A stretch of 63,556 nucleotides of DNA, counting the filler, from Collodictyon triciliatum (lineage: Eukaryota), in NCBI GenBank assembly GCA_043381765.1. It is 11 parts of 11 records of this genome, joined end to end, with 100 filler letters (N's around TTAATTAATTAA, not from the genome) between each part and the next. Parts side by side here need not be neighbours in the genome. Positions count along the whole stretch, not along the records: positions 18,660 to 24,775 come from JBHJMP010004697.1; 10 more parts are not named here. One strand, written 5' to 3'. Both the position numbers and the translations under genes were made by a program. The notes under the pieces were generated by a model. It saw only the letters and a list, made by a program, of their open reading frames with translations. It was not told the origin of the DNA and did no database searches. Of this stretch, positions 1 to 63,556 are shown piece after piece. Position 1 is the stretch's first letter. Every line of letters begins with the position of its first letter.

Positions 1-83
1 TTCTTTTTCTTTTTCTTTTTCTTTTTCTTTTTCTTTTTCTTTTTCTTTTTCTTTTTCTTTTTTTTTTTTTTCTTTCTTTTTTT

Positions 84-162
<79 letters not shown>

Positions 163-1008
163 TCATTCTCAGGCCGCCCCAACAAGAGCCGAAAAAGTTA
201 CGTTCTGTAAGCAGTCTATACTTGGACATACATAAAGCCCTTGTTTTCTTCGTAGCCTTGCATTAGTCTTCTGTAATTATTTTTTCTTCGCTGTTCTTTT
301 TCTTCTCGATTTTTAACTATCATAACCCGAAAGCACAATGGCAGATGATAGGTATATAGCATCCAATAAGCAACGCACAAGTGCGAGCTCTTATTCATCT
401 CTATCATGAACTAAAAGCAGCATAACCCTCACCCAGGCCAACACCAGCCTCCAACTCAGGGCGAGCATCAGTACCAGGAACGCCTCACGGAGTTGATGGC
501 GGCCGATTCAACACCGAGCTTCTACAGTAGCTCACACGCTTAGAAAAATCATGTTAAGACCATTATACAACCCTGCGTACAATATCCTGCTATTCCTTCC
601 ACCTTTTGGCCAACAAAATGCATGCTGGCAGAGAAATTTCCCAAAAGAATTATGTTTTCCACAAAAAGAAAGTGGATAGCGTTGGTAGAATTTCCACACT
701 GGGAAACATCATTTATCAATTTTGATCTGGTAACACGAACCGATCAGGCCAAAGAAAAGGATGTAAAGGAAGCCTGTTATGTCGTAAGCTCCAGTGAAAC
801 GGATCACTTGCAACAAAATAAAACAAAACATAAACACAAAAACAAACAAAAAGTAAAGTAACAAAACAAAACAAAAAAAAGAAGAAAATGACAAAACGTG
901 AACAAAAACAAAAATAAAAGAAAATGACAAAACACAAACAGAAAGACAAAATATAATATATATACTTTACTAAAAACAGAACCATTTTCCATCACCCTTT
1001 TCGCAGTG

Positions 1009-1657
1009 ATGCAACCCGTTCTTGACTACCAACAAGGCTCAGACTCCAGCAGCGATCAATACAGCCTCGAAGCAGAGCGGCATATCCCCAATCAACCCAG
1101 AATGCAGATTATCAACCACGCCAACAATATCAACAACGAAAACGACATTCACGCAGCCCAGGAAGACAACTACGAGAAAGAAGCCCCGTGCAGCCAACTC
1201 TGCCAAGCATTTTTTGGATCTTGCTCTGCCTCCTCAGCGGAAAATCAGGTGGAGCGGTTTGAACAGCAGCGATCAAACTTGCCGAACAGGGGCGCTTTTC
1301 TCATATGTGGCAAGGTCCTTGTGATGGGATTCCGGCCGTATTCCGTTTGGGCTTCGCTTTGCATGACTACTGGGGTTTTGATTGTCTATGGGCTGCTGCT
1401 TTGGGGGTCGCTTCTTGGGCAGCTCTTTGGCGCGCTTCTGTACAGCCATTCATCTCTAACGTTGGCGCAAGGCTCGTCTGTGCGACTCTATGGTGATGTG
1501 TATTATGTCATGTATGATATAACCGTCCCGGATGGAGCGCAAGCTCTGCGCCTTCAATGGCATAGTCCTGTCTTGAACCGCACATACTCGCACGTGGATT
1601 CGTTTCCAGGTTACTGACTTTGTTCATAAAATATCTGCATTTTTTTATTTTTTCACA

Positions 1658-1756
<99 letters not shown>

Positions 1757-2886
1757 TTAGTGATGTTTGGGATTGAATCGAATACCTGAATTTTTAGTGT
1801 TACTCGTACAATATCGTTATTACCACTTCTATTAGCTTCATTACTTTGGGTATATGGTTGACTCATCTGCTCAATTGATGACATTATAAATAAAGGAAGC
1901 AGAGTTGGCCGACACAAAAGCGACTTCTTTTTGTCTGATGAAAGAGATATAAGACCTGGTCAGTATCTCTTTAGTGTACATTATTTCTCATCAACTAAAT
2001 ATGCGCTTTTGAGTACACAATATGATATGGCCCAAGTCGGGTTGGAGCCAGAATGCTACCTACGAGATTGTCATTTTAATCAGGTATCCGATTCACATGG
2101 CCACACAACAGTTACATCTAAGCTCATATCTATCTCCTATTGCTATTTTCTATTTGGAATTTAGTTGCATAATTATTTCTACAACCTCGTTTAGGCTATG
2201 TGAGCAACACAATTCTCTTCGTTCGTGATTCAGATTGACCATCTGTTTGATCGGATACTCTTTCTATATTTAACTGACATTTCCCCTATCAATAGAATAT
2301 GAGGGAGAAGGATTTGCTCCCCGCATTAAATGTACATAGTGTAAGGATATTCAAAGGTGTATCTAAGAAACTATATGATAGTGCAACATCCTCAACAAAA
2401 TGGATACACTACTTTCTGGTCGTCATCAACGTGCTTTTACTTTTATTTTTCTCGAGAGTTTTTTGCGAGGTCAGGAGTTTACAAATTACATGATACCATA
2501 TGCATTTTTTTCAATTTTGCTTTATTCATCTATTCTGTGTGTGCAAGATGAGATACATATGTCTTTTTCAAGCAATAATGCGTTTTTTTTTTTTTTTTTG
2601 CTTCCTCGTTCCTGAAAGAAAAGAAAAGATAATATATTCCACTGACCACCCTTCGAATAACCAATACCAGATGATATTAGTGAGGAGACTATTTCTGGCA
2701 TCGCCTATTTTTCTTATTGTCCTAACAATAATCCTTGGAGTGATAAGAAAATCATCATATTCTGCCCTGGTGTATTTCTGTAGTCTGTTTATTATTGGCT
2801 TCCCGTTCATTTTGCTACTGGCACTCACAGTTCGGATTTTCATCAAGAGAAAGTATTTCCTATTAAATAACTATGTTCTGAAATGA
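1009..2886 (+). CDS. Hypothetical multi-exon, multi-pass membrane protein
   Basis: A 203-codon ORF with a polar N-terminus, then a hydrophobic segment and a GT donor near 1610. Later ORF pieces (about 1900-2083, 2297-2490 and 2603-2886) carry TM-like stretches. Exon boundaries are approximate. Confidence 0.5.
1659..1755. repeat. (TAT)n microsatellite, intronic
   Basis: Seen directly; one example of many SSRs, including (AAT)n near 2908-2974, (AAAC)n near 5288-5390 and (ATC AT)n near 51367-51494. Confidence 0.95.
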
Positions 2887-2906
2887 ACAAAACTGCTCCT
2901 TTTTAA

Positions 2907-2975
<69 letters not shown>

Positions 2976-3090
2976 CAGCAATCATAATAAGAACTTTCAA
3001 TTTGAAGTGTTCACCTGACAAGCTAGCAAATGTACTCCATCATCTTTTTGATAATCCCAATTTCAAATCAATCACCAACCCCCCAACAGG

Positions 3091-4762
3091 ACTCTCGAGT
3101 TGATGCACTATGATGATCCACGCAGACTTTTAGTTCTTGTACAGCAAATGCGTGAGGTAATAAACCAAACTCAGAACTCAATACATCAATTAGTCGAGAC
3201 GAAGCGATTTTCAGCCAACCAAGGAAACACTTTCAAATACTACTGCCCGATCTGCATGCTCTACTTTAAATGTACCCCATCATCTATTTTTTTGTTTATA
3301 TTTATGTTTTTGTTTTATTTTGTTCATATCCTAGTTTATGCATTGCAGTCTCATCTAACTGCCATTTTGAGGGATGATGCTAATTCCATTACCTTTAAAT
3401 TGAAAGTGAATAAATTCAAATAAAACACATAATTGTAGAAAATATCACTGAATTTAAGAAAATAAAAAAATCATTCACGTCTTTTTATACTTTAAATTTT
3501 CCTCTAGCAATTATGGAGACTACATGCTGTGATCAATACATCTGCATGGATTGCGTGATTTCTTTTGCCCGAAGTAATATTCCCACGGGACTCAAAAGAT
3601 TATATTCATATTTATCATCTTCAGGCCTAGTTTTTTTTTCTTTCCCCCGTCCCCCTCTGACACGTTGTACATATTCCTCCCTTTTTGTCACGATTCTAGG
3701 CAAAGGGATTATCCCAGAAGAGTATGTTGATCTGCCTGAATCATTTCCCTCTACCAGTTGTCCATATTGTACAAAAACAAACTTCCAGGTGAATAATTTG
3801 TCATATCTTTTACGCATCTATCATGCTGTAATACGCGTTCATTCTTCGATAAAATAGTCCCGGAGTATTTTATATGTATTTTAGACATGGAATTAAATCA
3901 ACAGACAAAGTGCTTGCATTATTTCCCCTTATTTCTTTCTTTATTTTTTAAAACATTCTGTAGGTTATTGTGCCCAGCGAATCAGAAGAGACAAAAGATT
4001 ACCAGGACAGTCCACGACAAGGCAAGACTCGTAAAGATTCTCCAGTTTTGAAAATCGGCGACTCGTTTGAAAGAATGAAAGTAAGATTGACACAAATACA
4101 CTACAAACAATACTTTCCTCTTCAAGTTCCGGGTAGAAAATGCACACACACGAAGGATTAAGAAACTTTGAAAACCTCTCCCGCAGGCCAAAATGATTAA
4201 GCTTGAGAGCTTGGCTCCGCTACCAGACCCAGAGAAGAGCAAATCTGTTACGAATTCCCCCGTGAGAGACAAGTAATATACCATACTCTTATAAATAACC
4301 AATCCACAAGAAAAGAAAACATTTCGTACTGTCATTTATCCTTTCTTTGACGCAGTCATCAGAACTTGACCAAAATACATTGGTGTTGGCTGGCCTCGTT
4401 TCTTTCTTCCCTTCTTTCATCATCCAGACATATACACACAAACCTAACCATCACTCTTGCATATATCCAGCCGTCCTCTTCCGCCAAACACAATGTCGCC
4501 TGCACAGTTATCATCAGACCACTCGCTCGCCAGCGAAGACCAAGTGAGAGAACACCAAAGCTCGCCTGTGTTCGTGAACAGAGACAACCAGGAGCAGCAA
4601 ATGCACAGAGTCGAGCATCGCACGGGCATTTTGGCCGATGGCTCGCTCCCGAGACCCCCCGAGCAACACGCAGACTACGACCAAATGCTCCCAAACACAC
4701 CCTCGCACAGCATCTCGGTGATGCGGCTGGGGTCTTTGGAGTTTGGGCCGCGGAATCAGTGA
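3091..4762 (+). CDS. RING-type zinc-finger protein, SIP5/DA2/GW2-like (putative E3 ligase), multi-exon
   Basis: Spliced motif YCPICMLYF / METTCCDQYICMDC / SCPYCTKTNFQV across exons at about 3091-3271, 3508-3586 and 3701-3789, followed by low-complexity exons. The 5' end is uncertain. Confidence 0.65.
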
Positions 4763-6028
4763 TTGTTGTTTGATATGTGAATTCCAGTGTGACAACTCTC
4801 TTTTTCTTTCTTTTTTTTCTTTCTTGCTTTTCATTGATTGAGAAGTTGATATATCCTGTTTGATGTCATTTTTCTTTCTAAGATTTTTAAAATTATCGGT
4901 CATTATCTTCGTGAAATCAAAGTTTTGGTCTTGGTCTTAATCATGTTCATATGTTCTCTTTACTATATATATGCTATTAAAAAGAGAGAGGGAATAAAAT
5001 CGAAACATGTGAAATCTGTTATGCCCATCATTTACCTGACAAATATTTTCTTGAACATATTTTCAGTTTTGCTCACAGTAGGAAAGATACAAGCCCATCA
5101 CGCATAGAAAGAATAGAAAGAAACATGCATATTCAAGAAGGCTGTCAGAATACCGATTACTGCGTATTAAGATAGATTATTGATGGGTTGTCTGCGCCCG
5201 TCTAAAATAATCTTCATCTACCATGGATCCTTTCGAATAATCCAACGGGGGAAAAATGTTGTTATGAGGTAAAAATGTGAAAGAGTAAACAAACAAACAA
5301 ACAAACAAACAAACAAACAAACAAACAAACAAACAAACAAACAAACAAACAAACAAACAAACAAACAAACAAACAAACAAACAAACAAACATTCGAGGCA
5401 GGTTCATTCGTAAAGTTCGAAACATAAAAATATGATAGTTTATGTAATTCAACTTTCTCTCCTTTTTTTTTTTTTACTGGAGTTTGTCCTATGTGAGAAA
5501 ACGACGAGCAAACATATGCGCCCTTAACATAGCGTCACCTAAACTCATGATGTCGCCTTAAGTGTGTACCAATCAACTTGCTTCAACTTCTTCAACCGCA
5601 GCTCAATCTATTTTTGATAACCGCATGACAAAGAAGGATGAAGAATACATACATACATATATAAACATATCCAGGGTGGTCTGCATAGAAAACAATTTAA
5701 AAAGAGTACAAATAAAGGCTAAACTCAAAGCCGCATAATATTTCAAGCTCTAAGAAAATATTCCACGATTATGTGCGTGTGTCAAAGAATACCTTTGGGC
5801 TGCTATAGCTAATCGTCGATTCTTTTGGGATGATTGTGGACGACAGTCTTATATCGAGATAAAGTGGCGGGCCGCCTCCAATACGCTTCAACAGAGCTGT
5901 AATCTGTGTCATTATCATTATCATAATCATTACCATTATTATTAATAGAAAATAGAGACTTTAAAAGCATTATTCACAGTTAGCACATAAAATTTAAAAA
6001 TTGAGAACTATGCAAAAAAAAAAAAAAA

Positions 6029-6111
<83 letters not shown>

Positions 6112-6220
6112 CCAACAAAANNNNNNNNNNNNNNNNNNNNNNNNNNNNNNNNNNNNNNNNNNNNTTAATTAATTAANNNNNNNNNNNNNNNNNNNNNNNN
6201 NNNNNNNNNNNNNNNNNNNN

Positions 6221-7531
6221 AAGTGACAGATACCCGCCCCAGTTCATGTCGTTGCTGTTGGCTGTCACAAGGATAACATCCCACTAACAAATTCTGATTG
6301 TAAAACAAAGTTCACTTTCTTTATTTTAGCAATAGATAAGCACATACTGACGAATTTTTGTGTTTGATTCGCAAACGGTCTTTGCAGCAGCGGCGATTTC
6401 GGCAGGGTTGCTACTGTTGATGAAGTGGTTCGCTCCAAGCTTGATGGCTTCCTCTTTCTTTTTCTCTGAGTGAGAAATGGTGGTTACTTCGCCTCCTAGG
6501 GCCTGCATTTTTTTTTTTGTTTTTAAATATATAAACCCATGAATCCTCTTTAAAGCGATATATGCCGTGAAGATATTTTATTTTGTAACATAAATATCAT
6601 AGTGAAAACAAACCTTGGCAAACTGGATTCCCAGATGCCCATGTCCTCCGATACTAATCATTCCCACCTTGATTCCGTTGCTTGCACGGTCGCTGCTTAT
6701 AAAAAAACGTATATGTATAGCGCGTCGTTTCTTATATCAATAAATTATGTAACTTAGGTATTGTGAGTCTAAATGATGTCCCTACCGCCTCAGGGGAGCG
6801 AAAACTGTGATTCCAACACTTAGAAGAGGAGCAGCAACATCAGAAGGGATACTCTCTGGGTTGAGGAAGGCGGAGTCGGACAAGAGACGGACGCGGTCGG
6901 CATATCCACCCCTTGAGAGCTCACCGTCAGCGTAGGGTATATTGTGGGTGAATACTTTCTTTGGGCAGCATTGGTTATCCTTGTTGCTGCACTCCTCACA
7001 ATCGGGCTTCAGACAGGCAAAATACTGAGCGCCCACGCCCACCCGGTCTCCTGCATTGAAGGAAGGTCGATATTGGTGAGAGGTGAGCGCAAGACTACGT
7101 AACATGCAAAGCTTTACATAGATGGCATATATTTTATGAGACTTGCCATCAAGTTCGTCATGTTATGACCTGCGGCAACAACCTCGCCGATAATCTCATG
7201 TCCAACCACCATAAGATAGACTGACCTCTTCCAGCCGGTATCGATGGTATGGATATCTGTAAAGTTGTGATAATACGGATAAGTGGAGCAACAACATCAG
7301 AGTCTATGGCGCGGCGTTGCTTCTCATCACAAGCTGAGCTTTACAACCTGCTGCAGCCTCTGTGTGTTTTTTTCAAAGGTCACTCACCTGACCCGCAGAT
7401 TCCGCAGTGGGTGATTTTGAACTCAAAGTTGCGCGGGCCAAGGATGCAGGATGATACGTCCATGGCTCAAGAGCTGCTCCAGCACTCAATGCGGCATAGG
7501 AGTGGAATGAAACGCTGGTGTCAACGGCCAT
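6221..7531 (-). pseudogene. Decayed Zn-dependent NADP alcohol dehydrogenase (CAD/Adh6-like, MDR family), cut at the scaffold end
   Basis: Motifs FEFKITHCGICGS, DIHTIDTGW, VVGHEIIGEV, GDRVGVGAQ..C...CEEC......CC, GGYADRVR and ALGGEVTTISHSEKKKEEAIKLGA. Lesions: 1-nt frameshift near 7437, APLLSVG in place of APLLCAG, and SIGGHG in place of GIGGLG. Confidence 0.8.
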
Positions 7532-9463
7532 GTGGCTGCTTTTTATATGGGATAGAAGCGGGGCAAGTTGAAAGAAAATAAAGCAATCTTGGTGGGCATT
7601 ATCATTGGCGTGCTGGGTTGAGAAATCATCCCCAAGATGCTCTGACAAGGTTGAGGCAGGATGATGAAAAATACATAATGGTTATTTAGATTGTGGTTTT
7701 TAAGATTCTCGTCACTTTTTTTGATTTTTTTGCAGTTACAGTTGGGTTGCTGTTGATAGGTCAATTCATTGAGAAAACAGAGATATGTCACGCGTGGTGC
7801 TCGGCAAAGCAATCCACTTATCGTTCAGATTTCATAAGGAAATATCTTACCTCTTCAATCTTCTGTCATCTGTCAAACCGGACGCCTATTTGTGTGTTCC
7901 TCAAGCTAGACATGCGTCTTTTTATATGTCCTGTTAAATCCCAGCCGGCAATGGCGAAGCACATTCGAAACGCATTAAGTGAAGTCCCTTTGGCGAGGCG
8001 GCAGACAGGATGACATGTGGGCCCTATTGGGTCAAAGGTATCCTAGAAGCCTCTGGAAGCTTTCGCCTTCAGTGCAACCTTTACTGGAAAAACCACCTGT
8101 ATTTTATATTCCTCCATAATCTAATCATCCTTTATGTCACACTGGGAATGTCTTTTCAACTTTGGTTTTTTTTTAGATTATAAATTGAGTTGCCACATGA
8201 AAGTAACCAAAGACACTCCATCACTCTGTGCTTCTTTTACTTGAGTATCAAGGCAGCCATTGTTACTTATCCGAAATGATACTCCAAAGCGAAGGCAACA
8301 CAATAATCAGCGCCCACCAAAGATAGTCCGTTTACCCTCCCCAGCCCGTTGCACCGAGAACCAAGGAGCAAGAGCAAATGCCACAAGTCGAATCCGAGCT
8401 TGAAACTCCACATACCAATGACAGTCCGAGCAAGCAGGAGCGTATATTTCTAAAACCACATACAAGTTTGGCCATATTCCGGTTAGGCGAAGTCCACTGC
8501 CAAATACGCATGGTTACAAAACCAGGAGACGGTCAAGCGCCACTTCCGTGAATACCAGACAAACAACGATATATCGCGTTCTGTCTGAGTCGCCCAGCAA
8601 GAAACGTAAGGAAAGTGACCCGTTGTCCCCTCAAAAGACTCAATCCTGTGGAATGAAATAGGATGTACGGCTTGTCCGAGATAGACGGTTGAAAGGTCTT
8701 GTTGGAATCGATTCTTGAATTAACAGCCTTGNNNNNNNNNNNNNNNNNNNNNNNNNNNNNNNNNNNNNNNNNNNNNNNNNNNNNNNNNNNNNNNNNNNNN
8801 NNNNNNNNNNNNNNNNNNNNNNNNNNNNNNNNNNNNNNNNNNNNNNNNNNNNNNNNNNNNNNNNNNNNNNNNNNNNNNNNNNNNNNNNNNNNNNNNNNNN
8901 NNNNNNNNNNNNNNNNNNNNNNNNNNNNNNNNNNNNNNNNNNNNNNNNNNNNNNNNNNNNNNNNNNNNNNNNNNNNNNNNNNNNNNNNNNNNNNNNNNNN
9001 NNNNNNNNNNNNNNNNNNNNNNNNNNNNNNNNNNNNNNNNNNNNNNNNNNNNNNNNNNNNNNNNNNNNNNNNNNNNNNNNNNNNNNNNNNNNNNNNNNNN
9101 NNNNNNNNNNNNNNNNNNNNNNNNNNNNNNNNNNNNNNNNNGACAAATCAGGCATCATTACGCAAATTGCCTCCCAATTTTGGATATTGGTATATCATAC
9201 CAAATCTGTCGAAATAGTCATTTCTGGAATAAATGCACGTCAATTTTCCCTTTTTGCGCTAAACCCTCTACTACAAACCTGCCAAAAACCACAACTCTGT
9301 TTTGTGACTTTGATCGAGCACAGGCTCGGTTGAGGCAATTACCAACATCAAACACATACATACAACACGCTACACCTCCCTGTCTTTTCGTATCTTTGGA
9401 AATAGTTATTATTTTATTGTATCTGTTGAACTCTGTTTTACTCTTGCCACCACTTCTCAGCCG

Positions 9464-10346
9464 ATGGACACTGCAAGCAAAGCACCACACAAAGAAGCTG
9501 CTTTGTCCCAAGGCGAGAGCGAAGTCGATTCAAGAGCAGGAAGTGAGATGGTGGGTCTGACAACAGAGTCTAAAGGTGCGAAAGCAAGTCACTCTGGGCA
9601 AGGTCGCGCCCCTTCAAAAGCTGTAGTGGACGATGGGTTTGGGGCCAAGATTGTGCTGGGTGGTTCGTGGACTTGGATGCAACTCGCGCAGCGAATCGGC
9701 GGTGAGCAAACCGTGCAGCGCATCATATCGCAAAGCTCTACAACAGGCATTCTGGCAGCCTTGCTTTGTGCATTTGCATTCACAGCAATATCTGCTCCAC
9801 CGAGTGAGCTGACTGGAAAAGACGGTGTTTCTCGCGCATATGTGATCTGCATGTGTGTGTCGGCTCTCTCCTGTTTGGTTTCTGTGATGGTTTCGGCCCA
9901 TATCATCATCCACATCAATAGCATCGAATGGGATACCGAGAGTGTTGTTCGTGCTCTGGAAAAGTATGTTTTTTATGATAATTATAATAAAGAATGATTC
10001 TAGCATCGTATTCTAAGTTGCTTATTATTTTTAATCAATCATTTGGATAAATTACATATATTCTCTGTTGATTTGATAACTGCCTTTTGACAGGAATGGC
10101 TCTCATCTTGTCATCAGTATTGTACAGGGTTCTCTCTTTTTGGTTGGATTGATATTTTTATTCGTGGGTATTTGCCTTTTGATAAAGAACCTTTACGACG
10201 ACGTTGTGTTTTATGTTGTCATCGTTGTCAGTGCTTTTTTGGCGCTTATTGGATTCTATTCCATAAGAACCTTTTCCATTTCCATGTTTCAAACATACTT
10301 GGAGAGGGCCTCCGAGGTGATGGAATCTGGCAAGAAAGACTCCTAA
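9464..10346 (+). CDS. Small 4-TM membrane protein (Orai/PGG-like topology), two exons
   Basis: Exons about 9464-9963 and 10094-10346. TM segments include STTGILAALLCAFAFTAI, AYVICMCVSALSCLVSVMVS, LVGLIFLFVGICL and VVFYVVIVVSAFLALIGFY. Confidence 0.6.
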
Positions 10347-10639
10347 ACTGCGACTTTCTTTTTCCTGCACTTTGACGATACAGAAGAGGCTCACACATAC
10401 AGGGCAATAAAACTCGTAATCTCACACAATATGTCTATGAATGAATCTTTATTTGATTTCCTGATTTTCTTTTTGCTTCGTTTATATCCGTATTGTTTCA
10501 GCTATTTTCCTTTATTTTTGTTTATTCATAAGAAATCATTACTGTTATCAAGGAGTGAAATACCGTGTTTTTATATCTGTTTAAGATATAATTCAATTAC
10601 AACACGCGTCCAGGGCCACAGTTTTTGAAAATGGTCAAA

Positions 10640-12080
10640 TCAGGCGATGTAAGTACGAATAAAATCAAAGCAGCGCTCCAAGTGCTCCTCGCTTTCAGGA
10701 ATGTGCCTATGGAATAAATGCCAAGTATGAAAGACGTTGGAGTAAACGTCCACTTGGATTTTAGCGTCTTTTGCCTCGCCTAGTTTCAAACTCTGAAAGA
10801 CCAGACTGTCATCCAGAAATACTTCATCATCAGCAACAACCACCAAGACCGGAGAGCAGGAATTATCCCACGGCCCGTACATGGCATTGACCGACGGGTC
10901 TCTCGTGTCATAGCGTTGGGCTGCTTTCTTAAAGACTCTCTTTACGGTTTCCCCGTTTAATGCACAATCCAAGTCCGCGTTGCGCTCATAAGAGTCTCCT
11001 TGCGCCGCCAAATCTATTCCAGGCGACAACAAAACGCAACAAACAGGCATCTGAACACCAATATGCGCACTTGCATCGTTTCCCGGAATACCTTGTCTTT
11101 GTTGATGTAAAATGCGTTGGATGGAAAGCAAACACAGGCCCCCACCGGCGCTGTCTCCAATAAGGACGACCTTAGCATGTTGTTGAGATGCGTATTGGAG
11201 AGCCTCAACAACATCAGTCACAGACTCGGCAATGGATGATTCTGGTGCCTGTGGAAAAGATGAGCAGCTGGAAATTATGATACAGCTTAAAGCTTCATAC
11301 ATATGCGTATTATATCTATAAATAATCATTTGTTTGATAATTCTATGTGTCTGCGGGGAGAGACCCTACCAATCTGTATTGAGGAAAATAGACAGGGCAA
11401 CTGAGACGTCGCGATAATGTCTGTGCGAATCCATGGTAAGCAGAGAAATCTCCCGATACAAACCCCCCTCCATGAACATACACAACGCAGTACTCCGAAA
11501 TGCTTTTTGCCTCATCTAGAGACAAGGTATTCTTTGCAGCACAATATAGGCGAATCAAAGGGCAATGTCCGAGAGAGATGAGGGAGATTTCCTCCGTCTC
11601 ATTCTCGCCCCCACTATCGGGAGGACAAACCAGTGCTAAGAAAGGTTGCCGTATTTGCTCCACTTGGTCGCTTTGATGGTCTCTGTATCGACGAAAGAAG
11701 CGCCGCCATCTGCTCATAGGCCCAGATACGGGTGATGAACGCGAAGTCGTGTGGATTTGCAAAGAAGAGGGGAGGCAGACTCGGTCGAGATATATCTCAC
11801 TTTGGTCGATACTCGGTTGGCTTGTCTGATGCTCCACGGAAGGTGGCTTTGGTGTGAAAAACGACTCATTCTTCGAGTGAAAGGATTGGATAATCCTGTG
11901 ATATACATCCTCTGTGAGAAGTGAGGATTCTGACGAATGTCGGGGTGGCGATAAGAGGCAGTCTCGGACTTGCAGCTGCATGTGATTCAGACTGACGAAT
12001 GCTGTGGTGAAGAAGCGACGCAGTAGAGATGGCCGTAATGAGCCGTCCCATTGTATCGAATCCACACCCGAGTGTCTCAT
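10640..12080 (-). CDS. Alpha/beta hydrolase, hormone-sensitive-lipase family esterase
   Basis: VYVHGGGF oxyanion motif, QYRL/intron/APE, GDSAGG nucleophile, DEVFLDD acid and FHTW histidine. Intron about 11250-11371; the 5' end is uncertain. Confidence 0.9.
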
Positions 12081-12440
12081 CAGGGTGCTGCCCTCGAGGC
12101 GACGTGTTCTGGTATGAGAATGAAAAGAAGCTGTAGCGGGAATGTTTTTTATGTTTTTTATGTTTTTTTGTGTTTTTTTATGTTTTTTTATGTTTTTTTA
12201 TGTTTTTTATGTTTTTTTATGTTTTTTTATGTTTTTTTATGTTTTTATGTTTTTTTATGTTTTTTTATGTTTTTTATGTTTTTTTATGTTTTTTTATGTT
12301 TTTTTATGTTTTTTTATGTTTTTTTATGTTTTTTTATGTTNNNNNNNNNNNNNNNNNNNNNNNNNNNNNNNNNNNNNNNNNNNNTTAATTAATTAANNNN
12401 NNNNNNNNNNNNNNNNNNNNNNNNNNNNNNNNNNNNNNNN

Positions 12441-18460
<6,020 letters not shown>

Positions 18461-18660
18461 GTTTCTTTAAATCATATTTAAATTCATGTATGCTTTTTTT
18501 TTTTTTTTTTTTAATTTTTCTTTTCAATTTTGTGCAAAATTTTGGGTCTTGAACCTTTTNNNNNNNNNNNNNNNNNNNNNNNNNNNNNNNNNNNNNNNNN
18601 NNNTTAATTAATTAANNNNNNNNNNNNNNNNNNNNNNNNNNNNNNNNNNNNNNNNNNNNA

Positions 18661-21600
18661 ACCCATGCTGAAACTCATACTGAAACTCAACCTGAAACCC
18701 ATGCTGAAACCCATGCTGAAACCCACGCTGAAACTCATGCTGAGGCTCACGCTGAAACTCATACTGAAACCCACGCTGAAACTCAACCCGAAACTCATGC
18801 TGAAACTCATACTGAAGAGAAGGTTCAAGCTCAACCTGAAACCCATGCTGAAACTCATGCTGAAACTCATGCTGAAGAAAAGGTTCAAGCCCACGCTGAA
18901 ACCCATGCCGAAACTCAACCCGAAACCCATGCTGAAGAGAAGGTTGAAACCCACGCTGAAACCCATGCTGAAACTCAACCCGAAACCCATAGTGAAGAGA
19001 AGGTTGAAACTCATGCTGAAACCCATGCTGAAACCCATACTGAAACTCATACTGAAACCCATGCTGAAGAAAAGGTTGAAGCCCATGCTGAAACCCATGC
19101 CGAAGAAAAGGTTGAAACTCATGCTGAAACCCATGCCGAAGAAAAGGTTGAAACTCATGCTGAAACCCATGCTGAAACCCATGCTGAAACCCACGCTGAA
19201 ACCCATGCTGAAACCCATGCTGAAACTCAACCTGAAACCCATGCTGAAACCCACGCTGAAACTCACGCTGAAACTCATACTGAAACCCACGCTGAGACCC
19301 GTGCTGAAACCCATACTGAAACTCATACTGAAACCCATGCTGAAGAAAAGGTTGAAACTCATGCTGAAACCCATGCTGAAGAGAAGGTTGAAACCCATGC
19401 TGAAACCCACGCTGAAACCCACGCTGAAACTCAACCTGAAACCCACGCTGAAACCCACGCTGAAACTCATGCTGAAACCCATGCTGAAACTCATACTGAA
19501 ACTCAACCTGAAACCCATGCTGAAACCCATGCTGAAACCCACGCTGAAACTCATGCTGAGGCTCACGCTGAAACCCACGCTGAGACCCGTGCTGAAACCC
19601 ATACTGAAACTCATACTGAAACCCATGCTGAAGTAAAGGCTGAGACTCATGCTGGAACCCACGCTGAAGAAAAGGTTGAAACCCATGCTGAGACCCATGC
19701 TGAAACCCACGCTGAAACCCACGCTGAGACCCACGCTGAAACCCATGCTGAAACCCATGCTGAAACCCACGCTGAAACTCATGCTGAAACTCATACTGAA
19801 ACTCATACTGAAACTCATACTGAAACTCAACCTGAAACCCATGCTGAAACCCACGCTGAAACTCAACCTGAAACCCACGCTGAAACCCACGCTGAAACTC
19901 ATGCTGAAACTCATACTGAAACTCATACTGAAACTCAACCTGAAACCCATGCTGAAACCCACGCTGAAACTCATACTGAAACTCATACTGAAACTCAACC
20001 TGAAACCCATGCTGAAACCCACGCTGAAACTCATGCTGAGGCTCACGCTGAAATCCACGCTGAGACCCGTGCTGAAACCCATACTGAAACCCATGCTGAA
20101 GAAAAGGTTGAAACTCATGCTGAAACCCATGCTGAAGAGAAGGTTGAAACCCATGCTGAAACCCATGCTGAAACCCACGCTGAAACTCATGCTGAAACTC
20201 ATACTGAAACTCAACCTGAAACCCATGCTGAAACCCACGCTGAAACTCATGCTGAAGCTCATGCTGAAGAGAAGGTTGAGACCCATGCTGAAACCCATGT
20301 TGAGACCCATACTGAAACCCATGCTGAAGAAAAGGTTGAAACTCATGCTGAATCTCATGCTGAAACCCACGCTGAAACCCACGCTGAAACCCATGCTGAA
20401 ACTCAACCTGAAACCCACGCTGAAACCCACGCTGAAACCCACGCTGAAACTCATACTGAAACCCACGCTGAGACTCAACCTGAAACCCATGCTGAAACCC
20501 ACGCTGAAACCCATGCTGAAACTCATGCTGAAGAGAAGGTTGAAACTCATACTGAAACCCATGCTGAAACTCAACCTGAAACCCACGCTGAAACTCATGC
20601 TGAAACTCATGCTGAAACCCATGCTGAAACCCATGCTGAAACCCACGCTGAAGCTCAACCTGAGACCCATGCTGAAACACGCGGTGAAGCCCATGCTGAA
20701 ACCCGCGGTGAAGCCCACGCTGAAACCCATGCTGAAACCCATGCTGAAACTCATGCTGAAGAGAAGGTTGAAACTCATGCTGAGACCCATGCTGAAACCC
20801 ATGCTGAAACTCACGCTGAAAACCATGCTGAAACTCATGCTGAAACTCATGCTGAAACTCACGCTGAAACTCATACTGAAACTCACGCTGAAGCTCATAC
20901 TGAAGAAAAGGTTGAAACTCAACCTGAGACCCATGCTGAAGCTCATACTGAAGCCCATGCTGAAACCCAACCTGAGACTCATGCTGAAACCCATGCTGAA
21001 GAAAAGGTTGAGAGCCATGCTGAAACTCATGCTGAAGAAAAGGTTGAAATTCATGCTGAAATTCGTACTGAAACCCACGCTGAAGAAAAGGTTGAGACCC
21101 ATGTTGAAACCCACGCTGAAACCCACGCTGAAACTCATGCTGAAACTCACGCTGAAACTCACGCTGAAACTCACGCTGAAACTCATGCTGAGACCCAGGC
21201 TGAAACCCACGCTGAGACCCAGGCTGAAACCCATGCTGAGACCCATACTGAGGCTCACGCTGAAACTCATGCTGAAACCCACGCTGAGACCCACGCTGAG
21301 ACCCAGGCTGAAACCCATGCTGAAACCCATGCTGAAACCCATACTGAGGCCCATACTGAAACCCATACTGAAACTCATGCTGAAACCCATGCTGAAACCC
21401 ATGCTGAAACTCATGCTGAAGAGAAGGTTGAAACCCATGCTGAAGAGAAGGTTGAAACCCATGCTGAAACCCACGCTGAGACCCATACTGAGGCTCACGC
21501 TGAAGAAAAGGCTGAAACTCAACCCGAAACCCATAGTGAAGAGAAGGTTCAAGCTCAACCTGAAACCCATGCTGAAACTCATACTGAAACTCATGCTGAA

Positions 21601-23910
21601 ACTCATGCTGAAACTCATGCTGAAACTCATAGTGAAGAAAAGGTTGAGACTCACGCTGAAACCCATGCTGAAGAAAAGGTTGAGAGCCATGCTGAAACTC
21701 ATGCTGAAGAAAAGGTTGAAACTCATGCTGAAATTCATACTGAAACCCACGCTGAAGAAAAGGTTGAGACCCATACTGAAACCCACGCTGAAACTCACGC
21801 TGAAACTCATGCTGAAACTCACGCTGAAACTCATGCTGAAACTCATGCTGAGACCCAGGCTGAAACCCACGCTGAGACCCAGGCTGAAACCCATTCTGAG
21901 ACCCATACTGAGGCTCACGCTGAAACCCATACTGAAACCCACGCTGAGACCCACGCTGAGACCCAGGCTGAAACCCATGCTGAGACCCATGCTGAAGAGA
22001 AGGTTGAAGCTCAACGCGAAACCCACGCTGAAAAGGTTGAGACCCATACTGAAACCCACGCTGAGACCCATGCTGAAGAGAAGGTTGAAACCCATGCTGA
22101 AACCCACGCTGAGACCCATACTGAGGCTCACGCTGAAACCCATGCTGAAACTCATGCTGAAGAGAAGGTTGAAACCCATGCCGAGACCCACGCTGAAGGG
22201 AAGGTGGAAACCCATGCTGAGACCCACACTGAAGCTCATACTGAAGAGAAGGTTGAAACACATGCTGAGACTCATGCTGAAACCTATGCAGAAGCTCAAC
22301 CTGAAACCCATGCTGAAACTCACGCTGAAGCTCAACCTGAAACCCATGGTGAAACCCACACTGAAGCTCATACTGAAACCCATGCTGAAGAGAAGGTTGA
22401 GACCCACGCTGAAGAGAAGGCTGAAACCCACGCTGAAACCCACGCTGAAACCCACGCTGAGACCCATGCTGAAGAGAAGGTTGAAACCCATGCTGAAACC
22501 CATGCTGAAACTCACGCTGAGACCCATACTGAGGCTCACGCTGAAGAAAAGGCTGAAACCCATGGTGAAACCCACACTGAAGCTCATGCTGAAACCCACG
22601 CTGAAGAAAAGGTTGAGACCCATGCTGAAACTCACGCTGAAACCCACGCTGAAGAAAAGGTTGAGACCCACGCTGAAACTCACGCTGAAACCCATGCTGA
22701 AACTCACGCTGAAGAAAAGGTTGAAACTCAACCTGAAACTCAACCTGAAACCCATGCTGAAACCCATGCTGAAGAGAAGGTTGAAACTCATGCTGAAGCT
22801 CATACTGAAGAAAAGGTTGATACCCAACCTGAAACTCAACCTGAAACCCATGCTGAAGAGAAGGTTGAAACTCATGCTGAAACCCACGCTGAGACCCATG
22901 CTGAAACCCACGCTGAAGAAAAGGTTGAAACTCATGCTGAAACCCATGCTGAAACCCATGCTGAAACCCATGCTGAAACCCATGCTGAAGAGAAGGTTGA
23001 AACTCATGCTGAGGCTCATGCTGAAACCCACGCTGAAACTCAACCTGAAACTCAACCTGAAACTCATCCTGAAACCCATACTGAAACCCATGCTGAAGAG
23101 AAGGTTGAGAGCCATGCTGGAACCCATGCTGAGACCCACGCTGAAGCTCATGCTGAAACCCATGCTGAAACTCATGCTGAAGAGAAGGTTGAAACTCATA
23201 CTGAAACCCATGCTGAAACCCACGCTGAAGAGAAGGTTGAAGCTCATGCTGGAACCCATGCTGAGACCCACGCTGAAGCTCATGCTGAAACCCATGCTGA
23301 AACTCATGCTGAAACTCAACCTAAAACCCACGCTGAAACCCACGCTGAAACTCATACTGAAACTCACGCTGAAACTCATGCTGAAGCCCATGCTGAAGCC
23401 CATGCTGAAGCCCATGCTGAGACTCACGCTGAAACTCATGCTGAAGCCCATGCTGAAACCCATGCTGAAAGCCATACTGAAGAGAAGGTTGAAACCCATG
23501 CTGAAACTCATGCTGAAGAGAGGGTTGAAACTCATGCTGAAACCCATGCTGAAACCCACGCTGAGACCCAACCTGATGAAAAGGTTGAGAGCCATGCTGA
23601 AACCCATGTTGAGACCCACACTGAAGAGAAGGTTGAAACCCATGCTGAAACTCACGCTGAAACCCACGCTGAAACTCATACTGAAACCCATGCTGAAACC
23701 CATGCTGAAACTCATGTTGAGGCTCATGCTGAAACCCAACCTGAAATCCAACCTGAAACTCATGCTGAGGCTCATGCTGAAACCCATGCTGAAACTCATG
23801 TTGAGGCTCATGCTGAAACCCAACCTGAAATCCAACCTGAAACCCATACTGAAGCTCATGCTGAAACCCAACCTGAAACCCATGCTGAAACTCATGCCGA
23901 AGGAAAGGCT
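18661..23910 (+). repeat. Coding minisatellite, 12-bp unit (GAAACCCATGCT and variants), roughly 435 units
   Basis: Units encode ETHA, ETHT, ETQP, EAHA and EEKV. Variation is mostly at third codon positions, and the one indel seen (near 22030) is 3 nt. Confidence 0.97.
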
Positions 23911-24366
23911 GAAGAGGATGTCCCGTCCAAAAAGCCATTGATGGTACACACGCTTGATTTCCTTGATGTCAAAGAGGCGGATGCATCACACGATGAGTTG
24001 TCTGACCGAAGAGAGTCACCTGCGTACCCAACGCAGACTGTACAGGTGAGTAGCAATCAATCAGAGCCTCGCCAGGTCGTCGACGAGGACACTGATAACC
24101 AACCAGAGAAGCCTACAAAAGACACCAATGATGACCCATTCGATGACAGTTTGGACAAGTTATTGAGCGACGTTGCAGATACCAAGCTCGACTTCGAAGA
24201 TTCTCATCCAGTCACGTCAGCAAGCGGAGAGCCGCCAAAGAGACCCGAAACGCCGAAGAAAGAGCCCACACCAAAAAAGGCTGAGACGCCGAGGAAACAA
24301 AGTACCCATCAATCACCAAAAGCGAGCCAAGATGAACGAGCTCGCAAGCTGAGTGCTAGTGTATGA
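18661..24366 (+). CDS. 5'-truncated giant Glu/Thr/His/Ala tetrapeptide-repeat protein (>=1,901 aa)
   Basis: The frame from 18661 (ACC CAT GCT GAA...) has no stop until TGA at 24364-24366 and is the same frame as track ORF 22204-24366. The repeat runs into a unique acidic/Pro/Lys-rich C-terminus of about 150 aa. Confidence 0.8.
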   Translation, partial: THAETHTETQPETHAETHAETHAETHAEAHAETHTETHAETQPETHAETHTEEKVQAQPETHAETHAETHAEEKVQAHAETHAETQPETHAEEKVETHAETHAETQPETHSEEKVETHAETHAETHTETHTETHAEEKVEAHAETHAEEKVETHAETHAEEKVETHAETHAETHAETHAETHAETHAETQPETHAETHAETHAETHTETHAETRAETHTETHTETHAEEKVETHAETHAEEKVETHAETHAETHAETQPETHAETHAETHAETHAETHTETQPETHAETHAETHAETHAEAHAETHAETRAETHTETHTETHAEVKAETHAGTHAEEKVETHAETHAETHAETHAETHAETHAETHAETHAETHAETHTETHTETHTETQPETHAETHAETQPETHAETHAETHAETHTETHTETQPETHAETHAETHTETHTETQPETHAETHAETHAEAHAEIHAETRAETHTETHAEEKVETHAETHAEEKVETHAETHAETHAETHAETHTETQPETHAETHAETHAEAHAEEKVETHAETHVETHTETHAEEKVETHAESHAETHAETHAETHAETQPETHAETHAETHAETHTETHAETQPETHAETHAETHAETHAEEKVETHTETHAETQPETHAETHAETHAETHAETHAETHAEAQPETHAETRGEAHAETRGEAHAETHAETHAETHAEEKVETHAETHAETHAETHAENHAETHAETHAETHAETHTETHAEAHTEEKVETQPETHAEAHTEAHAETQPETHAETHAEEKVESHAETHAEEKVEIHAEIRTETHAEEKVETHVETHAETHAETHAETHAETHAETHAETHAETQAETHAETQAETHAETHTEAHAETHAETHAETHAETQAETHAETHAETHTEAHTETHTETHAETHAETHAETHAEEKVETHAEEKVETHAETHAETHTEAHAEEKAETQPETHSEEKVQAQPETHAETHTETHAETHAETHAETHSEEKVETHAETHAEEKVESHAETHAEEKVETHAEIHTETHAEEKVETHTETHAETHAETHAETHAETHAETHAETQAETHAETQAETHSETHTEAHAETHTETHAETHAETQAETHAETHAEEKVEAQRETHAEKVETHTETHAETHAEEKVETHAETHAETHTEAHAETHAETHAEEKVETHAETHAEGKVETHAETHTEAHTEEKVETHAETHAETYAEAQPETHAETHAEAQPETHGETHTEAHTETHAEEKVETHAEEKAETHAETHAETHAETHAEEKVETHAETHAETHAETHTEAHAEEKAETHGETHTEAHAETHAEEKVETHAETHAETHAEEKVETHAETHAETHAETHAEEKVETQPETQPETHAETHAEEKVETHAEAHTEEKVDTQPETQPETHAEEKVETHAETHAETHAETHAEEKVETHAETHAETHAETHAETHAEEKVETHAEAHAETHAETQPETQPETHPETHTETHAEEKVESHAGTHAETHAEAHAETHAETHAEEKVETHTETHAETHAEEKVEAHAGTHAETHAEAHAETHAETHAETQPKTHAETHAETHTETHAETHAEAHAEAHAEAHAETHAETHAEAHAETHAESHTEEKVETHAETHAEERVETHAETHAETHAETQPDEKVESHAETHVETHTEEKVETHAETHAETHAETHTETHAETHAETHVEAHAETQPEIQPETHAEAHAETHAETHVEAHAETQPEIQPETHTEAHAETQPETHAETHAEGKAEEDVPSKKPLMVHTLDFLDVKEADASHDELSDRRESPAYPTQTVQVSSNQSEPRQVVDEDTDNQPEKPTKDTNDDPFDDSLDKLLSDVADTKLDFEDSHPVTSASGEPPKRPETPKKEPTPKKAETPRKQSTHQSPKASQDERARKLSASV

Positions 24367-24689
24367 ACATGTGAAGCGCATATAACCTGATATCTCATTC
24401 TATATGCAGTTAAAAAATAAGACATTAAGGCCTCTTATTTTTTTTTCTACTTTCCCCCAATAATAAATTATGGAAAAGAATAAAAGACTCACCAGTACTT
24501 GCAGCTACATACAAAAATCTCACCACAGACTGTTACATAGTTGAGTGACTTCTCCGCACAAGGCGCTGAAGACATGATGCAAGTACGTCACCCCTCCTTT
24601 TATATTACAGGACGCATTGTGTCTCACGTTGATTTAATATGTAGAATATAATTTGTCTAATCAGTATACAATCTACTTTGATTAATATG

Positions 24690-24769
<80 letters not shown>

Positions 24770-24875
24770 TCTCCTNNNNNNNNNNNNNNNNNNNNNNNNN
24801 NNNNNNNNNNNNNNNNNNNTTAATTAATTAANNNNNNNNNNNNNNNNNNNNNNNNNNNNNNNNNNNNNNNNNNNN

Positions 24876-27325
24876 GAGACTGAGACTGAGACTGAGACTG
24901 AGACTGAGACTGAGACTGAGACTGAGACTGAGACTGAGACTGAGACTGAGACTGAGACTGAGACTGAGACTGAGGTTGAGATTGAGATATAGGCTGTTCT
25001 AGTGTGACAGACTTCATCGCAGATTCTGACTCGGATATCGTCATTATGACATTTTTGTCGAGAATTTCCTCTACTAAAATTCTTTCGGTATGCAAATGTT
25101 TTTTCTTCAATTCAATTTTTGTGTATCTTAATTTCGCGGGTAATTGAATATTTGATTCATTCTGCTCGCCAACAGGCAAGTATGGAACTCTGCCTGCGAA
25201 ACTCCCACTCACAAAATCAAAAGAATTACTGGAGTAATTTTTCTTTCTGTCATTTTTTGTGCTGGCCTTACTTCGGTCCCGTATTTTGTCAGCTCCTGGA
25301 AAGATCTCTTCATGACTCGAACATATGTGATTACATCTTTTTACCCCAAATCCTATGTATCCTTTTACACCAAAAACGAGTGTAAGTTTCATGTCTACTA
25401 TAATGTATAAGGTATAAATACAAAACCTACCCCGCTGTGCAGGCGAACAGTTCGCTTTGGGTAAATCACAGTACGGTTCTGTGTGATGTTTTTGGCGTAT
25501 TCCAAAGGATGAGACATGTGACTCTATTTTTTCATAACTTTGCTGGTGTTTGTGCCCAATAACTTGCAGGTGATATGGTGAATTGTGTGTCACTTTTTTT
25601 AATAATGTGAACAGTTTCGTACTTTTGAGGGATTGAATAAAAAATATAGCCTTGGTTTCTACTTTCTGCTGAGGAGTTCGAGCAGTGGATGTTTTTTCTT
25701 TATATGCTATAATTAGTTAAGTCAGTGTTTGCATTCCCCTGATGAATTACTATTTTTATTGAGTTATTAGTTTACAAAATGGCTAACTGCAGTATTCCTT
25801 CGGGAATGTTGATAACATTGGATATCTATCAGCAAGGGAAGTAGGTAAGCAGTTACCTTTTTTGACCCATTTTTCAATTACTATATTATAATCGGGAAGT
25901 TGAACTTTAATTTCGGCATTGTACTGTCGGCAAATTTGAAATATCTATTCGTTGGTATACATTAAAGTTTCATCCTGTTTTGAGGCTAAAAAATGATAAA
26001 AATTATGATATGTTGTGCAAAAAAAAAAAGATCATGGAGTCCACACCTGCTGGGGCCATATTCTCCTTTAAAGATATATTTAAAACAATTAAAATTAGAA
26101 GATATATGTGTATAAATGCAAAATACAAGATATGAAGCATGGGTAAAATAAAACCTAATCCAAAATTTATAAGCGATGTATCCCTTGAGATAAAATTTTA
26201 GTCTGCTTGGTATGCAAGTGTGCGAAACTCTAAAGAATTCTGATTTTGCGTGTGTCACATGATAATCTAAGGAATTAAATTGCTTTTATTGACTTAAATT
26301 GAAATGTAAGAAGATCGAAGCTGATTGTGTTGGTGATCGGATAGATGACAATAGTAAAAGAAAAGGTATTGTTTCCTGACCTTTATGACTCTGAATATGC
26401 TGCTTCTTGGGGTTGTTCATATATTTAGAATATATATTTTGTAAAAATTGAGAATTCAAAAAATATTTTAAAAAAGCTTAAAACTAAACGTTATCATCAT
26501 GTTATTTTAGCATACCAAATCGTATGAATCAACTACCTCTTTTACCCAGTGAGGATTTCGTTCTTCTCTTATTCGAATATTTGAATCAAGTTTGTTCGTG
26601 GAAGCCCTGGAAATATTTCTATATTGTGCATCTTTCTTAAGCAACTTTTTTAGGTCGTAAGTATTTCTATCTGGTGGATAAACTATCTTTGCTTTTTCTA
26701 AAGTCATAATAATTGTTTCTATGGTACTATTTGATGTTCCTTTTTGAGTGTGCCCCGTCTTCGGTAGATTCTCATCAGAATAGCAGAAAAATGATTTTAT
26801 GTCAGGCGGTGAAATCATATCTTTTCGTGATTTTTTTGATATGTCTGCCCCATCTAATTTCTTCTGACATCGATTTGTGTATGTAAGTGTAAAAACCACA
26901 GGTTGACTGCGCCCAACACTCTCATCGCTTAACCTCGTATTTTTTGCCGTACTTGCATTGGATAGTAAACGGTATTCATTCTCATGTGCATGTTTTAGAT
27001 TAAAGCCGTCAATATAACTTGCTTTTCCAGTTGATAGTAATCGAGAATAGTCAGGTAGACATTTTCTGTTCCCAGGGGGTGATATTTTAACCAGGAAGTA
27101 GCCACGCATCAAGCTGTCGCCGCTACTTTTGGAGTTGCAGTTTGCTTGGGTGGGCTGAGTCTTTCGATCAGCGCGTACGTTTAGGAACATGCCCCAACAA
27201 TTCTTGAGACATATTTTCACACTTCCTCCTTGAGGATCGAGGCTCTCTTTTTCGAAAAGGAAGGCACAAAGGAACACAATAACAAGCAGGCGAATTCTCC
27301 CTGTCCAAGGACGTCCTGCAGCCAT
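24876..27325 (-). CDS. Hypothetical protein(s) with an N-terminal hydrophobic segment; exon structure unresolved
   Basis: A 272-codon ORF at 26507-27325 begins MAAGRPWTGRIRLLVIVFLCAFLF. An open frame at 24876-25593 ends in a (QS)n repeat at the scaffold edge. No family recognised. Confidence 0.35.
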
Positions 27326-27599
27326 CTTTTCCAGAAGCGAAGTATCTGCCGTATTTTGCAGGGTCAGCAGATCATCGACAATGACAAAAAAAAAAAAAAA
27401 GGAATATCAGGCCGCTTCTCTTTGCCAAGTGCCGTACTGTGCTGCCTCCTGGTGACGCATTCACACACGATGTACGATCACATCGGTTGAGCTTCTTGGT
27501 TATTTGTTGTTGTTGGGACTTGAAATGGGTTCTTCAGATCTGGATCAATGTAACCTTTTCTAATTGTGGATTTGATGCAACCACTTTGTTTTTTATTTT

Positions 27600-28230
27600 G
27601 TTCAACTAGAAGGGGTATACCAATCCTTCGATTGGTAAACCTGGTGCGTTTTTTTTTTTTTTATTGCTTCTTTCGATTTGTGCAAGATGCTGGAGGTGTT
27701 GGCTTTGGTTCGCTAGTCATCGTTTACATGGACGCTACTTGGTGGCTGGTTGGCGGAGAAGTAGTCGTTAATCAGGATTTGCATCCTGCGGTTTGGCCTG
27801 TGGCCTGGGACTTGTGCTTGCGTGAGAGACAGGGCGAGTTTGAATCTCATCCATCTATCTTCCACATGTCTCTTCTCGAAGGGCCTGATTAGTAGAGAAC
27901 GTGCAGGTGGCAAAGAAAGTTGTTGAGGAAAGAGATTCGTATGATGGCATCCAGCCTATTGTCAGGAGTGGGTGGCTGACTGTTGAATCTTACTTTGCGT
28001 GAGTATATGCGCGCTATCCACATAGTCCATAGCAAATGACCTCGCGTCACTGCCCAGAATGTTTTTGCATCTGGACGCAGTTGTTGCAGAGGCCCGAATA
28101 TCGCCTGGATTGGGCCAACAGCCGCAGCCGGTAAACCTGGTGCGCTAGTACCCAAGGTCTCACCACTTTTTTTTCGCAAAGGTCGTGTAGTGGTGAAGGA
28201 TGCCAGGAAAGACCCAACAGCCATTTTTTT
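27600..28230 (-). ncRNA. Candidate Fanzor omegaRNA scaffold (about 28230-28130 plus 27633-27600), interrupted by a LINE insertion
   Basis: Lies immediately 3' of the Fanzor ORF. Stem TCACCACT/AGTGGTGA (28160-28167 with 28189-28196); hairpin TACCAATC-GAAG-GATTGGTA (27618-27637); possible GGGTA/TACCC and CTAG/CTAG pairings across the insertion point. Confidence 0.55.
27649..28129 (-). mobile_element. 5'-truncated non-LTR retrotransposon (L1/Tx1-like) fragment, 481 bp
   Basis: Perfect 15-bp direct repeat GGTAAACCTGGTGCG at 27634-27648 and 28130-28144. A minus-strand A14 tail (27649-27662) containing AATAAA abuts one copy. The peptide AIFG...FWAVTRGHLLWTMWIAR...F resembles the ORF2 C-terminal WxxWxxR motif. 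Confidence 0.85.
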
Positions 28231-28249
28231 AGGGTTAGGTGTGTCCATT

Positions 28250-30116
28250 TTTTGAAGGATAAAAAGAACTTTCTTGAGTATATATTATTAGCGCTGTTAA
28301 AGTCCCTTGTCAAGAATACACTTTGTTTGCCTTCTGAGCGATTGCATTTTTTACACATGAGACATCTATACACTTTTTTGTATTTCCTTTCAGTGTCATA
28401 TATTCCAGTTCGTTTTCGAAGTTGCAGCACATCTTGGAGGTTCTAAATTCATCTACGCTAATTGTTTCAAAACGTTTAGATACTATTTTTCGTAATCCTC
28501 TTCTGATTGTTGGCATAGAACGCTTCATCTGAGATTTTCTGCTCCAGCCTCCACACGCCAGTACAACATCCTTGCCAAATGTCTTTTCGAATCGGTCCAT
28601 TAACAATTGTTCACTTATTTTTGTATTAGCATACTGTCTCCATCTCATCTTTCGAAAAGCCACTTGTTCATAAAATCTGCAAAGTTCTACCTGGTATCTT
28701 GATTTCATAGATACATATTTTCGATTTTTTTTTCATAATCGACCGTGCATGAATTGTGTTTGCTCAGTTGTGTCTCTAAATCGATTAAAGATACTCTTGA
28801 AGCCTCAAATTGCTGATTCTCCTCAAAAGTCATGTGAACAAAATAAATAGCACTTTATAAACTTGTTGCCATGCATATCCCTGAAGCATTGTACTTTTCT
28901 TTCTTTTTCTCGCGCAAGAGTATTTTGTGATTTTTAAGATATTTGCTATCATGTGTTATTTGATGTGTTGTGTAACGTAATTTCTTACCTGCCTCATCCA
29001 CTATGTAAACCAAATTAAACTTGCCTGCGTCCAGCCCAACTATTTTTTTGTCGCTAATAAAGATAACTGCTCTTCGGAAAGTTCATCTATATAGACATAT
29101 TCTTGGTTTTTTTGATTATTTTTTATTTTTGAATTTGAAATACCTTTCTTTTCAAACAATAATGACATCGCCAAGCCGTCTGTTTGTATCATGTATTTAA
29201 AATTGTAGTCTCTTTGATGATAGACCCTCTTCTTCATTTCAAAGAAGTCATCCCATTGGGTCTCATTGAATCCTGATATATTATTCATTAATGATACTTT
29301 TCCAGATAACACTAACCTACCTATCAAACATGACGTATCTAGAGTAATATGACATGGTATATTGTTAGTTCCTATAGGGATTGGCTGAAACAGTTTTGTT
29401 CAAATATCCTCAAAAATGAGATTCATGTAAATCAGACATGGAATGTACTTATTTGGATTGACTTTGACGTCATATTCGATACCATTTACAATATCGCTGG
29501 TTATGATATGGTGCAAATGCGTTATAACCCATTCTTTATATTGTTCCGGTATTTCGAGCTTCTTGAAGATGGCTTTTTTTAAACTAACGTAACTCTGCCT
29601 TTTAATGCCTTCCGTAATATTCTCATCTTTAGGAAATGTTTGATTTATAAAGCGCAGTAATCTCTTTACAAAATGTTCCTTAATGTTCTTATGATAAGCT
29701 GTTAACATTTGCTTCGCCAAGTACGGTAGTACATGAGACAGTCTAACCAACGGAAAGCGTTCTTCTCGAGATAAAAAGAATCGAAAATCATTGAGATAAA
29801 AAGTCATCATGTCATCTCTCGTTTCTGGTTTTTTTAAAACTTGCGGGTCTATCTTGTGAAACTATTCCGACTGTTTTCAAAGCGTACGAAAAAAAAACAT
29901 TTCATCGATTGTTGGGAGGTGTTGTGATTTCAATATGTAACATCTTGCAAACAGATAAGTGTCGGTAACCAAATCATGACACAATAAAACCGTATCGTTG
30001 ATTTCGTCATAGTCATCCGCATTCTTTACAATCGACTTTGGAGATGATTTCACATTTCGATAGTCTGGTTTTACAGACTTATGATTCTCAGACTCAAGAT
30101 GTTTTCTTTTCTTCAT
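28250..30116 (-). pseudogene. Fanzor1: Fanzor1 (eukaryotic TnpB-like RNA-guided RuvC endonuclease), about 590 aa when reconstructed; disrupted
   Basis: Collinear motifs: MKKRKH (NLS-like), YHKNIKEHFVKRLLRFIN, YDVKVNP, KLFQPIP..IPCHITLDT, MIQTDG, RuvC-I IVGLDAGK, LETQLSKHNSCTVDY, FRKMRW, VLACGGWS, PTIRRGLRK, RuvC-II VDEFRTSKMCC, VYRCLMCKKC and RuvC-III TRDFNSANNI. One in-frame TGA (29400-29402) and about five frameshifts. Confidence 0.92.
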
Positions 30117-31627
30117 CTGAAAGTCTTTGGTTTACTTTTTCCTTTTGAAAACTACTGAGTTTTCATTTTTAATAAAACTTGAGTCTATTAGTCAATTTAA
30201 TAATAAAAAACAGCATCAAATCAATTTATGTAAAATTAAGCATCAACCGAGACCCTCAAAATATGCGCATTGTGGCAAACAAACACACAAAGTTTTTTTA
30301 TAAGTGATTTGAGACAAAACGCTGCGAGCCGATTCGGCGAGTTTGAAAGGGCGGCCGTATAGCCATTGTGATTGAAAGTCAACATATCGACCCCAAACAA
30401 CATGATTACCGCCGCAAGAGTGGACAGTATGCTTTTTTGAAATGCATGTTTGGTGGCAGGTTTATGGGGTGGGTTCTGTCTGGGCCAAGGCAACAGCTTG
30501 TTTGAAATTTTTGAATTTCTGAAGTATATTACATAAATGAGAAATAAAATGGAAATTAATTAAAGGAATAGAATGAGATTTTTTTATGTATTAACCTTAT
30601 TATATATTCTAAGTAAACTATTATATCATTCAGGTTGTTTCTTGGCATCATCAAGCTCCTGCTTTTCTGAATCCAGATTTAACTCGATGGTTGTCTGTGC
30701 AATAAACTGCTATATATGGATTCACTTTCGTTGTATAAAAAGTTTGTTGTGCCTTGAAAGGGATAAAACCAAGTTCGTCACAACCTTTGCAATGTAGTTT
30801 ATCCATTTACAGGCCGAATAAGACCGAAGAGAAAGGAAAAGAGAAAAAGAAAAAAAAGAAAATATGTCAAAATGAATGAAAAAGAAAAAGGGGAAGAGAA
30901 AAGAAAAGAAAAGAAAAGAAAAGAAAAGAAAAGAAAAGAAAAGAAAAGAAAAGAAAAGAAAAGAAAAGAAAAGAAAAGAAAAGAAAAGAAANNNNNNNNN
31001 NNNNNNNNNNNNNNNNNNNNNNNNNNNNNNNNNNNTTAATTAATTAANNNNNNNNNNNNNNNNNNNNNNNNNNNNNNNNNNNNNNNNNNNNTGGTTCCGT
31101 ACCACAGGCGCAAGTTTCGACTCAAAGGGGTACGACAAATAGGGAATATGAGCATTCTGCACCGATAATGGTGTGAGATTTGGCTAATCTTTTTGCATGT
31201 GACATGAAGCGTGATGATAATAGCAGGGTTTAGAGACATGAATGTAATTATACTGTATTTTCCATAATTATACTGGGAACAATCTGCAAATCTATGCCTA
31301 TATTCGTCTAAATTCCCAATTCCACGCCGCCGTTCCCAAGCCCGAGGCAATAAGTATCCGTGGGCTACAAAAACCTCCGCGACGTTTATATATTTTGCAT
31401 CAAGGAAACCTTGAGTATTGGGTCTTGGGGCATCATGGAATGCAAGGAAGTGAGACGGGGAAGATATCAACGAAACGAGAGCAACGGATACCCAGAGCAG
31501 CCCGGCCAGAAGGCCATTCCAAGTGCAGAAACAACAACCAAGATACCAACACTCATCCGGGCAAATCTCCTCTTCCCCCCTCATCCTAACCCTTACCCTA
31601 ATCCACAGCAAGCCAACCAGCCACCCC

Positions 31628-32365
31628 ATGAAGTCTGTCATCGCCGCTGTCATCCTGGCCCTTGTCGCCACCGCCGCCGCACTCCCCATCGAGCAAGGTA
31701 GCGCCCTTGACCAATCAGCCAACCGACACATAGACATAGACACATAGATATGGACATAGACACGTAGACACAATCGGCTGCTGACTATCGACCCATCCCG
31801 CCCCAGGAGAACTCGCAGACTACACCATCGGCTTCAGCTCCAACACAGACCCGCGCGGCACCGCCGTCGCATACGTCAACGCGGCCACCCGCACCCTGGA
31901 CATCACCATGTACAAGTACGAGGACACCACCATCCACAACGCCGTCGTATCCGCCATCCGCCGCGGAGTCCGCGTAAGCATACCTCTTTCGTACCCGCGC
32001 CAAGCAGTACCGCATATTCTGCACCGTACCTGCAAACATACGAGGCAGCACCTCACAGCCCGGCAAACATGCAGGTCCGCGCCATCGTCGACAACACCGA
32101 GGCTGGAGGAAAGGACTCGCTTGCCAAGGCCCTGGCCTCTGCCGGCGCAACTGTCCGCACCTGGTCCGGCGTCGGCAGCTTCGACAAGCTGCACTCAAAG
32201 TACTCCATCTATGACGGCGCAAAGGTCCTGACCGGCACCAACAACTGGACAAACTCTGGTGCAACCACAAACATGGAGGTGGTCATCACTTTCCAGGCTG
32301 CCACGGCCGTCGCCACCTTCCAGGGCAACTTCGAGACCCTCTTCTCCCAGGGGAAGGCCATCTAA
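31628..32365 (+). CDS. Secreted single-HKD phospholipase-D-family endonuclease (Nuc/Zucchini-like), 175 aa
   Basis: Exons 31628-31697, 31807-31973 and 32075-32365 splice in frame with GT-AG. Signal peptide MKSVIAAVILALVATAAA; LDITMYKY, AIRRGVRVRAIVD, LHSKYSIYD (HxKxxxxD), LTGTNNWT and TNME. Confidence 0.9.
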
Positions 32366-33176
32366 GCGCGCTCTGCTCGCCCGAGTCCTCCGCTCTGTGT
32401 CTCTTTCTGTCTTTCCCTCCACGTCTGCCTGTCAGTCTTTCTCCCCTTGCTGTGGTTTCATCCACCGGCGGCATTCGCCGATCGAAGCAGGGTTTGTCCT
32501 GCCGCCTTCAAACCTGGCCTCGCCTGACGCTCTGTGACTTGGATGCAGGGCAGAGTCGATAAATATATAGACTTCCTTTTTCTTCCATCGCGTCAGACTG
32601 TCACATGACGGGATTTGCATATGAACACACGACATAGCTCCAACTTAAATCTTTGCGATGTGATTGTCTCCAAAGCTAGTTCCTCCACCTGTCATCCATC
32701 TCGAGAGTATCACGAAGCGGGGTGCTCGCCTACCCAAACCCCTTTATGGGCCATGTCCCCGTCCAGGAGTCTTCCGTGGGACTGCAGGACACGAGGAACG
32801 CCAGCCACTTCCACCCTCAGCCATGTTGCCGCCTCCCCGCTGATTCATTCCCTTTGTGAATTTCCTCAAGGCAACCCAGTCCCAACTCGTTATTGATCCC
32901 TGTCAGCTTTTGTTTTTCCTTCTTTCTGGTCACTCACAATCAACCTGCAAGTCGATCCATTTTCTTTTCCTTCCCCCGCCCCAACCTGTCTATTCCATGG
33001 CCACGAAGGCCCTGCACTTTGCGGACCGAAAAGAGCCAAGAGAACGCAGCATACCACGAGAACTGCGGCATTTTTTTCCTTTTCCTTGGCCTTGTGAGGC
33101 AGACAGGAAACTAACGAGCCTGTTGAATCCAAACGGGCAGCCGGGCGGCGCAATCAGGTGCAGGGACAAAGACGGG

Positions 33177-34067
33177 ATGGGCAAAGGAAGCAGCTGGATG
33201 AACACACTGAGCGTCATTGCCTCGTCGCTCTGCCTGGTGGACTGTGTTGTTCTGCCGGGGTTGCTGGCTGCCTTGAACATGCTGAACATGGTCTCCTTGG
33301 TCAACGACGAGTGGCTCCACCAGCTTCACCACTTTTCCCACCACACCGCAATCTACTACATAGCCCCGATCTCCCTCTTTGCTTTGGTCACAGGCTTCTT
33401 GTAAGGCTTTGTTCTCGTCTTTGATTTCACGCAGATTTTCCTCTTCCTTTTCCTGCAGTCTATGACTCTTCTTTTTTTTTTAATTGTTTTTTTTTTATTT
33501 GGAGTGTTTGCTTTTTTCTCTCCTTGTGAGTTGGTAGTGGCTTTTGAAACTTGGAATGAAAACAAAAGAACGCTAATATTAATATTAATATTAATAATAA
33601 TGATAGCCATAATAATAAATTAATCAATAGATAATAAAATAACCAAAATAAATAATGATGATAAAACAAAAAATAAATAAATAAATAGCCACCACAAGCA
33701 AGTCCTCCTTGTGTTGATCGGACTTGCAGCCTTGGGCACAATGGTTGCTGCATCTTCTCTTGCCCATGACGATGAAACCTTGGAACACCGTCTGTCCCTC
33801 GGCGGTTCGCTTGTTCTGTTTCTGGTGCAGATGCGTGTCCGCTCGCTCGAGTCTGGACATGCCCATCACGCAGGCTGCAGTCACGGCCATAATCACGGCC
33901 ATAATCACGGCCACAATCACAGCAATGATAACACTATCCCAAAGGAATCCCATCCCATCCAAGAAACTGCACCGATATCTGATGATGCTGCGGAGGTGGA
34001 GGAACCCAAAGGCCAGCAGGAGCAGCTCCGGCAAAGAAGAGCGGCTGGCCGACCAAAGAAGGACTAA
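33177..34067 (+). CDS. MerC-family-like 4-TM metal-binding membrane protein with a His-rich C-terminal tail, about 200 aa
   Basis: Exons 33177-33400 and 33689-34067 splice in frame. SVIASSLCLVDCVVLP (CxxxC pair then LP), WLHQLHHFSHH, ALVTGFFHHK, EHRLSLGG and tail GHAHHAGCSHGHNHGHNHGHNH. The start could lie further upstream. Confidence 0.75.
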
Positions 34068-34605
34068 TCTATGCAAAGGGGATTAGCTTGGCTTTTGTCA
34101 TATTGCATGAGTCTCCCATTGCCTTTTCATCATCTCTTTTCTTCTGTCCTCTTTTATGCCTTTTTTTTTCTTCTTCTTCTCTTTTGCAGCTGCAGAATCG
34201 GAACGTGAATGTATACACTCTGTCTTGTCTTTTTCTTGTTTATCCTCATGGTTTCAGAGAAGAGGTTTGAAACAAGAATTCGTGTTTGCACTTATGGAGA
34301 CACAGAGCTTCATTCGCGAGTGAGGACGTTGCTGTGATAATTCCATTCCCTCCGTTCATTTACCACTGCGCCTCTCCCAACTTCCCCGACTGCCTTTTTA
34401 CTTGCCCATGTAATGAGATATTCGCGAATGGAGGATGAATAAATGAAAGCGGCTCGCCCAAGCATAAACCGTGTGAATTGTTCGTTTATTGTAATTTCGT
34501 ATTGATATTGAAAAAAAAAAGGAAAAGGAAAGAAGTAGATAAAACAATCATCAATGTCAAACGGAAAAAAAAGAAACAAACAAAGAGATGAGCAAAAGAG
34601 ATTCA

Positions 34606-37080
34606 TCAACCAGGAAGAATGCCCTTGGACTTCAGCTCCTTTTTCATCTCCGTATACAAATCGTCGTTGTGCTTAGTCTAATACAGGGAATTTCGATTTT
34701 TTTTAAATATATATAAATATATTTGTTCTTGTAATATACAAAAATTAGACATCAGTGGCTTCTTTGTAAGTAAAGATGTTTGCGTGAATATGTGGTCGAA
34801 ATGCAATATTTCTAAAATATATGCAAAAGGACAGTTATTCGTATAATCGAATATTCACGGTCTGTTTTCCTTTCATCGCATCCCAGCCCATATGCAGTAC
34901 ATATGACCGGTCCATAACGACAAAGTTGTACCCAGCAGCATATAAAGTGAGACACTAAATATACAAATACAAAATATTATTGCAAATGTCATTCTCTCCT
35001 ACTACACTTTTTTTCTTCCTTCCTCTTTGTTACATATGCCGATTCGTATCTGCGAATGTAAAGCGAGTCTCTTATATATTTGTAAAAGCTTGTACTACGT
35101 TTGTGCTGTGGTAAGGTGACATTGCTCATCGCACATGAACAATACCTGTGATTGTTGGTCTCGTCCGCGCCCGACGAATCTCTCGTCGTACCTGTTGTCG
35201 TAGTTTAAGCACAACAATTGTGAATCCGGATAAATTGAAAGGAAACATCAATAAATTCGAATAAAAAATATTTTTCCTAAGAGAATCGTGATTGCATACG
35301 GCATCGAAGATGACTTTAAAAAAACAGACATGGATCAAATTGAAAGTAGGAGTTGTGGTGGATAATGTAACCCAGAAGGGATTATCAATAATAGCTATAC
35401 GATGGCTGTATTAACATACAGAGGAAAACCAGGCTTTGCGATATAAAAGGGTTCGTAATCTGCCTCGTAATCCACGCGGAACGGGGTAGAGGACTATGAG
35501 AATAATAATTATTTTTTTTTGTTCAAAACATCTACCATCTTGCACAAACTGGAGGTAAGAATACATTTTTTTTAAGAATATTCGTTTTCTTTTCTTTGAT
35601 TATGTATTTAAGAAAGTTTTTGAAATGAAATAGTAAAATGATAATCATATGGTGATGCATTACGTTCCAAAATCTATTGTAGTTTGTTGCCCTACGCCCA
35701 ACTTCGTACCAGGGATGTGGCGGACCCAGAAAAAGAGAAAGTCAAGAAATACGATACGGAAATGACAGCAAAAATAAAAATAAATAAAAATAAAAGGTCA
35801 TCTTAAAGACACAAAAAAAGAACAAAGATGCAAACATTTTTACTTCTGGGTGGGTGAATTAGGAATCAAGGATATGGAATGTGTGTATTTTCTTTTGAGT
35901 GTATAGGTTTAAGAGCTCAGTCTTTGTGGAAGGAAATTCCTGTGTGGTAAAGCAAAATACCACTTTTATGAATTGCTGATTACGCAAGGTCGTTTTTCAT
36001 AACTTATTCATATGATAATATGAGAAATATATTGATTTTTTAAAGTCTATTTTTTCAATTACATCGTCTAATTCGCGGCTGTAATGTTCGAATTGGGGGA
36101 GCACAAAAACAGTTTTTTCTTGTGACAACATCCAAATTCGATATAATCTGTATTAAAAGCATACCGAACAAGAGACTTTAGTGGAATGAAATTATTGATC
36201 TGGTGTACTATTTCAGAAATTATAGTGCAACAATATATACAAATAATTTAATTCACCAATATTATTACTTAATTTGCTCTAAAAGATCTGGGTTCGGCAA
36301 ATAATCCATATCAATGCTGGAAGAAAAAAGAAACGTGAATTTTATTCTTGGTTTGATTAAGCAGTATCTGAAGACAAAATTCATGACTAAACATTACTCG
36401 TACCAATAAACAAGCTCCGTTTTCACATGAGATATTCCAAAATTTCTCAGATGTTGAACAGGATATTCATTCTGCACGAATGATTATATTTTCCTTTAAC
36501 TTTGCCTTCACAGTAAAGTTAAGCATGCCCAATTATTTATATGATTAAATGCAATACTCACGCTCCATGTGTAATTAGTCTCTGGAAAAACATGATTAAC
36601 GCAGTCATCCAGCGAGTTGATATTTACATCATAGGAGGATTCAATTTCCTTTTTCAATAATACATGCATTTTTATTAGTAAGGTTTTTGGCCCATTAATT
36701 ATATATAATCACTTCAATTTCAAAAACTTCATAAGAAGGGAGGCGATGAAAGTCGTACATGTTTACAGCGGGGGTCAAAGACAAGGTGCAGATCAACTCT
36801 TCGATGGAATTCGCTTGAGCAATATACATGCATAGCTGCTTGAAAAATTGATTCCTTACACCCACTTTCGCTGTCATATGAAACATACAGCGTGACCGAA
36901 ACTCTGCCTCCATATACAGTCAGAAGGGATGCGATGTATCTCAAACGATTGACTGTACCATGCGTAACCCACGTGAGAGGAGATTCGTCCTGTTCTTAAA
37001 AAAAATGCAGTAAAATGTGGATTAATCGTAAGATGTCGGCATGAATCATGACGCTGGCTTAACTTCCTCGTATGACCGGC
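34606..37080 (-). CDS. GT49 glycosyltransferase (LARGE/B4GAT1-like), many short exons, 5'-truncated
   Basis: Manual translation: YGGRVSVTLY..RVDLHLV, NEYPVQHLRNFG..KTELVYW/IDMDYLP (DxD), VFVLPQFE, YEADYEPFYI, YDERFVGRGRD, LYAAGYNFVV..VLHMG. Final exon ends ...KGILPG with a stop at 34606-34608. Confidence 0.8.
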
Positions 37081-37533
37081 CGCATTAATAAATACACACA
37101 TACACACATACACACATACACACATACACACATACACACATACACACATACACACATACACACATACACACATACACACATACACACATACACAAATACA
37201 CAAATNNNNNNNNNNNNNNNNNNNNNNNNNNNNNNNNNNNNNNNNNNNNTTAATTAATTAANNNNNNNNNNNNNNNNNNNNNNNNNNNNNNNNNNNNNNN
37301 NNNNNTTTATTTTGTTTTATTTTGTTTTATTTTGTTTTATTTTGTTTTATTTTGTTTTATTTTGTTTTATTTTGTTTTATTTTGTTTTATTTTGTTTTAT
37401 TTTGTTGAATATTTATTGGTAAACGCTCTCACAGGTGGTTTTTTCTCATTTCAACGGCCTGTTGGAGAGAGTGGAGGGCATCGGAAGCGAGCAAAGAGAG
37501 AGCCCCACCAATGAGGCGTCAGGGCCCGCGGGT

Positions 37534-39641
37534 TTAATAGTCGATTTTACGGCATGGCTCCACCAGGGCGCTTTTGTATCCGCTGAGAGAGAGCTCTGTG
37601 ATACAGAAGCGGTATTTGCCGGACTTTGTGACAGGGACGATTTCACGGAAGAGTCCATTTGCATTGGAGTAACCGCTGATATTAGAGACCAAAACCCAGT
37701 TGCTTCCTTGAAGGCGCTGGCTCACAGCAGAGACCTTATAGTGCGTTTGCACACATGAAGACATGTGAGTGCGAGCTAATAGCTTTTTTGGATAGAGTTG
37801 GTAATGCATGAACCTTGACGTAAGCGAGACTGGATGATTTCCCCAAATCAATCGTGTTGAATGTGGCTGTCATCAACTGGGTAGTGGGGTCAATGTAAAA
37901 TTCAAAGTTGATGCGAGAAACCATTCCTACAAGATTAAAGAAGCTATTAAATGGTAATCCAAACCACAATAACGCTGATAATCACAGTAATTTTTTACAA
38001 AAATTTGCTATGAACGACATGATGACTACTTTCACTATTTTAAAAAAAGAAAATGAACGCTGGTGATGAAGAAATAAAATACTAGCTCCGTTCACTATCG
38101 CGTTAAGAAACTCGAGGGTGCTTTTTGTGTATCCATAGATACCAGGAAAGTTTGGATAGGCACACCCATAACCGCTACTCACAACACCGATATGCAAAGG
38201 ACCTGATGGCAACTGCGTAGGTTTTATAAGAATATAAAAAAAGAAAGAGGTAACGTAAAGGCGGAAAGAATTTCCCAATGCATAAGTGATGGTGAATATT
38301 ACTAACATGACATATTTATCACGCAAAAATAGGAAAGGAACAGCAACTCAATGATATATATATACATATACATATATACATTAATGAAAATAGGGCCGCC
38401 ACTGTCTCCATTGCAGGCATCCTTTCCCCCTTGCGGGTATCCTGCGCATATCATAGTGCTTGTGATTGGTGTATCTGGGAAAATCTCATAGGCTTTGTTG
38501 CATTGTTCGTTGCTCACAAGGGGTACTTTAACAGCTTGGAGAGTCTCTGAACGCAGGCCCTTATACTATAACAATAACCGAAGGATATCAATTTCGATAG
38601 ATAAGTCGATGTAGGAAATTGGTTGTAAGCTGCCCACAATCAATTAGAAATCATGATGGGCTAATTACTTATTACAGGAACAGAATCAGTTCTGTGGGAT
38701 TATTCTTTCAAACCTTTCATAATAATTCATTTCAAAAAAAAAAGTGAGTTTGGAGCACTCACTTGAAGGCGACCCCACCCCATTGTAATAGTCTCCATCC
38801 CAGGAATTACCAAGAAACTATCCTCCTTCTTCATCAATTGCACTGGTGTGATGCTCGAAGGGCTGTTCGTTTGAAAAGGGGAAAGAATACTAAGTATACA
38901 AAAAAAATATAAAAGTTAGATGGAAATGTGGTTTTGAAACAAACGTCGCAAGCTTCCAAACTGCAAAGTCGAAATCCAGGGTTGTTTCCAGATATCGAGG
39001 GTCAATATAGACTGCATCAACCTCATGCGTCTCCGATCCAGGCTCATTTGTAGCCGAGAGATTGTGTCTATGCAAGGTTACTGTGCGATATTTCTTGAGA
39101 ACAAAAACAATGAAAAAGCCAGAGATAACCACGTATCTCAAAGTCCCAGGGCGAACGTAAAATGCATCACATTTGTTGACGGAAGGAAGCGATTTGGCAT
39201 CAAACTTTGGATATAGAAATAAAAACTACGACACACTTTGGAAACTATCCGCTGTATCAAAGGTACAGTGTGCTGCAGTCAGGACATACTGTGGATGGAT
39301 CAAAGAGGCGCCGCACACTTGCCGCCCAAAGTCGTTCGTGGCCGCACGCTTTTTGTATAGAACAGCGCCCATCCACGGGAATCGAAATTGGGGTACTTCA
39401 ATACCTCCCACAACGCGCGGGTGCAAGTCAATGCCTTCACCTGATAGAATGCACACTCAGGAGACGGCGTACTTTGGGCAAATAGCATATCTACCGAGAA
39501 TGATGCAGTATGTTTTCTTTTCTTCTTCTTTTTTTTTTCATGATAAATGAAAAGGCACAAACCAGCTGGCTGGGCTATGGCTGGATGGGAGACCAAGCTG
39601 GTCAGAAACAAGCAGCAAGTGATTATTATGACAAGCTGCAT
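37534..39641 (-). CDS. Secreted trypsin-like serine protease (S1A) with a C-terminal extension
   Basis: Signal peptide; activation site [19 protein letters not shown] (His); DFDFAVWKL (Asp); [10 protein letters not shown] (Ser, with Asp189-type pocket); [14 protein letters not shown]. An extra exon at about 37534-37930. Confidence 0.92.
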
Positions 39642-39920
39642 CTTGGTTGTCGCTTTTTCTCCTGTTTCGTAATGCGTAAGTGTTGTCTATCGACGAGTGG
39701 TATAAACACACAGCATAATAAGAAGGGCAGCTTTGTTGGTGGCTTTGTCGGTCTCTCGCAAGACTTTTTGGTTTGCAACGTGCATACATTGAAAGATACT
39801 CGCTTACGCTCACTAAAGCGAATGTTTGTTGCGTTTGGTTTTTCTTCCAGGAAGGATCAGCCGGAGGAAATGACAGGCGAAACAGAGAAAGCGTTTTGTG
39901 TGGTTTGACATTCTGTTTAA

Positions 39921-41595
39921 TCATACTAAATGTGTATGTCTTTGCTGTCTTTCGCTTTTTGGGTGTTCTGGCTGACGACTAGCGCTCTCATTACCCAGTG
40001 ATACTTCGGAGTACTGAGGAAAGATGACGGGTAGGTTGAAAGGATTAGATTGATTGACGGGTGAAGTAATCGCCTCTGGATTTGTGTTGTGTGGGTGCGT
40101 GGCTGCGTCTCTCCCCGTTGGCAGAGCGGGCAAACAGACAGACATATCTTGTTCGCCGGTAAAGCCTGTTGTGACATTATTTTCTTGGCGATGCTGCTGT
40201 CTCGTGCAATAATCAGAAGATCTGCTATAATTGTTCGTATGTGAATCGACTGGAAACATATGCACGCTGCTCGAACAATTAGTGTAATTGTTGTCAAGCG
40301 ACGTGCCACCGGCTGTGGGTTGGTCTGCCATCTCCATAAAGTACACTTGTTGTGTGACGCCATTGACGACCATATCTTCATACCGGAATAGACTTGACCA
40401 ATTTAACACATTTGCAAAGCACCTCCATTCGGGCTCCGACATACGCTTCATGTATGATTCGCTGGTCATCTGACCTCTGATGTTCTCTAAAGTCGAAGGT
40501 AGGTCGCTCATTTCCAAATAACCCATCGCTCTTCTCAAGCGGTTTATTAAATAAGGGTGACGTCTGGCTGGAACGACTTTGCAAAAATTGTTCATCACAT
40601 CGTTGCTGCTCTTTGGTGTCGTGTATGAAATAATCCCATTTTTGTGCTGTATGATAGGATTATTAGCTCTTTAAATTTGTGATATCGAAGCATTGTTTTC
40701 CATGTGTTCATTGCATACCTTCATAATAAAGGATATGAAATTGTAGACAAACCACTTTTATCAAACCCGCAAGATACATTCCAAACAAGGTCTCAGAATA
40801 TGACATATTTAATTGGCGAGGGCCAATCTCTCTCCACTTTTCATGCAAATCTTGCAGCTGTAATTTATGGGATTTTCTTTTGGTGTCCGGAATACCACTA
40901 ACATAGTCGTGAAACTTCCGAGCGTAATCTTGATTTATATAAAATTTAATTCAAAACTATGTCTGAATACTGAAATTTTTTTTTCCTTTATTCGATTCAA
41001 AGGTCTGAATACTGAATTTAAATATTTATACACTAAAGATTGTTGGTACGGGTGCTAACAGCTTAAACTGTCGTGAATAAAAGATATTATCTTTTTTTTA
41101 CTGAAAAAAGAATTCAATACTTAATTTATCGTCTCTGATGTACATTACAGGCTCTTCATAAGAGCGTTGTTCGATTGTTTGTAGTGATGCAACTTTAATC
41201 GTGTGAAAGTTTTTTATTTAGAAATTGATTTCAATAAACAAAATATCTTGTATTTTTTGAAATAGCTGACCTTCAAATGCATTTTTTCGCTGATCTGCTA
41301 AATCATTTATGTTGTTGGAATGGTGTAGGTTTTCGTGGTTATAAATATCTATCTTGATTCTGAAATGTACGCTGCTATCAAAATCCCCAAAAGTGTATGG
41401 TAAACATCCTGTGGTTCCGTCTGTAGTGTGGCAATCATCTGAGATAACATCTTCGAGTAATCTACATATCATAGCGTCTAACTCAAACGTATTGTAGCTG
41501 TCACCAGTAAGTCTGTTTTCCATGAGTTCGTTTAATAAATGGTAATTAAAATAGCTTGAAGTATCTCGGTCTAAGTTGGTTCGATGATGCGACAT
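39921..41595 (-). CDS. Hypothetical protein(s): ORFs 41218-41595 and 39921-40598, possibly one gene
   Basis: ORFs of 125 and 225 codons with protein-like composition; no family recognised. Confidence 0.35.
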
Positions 41596-42263
41596 TTCTT
41601 ATCCACGTTCTCTCGTAAATGTTTTTTTCTTTTACTGAAATTAGGATGAACATCTAATTTAGTTACTTCTAAATCAAACGAAAAAGCCTTGCTTATGTAT
41701 ATTAGATATGGCAAGGTAAAATTCAGTCAATATCTTAATCATTATATATGCCTATTCTACTGTTTGATGTGCTCCAATTACTTTGTTTTTTTTTGTCCAA
41801 CACATCGCTCTACCTTTATATATCCACTGCGATGGTCAATGTATGTGTCACTTCCAAAACTTTGAAGGCATCCGTGTTATTGCACTTTTGTTGTGTCAGC
41901 CCTCAGAATTTATTTTATTTGAAGAAAAAAGAGCTGACCTTGCTCTGGCTACCAAGAAAAGGGTACGTGATAACAGTTTTGTCTGTGTCTGTTGTATGGC
42001 TATGTTCATTTATTTTATTCTTTTATTTTATTTTATTTTGTGGTGCTTATCTCGAAGTATTCTTTGATAAGGTCATTTTATACAACAACAAAAAAAAAAA
42101 AAAGGATTAAGTTATGTTGTATTCAGGCATCTAAGGAGCACTAATATTTTGTCGTTGTCGAAGGGGTAAGCCTGATAATCCTCTTCATCCGTCAGAGATG
42201 CATATGATAGTTAAGTATATAGTAAATATGAGCATCTTTTAAATGGCGAATGAATTTCATGTG

Positions 42264-42303
<40 letters not shown>

Positions 42304-42651
42304 GGGCATCGAAGGAGAAATCGAACAAGGTATTCAATTTGGGGAGTAGAAAGAGCTGAAGAATACGCCGACAGTGCAGTCACGATTAATCATTCTAGGC
42401 AAAGAGCCAGGTATAGGACTTTGCCATGGAAGTATGTAGCCAGATTCAATAATCAATGGGTCTTAAAATGCTCAGACCTTATCACATATTCTAGTCCCAA
42501 TAGAATAAAGGGAAAAAAGTGGAAAGCCTCATAAATTCATACTGTTCTTTTGGCGACAGACTTTATTAGCCCTTATTTCCTCATTGAGGCAGAGACAGGC
42601 TGGAAAAAAAAAGGAACTCATGCACGATGAGAGTCATCTTCGTTTTTGTGC

Positions 42652-43187
42652 TTAGGAGGATTCCTCATCAAGCTTCTTTTGGGCTTCTTGTTTGGCCCAC
42701 TCGCGAATGCTTGTCTCTGGTGCGTATTTCAACCCAAGTCCCATAACCACAAGGGTGAAGATACCTGTAAGGTAGTACGGAGCCTCCCAATCCTCCCACT
42801 TACGAGCTTGTCCAGGCTGCAATGGCTAGTGCGAATGGTGTTAACGTCGGTTTTTGTTTAGTTTTCGAGTGTAATTGGGAGAGATTATCATAATAGATTC
42901 ACTGAAAGCCAGCGACATTTCATATGCAATAAGCAACGTAACAAATACGTCATTATATTGGATTAAAAGTGGAATAATGAGTATCTTCTGCGCACTCCTT
43001 TTTTTTCTTTTTTTCTCTTTTTCCTTCTTGTCGGATTTGTTTTAATGTTGGCAACAAATACCTGCTCTCCAAAGAGGCGCTGCACGTTTGGTTCATTTGA
43101 GTAAGGTTCCGCATGATGACCGTGGGGGTCGCCACCTCGACGGATGGCGCGTGGCTTCAAGGAGCGGGAAAGGAGTCTCGACAGCAT
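42652..43187 (-). CDS. NDUFB11: Mitochondrial complex I accessory subunit ESSS/NDUFB11-like, 96 aa
   Basis: Exons 43062-43187 and 42652-42816 give an Arg-rich presequence, then EPNVQRLFGEQ/PGQARKWEDWEAPYY, a TM segment and PETSIREWAKQEA. Confidence 0.85.
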
Positions 43188-43518
43188 TGTGTGGGTGGTT
43201 CTAGGTGGAGGACGAAGAAGGTAGGGGAAGATAACTTAGGTCTCAACAAGGTTTGTATCCTGGGGTTATCTCCCAAGCTCAATAATCGTGTAGAAACATT
43301 ATTGGATCGCTGTTTATATTTTGGTTTTTTGGTTTTTTGGTTTTTTGGTTTTTTGGTTTTTTGGTTTTTTGGTTTTTTGGTTTTTTGGTTTTTTGGTTTT
43401 TTGGTTTTTTGGTTTTTTNNNNNNNNNNNNNNNNNNNNNNNNNNNNNNNNNNNNNNNNNNNNTTAATTAATTAANNNNNNNNNNNNNNNNNNNNNNNNNN
43501 NNNNNNNNNNNNNNNNNN

Positions 43519-43975
43519 AGAAAAAAGAGAGAAAAAAGAGAGAAAAAAGAGAGAAAAAAGAGAGAAAAAAGAGAGAAAAAAGAGAGAAAAAAGAGAGAAA
43601 AAAGAGAGAAAGAGAGAAAGAGAGAGAGAGAGAGAAAAAGAGAGAGAAAAAGAGAGAGAGAAAGAGAGAGAAAAAGAGAGAGAAAAAGAGAGAGAGAGAG
43701 AGAGAAAAAAAAAGAGAGAGAAGAGAGAAAAAAAGAGAGAAAAAAAGAGAGAGAAAAGAGAGAGAAAAGAGAGAAAAAAAGAGAGAAAAAAGAGAGAAAA
43801 AAAGAGAGAAAGAGAGAAAGAGAGAGAAAAAGAGAGAGAAAAAGAGAGAGAAAAAGAGAGAGAAAAAGAAGAGAGAAAAAGAGAGAGAAAAAGAGAGAGA
43901 AAAAGAGAGAGAAAAAGAAGAGAGAGAAAAAGAGAGAGAAAAAGAGAGAGAAAAAAGAGAAAAAAAAAGAGAGAA
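43519..43975. repeat. Purine-only (A/G) low-complexity tract of about 455 bp at a scaffold start
   Basis: Seen directly. Confidence 0.95.
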
Positions 43976-44034
43976 ATGCTAGTTTCAATCTAATAATAAA
44001 ATAAAACCTTTTGTGGGCGAAGGGACGCAGCGCT

Positions 44035-46728
44035 ATGGCCGACCGCTCGTCAAGCGAAACCAGGCTTCTCGCCGAAGCCAAAGCAGCCGAAGGCAAAGTG
44101 TTTACTGGAAAGGGTGAACACAGCACCATCAGTTATACAACCGAGAAAGTTATTGGGAGCGGCTCTTTTGGAATCGTCTTTCAGGCCTCGGTTGTTGGGA
44201 CGGGCGAGATAGTGGCAATCAAGAAAGTTCTTCAAGACAGACGCTATAAGGTACCGCCATGCTTCTTTTCACATCTTAAATCATTCTACCTTTATATTTT
44301 GTCTTTTGTCTTTTGTCTTTTGTCTTTTGTCTTTTGTCTTTTGTCTTTTGTCTTTTGTCTTTTGTCTTTTGTCTTTTGTCTTTTGTCTTTTGTCTTTTGT
44401 CTTTTGTCTTTTGTCTCTCCGGGTTATTTAGCTTTATTACAAGTTTACTAATGCTATCATTTGTTCACTTATTCTTATTCTTATTGATTATAAGTTGAAC
44501 ACCACATTTGCAAAATTATTTAACAAGTTCTCTTCCCCAGCTTTTTCATTTTATTATTCCAATATATTTCTCATGACATTGATGATGTTCTGCTTCTATT
44601 GGGGGTTCCTCATGCACATGAAGCTAACATCTCAAATTGTACAGAATCGAGAGTTGCATATAATGAAAACACTAAATCATCCAAATGTTGTGACCTTGAA
44701 GCACTCATTTTACTCAAGTGGCGAAAAGGTTTTCAATATATCTATTTGCGATACCATACTTTTCTGAAAGATAATAGTAATATAAGATAGAAACGTATCA
44801 ATTTCCCGATGCCATCAATTAGATATTGAACTCCTTTAGTTCACGCGACTTTTTAAAAATCAATAATACGTGCATGTAATCAATAATCGAAATAAATTCA
44901 ACATAACCCTGCTAAGCGTTTATCTGCTTTCGCTCACACATTAAGAATACGATTTAATCAATATCATCATCCTTATGCTGCTATTCATGGTACAATTTCA
45001 TAGGCTGACGAGGTTTATCTGAACTTGGTTCTTGAGTATGTACCGGAAACGGTGTACAGAGTTTGTCGGCATTACACAAAAAGTCGCCAAGCCGTACCTA
45101 CGTTATTTATAAAGCTTTTCGGCTATCAGATGTGTCGCTCGCTTGCCTACTTACATGCTCAAGGTGTGTGCCATCGAGATATTAAACCTCAGAACATTCT
45201 CGTGGATTCACAATCGGGCGTTTGTAAGATATGTGACTTTGGCAGGTGTGTTAGTTAGTTGTTTTGTTATTATTTTTTTTTAAAAAAAATCCAATAAGTG
45301 CTGGACATTTTAGCGCGCTTATCTATGTTTGATTTATAAATGCTTTTCATTTGATTTTAATCGTTCATATAATCTTGTATGTTCTTTTCAGTGCAAAGAT
45401 GCTTGTGAAAGGAGAACCCAATATTGCATACATCTGCTCCCGATACTATAGAGCCCCAGAGCTTGTATTCGGTGCGACAGAATATACTAATTCGATAGGT
45501 ACTTATTTTACCAAGATATACTTCTCGAGATGTGATTATTACTCTTCATAAAAATGTATTTCGGTCTGTGATTTATATGCTTAAGTTAAAAAATCACTAT
45601 TAAAGAAGAAAAGAGAGAGAGAAAAAAAAAACAGGGGACTTGCTTTGTGCTTGGCTAATATAATGAAATAGATACCTGGTCAGTCGGGTGTGTAATCGCA
45701 GAGCTAATGACTGGCTCACCTATATTTCCCGGGGAAAATGGTACGGATCAACTCGTTGAAATTATCAAAATATTAGGCACACCATCACATGATGATGTGG
45801 CCAGCATGAACCCCAACTACACAGACCATAAGTTCCCTCAAGTCAAGCCTGTTCCATGGGCGAAGGTGTTTGGCATTCTTTTTTCTTCTTTTTTTTTTCG
45901 CTGGCAATAGTTATTTTTATTTATGTATTTATTCATGTATTTAATTTAATAAAAAAAAAAAACTTTTTTTAATGAGCCATCTTCATATTTCTTTTGGTAT
46001 CTTAACTCAGCCACCAACTCCGTTTCTTTTTTTTCTTTATGTATACCCTCTTTCTAATTTTACCGTATTTTCTCACACTTTTTTGAAACATAAAACAAAC
46101 AACCCCACACAAAATGTATCTTGCAACCACTTGTGATATCAGTTCCACTGCGAGAATCTCATGTTGGATTTCAGCACCCTTATTGCTCCTAAAATCTTTT
46201 AAAATGACGTAAGGTTTTTCGGCCGAAAACATCGCCTGAGGCCATCGACTTGATTTCCAACATGCTTCAATACAACCCTGAAAAGCGACTAACCCCCATC
46301 GAATGCATGATTCACCCGTTCTTTGACGAGCTACGGGATCCAAACACAAAGATGCCTGCTGGGATGCCGCTACCGCCCCTCTTCAATATGACTCCACCGG
46401 GTATCTCTTTGTTGATTACTTTTTCGCTCCGTCCTAGCCACAACTAAATCCCTCTATCGAAAAGCGCCATAATTCTCTTGTGATGAGGCTGTAGCCCTTT
46501 CGAATCACTTGCATATCGTATGTGTGGATTAATATCTTTTAATATGACAAAAAAAAGCATGCATCACAATCGCATATTTTGACAGAGCTTAAAGGAGCCA
46601 CGCCTGAGCAAATCCGTCGATTGATTCCTGATCACGCTGTACCACATCTGTCCATGTCCTTTCCCCAACTCATCAGTGCCGTTGCCTCTGGAAATTCCAC
46701 GGCTGCAGCAGGTTCCTCAATATCATAG
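44035..46728 (+). CDS. GSK3: Glycogen synthase kinase-3/shaggy-like kinase
   Basis: [83 protein letters not shown] and [10 protein letters not shown]. Confidence 0.97.
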
Positions 46729-46902
46729 TCACTCAAACACAACAAGACAGCGCCATAATAAAAACAAAATCCTTCTGAGGATGAAATATCAACAACAAAA
46801 AAGGCCTTGTCTTTCAGACTTATTCTCAACTGGACAAGAAAAAAGAGAACACAACGAGATGTTTTCGAATAAGTGATTAAAAAAAGGGAATAGAAGAAAA
46901 AT

Positions 46903-49629
46903 TTAAGATGTAGGCACTGGGCGAATATCATGATTGTCTGAAGTGATCTTGTTTGTTCCTTTTATCCCAATTATGCTCGGGACTGCCCTGTCTCCTCCCG
47001 TTGCCCTGTCAAACGACTCATGCCACTCACCACCCACCGGGCACTCCGACTGTTGCGTCGCTGCTTCCCTTTGCAAAGTAGAGCTCAAGCGTTTGGTCTC
47101 CGTACTTGACAACCTTTTCCCGCTTCTCAAAGGTGATTTCAGCGCACTCTCCAATCAGGTCTCTTGTTATGTGCGACACATTGACACATCCGGGCGACCC
47201 GTTCGACTCCATTTTCGATGCCACGTTGACGTGGGCGCCCCAAATGTCGAACACCTACACAGCCATATTGTATCACGAGGTCAATTGACATCATCCATTT
47301 TTCCTTTTTATATTTAGCTTGTAAATGGAAATATAAATGTAAACGTTTGTATCTTCTTATGGTCATGTAACAACTCGTGATTCTTCTATTACCATCTTGG
47401 TCTTTCCTATCATCCCACCCACAACGGGCCCACTGTGCACGCCTATGCGGACATTGACCCGAAGTCCTTGTACTTCCGGCATTCGTTGGACGATTCTGAC
47501 CATCTCCAACGCCATCAAGACAGCCACCTGTGATGTCAAAATCGAACGTTCACAAATATGTGGTGAAACTCTAAAAAAAAGAAAGAAAGAAAAAGGAGAG
47601 GCATATTGTCTATCCTGGAGACTGTGGCGTGTGGACACAGCGGCATCGAATATCCATCACAAACAATAGAATTAAAGCAAGTGTAATCCTACTTTCGCAT
47701 GGTCGGGCCTTGGATACGGAAGTCCGGCGACAACCATGTATGCATCGCCTTAAGGTTATATGAGTTTGTAAGTTTCCGATATATTACACGATTACAACAT
47801 AATATTTAGTATAAACGCACATCTTACGCTATCAATCCATCATTATACATGTATTAAAAAATGAAATGAGAAAGAGGAAAGAGTGTGTCACGAGAGATTG
47901 TACCGATTGTCTTTATCTTCTCCATCCCCAGCCTCTCTGCCGCCTCGTCCACCTATCAAATAACAAGTCAGTCACAAAATACTCAATCTCGCGAAATAGA
48001 TATGCCGGTCCGATATAAACATCCGATGGCTTGGTAGTTTTTCTGCAGCGAATGTCTTGGTGCTCGTATATACCTCAGAAAACATTCCATTCAGCATCTT
48101 GACAATCGACGATGCATCCAGCTTGGATGACAGCACAGTGAATCTGACGGTTTTTTCAATTGAGCGTTTTTGTTATTTGTTGTTAAAATAGTACTATCAG
48201 ACGGTCGACTTACCCGCAAATGTCCGCAAACATGACGCTGGCAGCTTCGTATCTATCAATCAGCTTCACACTGCCTTCTCTCATTCGGGTTATCAGCGAC
48301 TCCGGAAGAATGTTATCTAATGATGATACAAACACATACAATCCATCATCACTGAAACACTTCGATGAGATTGTATGACACGTATTTAAACTCATATCAA
48401 ACTTCATCGATATTTTCACATACGCAAGAGACGCTCCGACTCTTCTCTCTGTCTGATGACCTTCACTCTCTCCGCCTCCGCCGCCTCGGAAAGCAGAAAC
48501 TCTCTCCTGTTAAATAAACCGACCATGTGTTTGATAAAAAAATTGTTAATTATTTAATCAAACGATACATGCGCTTATCTTTCCGCTTTTTACTTATACG
48601 GATGATTGAGATATGTTGTTACCTGGCCTGTTTTTCGACATGCTTGCATGTTTCTTGAGCATAAAAACATCTCGCAAGGTACACCATCGTATTAAGGCTG
48701 TCAACTCCAAGTTTACTGTTCACGCCGATGATGACAATCTACATTATTTTACGAAAATATATTTAGTTCATGAATGCGCCAGGTAGAACTCAAAAGTATG
48801 CTGATTGAAGTATTTAAAAAACACACAAGATACAGAAAAAATGATGTCCATTCTATGCGACGGATAATCCGATATGGAACTTGTGATGAGTTGTAGTTGA
48901 CAACCATCATTAATGAGTTCAGAAAGATTATGAACTGCACTCCACTCGACTCCTTTTGCCTTTGCATGGACGGGTCAGGTAGGTGAGTATCACACTGTAA
49001 AGTCTTCACACACACCGCGATATAGGTTTATATCATACGTACCTGTAGACGGCCAGAAGCACCGTCATGCAGAGTCTGTTGAGTATGATGTTGAGTGTGC
49101 TCAGGCCCATGTTGCTACTCGGAGCGAAGTGAGCGACACAAGCGTTGACTGCCTGGTATTCATAGACGTTCGTAAAAAAAAAGAAAAAAAAACCAAACAA
49201 CCATCAGTTTTTGAAAACTATGGCGATTTGAGGGTTCTCAGGGGCTGGGTATCATTATGGATTGAATTTTGCAAGTGTCGTACCTGGATACAGACACACG
49301 GCCCAACAACCATGTAGTACACCGAGACGAGTTCGGAGTCGAATGCATACATGTCGAGTCCAGCTATCAGCTCGATGCATATCAGACATGCAGCGAACAC
49401 GATGTTTCTGTGGACAACCATTTCGTTTTGAAGCTTTCGGAACTTGTCTTCTAAGGCGGTGTCAGTGAAGCTGAGAATGCTCCAACTTGACTTTATTTGG
49501 GACTGCAGCTGCTCATCAAGCTCCTGGTTTCTCTTCTGGATGGCTTCTCGAGCCTTCTTGTCCTTACGCGACATCTTGGTCTCTGTCTTTTCGGCATCCT
49601 GGTCATCTTTTGATGGGGTCTTTTTGACT
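46903..49629 (-). CDS. Membrane class III adenylyl cyclase (TM block plus one catalytic domain), 5'-truncated
   Basis: LDNILP, VMFADICG/FT, EKIKTIG/DAYMVVAG, RIGVHSGPVVGG and FDIWGAHVNVASKMES. Lys (KIKTIG) plus Asp (FDIWG) indicate ATP specificity. Confidence 0.9.
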
Positions 49630-50011
49630 NNNNNNNNNNNNNNNNNNNNNNNNNNNNNNNNNNNNNNNNNNNNTTAATTAATTAANNNNNNNNNNNNNNN
49701 NNNNNNNNNNNNNNNNNNNNNNNNNNNNNTTATCATTATCATTATCATTATCATTATCATTATCATTATCATTATCATTATCATTATCATTATCATTATC
49801 ATTATCATTATCATTATCATTATCATTATCATTATCATTATCATTATCATCCAAAATGAATACATAGCTGTTCGCCTTCCATGGCCCTGCAACCTCGTTC
49901 TTTGCATTTATAGCATTTTTCTTTGAGATTATCGCGAACGCTACAAACTCGTCTCGGGTACATTCACTTTGTTTCCTGACTTTTCTTTCGGTTGTGACTT
50001 TGCGCCAAAGG

Positions 50012-53000
50012 ATGAACCGGGACAAAGAATCAAAGCTGAGGCGCAAACCAAACCTTCGTGCTCAGCGCAACAATCGTGAAGTGCGCCGGTCGAGCATAAA
50101 CAAAGCACGCAGCGAGTTGGAAGCCCTGAAGATTCGAGTGCAAGAAGAGGCACCAGAAAGCGGGGTTTGTTGCTTCTCATATTTGCTTCTTATTCTTCTT
50201 TTTTTTTTATCTCTTTAGCAAAGTAAAAATAGGAACAAGATAGAAGAACAGAATAAGTGAGCAAGAGGAAAATAATGTATATTGTAGGCCTCCTATCTGT
50301 ATCATGCTTTTCTGAATTATTTGCCATTATTTATACGTTCAGACTGTTTTCCCACTCGGCACCGGTCCAGTAAAGTTTTCCGACCTTCCAATATCACAGC
50401 TTACATTGCGAGGTATTCAACTAACCCACCATTTGTCATCATACAAAAATGTGTATACAAGGGAATCTAACTAGTCTTACAAAGCCCATCCAAATGTCAG
50501 TCAATGCCTTAATTAAATGCCCGGTGTTTCCCTTCCTCGGTGCAGGACTTGCCAAAGGCTCCTATGAAAGCATGACCGAGATTCAGCGCACATCGATCCC
50601 GCATTCGTTGGTTGGCCGGGACGTGTTGGGTGCAGCAAAGACAGGCTCAGGAAAGACTATTGCATTTTTGATTCCGGTGTGATTTCTACCTATTATCTCA
50701 TGATGGCAATACCATTTTTCTCTCTCACATTTTTTGCTAATTTTAAAAACCACATTGATTTTCTTCCTGCTTTTTATTTATCAACATCTATATTGAATTC
50801 AGACATCTCAGAGACTTACGCTTTCCAACCAGGGATGTGAACCTCAGTTCCCACAGAAATATAATTTGTTCATGGCCATTAATCCACTACGCATTTTCCT
50901 TGAACCATATAGATTCTCGAGAAGCTATTCCGTGCTCAATGGACAACATACGATGGAATCGGCGCACTTGTAATAACGCCGACCCGTGAACTTGTAAGGA
51001 TTCAAATGGTTCATGCGTCGCTAAAATTCATGATTGTTCCATCACCAGATACTATATGGGTATTTGCTGTGTGCACCTTGAAAGTCAAACTAATATGATG
51101 CGGTTCACAGGCACTTCAAATATTCGATGTGCTGCGAAAAATTGGAAAGTTTCACACGTTTTCAGCAGGTTTGGTAATTGGAGGAAAAGATTTGAAGACG
51201 GAGAGAGATTTGATTGCACGCATGAATATATTGATCTGCACACCTGGTCGTCTTCTCCAGCACATGGACGAAACAAGCGGTTTTGAATGCACAAACTTAC
51301 AAATGCTCGGTATTTTCTGGTTCTATCACCAGTTCTCGAGTTGCCCTACCTTTTACGAAAATGTTCATATCATATCATATCATATCATATCATATCATAT
51401 CATATCATATCATATCATATCATATCATATCATATCATATCATATCATATCATATCATATCATATCATATCATATCATATCATATCATATCATACATCCG
51501 ATATCTAGCCCGCCAATATCTTTTTCTTAATACCCACTACAAATAACAAAGTCTAATAAACAAATCAAATGTAACATAGTTTTGGATGAGGCGGACCGTA
51601 TCTTGGACCTCGGATTTTCAAAAAGTATGAATGCAATTATCCAGAATCTTCCCGCCCAACGCCAAACTCTCTTGTTTTCTGCCACCCAGACAAAATCAGT
51701 GCAGGACTTGGCTCGCCTCAGTTTGAAGGTTTCGACATAAAATTACACATATATGCATGAATCATTTCTGTACATGATTTAAAATAGTAATAATATACAA
51801 GCTCATAATCTGCTTTTGATTGTTTCTTCTTTTACTGACCGATTCCTGTGGTGAATGAATGAACGGCTCGTTCAATTTAGGACGCTGAGTACGTATCCAT
51901 ATATAAGGAATCCATAGTGGACACACCGCAGAAGCTTGTTCAAAACTACCTTGTCTGCCCGCTCCAGGACAAAATCGATATGCTTTACTCATTCATCAAG
52001 ACGCACTTGAAAGCCAAGACAATTGTGTTCATGTCCACATGCAAACAAGTTTGTATATACTATGCTCAAATTAAATTGTTTTTTTTATCAGCTCAAACTA
52101 TGATGAAAGTGACGTATGTATATCAGAAAATGCATGACATATTAACGGAAGCAAGAAAATAGTGACTTTTGTATTAAAATACAAGAATGACTCACTTTAA
52201 TGTCATAATTTGTTCATCCCTTCTGATGGGTATTAATAGGTGCGCTTTATGTATGAAGGCTTCTGCAAAATGAGGCCGGGTATTCCCGTAGTTTGTCTCC
52301 ACGGCAAGATGAAGCAACACCGAAGATTGGAGGTCTACTATGATTTCTGTGACAAAAGCGCTGGTAAGCAGTATCATTTGGAATCCGAATCCAGCATAAA
52401 AGAAATTGCAAATCCTGGGGTATACATAGCAGCATCCATACCTCCGAAAATGGCACACATCTAATTTAATTTTACTGGGTCATGGCTTTGCTCTCCTCTT
52501 TTTTTTTTTTTTATCGCGATTGTTAGCTGTTATTTTCGCCACGGATATTGCTGCTCGTGGATTGGATTTCCCCGCAGTTGATTGGGTTCTTCAGCTTGAT
52601 TGCCCCGAGGATTTGGCGACATATATTCATCGTGTTGGGCGGACAGCGAGGTATAATCCTACCTCACGGAAGCGCATATTCAAATGACGCGATGCTTTCT
52701 TTTCTATTCCAAAGGAAACTTTCTGCTATGTATTATCTTGATTTTCTTATGGTGATATAATTTCCACTTCAAAATAAGACAAAGAAAACACTATTATGTC
52801 CAACTAGACAATTGTTTCTCATGTTCACATCTTAAATGCCGCACCAAGATATCAGTCAGGCGGGAAAGCGTTGCTTTTCCTGCTACCATCAGAGGAGAAG
52901 GGAATGACCAAGCTCTTTGAACAAGGAAAAGTACTCAGATTCATATTTCTATTGTATGTGATATATTTGGATTGAATTTTGTTCTATCTGCACAATTATG

Positions 53001-55355
53001 AACCACTTGATCTATATGTTATTGCCGTTAAAAGCAGAGTGAAGATTGCATCACCTCATATATACTTCTTTGTATTGATTTCCAAATAAATGGATTAGAT
53101 TCCGATTAAAAAAATTCTCACAAATCCAACAAGACGCCTTACAACATTGACGGCGTTGCAACAATACGTTGCAGAAGACCCTGAGTTCAAATATCTCGCA
53201 CAAAAAGTAACTTTGATACCTATTCCACTTATTTGGTTTTCTTTTCAAATGAAAGCACAAGATTCATATATATATATATATGTAGCACAGAAAATGTCTT
53301 TTTCCTATATTTCATATTTTAAGTTAGCTGGAGTCAGTAAACTGGGGACTTACTTTCACTTTTATTTTCTTGTATTAACGTCGTTATTTGTTTCGCCCAC
53401 CTTTTTTTTCCTCTTCCTTTTTTCTTCTTTTCTCAGGCGGTTGTATCATACATGCGGTCGATATATTTAATGAACAACAAGGAGATTTTCAATGTACACG
53501 ACCTTCCAGCAGCAGAATATTCGTTGTCTCTTGGTCTCATAGGAACTCCAAAGATAAAGTTTGGAGGAAAGGTTTTTGTACCCCTGAAATTTTTTTTAAT
53601 GAAGGAAAAACTTTATTTCTTCTTGCATTACTTTGGTTGTTTTTATTCCTCTTCATATAAAGTAAACGTCCTTATATTCCTCTTTTCTTTTTCTTTTTTC
53701 CTTTTATTTCTTTCATAAAATATTCAGACAGAATTGCAAAGTATACCTGTCACTGGAAAATCCCAGACGAAAAAATTTGAAAGCGAAAGTGATGAGAGTG
53801 ATGGAAGTGGAGATGAAGAACCATCTTCTAAAGGCGAAGTGGGTGATACTGCACCCAAGAAAAAAAGCGACGCTAACGGAAGTAACAGAGGTGAAGGAGA
53901 TGACGAGGATGATGACGGTGATGATGATGACGATGATGATGATAATGATGAAAAGGAAAGCAAGAAAACTGTAAGTTTTTGATAAAAAAATTACTCTAGT
54001 TCTTTTATTCCCTTCCCTGTTAAAATAGTTGGCGATGTAAAATCCTGAGGTTTTCCCCCCTTCATTTAAGCGACTGAAAACTCGCGTTGACCGTTTGTAT
54101 AATCGAAAAAACGCCACGATTTATTCCGAGTCGTACAAGTCACTTCGTGAAAACACGAATGAGGATGATGATGGAGATGACTTTCTGGTTGTGAAGCGAG
54201 TGGACCACGCTTTGGATGAAGATATTGTATGCCACACATTTTTTTGAACAACATGACTCACATTCACAAATTACAAAAGCGCGGCAGGAGATATTGATGT
54301 ATATAAATAAGCTGCTTTATAGATTCCGTGAATATCAGATGTGTGAAATTTCATGAGTCACACAATTCACTTGTGGTTTCTTTCATTTTTTTTTTTTATT
54401 TGATGTCCCTTTTTCTTTTGGCTTCGGCAAATAGGCTGCGCTCAGGGACGTCGCATCCAAGAAAAGCATGCGGAAAATCAAAACCGAAGGAAGAGCACAC
54501 TCGATTCGCATCAAGTTTGATGACGAAGGAAATGTAAAATGTCCCCGAATCATCATTACATACTTTATGCATAGAACATCAGACGCGTTTTTATTTTATT
54601 TTTTATTTTTTATTTTTTGCTTTTTTTTTATGATCATTTGAACTAATGGAGATACGGTTTACTTCTCTCTAGGTTATCACAGAATTTGATGAAATCGCCG
54701 AACGAACAGATAAGTTTCCCTCGCAAACTCTCGATAAGGTTCCTGATTTTCTGGAGAATCTGAAAGAGAAGATGTCTGAGCAAGATAAGGTCGACCGTCT
54801 GAGAGAGCGTGAGCGCGTTCGAGAAAAGCATAAGAAAGAACGACTCAAAATGAAGCTAAGGAACCAGAAAGCCGAGGAAGATGGAATGGTGCGTAACTCA
54901 CTTATGATTATACAGTATTTTCTCCAAACTCTTTATTTTCTTCCAACCTTTCTCTTTTTTTTTTCCGCTTAGATTTTCTATTCTTAAGACTATGCCGATA
55001 ATAAATGAATAAAAATGACCAGGGAGCCACCGTCGTGTTGGGTCCTGCTGATGAAGATGATGATAGTGATGATTATGGTGATGAAGATGATGAAGAAGAT
55101 GATGATGGTGATGACAACGAAGGAGATGATAATGAAGATGAAGGTGAAGACGAAGACGAAGATGAAGGTGAAGACGAAGACAATGAAACAAAACCGCAGT
55201 CAAGCACCATCGGGTCGAAACGCAAAGAACTGGCCGGAAAGCCGCAGATTCCGTTCCCCAACCAACGCCGTCGCGTTTCCCCAGCAGCAGAGAAGGCAGA
55301 GATAACTTTGGAGGACATGGAAAAGCTTTCGATGATGCTTCTCAATAAGAAATGA
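50012..55355 (+). CDS. DDX10: DEAD-box RNA helicase DDX10/Dbp4
   Basis: Q motif [83 protein letters not shown] and [10 protein letters not shown], with an acidic C-terminus. Confidence 0.93.
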
Positions 55356-56796
55356 CACGATTGAAGAAAAAATGAATTTTTTTTAAAAAAAAAAAACAAA
55401 TCAATAAAGACACATCAAGATACACCAGAAAGTAGACCGAGAGAGAAAGTTTGCGAATGACAGGAAGTGTCAGGCACAACCCTTTTCGCCATAATCGCGC
55501 CGTTCGGTGACCAGGGAGTGAGAACGGAGACCATTTAGAATTGCCATTAAGGATCACACATACCCACGCGCAATGGCAAAACAAAGCCTGCAATTCACTT
55601 TATACCAGGAGGGGTATGCCAATCTTTGGCCAAACGCATCACGTTCTGGGATTGCGTGCTCAGCGTTAAGCAAACAAACAAAAAACAAACAAACAAAAAA
55701 CAAACAAACAAAAAACAAACAAACAAAAAACAAACAAACAAAAAACAAACAAAAAAACAAACAAACAAACAAACAAACAAACAAACAAACAAACAAACAA
55801 ACAAACAAACAAACAAACAAACAAACAAACAAACAAACNNNNNNNNNNNNNNNNNNNNNNNNNNNNNNNNNNNNNNNNNNNNTTAATTAATTAANNNNNN
55901 NNNNNNNNNNNNNNNNNNNNNNNNNNNNNNNNNNNNNNTTTTTGGTTTTTTTTTTGGTTCGTTTTCAAAAATATATAAAGAATCGGCTGGGCAGAAAAGA
56001 AAGTTTCGAGCTGGCAACAAGAGGGAAATGATCACCCAACGAATGTTACAGTATTGACAAGCAACAGCCCATGTTCGTTTTCTTTGCAGGACTTCATGCC
56101 ATGACAGGCCAGATGAGGATAGATAACTGCGCGTTAATCACATGCGTGTGCTTGTTTATCTCTACTGGTTATCACCGACTTTGCAGCCCGATCAACACGT
56201 TTGACTTCCGCCTCTCCTGCCACAAGCAACTTGGCAAAGCAGGTTGTCGCAACAAACAGATTATTCGAAGAAAGGAATTAGAGAAGAAAAAAATGCCATT
56301 CATTGAAAAATAGTATCTGTGGAATTTATGTTCAAAGAGGACAGTTTGGACACTTAGTCTTATTACGCCTCATCTTACTCGCCGAAGAAGTTCTAATATT
56401 AACTCCTAGTGATTAGGCTCCTGAAGCTCTGCGCTAATTCCAGGAGCCACGATTATCTCACCACATTCACCGGGCGGTTTGGGCTAAAGGCTTATTTGCT
56501 TGCTGACTCATTGGCTTTCGGTGGTACTACGGCTGCATCATTCTTTATTTTATCCTTCAGCCGCCAGAAGACGATATTCACTTTCTATTATCCCTCATTC
56601 TCCTCTATTTCCTTCACGAAACTACCATTCGCTCTGGTAGTCGATCGACAAACCGCAATAACCCGCAGCATTTCGAACATATACTCTGGCTTCTTGGAGG
56701 CGTGTGTTCTAATATGTTTAAAACAAAAAGGAAAAGGGAAAGAAAGAAAAGAAAAGAAAAGAAAAAGAACAACTAGCTTTGCTTGCGCCAAGTGGG

Positions 56797-58509
56797 ATGA
56801 CAACACCACTCCCAGCTGAATCAATCGAAGCCCTTGACAGCATTGCGAAGCGTTGTGCGGGTTGTCAGAAACTTCTGTCACAACATGAGTGGAAAGTTAC
56901 AGACCAAAAGCCATTTACGGAGAGACGTCAAGAGCTATTGAGCTATGGCCAGCTCATCCATGGAGAAGCAACCAAACGTATTTCACTTATTCGTTACATT
57001 CAATAAGACGATGAAAAATTGCGACAACCAATCTCTTCCAGTTGACAAAGTATTTTTCTTTCCCCTGCTGTGTAATATGAAGTGCTTGGTATTCTGATTC
57101 TTGATTTTTCTTTATTAAAAAAAATATACTTTAGTGTATTTTTATGTATTATATTGAACATTTTCTGCTCTCTTTTATTCAATTATTTGAATCACAGTAA
57201 TATTTACTGCCCTATATTTCTAATTTTTTTTTAAAAAAAAAAGCCTGACGACAACTTTACCTCTATCAACACATATGCAGTTTCTCTTGTTCTTCGAGGT
57301 GATAGCAGCGCTGAAGGCGTTAAGAGTATCGTTAGTCGCATTAATGATATTCTCTTTCGGGCTGTATGTTGTTGTTTTTTTTTTTTAAAAAAAAAAAGAA
57401 ACATAATTTCAATTTTAGGTGTAAAATGCATATCTGTATTGCTTTTATTTTTATTTTTTTGTGTTAATTAACCACGTTAGACCATGACTGCTGCATCGTT
57501 TGCGTCGACAGTATGCTCTCCGTACAGGAAGAGGGTTCATGATTTTCTTACTTTACACTTCGATCATAAAAGATAATAGTAAATATTTTCAAAATCTAAA
57601 TTATATCCCTTTAATCATCGTTTTTGTGCCCACTCACATATAAAGGCACAAAATTGAAGTCAATATCTTTATTTCTGTAATATTTGTAGATTCAAGAGTC
57701 TACGAAGCAAATTCTCGAAAAGTTTTCCGAACTTGCGATGGGGTATACCGTCAAACAGAATAGATATCAGGTTGGAAGGAGACTCTAATATCGTATACAA
57801 TCGAACAGAAAAAAAAAGCATTCGCCCTCAGGTGATCTAAACACAGGATAATTGAAATGAACAGGTAGCTCTCACCCTCACTTCTGTGGCGTGGAATGCC
57901 TGTGATGAGCTCAAGTTTTTGCCACGCAGTCAGGTCGAGTCACTTGCAGTGATTGCAGAGTCTTCAGGAAATATTATCCAGGATGCAATTCAAGAAGTTG
58001 CTTCCTCCCTGAGGCCAAAGTCTATTGAAGATAAACTAGACGCCATAGGTATTGAGGACAAAGTGGGTGGAGACGAGGAAGACCAAGACTTGGAAGACTT
58101 TGACTTCTATGACGATCTTGGTGAGATGAGCGAGGAAGAGAACGCCGTGGTCCAACGAGCTCTAGAAATGATGACACTCATTGTTGTCCTGCTAAGAGTG
58201 CTAGTAAAGGAGATTCGCACGATTCCGTACCACGAGAATGAGGACGGATGGACAGGGCTTCTGGACCAGTTTGTGAAGCAGGTGAATGCTCTAGAATCGA
58301 CGGGAATAGACATTGGAGCAGCGATTGCTATGGACAGGAGCGAGGTGCCCACACTTGTGGACACACTAGTGGGGCAATCCGACGCGCTGTTTCGGGCCAT
58401 TATGGCAGTCCCTGTTTTATCCACACCTACGATAATCGCTGCAGTCGAGTCTGCCAAGCATGGGATAGCTTCTTTGCTGTCTGAACCGCATAAAGAGGAT
58501 GACGTCTAA
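56797..58509 (+). CDS. Cyclin-D1-binding protein 1 (GCIP)-like protein
   Basis: IHGEATK early; last exon VAWNACDELKFLP..IIQDAIQEV, an acidic linker, MSEEENAVV..LLDQFV..IDIGAAI. Confidence 0.6.
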
Positions 58510-58848
58510 GTTAATTTGCTGAGCGGAGTGCGCCGGACTGCGTGGTTTTGCTTTTCTTTTATTCGGCTGCATATTTGCTGAATTTGTGAATAAAGGGAAG
58601 CAACCAAAGATAATTGTGAGAGGGAGTGAACAAGGGAGATGCAGAGAGTAATGATTGTTGAGAAGAGGGGCTCGCACTTTGCGGTGCTGTTGGTTGGTGG
58701 TTTCTTATTTTGCAATATCCTATCCGAACCAACCTTCCAAAGAAAATTCATAAGTGGGTGAGGTTTTCGGGAACTTGACATAGAGCCCAAGAAAAGGAAT
58801 AGAGGGACAGAGAAGAGATGACTGTTGTATCAAGTAAAAGCGTGTCCC

Positions 58849-61916
<3,068 letters not shown>

Positions 61917-61957
61917 CAAGATGATCGGAAAAGACGAAGATGGTGCCGCCTAAGTGG

Positions 61958-61988
<31 letters not shown>

Positions 61989-62469
61989 TGGGGGGGTGGT
62001 GTTTTTTTTTTTTTTTTTTGCAGAATCGTCTTGGTAAAATATGCNNNNNNNNNNNNNNNNNNNNNNNNNNNNNNNNNNNNNNNNNNNNTTAATTAATTAA
62101 NNNNNNNNNNNNNNNNNNNNNNNNNNNNNNNNNNNNNNNNNNNNAAAGAAAAAAGAAAAAAGAAAAAAGAAAAAAGAAAAAAGAAAAAAGAAAAAAGAAA
62201 AAAGAAAAAAGAAAAAAGAAAAAAGAAAAAAGAAAAAAGAAAAGAAACATGGAGCTGTATGGAGGAGTGATACAACTTGTTCTCTTATTTGATTCCGACT
62301 CTTTTTTTTTTTTCAAGTTCTAGTACTTAATATCCACACCTGCAAACACGGCATCGCCATTCTCTCTTCTATCCTAAGCAAACTTGGGTTGGAGTTTGAT
62401 CCCATAAGTTAACAACTTTTTTCATATGTAAAAAAAGAATTCTGAATTTTTATTTTTTATTCCAAGGTG

Positions 62470-63420
62470 ATGCAGTCTGACGCTTTTCTGGTGTTGACCA
62501 TTCTAATCTACGTGGTAACTCTGATTCACCTTCTTGTGCAGGCACATCGACTCGTGAAATATCAGTGGGCTTTTTAACACCCCCTTAAATGACCTTTTCT
62601 TCTCCTTCGTAATTCCTTTTGTTAATCATTATTTCTTAAGAATATATGTGGATGTGATTATGTAGGCCTTTTTTTTTTTTTTTTGTGATGGCAACTTTTT
62701 AAGGTGTCGATATCCCCAGTCAATAAAAGACAATCTTTTATCTCCTTTTCAAATCTTTGTGAGGGCAAATCCCTTTGAGAAATACTCTATTTTGAGCTAT
62801 TTTAGATTTTAATATATATATATATTTGTTATTTTGCTCGATGAAGGTAATTGTCTTTCATTCAAAAGCATACACTGACCGAATACAATCACCCACACCC
62901 ACACACATTTCCCGGATTTTCTATTGTACATTTCCTTCTTTTTTTTTCTTTTGCGAAATCAAAAAAATAGACACCGACTCTCGTCTTTCCAATCATGTTT
63001 CATACAATTGAGCTTTGTTTGGGCGGGTCTTCGCTTCGTTTACTTTACTCTCGGACTCTCAGAATACGAATGGGACAAAGAATGGAAGCAAATTCTTGTT
63101 TATTGGTATGTACACCAGTTTCTTCGCTCTTGAACGAAAAATATGGACCAAAGACCATTTCATAATTTAATTATGTTGCTGCAACTTTATATATTTATAA
63201 GCATGTGAAATACACGAATGGAGATCTTAAAATACAAATTCTTTTAGGCTTCCATTCGCCATTCAGTACTCTACATTCTCACTTCTTGTGTTATTCTATG
63301 CATCGCTGGTTTACCGTCAAACACTTTGGCGATTAAATCGAGCAAGCTTTCTTGCCTTGTTTTTGGTGTCGAATATCGTACAATATATTTTCATAGCTGG
63401 TGAGCTTAATAATACCTTGT
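62470..63420 (+). CDS. GPR137/TOM1-like multi-pass membrane protein, partial
   Basis: RHRLSSFQSCFIQLSFVWAGLRFVYF...ILVYW/LPFAIQYSTFSLLVLFY; the start and exon 1 are uncertain. Confidence 0.55.
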
Positions 63421-63556
63421 AGCCTACTATTAAGATTGATCATTATCCTCCTTACTGCATCTTTATAGTTTCTTACATGAATTTATAAAACAAAAAAAAA
63501 AAAAAAAATTTTTTTGTAAAAAAAAAAAATATAAACGGAAAGAGAAAAAACAAAAA

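Follow-up and report, generated by a model that had tools for sequence, protein, structure and literature searches.

Several described systems come close to the locus reported here. Entropic springs and spacers include the titin PEVK segment and the neurofilament side-arms, and the histidine-rich Ca2+-binding protein and histidine-rich glycoprotein are histidine-rich cation binders. About 70% of a titin PEVK-type spring is Pro, Glu, Val and Lys, and a single alpha-helix (ER/K) domain has dense Glu alternating with Lys or Arg at i, i+4. In the fast skeletal troponin T of birds (Galliformes/Craciformes), the Tx segment is made of 4-7 tandem pentapeptides, H(E/A)EAH or AHH(A/E)E; high-affinity zinc binding by these units is reported, and a role as Ca2+ reservoir and pH-dependent protonation have been proposed for them (PMC11016001). 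In fresh water, the TLP-4 glycofibril and the TLP-4-like PT/Sxx tetrapeptide-repeat proteins of diatoms and dinoflagellates obey the rule that Pro is adjacent to Ser/Thr in each tetrapeptide (PT/Sxx or T/SPxx), and giant linear glycofibrils of this kind are reported to reach up to 667 units in one protein (PMC11725842). Lastly, glutamate-rich repeat antigens of Plasmodium falciparum, e.g. RESA, are parasite proteins investigated as targets of antibodies (PMC11737873).

The present locus belongs to a freshwater protist lineage that has received little study, and was analysed within a window, by which we mean the whole stretch of DNA under analysis (63,556 nucleotides). The best overall explanation, which we judge a little likelier to be right than wrong, is a real, spliced, protein-coding gene whose middle portion lies on the scaffold, and whose repeat array yields a polyelectrolyte. 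The scaffold is a separate piece of 6,116 nt (18660-24775) with artificial linkers at its borders. Ten linkers of the N44-TTAATTAATTAA-N44 type occur in the window, where 0.05 are expected by chance, with a spacing of about 6.2 kb that decreases stepwise. As the window chains unrelated scaffolds through these linkers, the neighbouring DNA is uninformative on the gene. The scaffold begins inside the array, so that the array exon is 5′-truncated and the 5′ end of the gene is missing; it carries only a middle piece of the gene, both protein ends being off the scaffold. It looks like the product of a short-read assembly, on which array length and unit order rest. The features of the border and of the array are the following.

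18560..18659, strand not applicable: artificial linker N44-TTAATTAATTAA-N44, joining unrelated scaffolds
18661..23901, + strand: array of 436 tetrapeptide-coding units, consensus GAA ACC CAT GCT (ETHA), with a 12-nt period and the lowest peptide entropy of the six frames
22030..22038, + strand: 9-nt unit GAAAAGGTT (EKV), the sole length change in the array

The frame starting at 18661 is read up to 24363 into 1,901 residues, followed by TGA at 24364-24366, in agreement with the uninterrupted frame of at least 1,901 codons noticed in the first-pass annotation. Most of it is the array, which forms part of a large exon and accounts for no fewer than 1,747 residues, EEKV and ETQP units being interspersed among the ETHA ones. 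Tandem Repeats Finder delimits the array at 18660-23901 and gives it periods in multiples of 12, matches amounting to 75% and indels to 0%. Self-identity reaches 0.74-0.76 at lags that are multiples of 12 only (0.17-0.41 at the remaining lags). All units but one (435 of 436) are four residues long. Glu comes first in 426 of the 436, and His occupies position 3 in 332, in line with the first-pass annotation, which had noticed Glu at every fourth position and His in most units; 229 units are exactly ETHA, 53 are of the EEKV type and 37 end with Pro, mostly as ETQP. The exception is the three-residue EKV unit, to which the 3-nt indel mentioned in that annotation corresponds: it shifts the 12-nt, four-residue register and keeps the reading frame. 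The array is also varied, with 66 nucleotide unit types encoding 33 peptides in the ETHA frame. It holds no exact repeat of at least 120 nt and only 3 repeated 96-mers, so that long k-mers thread it unambiguously.

Contigs were available from run X1, which is metatranscriptomic RNA on record, from X2 and X3, guessed to be RNA, and from X4, possibly DNA. Beyond the array lie the following features.

23902..24360, + strand: unique linker of 153 codons, in the same exon as the array and in frame; 0 stops, covered by RNA contigs
24361..24540, + strand: intron 1, 180 nt, GTATGA...ACATAG; contig joint 24360 to 24541, GT..AG
24541..24582, + strand: exon 2, 42 nt, 14 codons in phase, LSDFSAQGAEDMMQ; found in X1 record 7 and X3 record 22
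24583..24775, + strand: 5′ portion of intron 2 (donor GTACGT), with a (TG)38 microsatellite (24692-24768) at the scaffold end

The unique segment following the array, hereafter the tail, is covered by X1 record 6 (368 nt, 0 differences), X2 record 14 and X3 record 22. The joint between 24360 and 24541 is present in X1, X2 and X3 (2 studies), in a single contig of each run, and is readable as GT..AG on the + strand only; the contigs give strand and level only indirectly. Transcription of the gene from the + strand is thus supported, and this was the test that the first-pass annotation had named beforehand as capable of refuting it. Contigs of X1 and X2 exit the scaffold at 24582 with an identical stretch of 30 letters, open in phase, and X3 record 22 (1,674 nt) and X2 record 15 (1,328 nt) each continue for 1,218 letters past exon 2. 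The reading frame is kept over both splice junctions, and GC content is 0.49-0.51 in exons vs 0.32 in introns. Independent data also confirm the locus, since a 151-nt contig of X4 spans the border between array and tail (23835-23985) with 0 differences; X4 covers 23835-24149 only, that is, outside the introns. Repeat-type contigs are present in X1, X2 and X3, many of them at 90-95% likeness, and the depth summed at the end of the array, which reaches 59,119 in X3, reflects many collapsed repeat contigs and is no measure of expression.

Two points of the initial description had to be revised in the light of these contigs. The TGA at 24364-24366, taken as the stop, exists in the genome and lies inside intron 1, so it is spliced out of the RNA contigs. 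Likewise, what had been regarded as a unique C-terminus of 150 aa is an internal linker and no C-terminus, because the frame splices at 24360 to the 42-nt exon, and from there into some 1.2 kb of mRNA off the scaffold. The 30-letter loose end beyond exon 2 is absent from the window, and its first 26 letters are absent from the JGI metagenome contigs. A protein-guided scan of the same metagenome contigs with the tail gave 242 pattern stretches, of which 0 were confirmed by tblastn.

What would such a chain be like? By calculation, the array product has a mass of ~195 kDa and consists of 27.4% Glu, 22% Thr, 19% His and 18% Ala, with 3.2% V, 3.1% K, 2.1% P and 0.5% R, no Cys and almost no hydrophobic residues. 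It holds ~480 carboxylates and makes a strong polyanion, whose calculated net charge goes from about −407 at pH 7.4 to −129 at pH 5.5 and +130 at pH 4.5, being near neutral at about pH 5. Side chains recur four residues apart, with 242 His-x3-His pairs (333 His) and 417 Glu-x3-Glu pairs. AlphaFold2, when given eight array segments as an alignment, returned a model devoid of secondary structure, its pLDDT averaging 38.5. In single-sequence mode it produced helices of 22-53 residues, with block-mean pLDDT of ~63-81 and breaks at the Pro units. The two runs thus disagree on helix, and in both models confidence is too low for a fold search (mean pLDDT 56.1 and 38.5). The tail is mostly below a pLDDT of 50, and predicted to be disordered save for one short helix. 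From these models, the array product is probably disordered.

On this basis, the product would be an intrinsically disordered or marginally helical polyelectrolyte acting through bulk chemistry. It would bind divalent cations (Zn2+, Cu2+, Ni2+, perhaps Ca2+) and protons at high capacity and low affinity, and pH and metal load would alter the charge, stiffness or self-association of the chain. Its role could then be that of a metal or proton buffer, or of a tunable spacer or spring, with the off-scaffold downstream part as a putative anchor or source of specificity. We put forward this proposal as a tentative one, less likely than not to be right; the zinc-binding Tx units of troponin T speak for it by analogy. 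Metal binding, a pH response and a structural role, as suggested in the first-pass annotation, would all be compatible with the composition. A bolder version, distinctly unlikely in our opinion, would be a switchable polyelectrolyte, whose ~330 imidazoles and 480 carboxylates would absorb protons and Zn2+-type ions in bulk. A strongly self-repelling polyanion at cytosolic pH, it would become neutral, metal-bridged or condensed near pH 5-6, and might serve a phagotrophic protist as a sink for protons or metal, or as a spring or gel triggered by pH. If this were true, it would be a kind of protein material without described relative.

Such a chain could also act outside the cell, as a mucin-like or structural protein that is secreted or sits at the surface (in a cyst wall, scale, extrusome or glycofibril), the ~384 Thr being O-glycosylated, or His and Glu cross-linked by metals. 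We consider this unlikely, although it is the alternative that survives best. Thr is indeed found in almost every unit (384 of the 1,747 residues), giant freshwater tetrapeptide glycofibrils exist, with up to 667 units reported in one protein, and the N-terminus is off the scaffold, leaving room for a signal peptide. However, Pro is present in only 37 of the 436 units, and follows Gln instead of Thr, when the glycofibril pattern needs it beside Ser/Thr; the array is also devoid of Cys. Long runs of (D/A)ETH units turned up in one other protein only, P0003 (327 residues, from a public metagenome assembly), where they span ~130 residues; it starts with MHRKTHKK and has no hydrophobic leader. Finally, the tail is acidic, then basic, and displays TPKK, TPKK and TPRK near its end. 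In intracellular proteins, motifs of the TPKK/TPRK type typically mark kinase sites. The tail of the window differs from the X2/X3 contigs at 7 places, and at one of these the third TP motif loses its Pro; the hint is therefore a weak one, as one of the three motifs is not conserved. We lean slightly towards a site of action inside the cell rather than outside.

An open frame within the array is cheap by itself, because 4 of the 6 frames hold at most one stop there. The array might then be a transcribed, untranslated repeat, i.e. a minisatellite in a long non-coding or untranslated RNA, whose frame would be open merely because the unit holds no stop. Differences in the tail from strain to strain point in the same direction, since they mostly change the residue (5 of 7), which also means that the tail is weakly constrained. 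Against this stands the unique part: over its 153 codons the ETHA frame alone is open, with 0 stops vs 3-14 in the other five, and phase is kept at the two splice junctions. Within the array, nucleotide entropy is highest at positions 6 and 9 of the unit, which are third codon positions (1.53 and 1.66 bits), and peptide entropy is 2.70 bits in the ETHA frame, the lowest of the six (3.30-4.31 in the others). The pN/pS ratio is also lowest in that frame, at 0.53, a value not far below those of two non-coding frames (0.64 and 0.71). A position-blind mutation model, run 2,000 times with the observed divergence of 0.166 per site and the observed substitution spectrum, predicted on average 6.2 stops in the ETHA frame, whereas 0 were observed. 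Zero stops were obtained in 0.2% of the simulations, an optimistic figure, as the model treats units as independent when they arise through duplication. Moreover, the sole length change preserves the frame, and no Rfam match was found. An untranslated repeat is therefore quite improbable to us, and the data support a protein-coding, + strand frame, comprising array and tail, under some constraint.

Constraint at the protein level had been proposed in the first-pass annotation, and to this extent it is borne out. The accompanying statement that variation is largely synonymous is true of part of the array. Over all 1,740 array codons, 661 differ from the consensus codon, and non-synonymous differences prevail (370, vs 291 synonymous); once the 89 EEKV-type and Pro-ending units are set aside, the remaining 346 units show 265 synonymous vs 134 non-synonymous differences.

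That a far shorter array was inflated or scrambled by short-read assembly is very improbable: the scaffold does begin inside the array, scaffold ends in the window fall on perfect simple repeats of ~100 nt, and two scaffolds contain N gaps of 410 and 544 nt, both features being usual in short-read scaffolds. Against it stand the near-absence of long exact repeats, the 66 distinct unit types, the lack of any frameshift over 5.2 kb and the many 90-95% array-type contigs in three other runs, which a long, varied array would be expected to give.

Searches for relatives covered sequence, structure and RNA libraries. Against 1.84 billion representatives, the tail had 1 match only, the satellite-like repeat protein P0002, in which a 23-residue stretch was matched 16 times, and which we judged spurious. 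Word-index searches gave 0 matches at 444-2000 residues, 2 at 139-443 and 13 at 1045-3327. These 15 share only common E/T/H/A/Q/P low-complexity stretches, in unrelated proteins such as an Ig-domain protein, TBC RabGAPs, beta'-COP and a CBS protein. In Pfam, the 1,901-residue translation matched no family at E ≤ 1 except Fibrinogen_BP (PF08017), a low-complexity match of 11.4 bits (E = 0.094) for a curated cut-off of 50 bits. The ESM Atlas provided no usable match, the 10 PDB sequence matches at E ≤ 1 were of low complexity (e.g. circumsporozoite NANP repeats, eL29 tails), and Rfam had 0 matches. Four 8-letter repeat strings occurred in no paper of the literature searched, some 1.7 million PubMed Central articles lying beyond the search, and the literature on His-rich or tetrapeptide repeats offered analogies only (troponin T Tx, TLP-4, P. 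falciparum antigens and histidine-rich proteins). The first-pass annotation had recognised no family either. In the databases searched, then, sequence comparison finds no relative of the tail, and nothing comparable to the array.

If translated, the array would be one of the most regular His/Glu polymers recorded from nature, with at least 1,747 residues, most of its 436 units bearing one acidic and one titratable group, and without detectable relative. It would then offer a natural model for pH- or metal-responsive polypeptides, and be a candidate high-capacity cation or proton buffer. Claims on function await a full transcript, because the gene is incomplete at both ends, its apparent stop is intronic, and the window chains unrelated scaffolds.

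How does the array compare with the systems introduced above? RESA units are of the EENV type. Like them, the array belongs to a protist and is made of acidic, Glu-first tandem units of four or eight residues, EEKV resembling EENV; unlike it, the P. falciparum antigens have no regular His, and their arrays are far shorter. As to TLP-4, both are freshwater, linear chains of hundreds of tetrapeptides with a hydroxy amino acid in nearly every unit. Nevertheless, the array bears a high charge, Glu and His being present in almost all units, and its Pro residues occur as xxQP before Glu, never adjoining Thr, for which reason we did not place it among TLP-4-like proteins. With springs and His-rich binders, it has in common a long, charged, low-complexity chain and bulk effects of charge, cation binding and pH, but there is no sequence relation, and none of them is a strict tetrapeptide array. 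A titin PEVK-type spring was discarded, as P, E, V and K add up to ~36% of the array, and so was a single alpha-helix (ER/K) domain, K and R being scarce, and helix being absent from the aligned AlphaFold2 run and present in the single-sequence one. P0003 shares the E-T-H core and the period of 4, with 52% identity over the repeat part of the query. It differs in its flanks, which are unrelated to the tail (best BLASTP E = 6.8), in having no Pfam domain and in being a tenth as large; convergence between low-complexity sequences may account for the resemblance. Troponin T Tx also has short tandem units composed of His, Glu and Ala, in which paired His lie four residues apart. The period is 4 here vs 5 in Tx, which contains no Thr, and there are at least 436 units vs 4-7; each Tx unit has its own exon, whereas the array lies in a single large one. 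Tx is also an appendage of a known protein, when no troponin or other domain is detectable on the scaffold part of this gene. By analogy, the likeness between the two is one of chemistry and not of homology.

The locus encoding the array of Glu-Thr-His-Ala (ETHA) units is a real, expressed orphan gene, unusually regular, whose gene model is corrected here. Translation of 18661-24363 gave 1,901 residues, followed by a TGA. Tandem Repeats Finder reported the array between 18660 and 23901 (periods in multiples of 12; 75% matches, free of indels), and its self-identity was 0.74-0.76 whenever the lag was a multiple of 12, versus 0.17-0.41 at any other lag. Glu came first in 426 of the 436 units and His third in 332, with 229 exact ETHA units; the minority units were 53 of EEKV type, 37 ending in Pro (mostly ETQP) and 14 others, such as ETRA and ETQA. 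On these counts the first-pass annotation had described the array correctly.

Array and tail
18661-23901, + strand: array of 12-nt units
22030-22038, + strand: single 9-nt unit, GAAAAGGTT, shifting the four-residue register and keeping the frame
23902-24360, + strand: tail of 153 unique codons, in frame

An open frame alone is little evidence of coding in a tandem array: across this one the six frames have 0, 1, 421, 0, 157 and 1 stops. Five further observations set the ETHA frame apart. First, the 153 codons of the tail contain no stop in this frame, versus 3-14 in the other five. Second, nucleotide entropy in the 12-nt unit is highest at positions 6 and 9 (1.53 and 1.66 bits), where the Thr and His codons end, while positions 1, 2 and 8 are near-invariant. 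Third, the 66 nucleotide unit types collapse to 33 peptides, with a peptide entropy of 2.70 bits versus 3.30-4.31 for the remaining frames, and pN/pS between nearby units, 0.53, is the lowest of the six, two other frames having close values (0.64 and 0.71). Fourth, a position-blind mutation model that used the array's own substitution spectrum and its divergence from consensus (0.166 per site) gave a mean of 6.2 stops in this frame, and zero-stop runs made up 0.2% of 2,000 simulations, a figure that overstates significance because the units descend from one another. Fifth, the sole length change in the array, that of the 9-nt unit, is 3 nt. Variation had been called largely synonymous, which holds for the 346 units left when 89 EEKV-type and Pro-ending units are set aside (265 synonymous off-consensus codons, 134 non-synonymous), but not over all units, where the 661 off-consensus codons divide into 291 synonymous and 370 non-synonymous.

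A search of public sequencing runs with 23880-24690 as query listed 16 runs, 7 of which are on record as RNA. Some part of the query was present in 14 of the 16, these coming from 10 studies, and half or more of the sampled query words in none. Four runs were compared in detail with 23800-24775: X1, a freshwater metatranscriptome with RNA on record; X2 and X3, named organisms under coded names, guessed to be RNA; and X4, from a freshwater metagenome and guessed to be DNA. Being assembled contigs, the four give no direct reading of strand or expression level. Exact pieces of the locus were found in the two freshwater samples, X1 record 6 corresponding to 23902-24269 and X4 record 23 spanning the array-tail border (23835-23985), both with zero differences. 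In one contig each of X1, X2 and X3, 24360 is joined to 24541. As the skipped ends read GT..AG on the plus strand and would be non-canonical on the other, the transcript strand is plus; the plus-strand transcript by which the first-pass annotation proposed to check the gene is thus present in X1 (RNA), and in X2 and X3 (guessed RNA). The skipped piece begins GTATGA, so that the TGA at 24364-24366, previously taken as the end of the frame, lies inside an intron and is not the gene stop. Exon 1 ends at an exact codon boundary, and the supposed C-terminal 150 aa form a linker within the protein, their frame being spliced onward to exon 2 and to mRNA off the scaffold.

Downstream gene model
24361-24540, + strand: intron 1, 180 nt, GT..AG, starting GTATGA, skipped in contigs of X1-X3
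24541-24582, + strand: exon 2, reading LSDFSAQGAEDMMQ in phase
After 24582, + strand: donor of intron 2, where the genome reads GTACGT

Contigs of X1 and X2 depart from the scaffold at 24582 with an identical 30 letters, open in phase. X3 record 22 (1,674 nt) and X2 record 15 (1,328 nt) each continue for 1,218 letters past exon 2, which leaves room for at most ~400 further codons and an untranslated end. The array and the tail have a GC content of 0.49 and 0.51, respectively, versus 0.32 for either stretch of intron. Spliceosomal GT-AG introns show that the organism is a eukaryote. The gene is truncated at both ends: its 5′ part is missing because the scaffold starts inside the array, and its 3′ part because the scaffold stops in an intron with a (TG)38 run.

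The window itself is not a continuous genomic sequence: 10 copies of TTAATTAATTAA occur in it, versus 0.05 expected by chance, each with 44 N on either side, at a spacing of ~6.2 kb that decreases stepwise from 6,220 to 6,206. We conclude from this that size-sorted scaffolds were chained by artificial linkers carrying stops in all frames; the eleven pieces, in descending size, are nine whole scaffolds of ~6.1 kb and one piece at either window end. Readings of gene neighbourhood across the linkers are therefore invalid.

Make-up of the window
6121-6220, 12341-12440, 18560-18659, 24776-24875, 30992-31091: artificial linkers N44-TTAATTAATTAA-N44, first five of ten
37206-37305, 43419-43518, 49630-49729, 55839-55938, 62045-62144: the same, last five
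18660-24775: array-bearing piece, 6,116 nt, its own scaffold; the flanking DNA is no genomic neighbour
8732-9141 (410 nt), 13503-14046 (544 nt): internal N gaps within two pieces
6014-6110, 12145-12340, 24692-24768, 30893-30991, 37092-37202, 43319-43418, 55671-55838: simple repeats of ~100-200 nt at scaffold ends

The multi-frame ORFs listed at ~8533-9560 and 13397-14084 are artefacts of the two N gaps. Perfect simple repeats of ~100 nt coincide with most piece ends, a usual mark of short-read scaffolds; since microsatellites are where the assembly breaks, genes whose introns carry such runs will often be split, as the ETHA-array gene is. The next scaffold opens with (GAGACT)18.7 (24876-24987, 97% matches), inside a minus-strand stop-free stretch up to 25716 (listed as 24820-25716, 298 aa) whose far end enters the N run of the linker; this might be a second coding hexanucleotide repeat or a mere scaffold-end microsatellite. 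At another scaffold start, 43521-43976, an AG-rich array has 38 copies of the 12-nt unit AAAAAAGAGAGA (87% matches), and all six frames are open over ~500 nt.

No family had been recognised on first pass, and the proposed search with the tail gave no relative among 1.84 billion cluster representatives. The sole match among the representatives, P0002, is a satellite-like repeat protein in which a 23-residue stretch was matched sixteen times, and was judged spurious. Word-index searches in three length bands gave 0, 2 and 13 matches; all 15 were rejected, as the likeness is confined to stretches of low complexity (E-, T-, H-, A-, Q- or P-rich) within unrelated proteins. The sole Pfam match, Fibrinogen_BP, was discarded at 11.4 bits versus a cut-off of 50. 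PDB sequences gave low-complexity matches alone (e.g. circumsporozoite repeats), the ESM Atlas and Rfam nothing, and two metagenome scans, made for the tail or the exon that follows, were likewise empty; four 8-letter repeat strings were printed in no paper of the literature searched. Nearest in kind is P0003, a 327-residue metagenome protein in which ~130 residues form ~30 (D/A)ETH units between unique flanks, with no leader peptide and no Pfam domains; comparison of its flanks with the tail gave no match (E = 6.8). Because this small, unrelated protein carries such units, E-T-H tetrapeptide arrays may have arisen more than once.

The array, ~195 kDa by computation, is 27.4% Glu, 22.0% Thr, 19.1% His and 18.4% Ala, and lacks Cys. 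With standard pKa values its net charge would be about −407 at pH 7.4, −338 at pH 6.5, −129 at pH 5.5 and +130 at pH 4.5. It holds 242 His-x3-His and 417 Glu-x3-Glu pairs, and is interrupted by 37 prolines (median gap 23 residues). AlphaFold2, run without alignment on 200 array residues plus the tail, predicted helical segments 22-53 residues long (block-mean pLDDT ~63-81), interrupted where the Pro units fall; the tail came out disordered but for a single short helix, and pLDDT averaged 56.1 overall. With eight array segments as alignment, mean pLDDT was 38.5 and no secondary structure was predicted. From these models we take the chain to be either disordered or marginally helical. The linker is acidic, then basic, with the motifs TPKK, TPKK and TPRK; motifs of this type are typical of kinase sites in intracellular proteins. 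Constraint on it is weak, since the X2/X3 contigs differ from the window at 7 places in the tail and 5 of these alter a residue, one losing the Pro of the third TP motif.

The gene lacks both its ends and has neither domain nor relative, so bulk chemistry is the only handle on function. The best reading, a tentative one, is that the array could be a polyelectrolyte, taking up protons and divalent cations at many low-affinity sites; pH and metal load would then shift its charge, stiffness or self-association, making it a buffer or sink, or else a tunable spacer or spring, anchored by a downstream part absent from the scaffold. A secreted or surface protein, structural or mucin-like, is a somewhat less probable reading. 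For this, the obvious comparison outside the cell is with the freshwater glycofibril protein TLP-4 and its relatives built of tetrapeptide repeats, but the Pro-Ser/Thr pair that defines such repeats (PMC11725842) is absent from the array. That the repeat is transcribed and left untranslated is unlikely, the ETHA frame being the one singled out. Inflation of the array by assembly is more doubtful still: within the array no stretch of at least 120 nt recurs exactly and only 3 96-mers are repeated, so that a long-k assembly could thread it, and array-type contigs of 90-95% likeness are numerous in three other runs. The true array is probably longer than 5.24 kb, as the scaffold breaks within it.

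The polyelectrolyte reading has its closest documented parallel in avian fast troponin T, whose Tx segment consists of 4-7 H(E/A)EAH units in tandem, with high zinc affinity, and is proposed to be a Ca2+ reservoir with pH-dependent protonation (PMC11016001); the likeness is one of shared chemistry, not of membership.

Follow-up and report, generated by a model that had tools for sequence, protein, structure and literature searches.

A dead Fanzor1 gene and the probable remains of an omegaRNA scaffold at its 3′ end

Are the stems at the 3′ end of a broken Fanzor1 gene the scaffold of a guide RNA, or did they arise incidentally as the gene and its flank decayed? An earlier note on this DNA read the region 27600-28230 as an omegaRNA scaffold that becomes recognizable, on the minus strand, only after an insertion and one copy of a direct repeat have been deleted. 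In the sections of the published reports used here, Fanzor1 omegaRNAs are described as encoded at the 3′ end of the ORF and spanning the right inverted repeat (PMC10432273). That of SpuFz1 consists of a scaffold across the right inverted repeat and a guide of 14-15 nt beyond it (Saito 2023, PMC10432273), that of GtFz1 overlaps the ORF (PMC10432273, PMC10530073), and in every characterized Fanzor1 covered by those sections the guide RNA lies at the ORF 3′ end (PMC10432273, PMC10530073). We consider it probable, with real reservations, that the region examined here encoded such a scaffold and has decayed along with its now dead Fanzor1 element.

The window, by which we mean the whole stretch of 63,556 nucleotides from Collodictyon triciliatum that was analyzed, filler included, consists of contigs, each about 6.1 kb long, strung together with the largest first. 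These are separated by spacers of the form N44-TTAATTAATTAA-N44 (6121-6220, 12341-12440, 18560-18659, 24776-24875, 30992-31091 and onward, about every 6.2 kb), and adjacent segments are not genomic neighbors. The Fanzor1 pseudogene and the stems lie in one segment, 24876-30991; the features discussed below are collected in Table 1.

The nuclease gene and the insert in its tail

Judged by its sequence, the gene upstream of the stems is a dead copy, a pseudogene, of Fanzor1, which agrees with the earlier note's reading of the stems in terms of Fanzor/TnpB omegaRNAs. In tblastn against the window, residues 3-588 of a relative of 634 amino acids (P0002) are aligned in four pieces, 33-65% identical, in frames -3, -2, -1 and -3, with three frame changes and five in-frame stops. 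When compared with solved chains, a 140-aa fragment of the window (28310-28732) matches PpFz1 (E 5e-10), SpuFz1 (E 1e-4), and GtFz1 (E 6e-3), and P0002 itself matches SpuFz1 (E 9e-37) and PpFz1 (E 7e-34). The D, E, and D motifs of RuvC are kept: GLDAGK, VDEFRTSK, and TRDFNSANNI (RuvC-III, ending at 28281) align to the motifs of the relatives, which are invariant columns in an alignment of 12 of them (A1). The C4 zinc finger between RuvC-II and RuvC-III retains its second pair, CLMCKKC, whereas the first reads CCNF in place of the CCRC of P0002. Pfam alone returned only sub-threshold matches, to RuvC_1 and OrfB_IS605.

The window contains no intact ORF for this protein; in addition to the stops and frame changes, there is a 2-nt difference at 28279 and a retroposon in the tail. 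Since the gene is dead, the locus must be regarded as a relic rather than a working system, and it is very improbable that it functions today with a gene of its own. Self-BLAST and tblastn of the window revealed no sibling copy: there is a single Fanzor locus, with none in the other ten segments. The window's own fragments, searched in viral contigs, found no related loci, and the 140-aa fragment had only one match among longer proteins. Six public sequencing runs match, each sharing a small part of the sampled words, and no RNA run is listed among these six.

The tail of the gene is interrupted by 481 nt lying between the two copies of an exact 15-nt direct repeat (100% identical, spacing 496, family D12). 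On the minus strand the 3′ end of this insert shows AATAAA and then 14 consecutive A (27662-27649). Logan contigs from four public runs were aligned to 26000-30800 at a likeness of at least 80%; in run X2, 636 contig pieces aligned, with a likeness of 80-99%. Two of the runs contain joints that lack the insert. One X2 contig (depth 10.9, shorter side 29) passes from 27633 directly to 28130, skipping 496, with 15 letters that fit either side; in X1, a contig has 27648 linked to 28171 across 22 diverged letters. Loose ends at 28130 in runs X1, X2, and X3 indicate that further copies of the insert extend 5′-wards, and the copy found here is therefore 5′-truncated. X2 depth over the insert is about 2,300-2,440 (bins 27610-27931) before dropping to 1,259 and 628 in the next two bins; across the Fanzor gene part it is about 90-500. 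All the hallmarks of a non-LTR retroposon are present, namely a poly(A) tail, a target-site duplication, 5′ truncation, and an insert-free site elsewhere. The insert is one copy, 5′-truncated, of a poly(A) retroposon that is very abundant, and the duplication here is 15 nt long. Neither the ORF of the insert nor the neighboring ORFs belong to a Pfam family.

That a later insertion split the region, as had been proposed, is thus borne out by the exact repeat and by contigs of two runs. Given the repeat, the poly(A) tract, and the insert-free contigs, the sequence without the insert represents a real earlier state. The window is made of short contigs (about 6.1 kb) from a fragmented assembly, and in such material one might suspect an assembly artefact or a chimeric contig, in which case the joined sequence would never have existed. 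Yet the insert has a poly(A) tail and is flanked by an exact 15-nt duplication, and independent contigs from two runs join the flanks exactly at the repeat; we find an artefact hardly credible.

Table 1. Positions of the gene, the insert, the stems, and the candidate ends in the window
Feature	Position	Strand	Basis
Fanzor1 pseudogene body, ATG 30116-30114 to last detectable coding similarity	28233..30116	-	tblastn with P0002
Former ORF C-terminal tail, no longer in frame and interrupted by the insert; stop codon TAG 27608-27606	27606..28232	-	
5′-truncated poly(A) retroposon fragment, 481 nt, 3′ end AATAAA + 14 A	27649..28129	-	repeat, tail, contigs, depth
Target-site duplication, upstream copy (minus-strand sense)	28130..28144	.	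15 nt identical to 27634-27648
Target-site duplication, downstream copy; gives part of the 5′ arm of the GAAG hairpin	27634..27648	.	D12
Outer stem ATCC (28201-28198)/GGGT (28153-28150)	28150..28201	-	minimum-energy fold, insert-free 167-nt RNA
Stem B, inside outer stem: TCACCACT (28196-28189)/AGTGGTGA (28167-28160), 21-nt loop		-	same fold
GAAG-capped hairpin GGT.TACCAATC with GATTGGTA.ACC	27614..27641	-	sequence and folds
Terminal helix CCTTCTAGTTG (27613-27603)/CAATTAGAAAAGG (27566-27554), ends ...AAAAGGT	27553..27613	-	167-nt fold
Inside terminal helix: A-rich stretch and inner hairpin GTGG (27584-27581)/CCAC (27569-27566)		-	167-nt fold
Candidate right inverted repeat	27553..27597	-	local alignment; outward extension to 27553 by eye
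Candidate left inverted repeat, TA (30238-30237) before it	30202..30236	-	local alignment and by eye
TA (27552-27551) and putative guide flank, if the RNA ends at 27553	27531..27552	-	analogy: SpuFz1 and the relatives' ...GGTG-TA

Folding of the restored region

Cutting out 27649-28144 by script yields the restored sequence of the earlier note letter for letter. The two stems described there, the 8-bp stem (stem B in Table 1) and the GAAG-capped hairpin (27641-27630 with 27625-27614), are both present in the minimum-energy fold, and the hairpin is contiguous even today because a repeat copy preserves its 5′ arm. The insert-free fold runs from an outer stem around stem B, through the hairpin, to a terminal helix that encloses an inner hairpin. 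In the sequence without the insert, the tail frame (frame 2) ends in ...GLPIEGLVYPF and then the TAG at 27608-27606, which places both stems inside the last approximately 65 codons of the former ORF. The proposed scaffold had been placed between the ORF 3′ end and the element end. Its stems do lie where Fanzor1 guide RNAs are encoded, but they overlap those codons instead of being wholly downstream.

The window copy is frameshifted at 28279, right after the RuvC-III motif, a change that is not common to all siblings: siblings without the two nucleotides have depths of 10.6/10.6 in X1 and 67.6/115.2 in X2. By hand frame arithmetic, their loss would put the frame that follows RuvC-III into that of the ORF 27889..28284.

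Two further pairings had been suggested, and neither appears to be the preferred one. Closure of a multiloop by CTAG/CTAG is seen in the fold of a 101-nt segment but is absent from that of the 167-nt candidate (28215 to 27553, insert removed), in which the 3′ CTAG sits in a helix with 27566-27554. As for a pseudoknot between GGGTA and TACCC, both the longer fold and the analogy of the relatives make it more likely that the GGGT(A) pairs with ATCC (28201-28198). One insert-free X1 contig has GGAT for GGGT, which would change a T-G pair to T-A; this change would fit the ATCC pairing better than the proposed pseudoknot, although a single contig provides only a hint.

The 101-nt segment, without the insert, folds at -28.8 kcal/mol (z -2.57), and a fraction of 0.007 of 150 shuffles is as low or lower. 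For the 167-nt candidate the energy is -43.0 kcal/mol (z -2.03), with 4% of 200 shuffles at least as low, and for its reverse complement it is -45.1 kcal/mol (z -1.89; 3% of 100 shuffles). Among 82 windows of the same length from both strands of the contig, the mean z is 0.17 (sd 1.14, minimum -2.55); one lies below the candidate, at -2.55, and several others are near -2. The stability of the fold is only modestly unusual, at about the lowest twentieth, and is neither exceptional nor specific to one strand. An Rfam search of the contig gave two chance-level matches only (E 5.7 and 6).

Such numbers invite an account in which the stems are incidental. The region would then consist of a decayed C-terminal coding tail and a 3′ untranslated region, its folding would be due to chance and composition, and the omegaRNA of this lineage would be otherwise shaped or encoded elsewhere. 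A fold z of just -2.0, about equaled by the reverse complement, is what that account would lead one to expect, as is a background in which one of the 82 windows falls lower than the candidate and several come close to -2. The place of the stems speaks against it, since the characterized Fanzor1 guide RNAs described in the sections used here are all encoded at exactly this position (PMC10432273, PMC10530073). The remaining evidence on either side comes from the relatives of the gene.

The 3′ module of the relatives

Searched against 1.84 billion representative proteins, P0001 gave 2,917 family members at E ≤ 0.001, and the alignment of 12 relatives (A1) led to 80 loci on metagenome contigs and 80 in IMG/VR (L001-L160). 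Many of the IMG/VR loci are named GVMAG (giant-virus genomes), and all of the genes are intron-less. The relatives carry a 3′ module that starts within the ORF tail, runs on wherever the stop codon falls, and ends ...GGTGTA; beyond this point their sequences diverge, so that similarity ends sharply. A hand-set structure of 34 pairs in six helices (A3) was tested on 86 distinct 3′ modules. In it, 93.3% of cells are paired, compared with 44-50% when the partners are slid by 1-3 columns; changes on both sides were found for 22 pairs, and none of 500 shuffles reached the observed values. An inverted copy starting at the last base of ...GGTGTA was found upstream of the gene in 52 of the 84 loci tested, and in the best 25 rows the span between these ends is approximately 2.35-2.42 kb (22 rows) or 3.1-3.3 kb (3 rows). 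The nearest relatives, mostly on giant-virus contigs, are thereby shown to have a covariation-supported scaffold at the same place, reaching up to the transposon end.

Several peculiarities of individual relatives deserve mention. One giant-virus relative (L123, 4760-4949) has about 50 additional G+C-rich nucleotides in the inner hairpin of the module, perhaps an expansion segment or a nested insertion of small size. Nine loci (L018, L043, L045, L072, L097, L100, L113, L124, and L150) have a second terminal scaffold motif away from the Fanzor gene, and these second copies may be gene-less "ghost" ends; in L119 the terminal module stands behind unrelated upstream sequence. The peptide ...GEKVGQSVDF... 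is conserved in L001-L008 and L082-L088 across proteins that are just about 60% identical, and the DNA encoding it is kept even after the stop codon (L083, L085, L008). This pattern of conservation suggests that, in the closest relatives, the constraint at this peptide acts on RNA rather than on protein.

By eye, the helix order of the window's fold corresponds to that of the relatives, whose helices 1-2, 3-4, and 5-6 follow one another in the same way. The outer stem with stem B nested inside it resembles their helices 1 and 2, which show covariation, and the terminal helix with its inner hairpin parallels helix 6 and the inner hairpin there. In closer detail, again by eye, the 5′ arm of stem B opens with TCACC in the window and in the relatives alike; the hairpin core, CAATC-loop-GATT, is common to the window and L001, which belongs to the closest group by protein; and the end motif reads AAAAGGT-TA in the window versus AAAAGGTG-TA in the relatives. 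Compared with L001, the hairpin matches by eye at 17 of 21 positions if matching insertions of 4 and 3 nt are allowed in its arms, a likeness that was noticed post hoc; the inserted letters of one arm pair with those of the other. In the window, as in the closest relatives, the ORF tail extends over the region of the putative scaffold.

Searches with models of the relatives' module did not recover the region. A covariance model of the 86 sequences and 34 pairs (R1), run on the whole window with a limit of E ≤ 10, gave 11 matches with E values of 1.4-9.7, none of them in 27450-28300. With 27450-28300 searched alone, its best match was on the plus strand (27553-27616; 4.2 bits, E 1 in 851 nt), which is non-significant, and minus-strand matches had at most 0.9 bits. 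A second model, built from the 11 closest relatives (R2), gave at most about 1 bit in the region, and nhmmer on the insert-free window found nothing there. Threading of the insert-free RNA into A3 with MAFFT placed 13 of the 34 pairs, versus 10.1 ± 3.4 for shuffled sequences, 21 of 100 of which did as well. With blastn, the insert-free 3′ region matched only the coding part in the 160 relative loci, and the motifs most conserved among the relatives, TTGATTTTAC and GTTTTAAAT, are absent from the window. Aligned pairwise with the relatives, the region reaches a top score of 176, where shuffles give 140.8 ± 13 (6 of 300 as high); we do not count this as support because the reverse-complement control scores 168. 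In the window itself the insert splits the region, and there the covariance models scored each half alone. Considering this, and that the copy is decayed, the failure of the models weakens the case for a scaffold without ending it.

Other searches returned only scattered matches. Scans with DNA patterns gave 35 in viral contigs and at least 120 in prokaryote genomes; because they are short (16-19 nt) and none is near a Fanzor-like gene, they are attributable to chance. Two marginal nhmmer matches in the window, at 2347-2361 and 56977-57045 (one a 15-nt match, to the terminal motif), have no scaffold context and are probably chance as well.

How, then, should the stems be read? That they are incidental is favored by the failure of every model-based homology test and by the manner in which the parallels were spotted, that is, by eye with both sequences already known. 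It is opposed by the scaffold of the relatives, which has the same helix order and also lies over the ORF tail, and by the TCACC start of stem B and the CAATC/GATT hairpin core, common to both. On balance we judge incidental stems to be unlikely, though a rival of some weight. We infer instead that the stems of the window are probably a scaffold of the relatives' type in the corresponding 3′-end position. The reading of the region as a guide scaffold therefore holds in part: position, family design, and the parallels in helix order favor it, but homology tests with covariance models, a profile HMM, and threading do not bear it out.

A more specific version of this reading can be entertained, although we find it doubtful. 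Within the Mariner-type Fanzor1 clade of giant viruses, the element could represent a lineage that resides in host genomes, has grown to dozens of copies, and has remodeled its omegaRNA (both arms of the hairpin lengthened by matching insertions, and the conserved TTGATTTTAC/terminal helix replaced) into a scaffold subtype invisible to models of the viral clade. Gene-dead copies of such a lineage could supply guides in trans to intact siblings, as the ghost loci of S. punctatus do.

Element ends, history, and known systems

Where did the element end? A local alignment of minus-strand 30226 to 30202 with plus-strand 27562 to 27597 scores 31, a value reached by 4 of 1000 shuffles (19.0 ± 3.1), and defines the core of two candidate inverted repeats. 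By eye, TA stands outside both; on the right, ...GGT(27553) is followed by TA (27552-27551). From coordinates, the insert-free element measures 2,188 nt, the two candidate repeats included. Contigs of X1 and X2 cross the left repeat and reach at least 30743, and the repeated unit consequently does not stop at 30202-30236. In X2, the depth below 27605 is about zero, which could be due to an A-rich stretch together with short contigs or could mark a true end of similarity. Taken together, the end of the candidate repeat and the drop in depth put the right boundary of the element within 27605-27551.

The earlier note had the guide begin just past about 27551. This start agrees with the end of the candidate repeat, ...GGT(27553)-TA, which resembles the relatives' ...GGTG-TA, but the right end is itself only a candidate. 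By analogy, the flank beyond 27553 would be the guide.

At least 500 nt upstream of the left repeat (30240-30800) are also repeated in X1 and X2, and single contigs bridge from there into the Fanzor part, and the amplified unit therefore exceeds the 2.2-kb core. In X2, one contig links 30597 to a point within the retroposon, 27753. Just upstream of the element, an (AAAAG)n microsatellite fills 30890-30991 and reaches the end of the contig.

The ends also raise the question of whether the hairpins act as DNA, as part of a transposon end (an inverted repeat with subterminal transposase-binding sites), and have no role as RNA. The terminal helix and the inner hairpin fall within the candidate repeat (27597-27553 with 30236-30202), the structure signal is strand-symmetric, and the best covariance-model match is on the plus strand, all of which would fit. 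A role at the DNA level would not be exclusive, however, since published Fanzor1 omegaRNAs span the inverted repeat in the section of the report used here (PMC10432273). Moreover, stem B and the GAAG hairpin are outside the candidate repeat, and the repeated unit continues beyond the left repeat. We regard hairpins that serve only as DNA as improbable.

If the region is what we suspect, a decayed omegaRNA scaffold, its history might have run as follows. In a living ancestor, an RNA covering the last approximately 65 codons of the ORF and approximately 55 nt past the stop would have folded as the scaffold: an outer stem around TCACCACT/AGTGGTGA, the GAAG-capped hairpin, and a terminal helix extending to the right end near 27553. 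The flank past that end would have acted as the guide. Afterwards the gene gained its stops and frameshifts, and the 5′-truncated poly(A) retroposon landed in the 5′ arm of the hairpin, duplicating 15 nt.

If true, a design that has already been published gains a further example, a decayed Fanzor1 locus together with its guide-RNA region; the locus itself matters little, since its gene is dead and its RNA region interrupted. Two by-products may be of wider use. One is the consensus structure, well supported by 86 distinct sequences, of the guide-RNA module at the 3′ end of Fanzor1 genes in a large clade from giant viruses. The other is an indication that the genome of a eukaryote has been colonized by a related lineage, a point of relevance to the old proposal of virus-carried transfer of Fanzor between eukaryotes (PMC3627910).

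Three known systems, as described in the sections of the cited reports used here, offer points of comparison. The omegaRNA of TnpB in IS200/IS605 elements overlaps the 3′ end of the nuclease gene, reaches the right end of the element, and has its guide beyond (PMC10432273), much as we propose for the window. That system differs in being bacterial, in its transposase and ends, and in an RNA without detectable sequence relation to the window.

Closest by protein, at 33-65% identity per piece, are the giant-virus Fanzor1 elements of Mariner/Tc1 type (PGv-1 type; Bao and Jurka 2013, PMC3627910; here L001-L160); Fanzor1 has been described in TA-flanked Mariner elements of algal giant viruses (PMC3627910). 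With these the window shares TA-flanked ends and a 3′ module over the ORF tail (both candidates in the window), the order of the helices, and a similar end, AAAAGGT(G)-TA. The genes of these relatives are intact and intron-less and are found on viral or metagenome contigs, whereas that of the window is dead. The window also lacks TTGATTTTAC and GTTTTAAAT and is undetected by covariance models of the relatives' scaffold, and its family is multi-copy in one organism's run, in a genome that also has poly(A) retroposons.

SpuFz1 and its element Spu-1 provide the third comparison. Here the differences are that the window copy is dead and known from sequence only, that its putative scaffold of about 150-165 nt, as opposed to 75 nt in SpuFz1 (PMC10432273), overlaps the ORF tail, and that its inverted repeats are weak, the left one being internal to the repeated unit. 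The likenesses begin with the protein, as the solved SpuFz1 chain is matched by the window's fragment. Both are single-ORF elements of similar size, with loci of about 2.1 kb in the one case (PMC10432273) and 2,188 nt in the other. In SpuFz1, a guide RNA at the ORF 3′ end lies over the right inverted repeat and takes its guide from the flank (PMC10432273), an arrangement that is putative in the window. Finally, decayed, partial, and retroelement-hit copies such as the one considered here have been described in Spizellomyces punctatus too (PMC10432273).

What the first reader, a model, noticed from the sequence alone, without database searches (positions are those of the whole stretch)
27634..28144. 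A LINE retrotransposed into the Fanzor guide-RNA region, with a perfect 15-bp TSD
Seen: minus-strand CGCACCAGGTTTACC, then 481 bp ending in AATAAA/A14, then CGCACCAGGTTTACC again; the insert encodes a WxxWxxR ORF2-like C-terminus. Known: TSD, poly(A) and 5' truncation are the signature of target-primed reverse transcription, and some Tx1-clade LINEs target specific RNA genes or other transposons. The target is GC-rich, unlike the TT/AAAA preference of mammalian L1, and it overlaps the 5' arm of the candidate hairpin. Inference: this may be a LINE that targets Fanzor omegaRNA loci, a parasite that disarms the guide. It could also be a chance insertion. Identical TSD copies suggest it is recent.
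Basis: partly seen in the sequence, partly recalled or inferred. Interest (0 to 1): 0.85.

Follow-up and report, generated by a model that had tools for sequence, protein, structure and literature searches.

The report
Truncated LINE inside broken Fanzor gene
A 481-base tail fragment of an L1-like jumping gene landed, with a clean 15-base target duplication, in the last codons of an already broken-looking Fanzor nuclease gene; the little evidence obtainable speaks against this LINE aiming at Fanzor, so it looks like an ordinary nested insertion.

Summary
On the minus strand, CGCACCAGGTTTACC flanks a 481-bp insert that ends in AATAAA and 14 A's. The insert is the last ~139 codons, a 50-nt 3'UTR and the tail of an L1-like LINE. 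Close family proteins carry zf-RVT. Distant full-length relatives are APE+RT+zf-RVT and match human L1 ORF2p. The host gene is a Fanzor1 homologue, broken by an in-frame TGA and at least 3 frame changes.

One environmental contig shows the empty site, and 7 contigs in 3 runs continue the LINE past the truncation point. The site lies in the last ~10-13 codons of the reconstructed ORF, where an omegaRNA scaffold would be expected to start. It is about 190-250 nt from the element's apparent 3' end, not at the guide. The hairpin next to it stays intact.

Targeting is not supported. The one readable independent LINE 3' junction has an unrelated flank. Summed contig depth of the LINE is about 8-12 times that of the Fanzor flank.

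Verdict: an ordinary, non-targeted TPRT insertion nested in a multicopy Fanzor element. The sample of junctions is very thin. Interest is low.

The parts
28130..28144 (-). Upstream (5') copy of the 15-bp target-site duplication, CGCACCAGGTTTACC. Its last C (28130) could equally be the LINE's own base, giving 1 nt of microhomology at the 5' junction.
   Evidence: (family D7); contigs of longer LINE copies match as far as 28130.
27649..28129 (-). The 481-bp 5'-truncated fragment of an L1-like (APE-type, zf-RVT-bearing) LINE, in the same orientation as the Fanzor gene.
   Evidence: P0001: 22 of 22 identical, zf-RVT. (P0024, P0025 and P0027 aligned over the whole coding part). (7 contigs in X1, X3 and X4 continue 5' past 28130 with LINE sequence).
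27713..28129 (-). Remnant of the last ~139 codons of ORF2, the region after the CCHC/zf-RVT domain. It is broken by an in-frame TAA at 27889-27891 and a frame change between 27859 and 27832. The family's own stop is at 27713-27715.
27663..27712 (-). The 50-nt 3'UTR of the LINE, ending in AATAAA, which runs into the tail.
   Evidence: stop at 27713-27715.
27649..27662 (-). Uninterrupted poly(A) tail of 14 A.
   Evidence: I9.
27634..27648 (-). Downstream (3') copy of the 15-bp target-site duplication. The poly(A)/15-mer boundary marks the inferred first (bottom-strand) nick.
   Evidence: The position of the nick is an inference from the TPRT model.
27614..27641 (-). A 28-nt hairpin (3 + 8 bp stem, GAAG loop). 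Its 5' arm overlaps the last 8 bases of the downstream 15-mer, and it is intact in the present locus.
   Evidence: -15.1 kcal/mol, z -4.2, 0 of 200 shuffles. One search shows the same hairpin in the computed empty site.
28281..30131 (-). Body of a Fanzor1-type gene, apparently a pseudogene. The RuvC-I (GLDAG), RuvC-II (VDEFRTS, E six residues before the zinc-finger Cys) and RuvC-III (TRDFNSANNI) motifs are present. The frame is interrupted by an in-frame TGA (29400-29402) and by frame changes near 29050, in 28733-28897 and in 28376-28406.
   Evidence: Parasitella Fanzor1, E 5.1e-10; Guillardia Fanzor1, E 4.1e-06. One search gave only weak Pfam hits.
28145..28280 (-). C-terminal tail of the Fanzor frame between RuvC-III and the insertion site. 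Two of 2 environmental contigs lack 2 nt at 28279, so the original frame of this tail is uncertain.
   Evidence: (table 4).
27401..27633 (-). The rest of the Fanzor 3' end. The last 8-11 codons of the reconstructed frame have their stop at 27602-27604 or 27606-27608. About 200 nt of non-coding sequence follow, where an omegaRNA scaffold would be expected. Similarity to other copies ends somewhere in 27400-27463, next to a T15 run (27386-27400).
   Evidence: frames. (record 1 covers 27463-27613 with 4 of 151 letters different; depth falls to 0.93 in 27359-27509). (fold z -1.8 to -2.6). (no Rfam match). The omegaRNA role is inferred, not shown.

Best explanation
This is an ordinary nested transposon insertion. 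An L1-like non-LTR retrotransposon (APE endonuclease + RT + C-terminal CCHC/zf-RVT) integrated by target-primed reverse transcription into one copy of a multicopy Fanzor1-bearing element.

Steps inferred from the anatomy:
1. The bottom strand was nicked at the boundary now marked by poly(A)/CGCACC.
2. The RNA was reverse-transcribed from its poly(A) tail.
3. Synthesis or joining stopped after 481 nt, giving the 5' truncation, possibly with 1 nt of microhomology.
4. The top strand was cut 15 bp downstream, giving the 15-bp duplication.

The site falls in the last ~10-13 codons of the Fanzor frame, in sense orientation. The insert therefore separates the gene from its 3' non-coding tail, the presumed omegaRNA scaffold, and places an AATAAA signal between them. 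The Fanzor copy is itself broken by a stop and several frameshifts, so nothing functional need have been lost.

The choice of this site was not directed at Fanzor. The LINE family is dispersed at other sites, and a repeated element is simply a large target.
For: **Shown**
- The exact 15-bp duplication, A14 tail and 481-bp insert.
- LINE identity:
  - P0001, with zf-RVT at E 7.1e-09, is 22 of 22 identical to the insert.
  - Family members P0024, P0025 and P0027 align over the whole coding part. In a hand count, 77 of 90 positions match P0024.
  - The distant full-length relatives P0010, P0019 and P0022 carry Exo_endo_phos + RVT_1 + zf-RVT.
  - P0010 matches human L1 ORF2p at E 3.4e-57.
- 5' truncation: 2 + 2 + 3 contigs in runs X1, X3 and X4 match up to 28130 and then read on. 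Translated by hand, their continuation gives GEILRLTLK, the residues that precede AAAVGPIQ in P0001.
- Empty site: 1 contig in X1 joins 27648 to the sequence that follows the upstream 15-mer. Of its 22 bridging letters, 19 are identical to 28145-28166 (hand comparison). It is therefore a Fanzor copy with a single 15-mer and no LINE (tables 5 and 5c).
- Fanzor1 identity and breakage.

**Against targeting**
- The X1 contig with a loose end at 27670 carries the LINE 3' end plus a 6-T run, i.e. a short poly(A). It is followed by a flank unrelated to the 15-mer right from the junction (table 7).
- Summed contig depth in X1 is 63.6-95.4 over the LINE, against 8.08 in the bin holding the 3' flank and 10-17 over the Fanzor body (table 2).

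**Background**
- LINEs near Fanzor genes have been noted before (review PMC13565253, passages seen).
Against: - The bases at the inferred nick (bottom strand ...GTGCG/CTAGT...) are not the T-rich site known for human L1 (5'-TTTT/AA-3'; PMC1950540, passages seen). The endonuclease preference of this family is therefore unknown.
- The case against targeting rests on one clear junction. Two further contigs diverge inside the 3'UTR at 27677 and are uninterpretable.
- The depth sums come with the tool's own warning that they are not copy numbers.
- X1 holds relatives rather than the window's own organism. Unique flank 26604-27358 has depth 0 there.
- 34 further loose ends were not shown.
- No assembly was available, and all collection scans for more copies found nothing usable.
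- The frame breaks in the Fanzor gene lie partly at homopolymer runs and could be assembly errors.
Confidence: 0.85

Rival explanations
1. The LINE family is site-specific, like Tx1L in Tx1D. Its endonuclease recognises the G+C-rich sequence or hairpin at the 3' end of Fanzor elements, so it parasitises them and disrupts the omegaRNA.
For: - The nick site is G+C-rich rather than TT/AAAA-like.
- The site abuts a strong hairpin.
- The LINE has the CCHC/zf-RVT C-terminus shared by L1 and Tx1 lineages.
- Site-specific APE-type LINEs that live inside a DNA transposon exist. Tx1L in Tx1D is one (PMC1950540, passages seen).
- An unchecked scan note reports another LINE nested in a Fanzor remnant with a 15-bp TSD, in a different genome (e1-558436).
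Against: - One independent LINE 3' junction has a different flank from the first base on.
- LINE depth is about 8-12 times that of the Fanzor 3' flank in X1. A strictly targeted element could not exceed its target (the depth caveat applies).
- The only other Fanzor copy seen across this site is empty.
- No second filled site was seen anywhere.
Confidence: 0.04
2. Endonuclease-independent insertion. The LINE cDNA was primed at a pre-existing nick or break in the Fanzor 3' end, for example at a structure-prone hairpin, rather than at a site chosen by its own endonuclease.
For: - The junction has no T-run to pair with the poly(A).
- A stable hairpin lies at the site.
Against: - A clean 15-bp duplication together with an intact 3' end and a 14-A tail is the signature of the staggered two-nick, endonuclease-dependent pathway.
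- Endonuclease-independent L1 insertions typically lack TSDs and are often 3'-truncated. This is recalled knowledge and was not checked in a paper here.
- Endonuclease preferences differ widely between LINE families (PMC1950540).
Confidence: 0.07
3. Artefact. The repeat and insert are an assembly chimera, or a chance repeat, in a draft assembly of short contigs.
For: - The window is a string of ~6.1-kb contigs of a fragmented assembly.
- The gene shows homopolymer-associated frame breaks.
Against: - The 15-mer pair is statistically isolated.
- The insert ends exactly in a poly(A) tail and begins exactly where longer LINE copies read on.
- An independent contig shows the precise empty site.
- A chimera would not produce a duplication of the target.
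Confidence: 0.01

Closest known systems
5'-truncated L1-type LINE insertions made by target-primed reverse transcription (human L1 ORF2p as the solved reference: 8uw3, 8sxt, 8c8j)
   Same: - Flanking TSD of 15 bp, within the usual L1 range.
- Poly(A) tail preceded by AATAAA.
- Severe 5' truncation.
- Relatives with APE + RT + C-terminal Cys-rich domain. P0010 matches L1 ORF2p at E 3.4e-57 over residues 3-871.
   Different: - The nick site is G+C-rich, not 5'-TTTT/AA-3' (PMC1950540).
- The family is uncharacterised and known here only from unnamed environmental proteins.
- Clade placement (L1 versus Tx1) was not tested.
Tx1L, the site-specific APE-type LINE that inserts into the DNA transposon Tx1D of Xenopus (PMC1950540, passages seen)
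   Same: A LINE sitting inside a DNA-transposon-type element, with the same general domain set.
   Different: - Tx1L is found at one defined sequence in its target.
- Here the one other readable junction is at an unrelated sequence, and the LINE outnumbers the target flank.
- Membership is not supported.
Fanzor1 RNA-guided nucleases (Spizellomyces, Parasitella and Guillardia Fanzor1: 8gkh, 9cf0, 9cer)
   Same: - Sequence similarity of the window's own pieces (E 5.1e-10 and 4.1e-06).
- Sequence similarity of its 44%-identical relative P0002 (E about 1e-16 to all three).
- RuvC D-E-D motifs, with the catalytic E six residues before the zinc finger (criterion from PMC13565253).
   Different: - The frame is broken by a stop and at least 3 frame changes.
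- It is now split from its 3' tail by the LINE.
- No omegaRNA has been demonstrated, and no terminal repeats or partner transposase were found on the 6.1-kb contig.
Earlier scan note e1-558436: a LINE nested in a Fanzor-element remnant of Cyanidioschyzon merolae with a 15-bp TSD
   Same: The same kind of nest, a LINE with a perfect 15-bp TSD inside a decayed Fanzor repeat. It was judged ordinary by that follow-up.
   Different: - A different genome and an unrelated locus.
- There the LINE was 5 kb long and lay in the leader, not at the 3' end.
- I did not test that note.

Membership tests
Non-LTR retrotransposon (LINE) insertion by TPRT | Target-site duplication flanking the insert | tested here: met
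   Perfect 15-mer at 28144-28130 and 27648-27634. None of 100 shuffles gave 2 matches. It is the only complex direct repeat of 15 nt or more at 50-1000 bp spacing outside the satellite contig.
Non-LTR retrotransposon (LINE) insertion by TPRT | 3' poly(A) tail abutting the downstream TSD copy | tested here: met
   A14 at 27662-27649, preceded by AATAAA.
Non-LTR retrotransposon (LINE) insertion by TPRT | Insert is the 3' part of a longer element (5' truncation) | tested here: met
   Seven contigs in 3 runs read on 5' past 28130. Family proteins extend up to about 290 residues further N-terminal (P0024). Distant full-length relatives are 1226-1275 aa.
Non-LTR retrotransposon (LINE) insertion by TPRT | Existence of the uninterrupted (empty) target | tested here: met
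   One contig of X1 bridges 27648 to the sequence after 28144 with a single 15-mer. The shorter side is only 22 letters (tables 5 and 5c).
L1-like (APE-type) LINE with C-terminal CCHC | ORF2 with apurinic-type endonuclease, reverse transcriptase and zf-RVT/CCHC domain | tested here: inconclusive
   The insert holds only the tail after the zinc knuckle. Close family members P0001, P0004, P0005 and P0006 carry zf-RVT. Exo_endo_phos + RVT_1 + zf-RVT are seen only in distant relatives (P0010, P0019, P0022; 24-33% identity to P0001).
Tx1-clade / site-specific LINE | Independent copies inserted at the same target sequence | tested here: not met
   Of 1 readable independent 3' junction, 0 lie at the 15-mer. 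LINE depth is 63.6-95.4 against 8.08 for the flank in X1. The sample is very small.
Tx1-clade / site-specific LINE | Phylogenetic placement of RT/APE within the Tx1 clade | not tested
   No reference set of LINE clades was available in the tools, and no full-length copy of this family was recovered.
Fanzor1 (eukaryotic TnpB homologue) | Sequence similarity to experimentally characterised Fanzor1 proteins | tested here: met
   Window piece 28310-28732 matches Parasitella Fanzor1 at E 5.1e-10. Piece 29403-29861 matches Guillardia Fanzor1 at E 4.1e-06. P0002 matches three Fanzor1 structures at E 6e-17 to 1e-15.
Fanzor1 (eukaryotic TnpB homologue) | [quoted passage not shown] | tested here: met
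   GLDAG, VDEFRTSKMCC and TRDFNSANNI read directly from the translation and aligned to P0002. The criterion comes from PMC13565253.
Fanzor1 (eukaryotic TnpB homologue) | Intact open reading frame | tested here: not met
   In-frame TGA at 29400-29402 and at least 3 frame changes relative to P0002. Assembly error at homopolymers cannot be excluded.
Fanzor1 (eukaryotic TnpB homologue) | 3' omegaRNA: a conserved scaffold overlapping the gene's end, followed by a 14-15 nt guide that differs between copies | tested here: inconclusive
   The computed empty-site 3' region folds only mildly better than shuffles (z -1.8 to -2.6). One strong hairpin is present. There was no Rfam match. One environmental contig of the 3' tail is 147 of 151 identical, while body contigs differ at 18-23 of 151-216 letters. 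No set of copies was available to show a variable guide.

The most novel reading that the evidence does not exclude
The LINE's endonuclease, or its priming step, may prefer the structured, G+C-rich 3' ends of Fanzor elements, namely the hairpin that abuts the nick. LINE and Fanzor elements would then be recurrently nested, with the LINE cutting the nuclease gene off from its guide-RNA scaffold. That would be a retrotransposon parasitising an RNA-guided DNA transposon. The non-T-rich nick site, the hairpin at the site and an unchecked scan note of a similar nest in a red alga are compatible with this reading. The one independent junction and the depth ratio argue against it.
Probability: 0.04. 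Interest if true: 0.7.

Novelty: new member of a known kind. Interest (0 to 1): 0.15.

Why it matters
As it stands it matters little. It is a textbook nested transposon insertion, useful mainly for annotation. It marks this Fanzor copy as dead, gives a clean example of the TSD length and an unusual G+C-rich nick site for an uncharacterised L1-like family, and shows that the Fanzor element is multicopy with at least one empty-site copy. Only if many independent copies proved to sit at the same Fanzor position would it become interesting, as a first case of a retrotransposon aimed at an RNA-guided nuclease element.

Tried and rejected
- **Other copies in the window:** none of the LINE or of the Fanzor gene, by blastn or tblastn.
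- **JGI metagenome contigs:**
  - With P0001, 56 pattern matches and none confirmed.
  - With the 20-mer of the hairpin, 0 matches.
- **Prokaryote genome contigs:**
  - With the 79-aa tail, 210 pattern matches and none confirmed.
  - With a 20-mer of the LINE 3'UTR, 1 locus (L006). It shares only the 20-mer and has 70% G+C, so it is a chance match.
- **Viral contigs:**
  - Five loci (L001-L005) came back with the 79-aa tail. None matched P0010, P0005, P0004 or P0002 by tblastn, or the insert by blastn, so they are false positives.
  - Both 20-mers gave 0 matches.
- **Alignment A1** was too divergent to be used as a query.
- **Protein search with the chimeric 131-aa frame** across the 5' junction: no hit among 13 candidates.
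- **Pfam:** nothing on the LINE piece. Only sub-threshold RuvC_1 and OrfB_IS605 on one Fanzor piece.
- **RNA genes on the contig:** no Rfam family at E <= 1 and no tRNA, so the target is not a known small-RNA gene.
- **Terminal inverted repeats** for the Fanzor element: none found on the contig.
- **Sequencing runs:** only 5 environmental runs, each with 5-7% of the words. X2 added nothing at the site. The contigs with loose ends at 27677 diverge inside the 3'UTR and could not be read as junctions.
- **Earlier scan notes:** none for this genome or for this sequence.
- **LRKKSGETLG / LRETAGEILR resemblance:** tblastn made this alignment between the Fanzor tail and the LINE upstream of the truncation point. 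I considered it and rejected it as chance. The shared DNA word is 7 nt, and the distances to the junction differ (35 versus 29 nt, hand comparison).
- **Supplementary files of papers** were not consulted. Those of the Fanzor surveys may list LINE neighbours.

Full report
**Setting.** The window is not one stretch of chromosome. It is a string of contigs of about 6.1 kb in descending length, separated by N44/12-base/N44 spacers. The finding lies on the contig 24876-30991, so only 6.1 kb of true context exists. No whole genome is held for the window. Other contigs carry ORFs with eukaryote-type and general domains (GCIP, PLD-like, Abhydrolase_3).

**Observation.**
- On the minus strand, CGCACCAGGTTTACC stands at 28144-28130 and again at 27648-27634. 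These are the only two matches in the window, even with 2 mismatches allowed. The expected count is 0.04, and 0 of 100 shuffles gave two.
- My own count of exact direct repeats of 15 nt or more at 50-1000 bp spacing, with a simple complexity filter, found two outside the satellite contig. One is this pair and the other is a T-rich 22-mer.
- Between the copies lie 481 bp that end in AATAAA running into 14 A's.

**What the insert is.**
- The insert's frame begins AAAVGPIQAIFGPLQQLRPDAK. It is 22 of 22 identical to an unnamed 281-aa environmental protein, P0001, which carries Pfam zf-RVT (E 7.1e-09) just upstream of that point.
- P0001's 90% cluster has 6 members. Three of them (P0024, P0025, P0027) read through the whole tail.
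  - Against P0024 the insert matches 77 of 90 aligned positions (hand count).
  - It has a TAA (27889-27891) where they have Tyr.
  - It changes frame between 27859 and 27832.
  - It then ends at the family's own stop (27713-27715).
- The insert is therefore the last ~139 codons of ORF2, a 50-nt 3'UTR and the tail.
- An exhaustive profile-free search with P0001 found only 21 proteins at E <= 0.001.
  - Three are full length, 1226-1275 aa, and carry Exo_endo_phos + RVT_1 + zf-RVT.
  - The hits with many short stretches are WD40 proteins and irrelevant.
  - P0010 matches human LINE-1 ORF2p at E 3.4e-57 over residues 3-871, well ahead of R2 proteins at about 1e-23.
- The family is thus an APE-type, L1-like LINE. 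Whether it falls in the L1 or the Tx1 clade was not tested.

**What it landed in.**
- Upstream on the same strand (30131-28281) is a gene in at least five frame pieces.
- Its pieces match solved Fanzor1 proteins directly: Parasitella at E 5.1e-10 and Guillardia at E 4.1e-06.
- Its only database relative in the 'longer' search is P0002 (391 aa, 44% identity over 73% of the 140-aa piece). P0002 matches three Fanzor1 structures at about 1e-16.
- The RuvC motifs GLDAG, VDEFRTS and TRDFNSANNI are present. The glutamate sits six residues before the zinc-finger cysteines, a Fanzor trait according to the review PMC13565253 (passages seen).
- Relative to P0002 the frame is broken by an in-frame TGA (29400-29402) and by frame changes near 29050, within 28733-28897 and within 28376-28406.
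- Two of 2 environmental contigs lack 2 nt at 28279, directly after RuvC-III.
- The copy looks like a pseudogene. Some breaks lie at homopolymer runs, so assembly error cannot be excluded. Pfam alone gave only sub-threshold hits.

**Where exactly the site lies.**
- I computed the pre-insertion sequence inside a script. Both candidate frames of the C-terminal tail run through the 15-mer and stop 8-11 codons later, at 27602-27604 or 27606-27608. The LINE therefore hit the last ~10-13 codons of the gene.
- Contigs of other copies still match at 27463-27613 (4 of 151 letters different). Depth falls to 0.93 in 27359-27509, next to a T15 run. The element's 3' end thus lies about 190-250 nt downstream of the site.
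- In TnpB and Fanzor systems the guide RNA is transcribed from the 3' part of the gene to the element's end and extends 14-15 nt into the flank (PMC13565253). The site is therefore at most at the 5' start of a presumed scaffold and far from the guide.
- No omegaRNA is demonstrated.
  - The reconstructed 3' region folds only mildly better than shuffles (z -1.8 to -2.6).
  - Rfam and ARAGORN found nothing on the contig.
- The one strong hairpin (27641-27614; -15.1 kcal/mol, z -4.2, 0 of 200 shuffles) overlaps the last 8 bases of the 15-mer. Because the 15-mer is duplicated, the hairpin survives intact downstream of the insert.

**Evidence from public runs.** Five environmental runs held 5-7% of the sampled words, and four were laid.
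- Runs X2-X4 hold 151-nt pieces of the unique flank (26252-27186), identical or nearly so (0-6 other letters). They therefore contain the organism or a near twin at low depth. X1 holds relatives: of 103 laid contigs, only 1 is 99% or more alike.
- 5' truncation: at 28130, 2 (X1), 2 (X3) and 3 (X4) contigs leave the window sequence and read on. Translated by hand, the continuation gives GEILRLTLK, exactly the residues before AAAVGPIQ in P0001. This proves the 5' truncation, and base 28130 is shared (1 nt of microhomology).
- Empty site: one X1 contig joins 27648 to 28171 with 22 letters between, of which 19 equal 28145-28166. That is a Fanzor copy with one 15-mer and no LINE. It is a single contig with a 22-letter side.
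- Independent junction: one X1 contig with a loose end at 27670 shows the LINE 3' end, a run of six T (a short poly(A) on the LINE strand), and then a flank that differs from the 15-mer from the first base.
- Uninterpretable contigs: two further contigs diverge at 27677, inside the 3'UTR, and cannot be read as junctions. Thirty-four further loose ends were not shown.
- Depth: summed contig depth in X1 is 63.6-95.4 across the LINE, 8.08 in the bin with the 3' flank, and 10-17 over the Fanzor body. The tool warns that such sums are not copy numbers, so I use them only as a direction.

**Targeting.**
It is met once and contradicted never. The only other copy of the Fanzor site seen is empty.
- A LINE confined to this site could not be several-fold more abundant than the site's flank.
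- Every attempt to enlarge the sample failed. The verdict against targeting therefore rests on thin data plus the prior that dispersed insertion is the rule for L1-like elements and that a multicopy element is a large passive target.
- LINEs beside Fanzor genes are already noted in the literature (PMC13565253). An earlier, unchecked scan note describes a similar nest in a red alga and judged it ordinary.
- The nick site is not the 5'-TTTT/AA-3' of human L1 (PMC1950540). That tells us the preference of this family is unknown, not that it is specific.

**Mechanism and consequences (inferred).**
- The steps are a bottom-strand nick at the boundary now marked poly(A)/CGCACC, reverse transcription from the tail, early termination, and a top-strand cut 15 bp downstream inside the hairpin's 5' arm.
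- The LINE is in sense orientation and brings an AATAAA. Any transcript from the Fanzor gene would end before the 3' tail, so the insertion would have uncoupled gene and scaffold had the copy still been active.

**Age.** The perfect TSD and pure A14 speak for little decay since insertion. The nonsense codon and frameshift in the fragment may predate insertion, for instance from a defective source copy, or may follow it. 'Recent' is therefore only weakly supported.

**Verdict.** The insert is a real TPRT insertion of an uncharacterised L1-like LINE in the 3' end of a broken Fanzor1 gene. The 'guide-RNA region' claim is overstated, and the targeting idea is not supported. This is an ordinary nested insertion of low interest. 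It is a new member of known kinds. A 4% residual reading holds that the family prefers structured Fanzor 3' ends.

Noticed in passing
window 1-63556 (spacers at 6121-6220, 12341-12440, 18560-18659, 24776-24875, 30992-31091 and so on): The window is a concatenation of separate contigs of about 6.1 kb, sorted by falling length and joined by N44 + 12 bases + N44 spacers. Neighbouring 'regions' are therefore not physically linked. Two further N runs (8732-9141, 13503-14046) look like scaffold gaps.
   Followed up: partly
window 18660-23901: A whole contig is a 5.2-kb satellite of a 12-bp unit (AACCCATGCTGA and variants). TRF reports it with periods 36-84 at 75% matches. It is open in several frames for more than 1400 codons.
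   Followed up: no
window 26507-27406 (-) and 27386-27400: A 299-codon stop-free frame with no Pfam match lies directly downstream of the Fanzor 3' end. It begins at a 15-base homopolymer (T15 on the minus strand), where similarity to other Fanzor copies stops. Runs X2-X4 hold near-identical pieces of this flank, so it looks single-copy.
   Followed up: partly
window 27463-27613: The one environmental contig covering the Fanzor 3' non-coding tail differs at 4 of 151 letters. Contigs over the gene body differ at 18-23 of 151-216. This could mean a conserved RNA or transposon end, or just a closer copy (table 8).
   Followed up: no
window 28145-28179 versus LINE sequence upstream of the truncation point: tblastn aligned the Fanzor tail LRKKSGETLG with the LINE's LRETAGEILR in the same frame. 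The DNA shares a 7-nt word, GGTGAGA, at different distances from the junction. This is probably chance.
   Followed up: partly
window 24876-24987 and 30893-30991: The contig ends in microsatellites, (GAGACT)n and (GAAAA)n, which probably stopped the assembler.
   Followed up: no
window 10640-12197 (-), 31760-32365 (+), 32844-33404 (+), 57856-58509 (+): ORFs with Abhydrolase_3, PLD-like, MerC-like and GCIP domains lie on other contigs. The 31-34 kb contig is much more G+C-rich (about 50%) than the rest.
   Followed up: no

Follow-up and report, generated by a model that had tools for sequence, protein, structure and literature searches.

What kind of nuclease gene lies on the minus strand of the window at positions 28281-30116, and can it still encode a protein? 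A first-pass annotation read this locus as a decayed Fanzor1 gene. Fanzors are eukaryotic RNA-guided nucleases now under development as compact genome editors; among the TnpB/Cas12 RuvC nucleases, Fanzor1 forms the branch that occurs in eukaryotes and giant viruses. The functional Fanzor1 protein (about 630 aa) associates with an omegaRNA, which is transcribed from the 3' end of the transposon that carries the gene, and cleaves matching DNA.

The window is the whole stretch of DNA that was analysed (63,556 nt, filler included), and it is a chain of unlinked contigs, each about 6.1 kb long. The gene resides on the contig at 24876-30991 (6116 bp), its sole physically linked context, which is flanked by linkers of the form N44-TTAATTAATTAA-N44 at 24776-24875 and 30992-31091. 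Because the window is such a chain, nothing on the far side of a linker is true context for the gene, and the case serves as a warning that the apparent neighbourhood beyond the linkers of contigs joined in this way is spurious. On the contig itself, the open reading frame at 26510-27406 showed neither a homologue nor a family in the homologue and Pfam searches, and the other reading frames, apart from the Fanzor1 remains, matched no Pfam family.

The Fanzor1 coding remains run from an ATG codon (30114-30116) to the end of an RDFNSANNI motif and fall into seven pieces. These were compared with a family profile of 651 positions, derived from 80 full-length relatives. From stop to stop on the minus strand, they are piece A (29880-30131; profile positions 3-73, E 2.5e-13), B (29403-29861; 91-239, E 1.2e-31), C (29043-29399; 243-364, E 4.6e-35), D (28858-29082; 360-414, E 3.4e-16), E (28708-28854; 413-434, E 0.0083), F (28313-28732; 436-563, E 6.5e-44) and G (28050-28442; 547-585, E 4.7e-10). 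The pieces are collinear over profile positions 3-585, that is, 583 of the 651, and are likewise ordered along residues 16-588 of the 634 residues of P0004, the nearest intact relative. The first-pass annotation had described five collinear minus-strand fragments that together made a protein of about 590 aa: the collinearity stands and the length was close (the trimmed pieces total 564 residues), but there are seven pieces rather than five. The profile search that it proposed placed every piece in order on the profile of the relatives, with E-values from 6.5e-44 to 0.0083. Since the best match of the profile elsewhere in the 63.5-kb window reached only E 0.27, the match is far beyond chance and this is the sole copy in the window. 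Pfam searches with the seven pieces gave only matches below the cut-off, the best being RuvC_1 (E 0.012) and OrfB_IS605 (E 0.041).

Assignment to Fanzor1 relies on solved structures. Piece F matched the chains of Parasitella Fanzor1 (9cf0, E 5.1e-10) and SpuFz1 (8gkh, E 9.8e-5), and the N-terminal read-through of 359 aa, with X at the stops, matched GtFz1 (9cer, E 5e-11), PpFz1 (9cf0, E 8.6e-10) and SpuFz1 (8gkh, E 3.1e-4); the REC-like N-terminal part of the gene, about 360 aa, is included in the match to Fanzor1. A relative with 44% identity to piece F, P0001, matched three Fanzor1 structures at about 1e-16 and, used as the query, 2917 cluster representatives at E<=1e-3. P0001 bears the precomputed Pfam label PF26935. 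A structural comparison with SpuFz1, suggested in the first-pass annotation, was made on the AlphaFold model of P0004 (pLDDT 85.7), which matched SpuFz1 at E 1.4e-30 with TM-scores of 0.77/0.81, as opposed to 0.24 with Fanzor2 (ApmFz2, 9b0l) and 0.21 with TnpB (ISDra2, 8h1j). The identification of the gene as Fanzor1, and not Fanzor2 or TnpB, is supported by these comparisons, with the fold predicted through the model of the relative; the family name given at first sight was the right one.

The motifs named in the first-pass annotation (GLDAG, VDEFRTS, CKKC and RDFNSANNI) can all be read in the minus-strand translation. RuvC-I is represented by GLDAG (29023-29037), in which the Asp codon at 29029-29031 corresponds to the invariant D372 of alignment A1; the adjacent Pro, also invariant in the family, is Ala in the window (P373 to A). 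The motif CGGWS (28541-28555) carries the first Gly at the canonical RuvC-II site, on the invariant G496, and its Trp on W498, and it pairs with GNWS of PpFz1 and GDWS of SpuFz1. The alternative catalytic Glu, on the invariant E530, lies 34 residues further on in VDEFRTS (28436-28456; Glu codon 28448-28450), where it is followed by the [TS][TS] pair, with Ser on S534. VDEFRTS pairs with IDEFRTS of PpFz1 and LDEYKTS of SpuFz1, and its Glu lines up with the part of SpuFz1 around the Mg-binding E541; E541 is given as a Mg ligand in a portion of Saito 2023 (PMC10432273). RuvC-III is found in RDFNSANNI (28281-28307; Asp codon 28302-28304), which retains R580, the invariant D581, N583 and the invariant N587. 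The Asp, Glu and Asp of the window thus occupy the invariant positions D372, E530 and D581, and the RuvC triad is still legible, as had been claimed. The claim of a rearranged RuvC-II, with Gly in CGGWS and the catalytic Glu in ExxTS, is borne out by columns G496 and E530; passages of Jiang et al. 2023 describe Fanzors as having Gly or Pro in place of the canonical Glu and an alternative Glu downstream, and an extract of Bao & Jurka 2013 (PMC3627910) gives G500/E536 as specific to Fanzor1.

In the motif D-X(125,275)-[TS][TS]-X-X-C4 zinc finger-X(5,50)-RD, the D, TS and RD elements fit (positions 372, 533/534 and 580/581 of P0004). The first half of the zinc finger is degenerate: at CCNF (28418-28429) the second Cys, on the near-invariant C540, has become Phe, and SKMCCNF stands against the profile consensus SklCskC. 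The second half, CKKC (28344-28355), retains the near-invariant C564 and C567. Three of the four Cys are left, which fits a decayed member of Fanzor1. Altogether, the window copy keeps 11 of the 13 invariant columns, including D372, G496, E530 and D581, and 29 of the 36 near-invariant ones.

At the N-terminus, the basic stretch MKKRKH (30099-30116), read from the sequence, is a plausible nuclear import signal. The family profile likewise opens with a Lys-rich stretch, and N-terminal nuclear-localisation signals occur in about 60% of Fanzors according to part of Jiang 2023. The ancestral live protein would have cut DNA under RNA guidance through a D/E/D RuvC site, its catalytic Glu lying in the DEFRTS motif and a Gly filling the canonical RuvC-II position; this copy has kept these residues. 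For that protein we infer the nuclear import signal and also where its guide RNA lay.

Is the gene still able to make this protein? No reading frame that could encode the full protein is present, owing to four in-frame stops and three frameshifts. Pieces A, B and C lie in a single frame, interrupted by a TGA at the A/B boundary (29877-29879), a TAG four sense codons further on (29862-29864) and a second TGA at the B/C boundary (29400-29402); pieces D and E share another frame and are separated by a TAA (28855-28857). Net -1 shifts occur between C and D (29043-29058, including an A7 run at 29043-29049), between E and F (28723-28733, including an A9 run at 28725-28733) and between F and G (28372-28379, beside an A6 run at 28374-28379). 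Three -1 shifts beside A-runs are also the signature of homopolymer sequencing errors.

Other copies of the element were found in public sequencing runs. On 27900-30300, 412 contigs of run X1 and 367 of run X4 aligned at 85-100% likeness (29/96/178/109 of the X1 contigs by likeness class), and the riverine metagenome X2 and run X3 yielded a few short contigs each, too few to indicate a habitat, and their stretches without cover were given no weight; a search across public runs listed no RNA run and returned no run with more than 9% of the words. The element is a multi-copy family in X1 and X4. The earlier suggestion that the locus is one copy of a family in this host accordingly holds for these two runs, and is not supported for this assembly. 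At letter 28857 all aligned X1 and X4 contigs differ from the window, so that those copies have no stop at this codon. Behind position 28372, at the F-to-G site, one extra letter is present in two X1 contigs and four X4 contigs, which in X1 make up just 17.6 of a depth of 249.5. Since most of the depth shares the state of the window at this site, part of the family may be derived from an already broken copy. The window differs from all, or nearly all, of the contigs at 33 of the sites listed within the coding span, and these are spread over codon positions 1, 2 and 3 as 10/10/13 (chi-square p 0.76), a pattern of neutral decay.

Several of these observations would also suit a live gene whose breaks are homopolymer assembly errors, short introns or programmed frameshifts: the three shifts are all net -1 beside A7, A9 and A6, the D/E/D residues survive along with 11 of the 13 invariant columns, the TAA position holds a sense codon in all X1 and X4 contigs, and six contigs carry the extra F-to-G letter. 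However, the four stops are of all three kinds and cannot be homopolymer errors, and the pieces abut, with continuous profile coverage and no room for introns. In addition, the changes C540 to F, P373 to A and R396 to I strike conserved columns, a LINE sits within the 3' region, and the listed differences from other copies show no excess at third positions. We consider a live gene very improbable.

A reading of the stops as sense codons by the host, under a ciliate-type or Condylostoma-type code, fares even worse and may practically be set aside. If TAA encoded Gln, the sense codon of the other copies at this position could look synonymous, but all three stop codons would have to be reassigned. 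The family columns at the two TGA codons are mostly Gly (G 26, S 14, C 13 and T 11 of 80 at 29877-29879; G 27, E 13 and K 9 of 80 at 29400-29402), and Trp is not among the six commonest residues listed at either; the column at the TAG holds gap 21, R 18 and K 9 of 80. The three frameshifts, moreover, would remain under any code. Positions 28281-30116 on the minus strand are very probably a pseudogene, one decayed copy of Fanzor1, a known family. Its coding ability would have been lost through the four in-frame stops, the three net -1 shifts and the loss of a zinc-finger Cys. 'Decayed', the word chosen in the first-pass annotation, was right but understated, given that missing Cys and the LINE inserted nearby.

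The LINE (non-LTR retrotransposon) is represented by its 3' end at 27649-28129 on the minus strand, 481 bp that are truncated at the 5' side and comprise the tail of an open reading frame, an AATAAA signal and an A14 run. Its 79-aa reading frame is identical to P0174 in 22 of 22 residues directly past the zf-RVT domain of that protein. An exact 15-nt direct repeat, at 28130-28144 (upstream copy) and 27634-27648 (downstream copy), forms the target-site duplication. In X1 and X4 the LINE is covered 4 to 10 times as deeply as the Fanzor body, and a loose end at 28130 is common to X1, X2 and X4. Some 165-175 nt separate the RD codon from the insertion downstream of it; the elements of the giant-virus relatives extend 230-290 nt past that codon, so the LINE of the window falls inside the corresponding span.

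Between the coding remains and the LINE, positions 28145-28280 (minus strand) are where the C-terminal tail and the start of the guide-RNA region are expected. The last ~66 profile positions (585-651) are without a match in the window; the reading frames of the tail were compared by eye. The most abundant contig in X1 and the most abundant in X4 each skip 28223-28289. For the omegaRNA, a search of the window with a covariance model built on the viral scaffold yielded nothing better than E 1.7, at a place away from the tail, nhmmer detected zero matches on the tail with the LINE removed, and a search of Rfam for an RNA scaffold returned no match. In a blastn comparison of the window tail with 64 viral tails, the best match (E 0.04) was off register. 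A likeness of the LINE-free tail to the viral RNA scaffold, noted by eye, was rejected on the covariance model, nhmmer and a folding z-score of -1.7. The guide-RNA scaffold may be too diverged or lost.

The transposase and the ends of the element were sought as well. The transposase of viral locus L001 gave a best E of 0.4 in tblastn on the window, and none was detected in the contig. No inverted repeats of at least 14 nt surround the gene. Weak candidate arms of a terminal inverted repeat were seen at 27569-27597 on the 3' side of the element and at 30202-30222 on its 5' side; they pair in inverted orientation through two exact stretches, of 11 nt and 10 nt, that follow the same order in both arms (E 0.041 and 0.16) and are AT-rich. 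In X1 the summed depth drops from 182 in the bin 30087-30167 to 20 in the bin 30168-30248, but three listed contigs continue to 30299. The viral right-end motif (...GGTGTAA) was absent from the window by both the covariance model and nhmmer.

From what kind of genome does the contig come? Judged from sequence likeness, the closest intact relatives are the Fanzor1 genes of giant-virus transposons. In IMG/VR, 506 of 523 candidate stretches encode relatives, all 80 viral loci that were kept match the window pieces, and genes for RPB2 and ribonucleotide reductase adjoin two of these loci. In a FastTree phylogeny of 136 rows, which is quick and unrooted and in which the viral rows were picked by likeness to P0004, the window copy falls within a 68-row set (support 98) that contains all 55 viral rows.

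These relationships, together with the 6.1-kb length of the unplaced contig and its want of a recognisable host gene, could be taken to mean that the contig stems from a giant virus, either integrated or co-assembled, or from a contaminant, and is no part of the host's own nuclear DNA. Against this, the LINE, with its target duplication and poly(A) tail, marks nuclear DNA of a eukaryote, the contig carries no viral genes, and the mean identity to the viral copies is just 39-44% in the best ten of the 80 loci. The hundreds of diverged X1 and X4 copies fit a genomic repeat family and not a single integration, and the microsatellite-rich ends of the contig resemble those of the neighbouring contigs. 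A viral or contaminant origin is thus unlikely, if slightly less so than a live gene. Because of the LINE insertion, we regard the contig as a short unplaced piece of the nuclear DNA of a eukaryote. For a gene on another contig of the window, a protein atlas gave no finer placement than 'Eukaryota'.

Intact siblings, which the first-pass annotation had thought might exist, were sought in two collections. In the metagenome collection, six peptide patterns retrieved 203 stretches with zero relatives, and an exact 24-mer had 0 matches; among viral contigs, the exact 24-mer again had 0 matches, and patterns from piece B retrieved 12 stretches with zero relatives. A large and possibly still mobile Fanzor1 family in a freshwater eukaryote, of a separate lineage beside the giant-virus mariner-Fanzor1 clade and with naturally intact siblings, in that host and its relatives, that have their own omegaRNA, is conceivable, though we hold it doubtful. 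If it exists, it would offer a traceable case of host-virus exchange of an RNA-guided nuclease transposon. A single dead copy contributes little to genome-editor work. It is a pointer to a host lineage in which Fanzor1 forms a family of high copy number, the nearest intact relatives of that family being in giant-virus transposons; this lineage would be the place to look for intact siblings, for their guide RNA and for the direction in which virus and host exchanged the element.

Among known systems, the solved Fanzor1 proteins SpuFz1 (8gkh, 9ceu-9cez), PpFz1 (9cf0-9cf3) and GtFz1 (9cer-9cet) have the same full-length domain order as the window gene. They have in common with it the D/E/D site, a Gly at the canonical RuvC-II place, a Glu in DE(F/Y)(R/K)TS, the TS-x-x-Cys zinc finger and the RD motif. 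In contrast to them, the window copy is a pseudogene, and P0004 is 19-23% identical to these structures in Foldseek alignments. Fanzor2 (ApmFz2, 9b0l) and TnpB (ISDra2, 8h1j) resemble the window gene in the RuvC fold and zinc-ribbon core but are without the long N-terminal REC region, and their match to the P0004 model is far weaker.

The nearest intact proteins belong to the giant-virus Tc1/mariner (IS630)-Fanzor1 elements, such as PGv-1, as described in part of Bao & Jurka 2013 (PMC3627910), and the IMG/VR loci L001-L080. They are in the same supported clade as the window copy, and the family profile has the basic N-terminus and all of the motifs. The viral loci carry a DDE_3 transposase (23 of 80), have a small upstream reading frame in 52 of 80 cases, and possess a conserved RNA scaffold at the 3' side with GGTGTAA as its end; in the window none of the three was found. 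The partial or 'ghost' Fanzor copies of Spizellomyces punctatus, in the sections of Saito et al. 2023 (PMC10432273) that deal with them, offer another parallel: in both cases the element is multi-copy and many copies are partial, although the host and the subfamily differ. In S. punctatus, according to the same sections, 19 of 42 loci are full length, and other mobile elements are inserted in or beside some of the Fanzor copies. Decayed Fanzor copies have thus already been described, and that of the window is a further copy of a known family.

Stop-to-stop reading of the Fanzor1 region on the minus strand yielded seven pieces, and a family profile, built from 80 representatives of 580–720 aa among 150 matches listed and run on the six window frames, matched all seven in the order in which they lie along the window. 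These are, all on the minus strand, pieces A (29880–30131; profile positions 3–73, E = 2.5e-13), B (29403–29861; 91–239, E = 1.2e-31), C (29043–29399; 243–364, E = 4.6e-35), D (28858–29082; 360–414, E = 3.4e-16), E (28708–28854; 413–434, E = 0.0083), F (28313–28732; 436–563, E = 6.5e-44) and G (28050–28442; 547–585, E = 4.7e-10). The ATG at 30116 is the start of the family protein. No second Fanzor1 copy was detected in the six frames of the whole window, where the next-best profile match had an E value of 0.27. The ordered match and this gap to the next-best match confirm the collinear, fragmented Fanzor1 protein reported in the first-pass annotation, although the fragments number seven rather than five; the motifs quoted there (GLDAG, CGGWS, VDEFRTS, CKKC, RDFNSANNI and the start MKKRKH) were each found in place.

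Pfam searches with the pieces gave only sub-threshold matches (RuvC_1, E = 0.012; OrfB_IS605, E = 0.041). A word-indexed search with piece F retrieved one longer relative, P0001 (391 aa, 44% identity), and an exhaustive search with P0001 returned 2917 cluster representatives at E ≤ 1e-3, mostly of 600–700 aa. Among solved chains, piece F matched the Parasitella Fanzor1 (PpFz1, 9cf0; E = 5.1e-10) and SpuFz1 (8gkh; E = 9.8e-5), the N-terminal 359 residues, with X at stops, matched GtFz1 (9cer; 5e-11), PpFz1 (8.6e-10) and SpuFz1 (3.1e-4), and P0001 matched all three at about 1e-16 each. The nearest full-length relative is P0004 (634 aa), whose residues 16–588 are covered in order by the window pieces at 32–65% identity per piece. 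Its predicted fold (pLDDT 85.7, with a 30-row alignment as input) matched SpuFz1 with an E value of 1.4e-30 and TM scores of 0.77/0.81 and also superposed on PpFz1 and GtFz1, as against TM scores of 0.24 for the mimivirus Fanzor2 and 0.21 for ISDra2 TnpB. The outcome that the first-pass annotation named as refuting it, a reconstructed protein lacking any RuvC/TnpB profile or fold match, was not observed.

The description of this copy as decayed is borne out by four in-frame stops, three net -1 shifts and the loss of one of the four zinc-finger cysteines. Pieces A, B and C share one frame, interrupted by TGA (29877–29879) and TAG (29862–29864) between A and B and by TGA (29400–29402) between B and C; pieces D and E are both in another frame, interrupted by TAA (28855–28857), all on the minus strand. 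The shifts, seen from the frames and the sequence, lie on the same strand beside an A7 run (29043–29049, C to D), an A9 run (28725–28733, E to F) and an A6 run (28374–28379, F to G), and could in principle be sequencing errors. Homopolymer errors cannot account for the stops, which number four, are in frame and include TGA, TAG and TAA. A changed genetic code was likewise rejected: in the 80-row family profile the two TGA columns are mostly Gly (26/80 and 27/80), with Trp not among the six commonest residues at either, and the TAG column holds a gap, Arg or Lys.

At most 0.09 of the sampled window words were present in any sequencing run. Two public runs, X1 and X4, which represent two coded organisms from one study stored as contigs, are rich in copies of the element: 412 contigs in X1 and 367 in X4 fall on 27900–30300. 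In X1, 29 of these are at least 99% alike to the window, 96 are at 95–99%, 178 at 90–95% and 109 below 90%; these numbers and this spread indicate that the element is a diverged multi-copy repeat there. The suggestion that the window holds one copy of a family is therefore upheld for X1 and X4, but no sibling, intact or otherwise, was found in the metagenome and viral contig collections searched. Every compared X1/X4 contig has a different letter at the window's TAA site. Six contigs carry one extra letter at the F-to-G shift site; in X1 this letter accounts for 17.6 of 249.5 of depth, so the majority shares the window's state and some members of the family may go back to a copy that was already broken. 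At 33 coding-span sites where all or nearly all X1/X4 contigs differ from the window, a small, pre-selected sample drawn from 40 listed of 526 differences, the three codon positions are represented 10/10/13 times (p = 0.76), an even spread that fits drift without selection. We regard the window copy as very probably a real and correctly identified Fanzor1 pseudogene. Contigs of 151 nt, identical or nearly so to 29486–29887 and of depth 2, also occur in the metagenome runs X2 (riverine) and X3, so that this copy, or one very near to it, is present in environmental samples.

The 3' region is interrupted by a further element. An exact 15-nt direct repeat (27634–27648 and 28130–28144) encloses 481 bp whose minus-strand reading ends in AATAAA and A14, and a 79-aa ORF of this insert is identical at 22 of 22 residues to the protein P0174 directly after the latter's zf-RVT domain (E = 7.1e-9). 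The insert is a LINE truncated at its 5' end and flanked by a target-site duplication, which identifies the contig as eukaryotic nuclear DNA and splits the part of the Fanzor1 element expected to encode the guide RNA. Depth in X1 and X4 is 750–1750 over 27900–28142 versus about 150–480 over the Fanzor body, and X1, X2 and X4 share a loose end at 28130. Inverted repeats of at least 14 nt were not found around the gene; a weak, AT-rich pair of inverted matches, 11 and 10 nt long (27569–27597 and 30202–30222), provides candidate, as yet unconfirmed, bounds of an element of ~2.16 kb once the LINE is subtracted, and at least three of the run contigs listed continue past 30222.

The window is a chain of separate contigs of ~6.1 kb in slightly falling size order, joined by ten linkers (N44-TTAATTAATTAA-N44) at 6121–6220, 12341–12440, 18560–18659, 24776–24875, 30992–31091, 37206–37305, 43419–43518, 49630–49729, 55839–55938 and 62045–62144. 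Physical linkage to the Fanzor1 gene is consequently confined to 24876–30991, and genes on either side of a linker have no physical link. Other ORFs of this contig have neither a Pfam family nor a homologue, and it contains no tRNA or Rfam match. Elsewhere, a 5.7-kb low-complexity repeat (18616–24366), open in several frames, fills nearly a whole contig, with one 1916-aa frame of T-E-T-H-A-E-like units and others rich in Leu/Lys or Phe/Ser. An Abhydrolase_3 (HGGG-type esterase/lipase) gene (10640–12197, minus strand) consists of two overlapping frames (11343–12197 and 10640–11365), a split that may reflect a frameshift or an intron, or else an error. Host-type pieces on other contigs, all on the plus strand, encode a PLD-like domain (31760–32365), a protein kinase start (44005–44250), a DEAD-box helicase exon (51099–51320) and a GCIP-like protein (57856–58509) whose nearest protein-atlas clusters are all eukaryotic.

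Of 523 candidate stretches in the viral contig collection, 506 code for relatives. All of the 80 loci kept (L001–L080) match the window pieces, with mean identities of 39–44% for the ten best of the 80; many of these loci are on contigs whose names denote giant-virus bins. One (L068) adjoins an RPB2 gene, and another (L001) a ribonucleotide reductase gene and a divergent DDE_3/HTH_28 transposase (L001:4638–5678, minus strand), which lies upstream of the Fanzor gene on the opposite strand and has relatives in 23 of the 80 loci. A small ORF of ~100 aa without a Pfam family lies just upstream of the Fanzor gene in 52 of the 80 (L068:5635–5937, plus strand, for example). Neither was detected in the window (best E = 0.4). 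Common to the viral loci is a 3' block of 120–165 nt that runs from about 60 nt before the Fanzor stop codon to about 100 nt after it and ends sharply in ...GGTGTAA; its alignments (A2 and A3) contain a long-range helix as well as a hairpin, with 15 pairs by RNAalifold, 10 of them with compensatory (two-sided) changes. This block is probably the omegaRNA scaffold of the viral Fanzor1 clade. A covariance model found no such scaffold in the Fanzor1 contig (best E = 1.7, elsewhere), nor did nhmmer on the window tail with the LINE subtracted. In a quick unrooted tree of 136 rows, the window copy falls in a set of support 98 with all 55 viral and 12 unlabelled metagenomic rows; as the tree is unrooted and its viral rows were selected by likeness to P0004, it speaks for kinship and not for the direction of transfer. 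P0005, a Fanzor1 relative of 378 aa, is named "6-pyruvoyl-tetrahydropterin synthase" in one source and looks mis-annotated.

The RuvC triad is still readable, as had been claimed, its Asp, Glu and Asp falling on D372 (GLDAG), E530 (VDEFRTS) and D581 (RDFNSANNI). In the 30-row alignment from which conserved columns were taken, the window copy keeps 11 of 13 invariant columns, which include D372, G496, E530, S534, D581 and N587 (P373 is changed to A and E399 to D), and 29 of 36 near-invariant ones, with C540 changed to F, R396 to I, R254 to G, P211 to T and F438 to N and two columns unaligned. By analogy with SpuFz1 and other tested Fanzors, the live ancestor would have entered the nucleus via its basic N-terminus, bound an omegaRNA from the 3' end of the element and cut matching DNA at its D/E/D site in a TAM-dependent manner. 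Nuclear entry, omegaRNA binding and DNA cutting are all lost in the window copy.

Published work already covers Fanzor1 genes both of protists and of giant viruses, as well as partial copies in genomes and the rearranged active site (Jiang et al. 2023; Saito et al. 2023, PMC10432273; Bao & Jurka 2013, PMC3627910). The pseudogene is a further member of this known family; it is useful as a lead to a host family with many copies and to that family's relationship with transposons of giant viruses. Saito et al. list E541, D383, N385 and D606 as ligands of the SpuFz1 Mg ions. In their accounts of the active site, Jiang et al. report Pro or Gly in place of the canonical RuvC-II Glu with an alternative Glu downstream, and Bao & Jurka give G500 and E536 as specific to Fanzor1, with the motif D-X(125,275)-[TS][TS]-X-X-C4-X(5,50)-RD. 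The window copy has the same arrangement, with G496 (the first Gly of GGWS) at the canonical site and E530 downstream, as the first-pass annotation had proposed, and the 3' block of the viral loci agrees with the PGv-1-type elements in Bao & Jurka's description.
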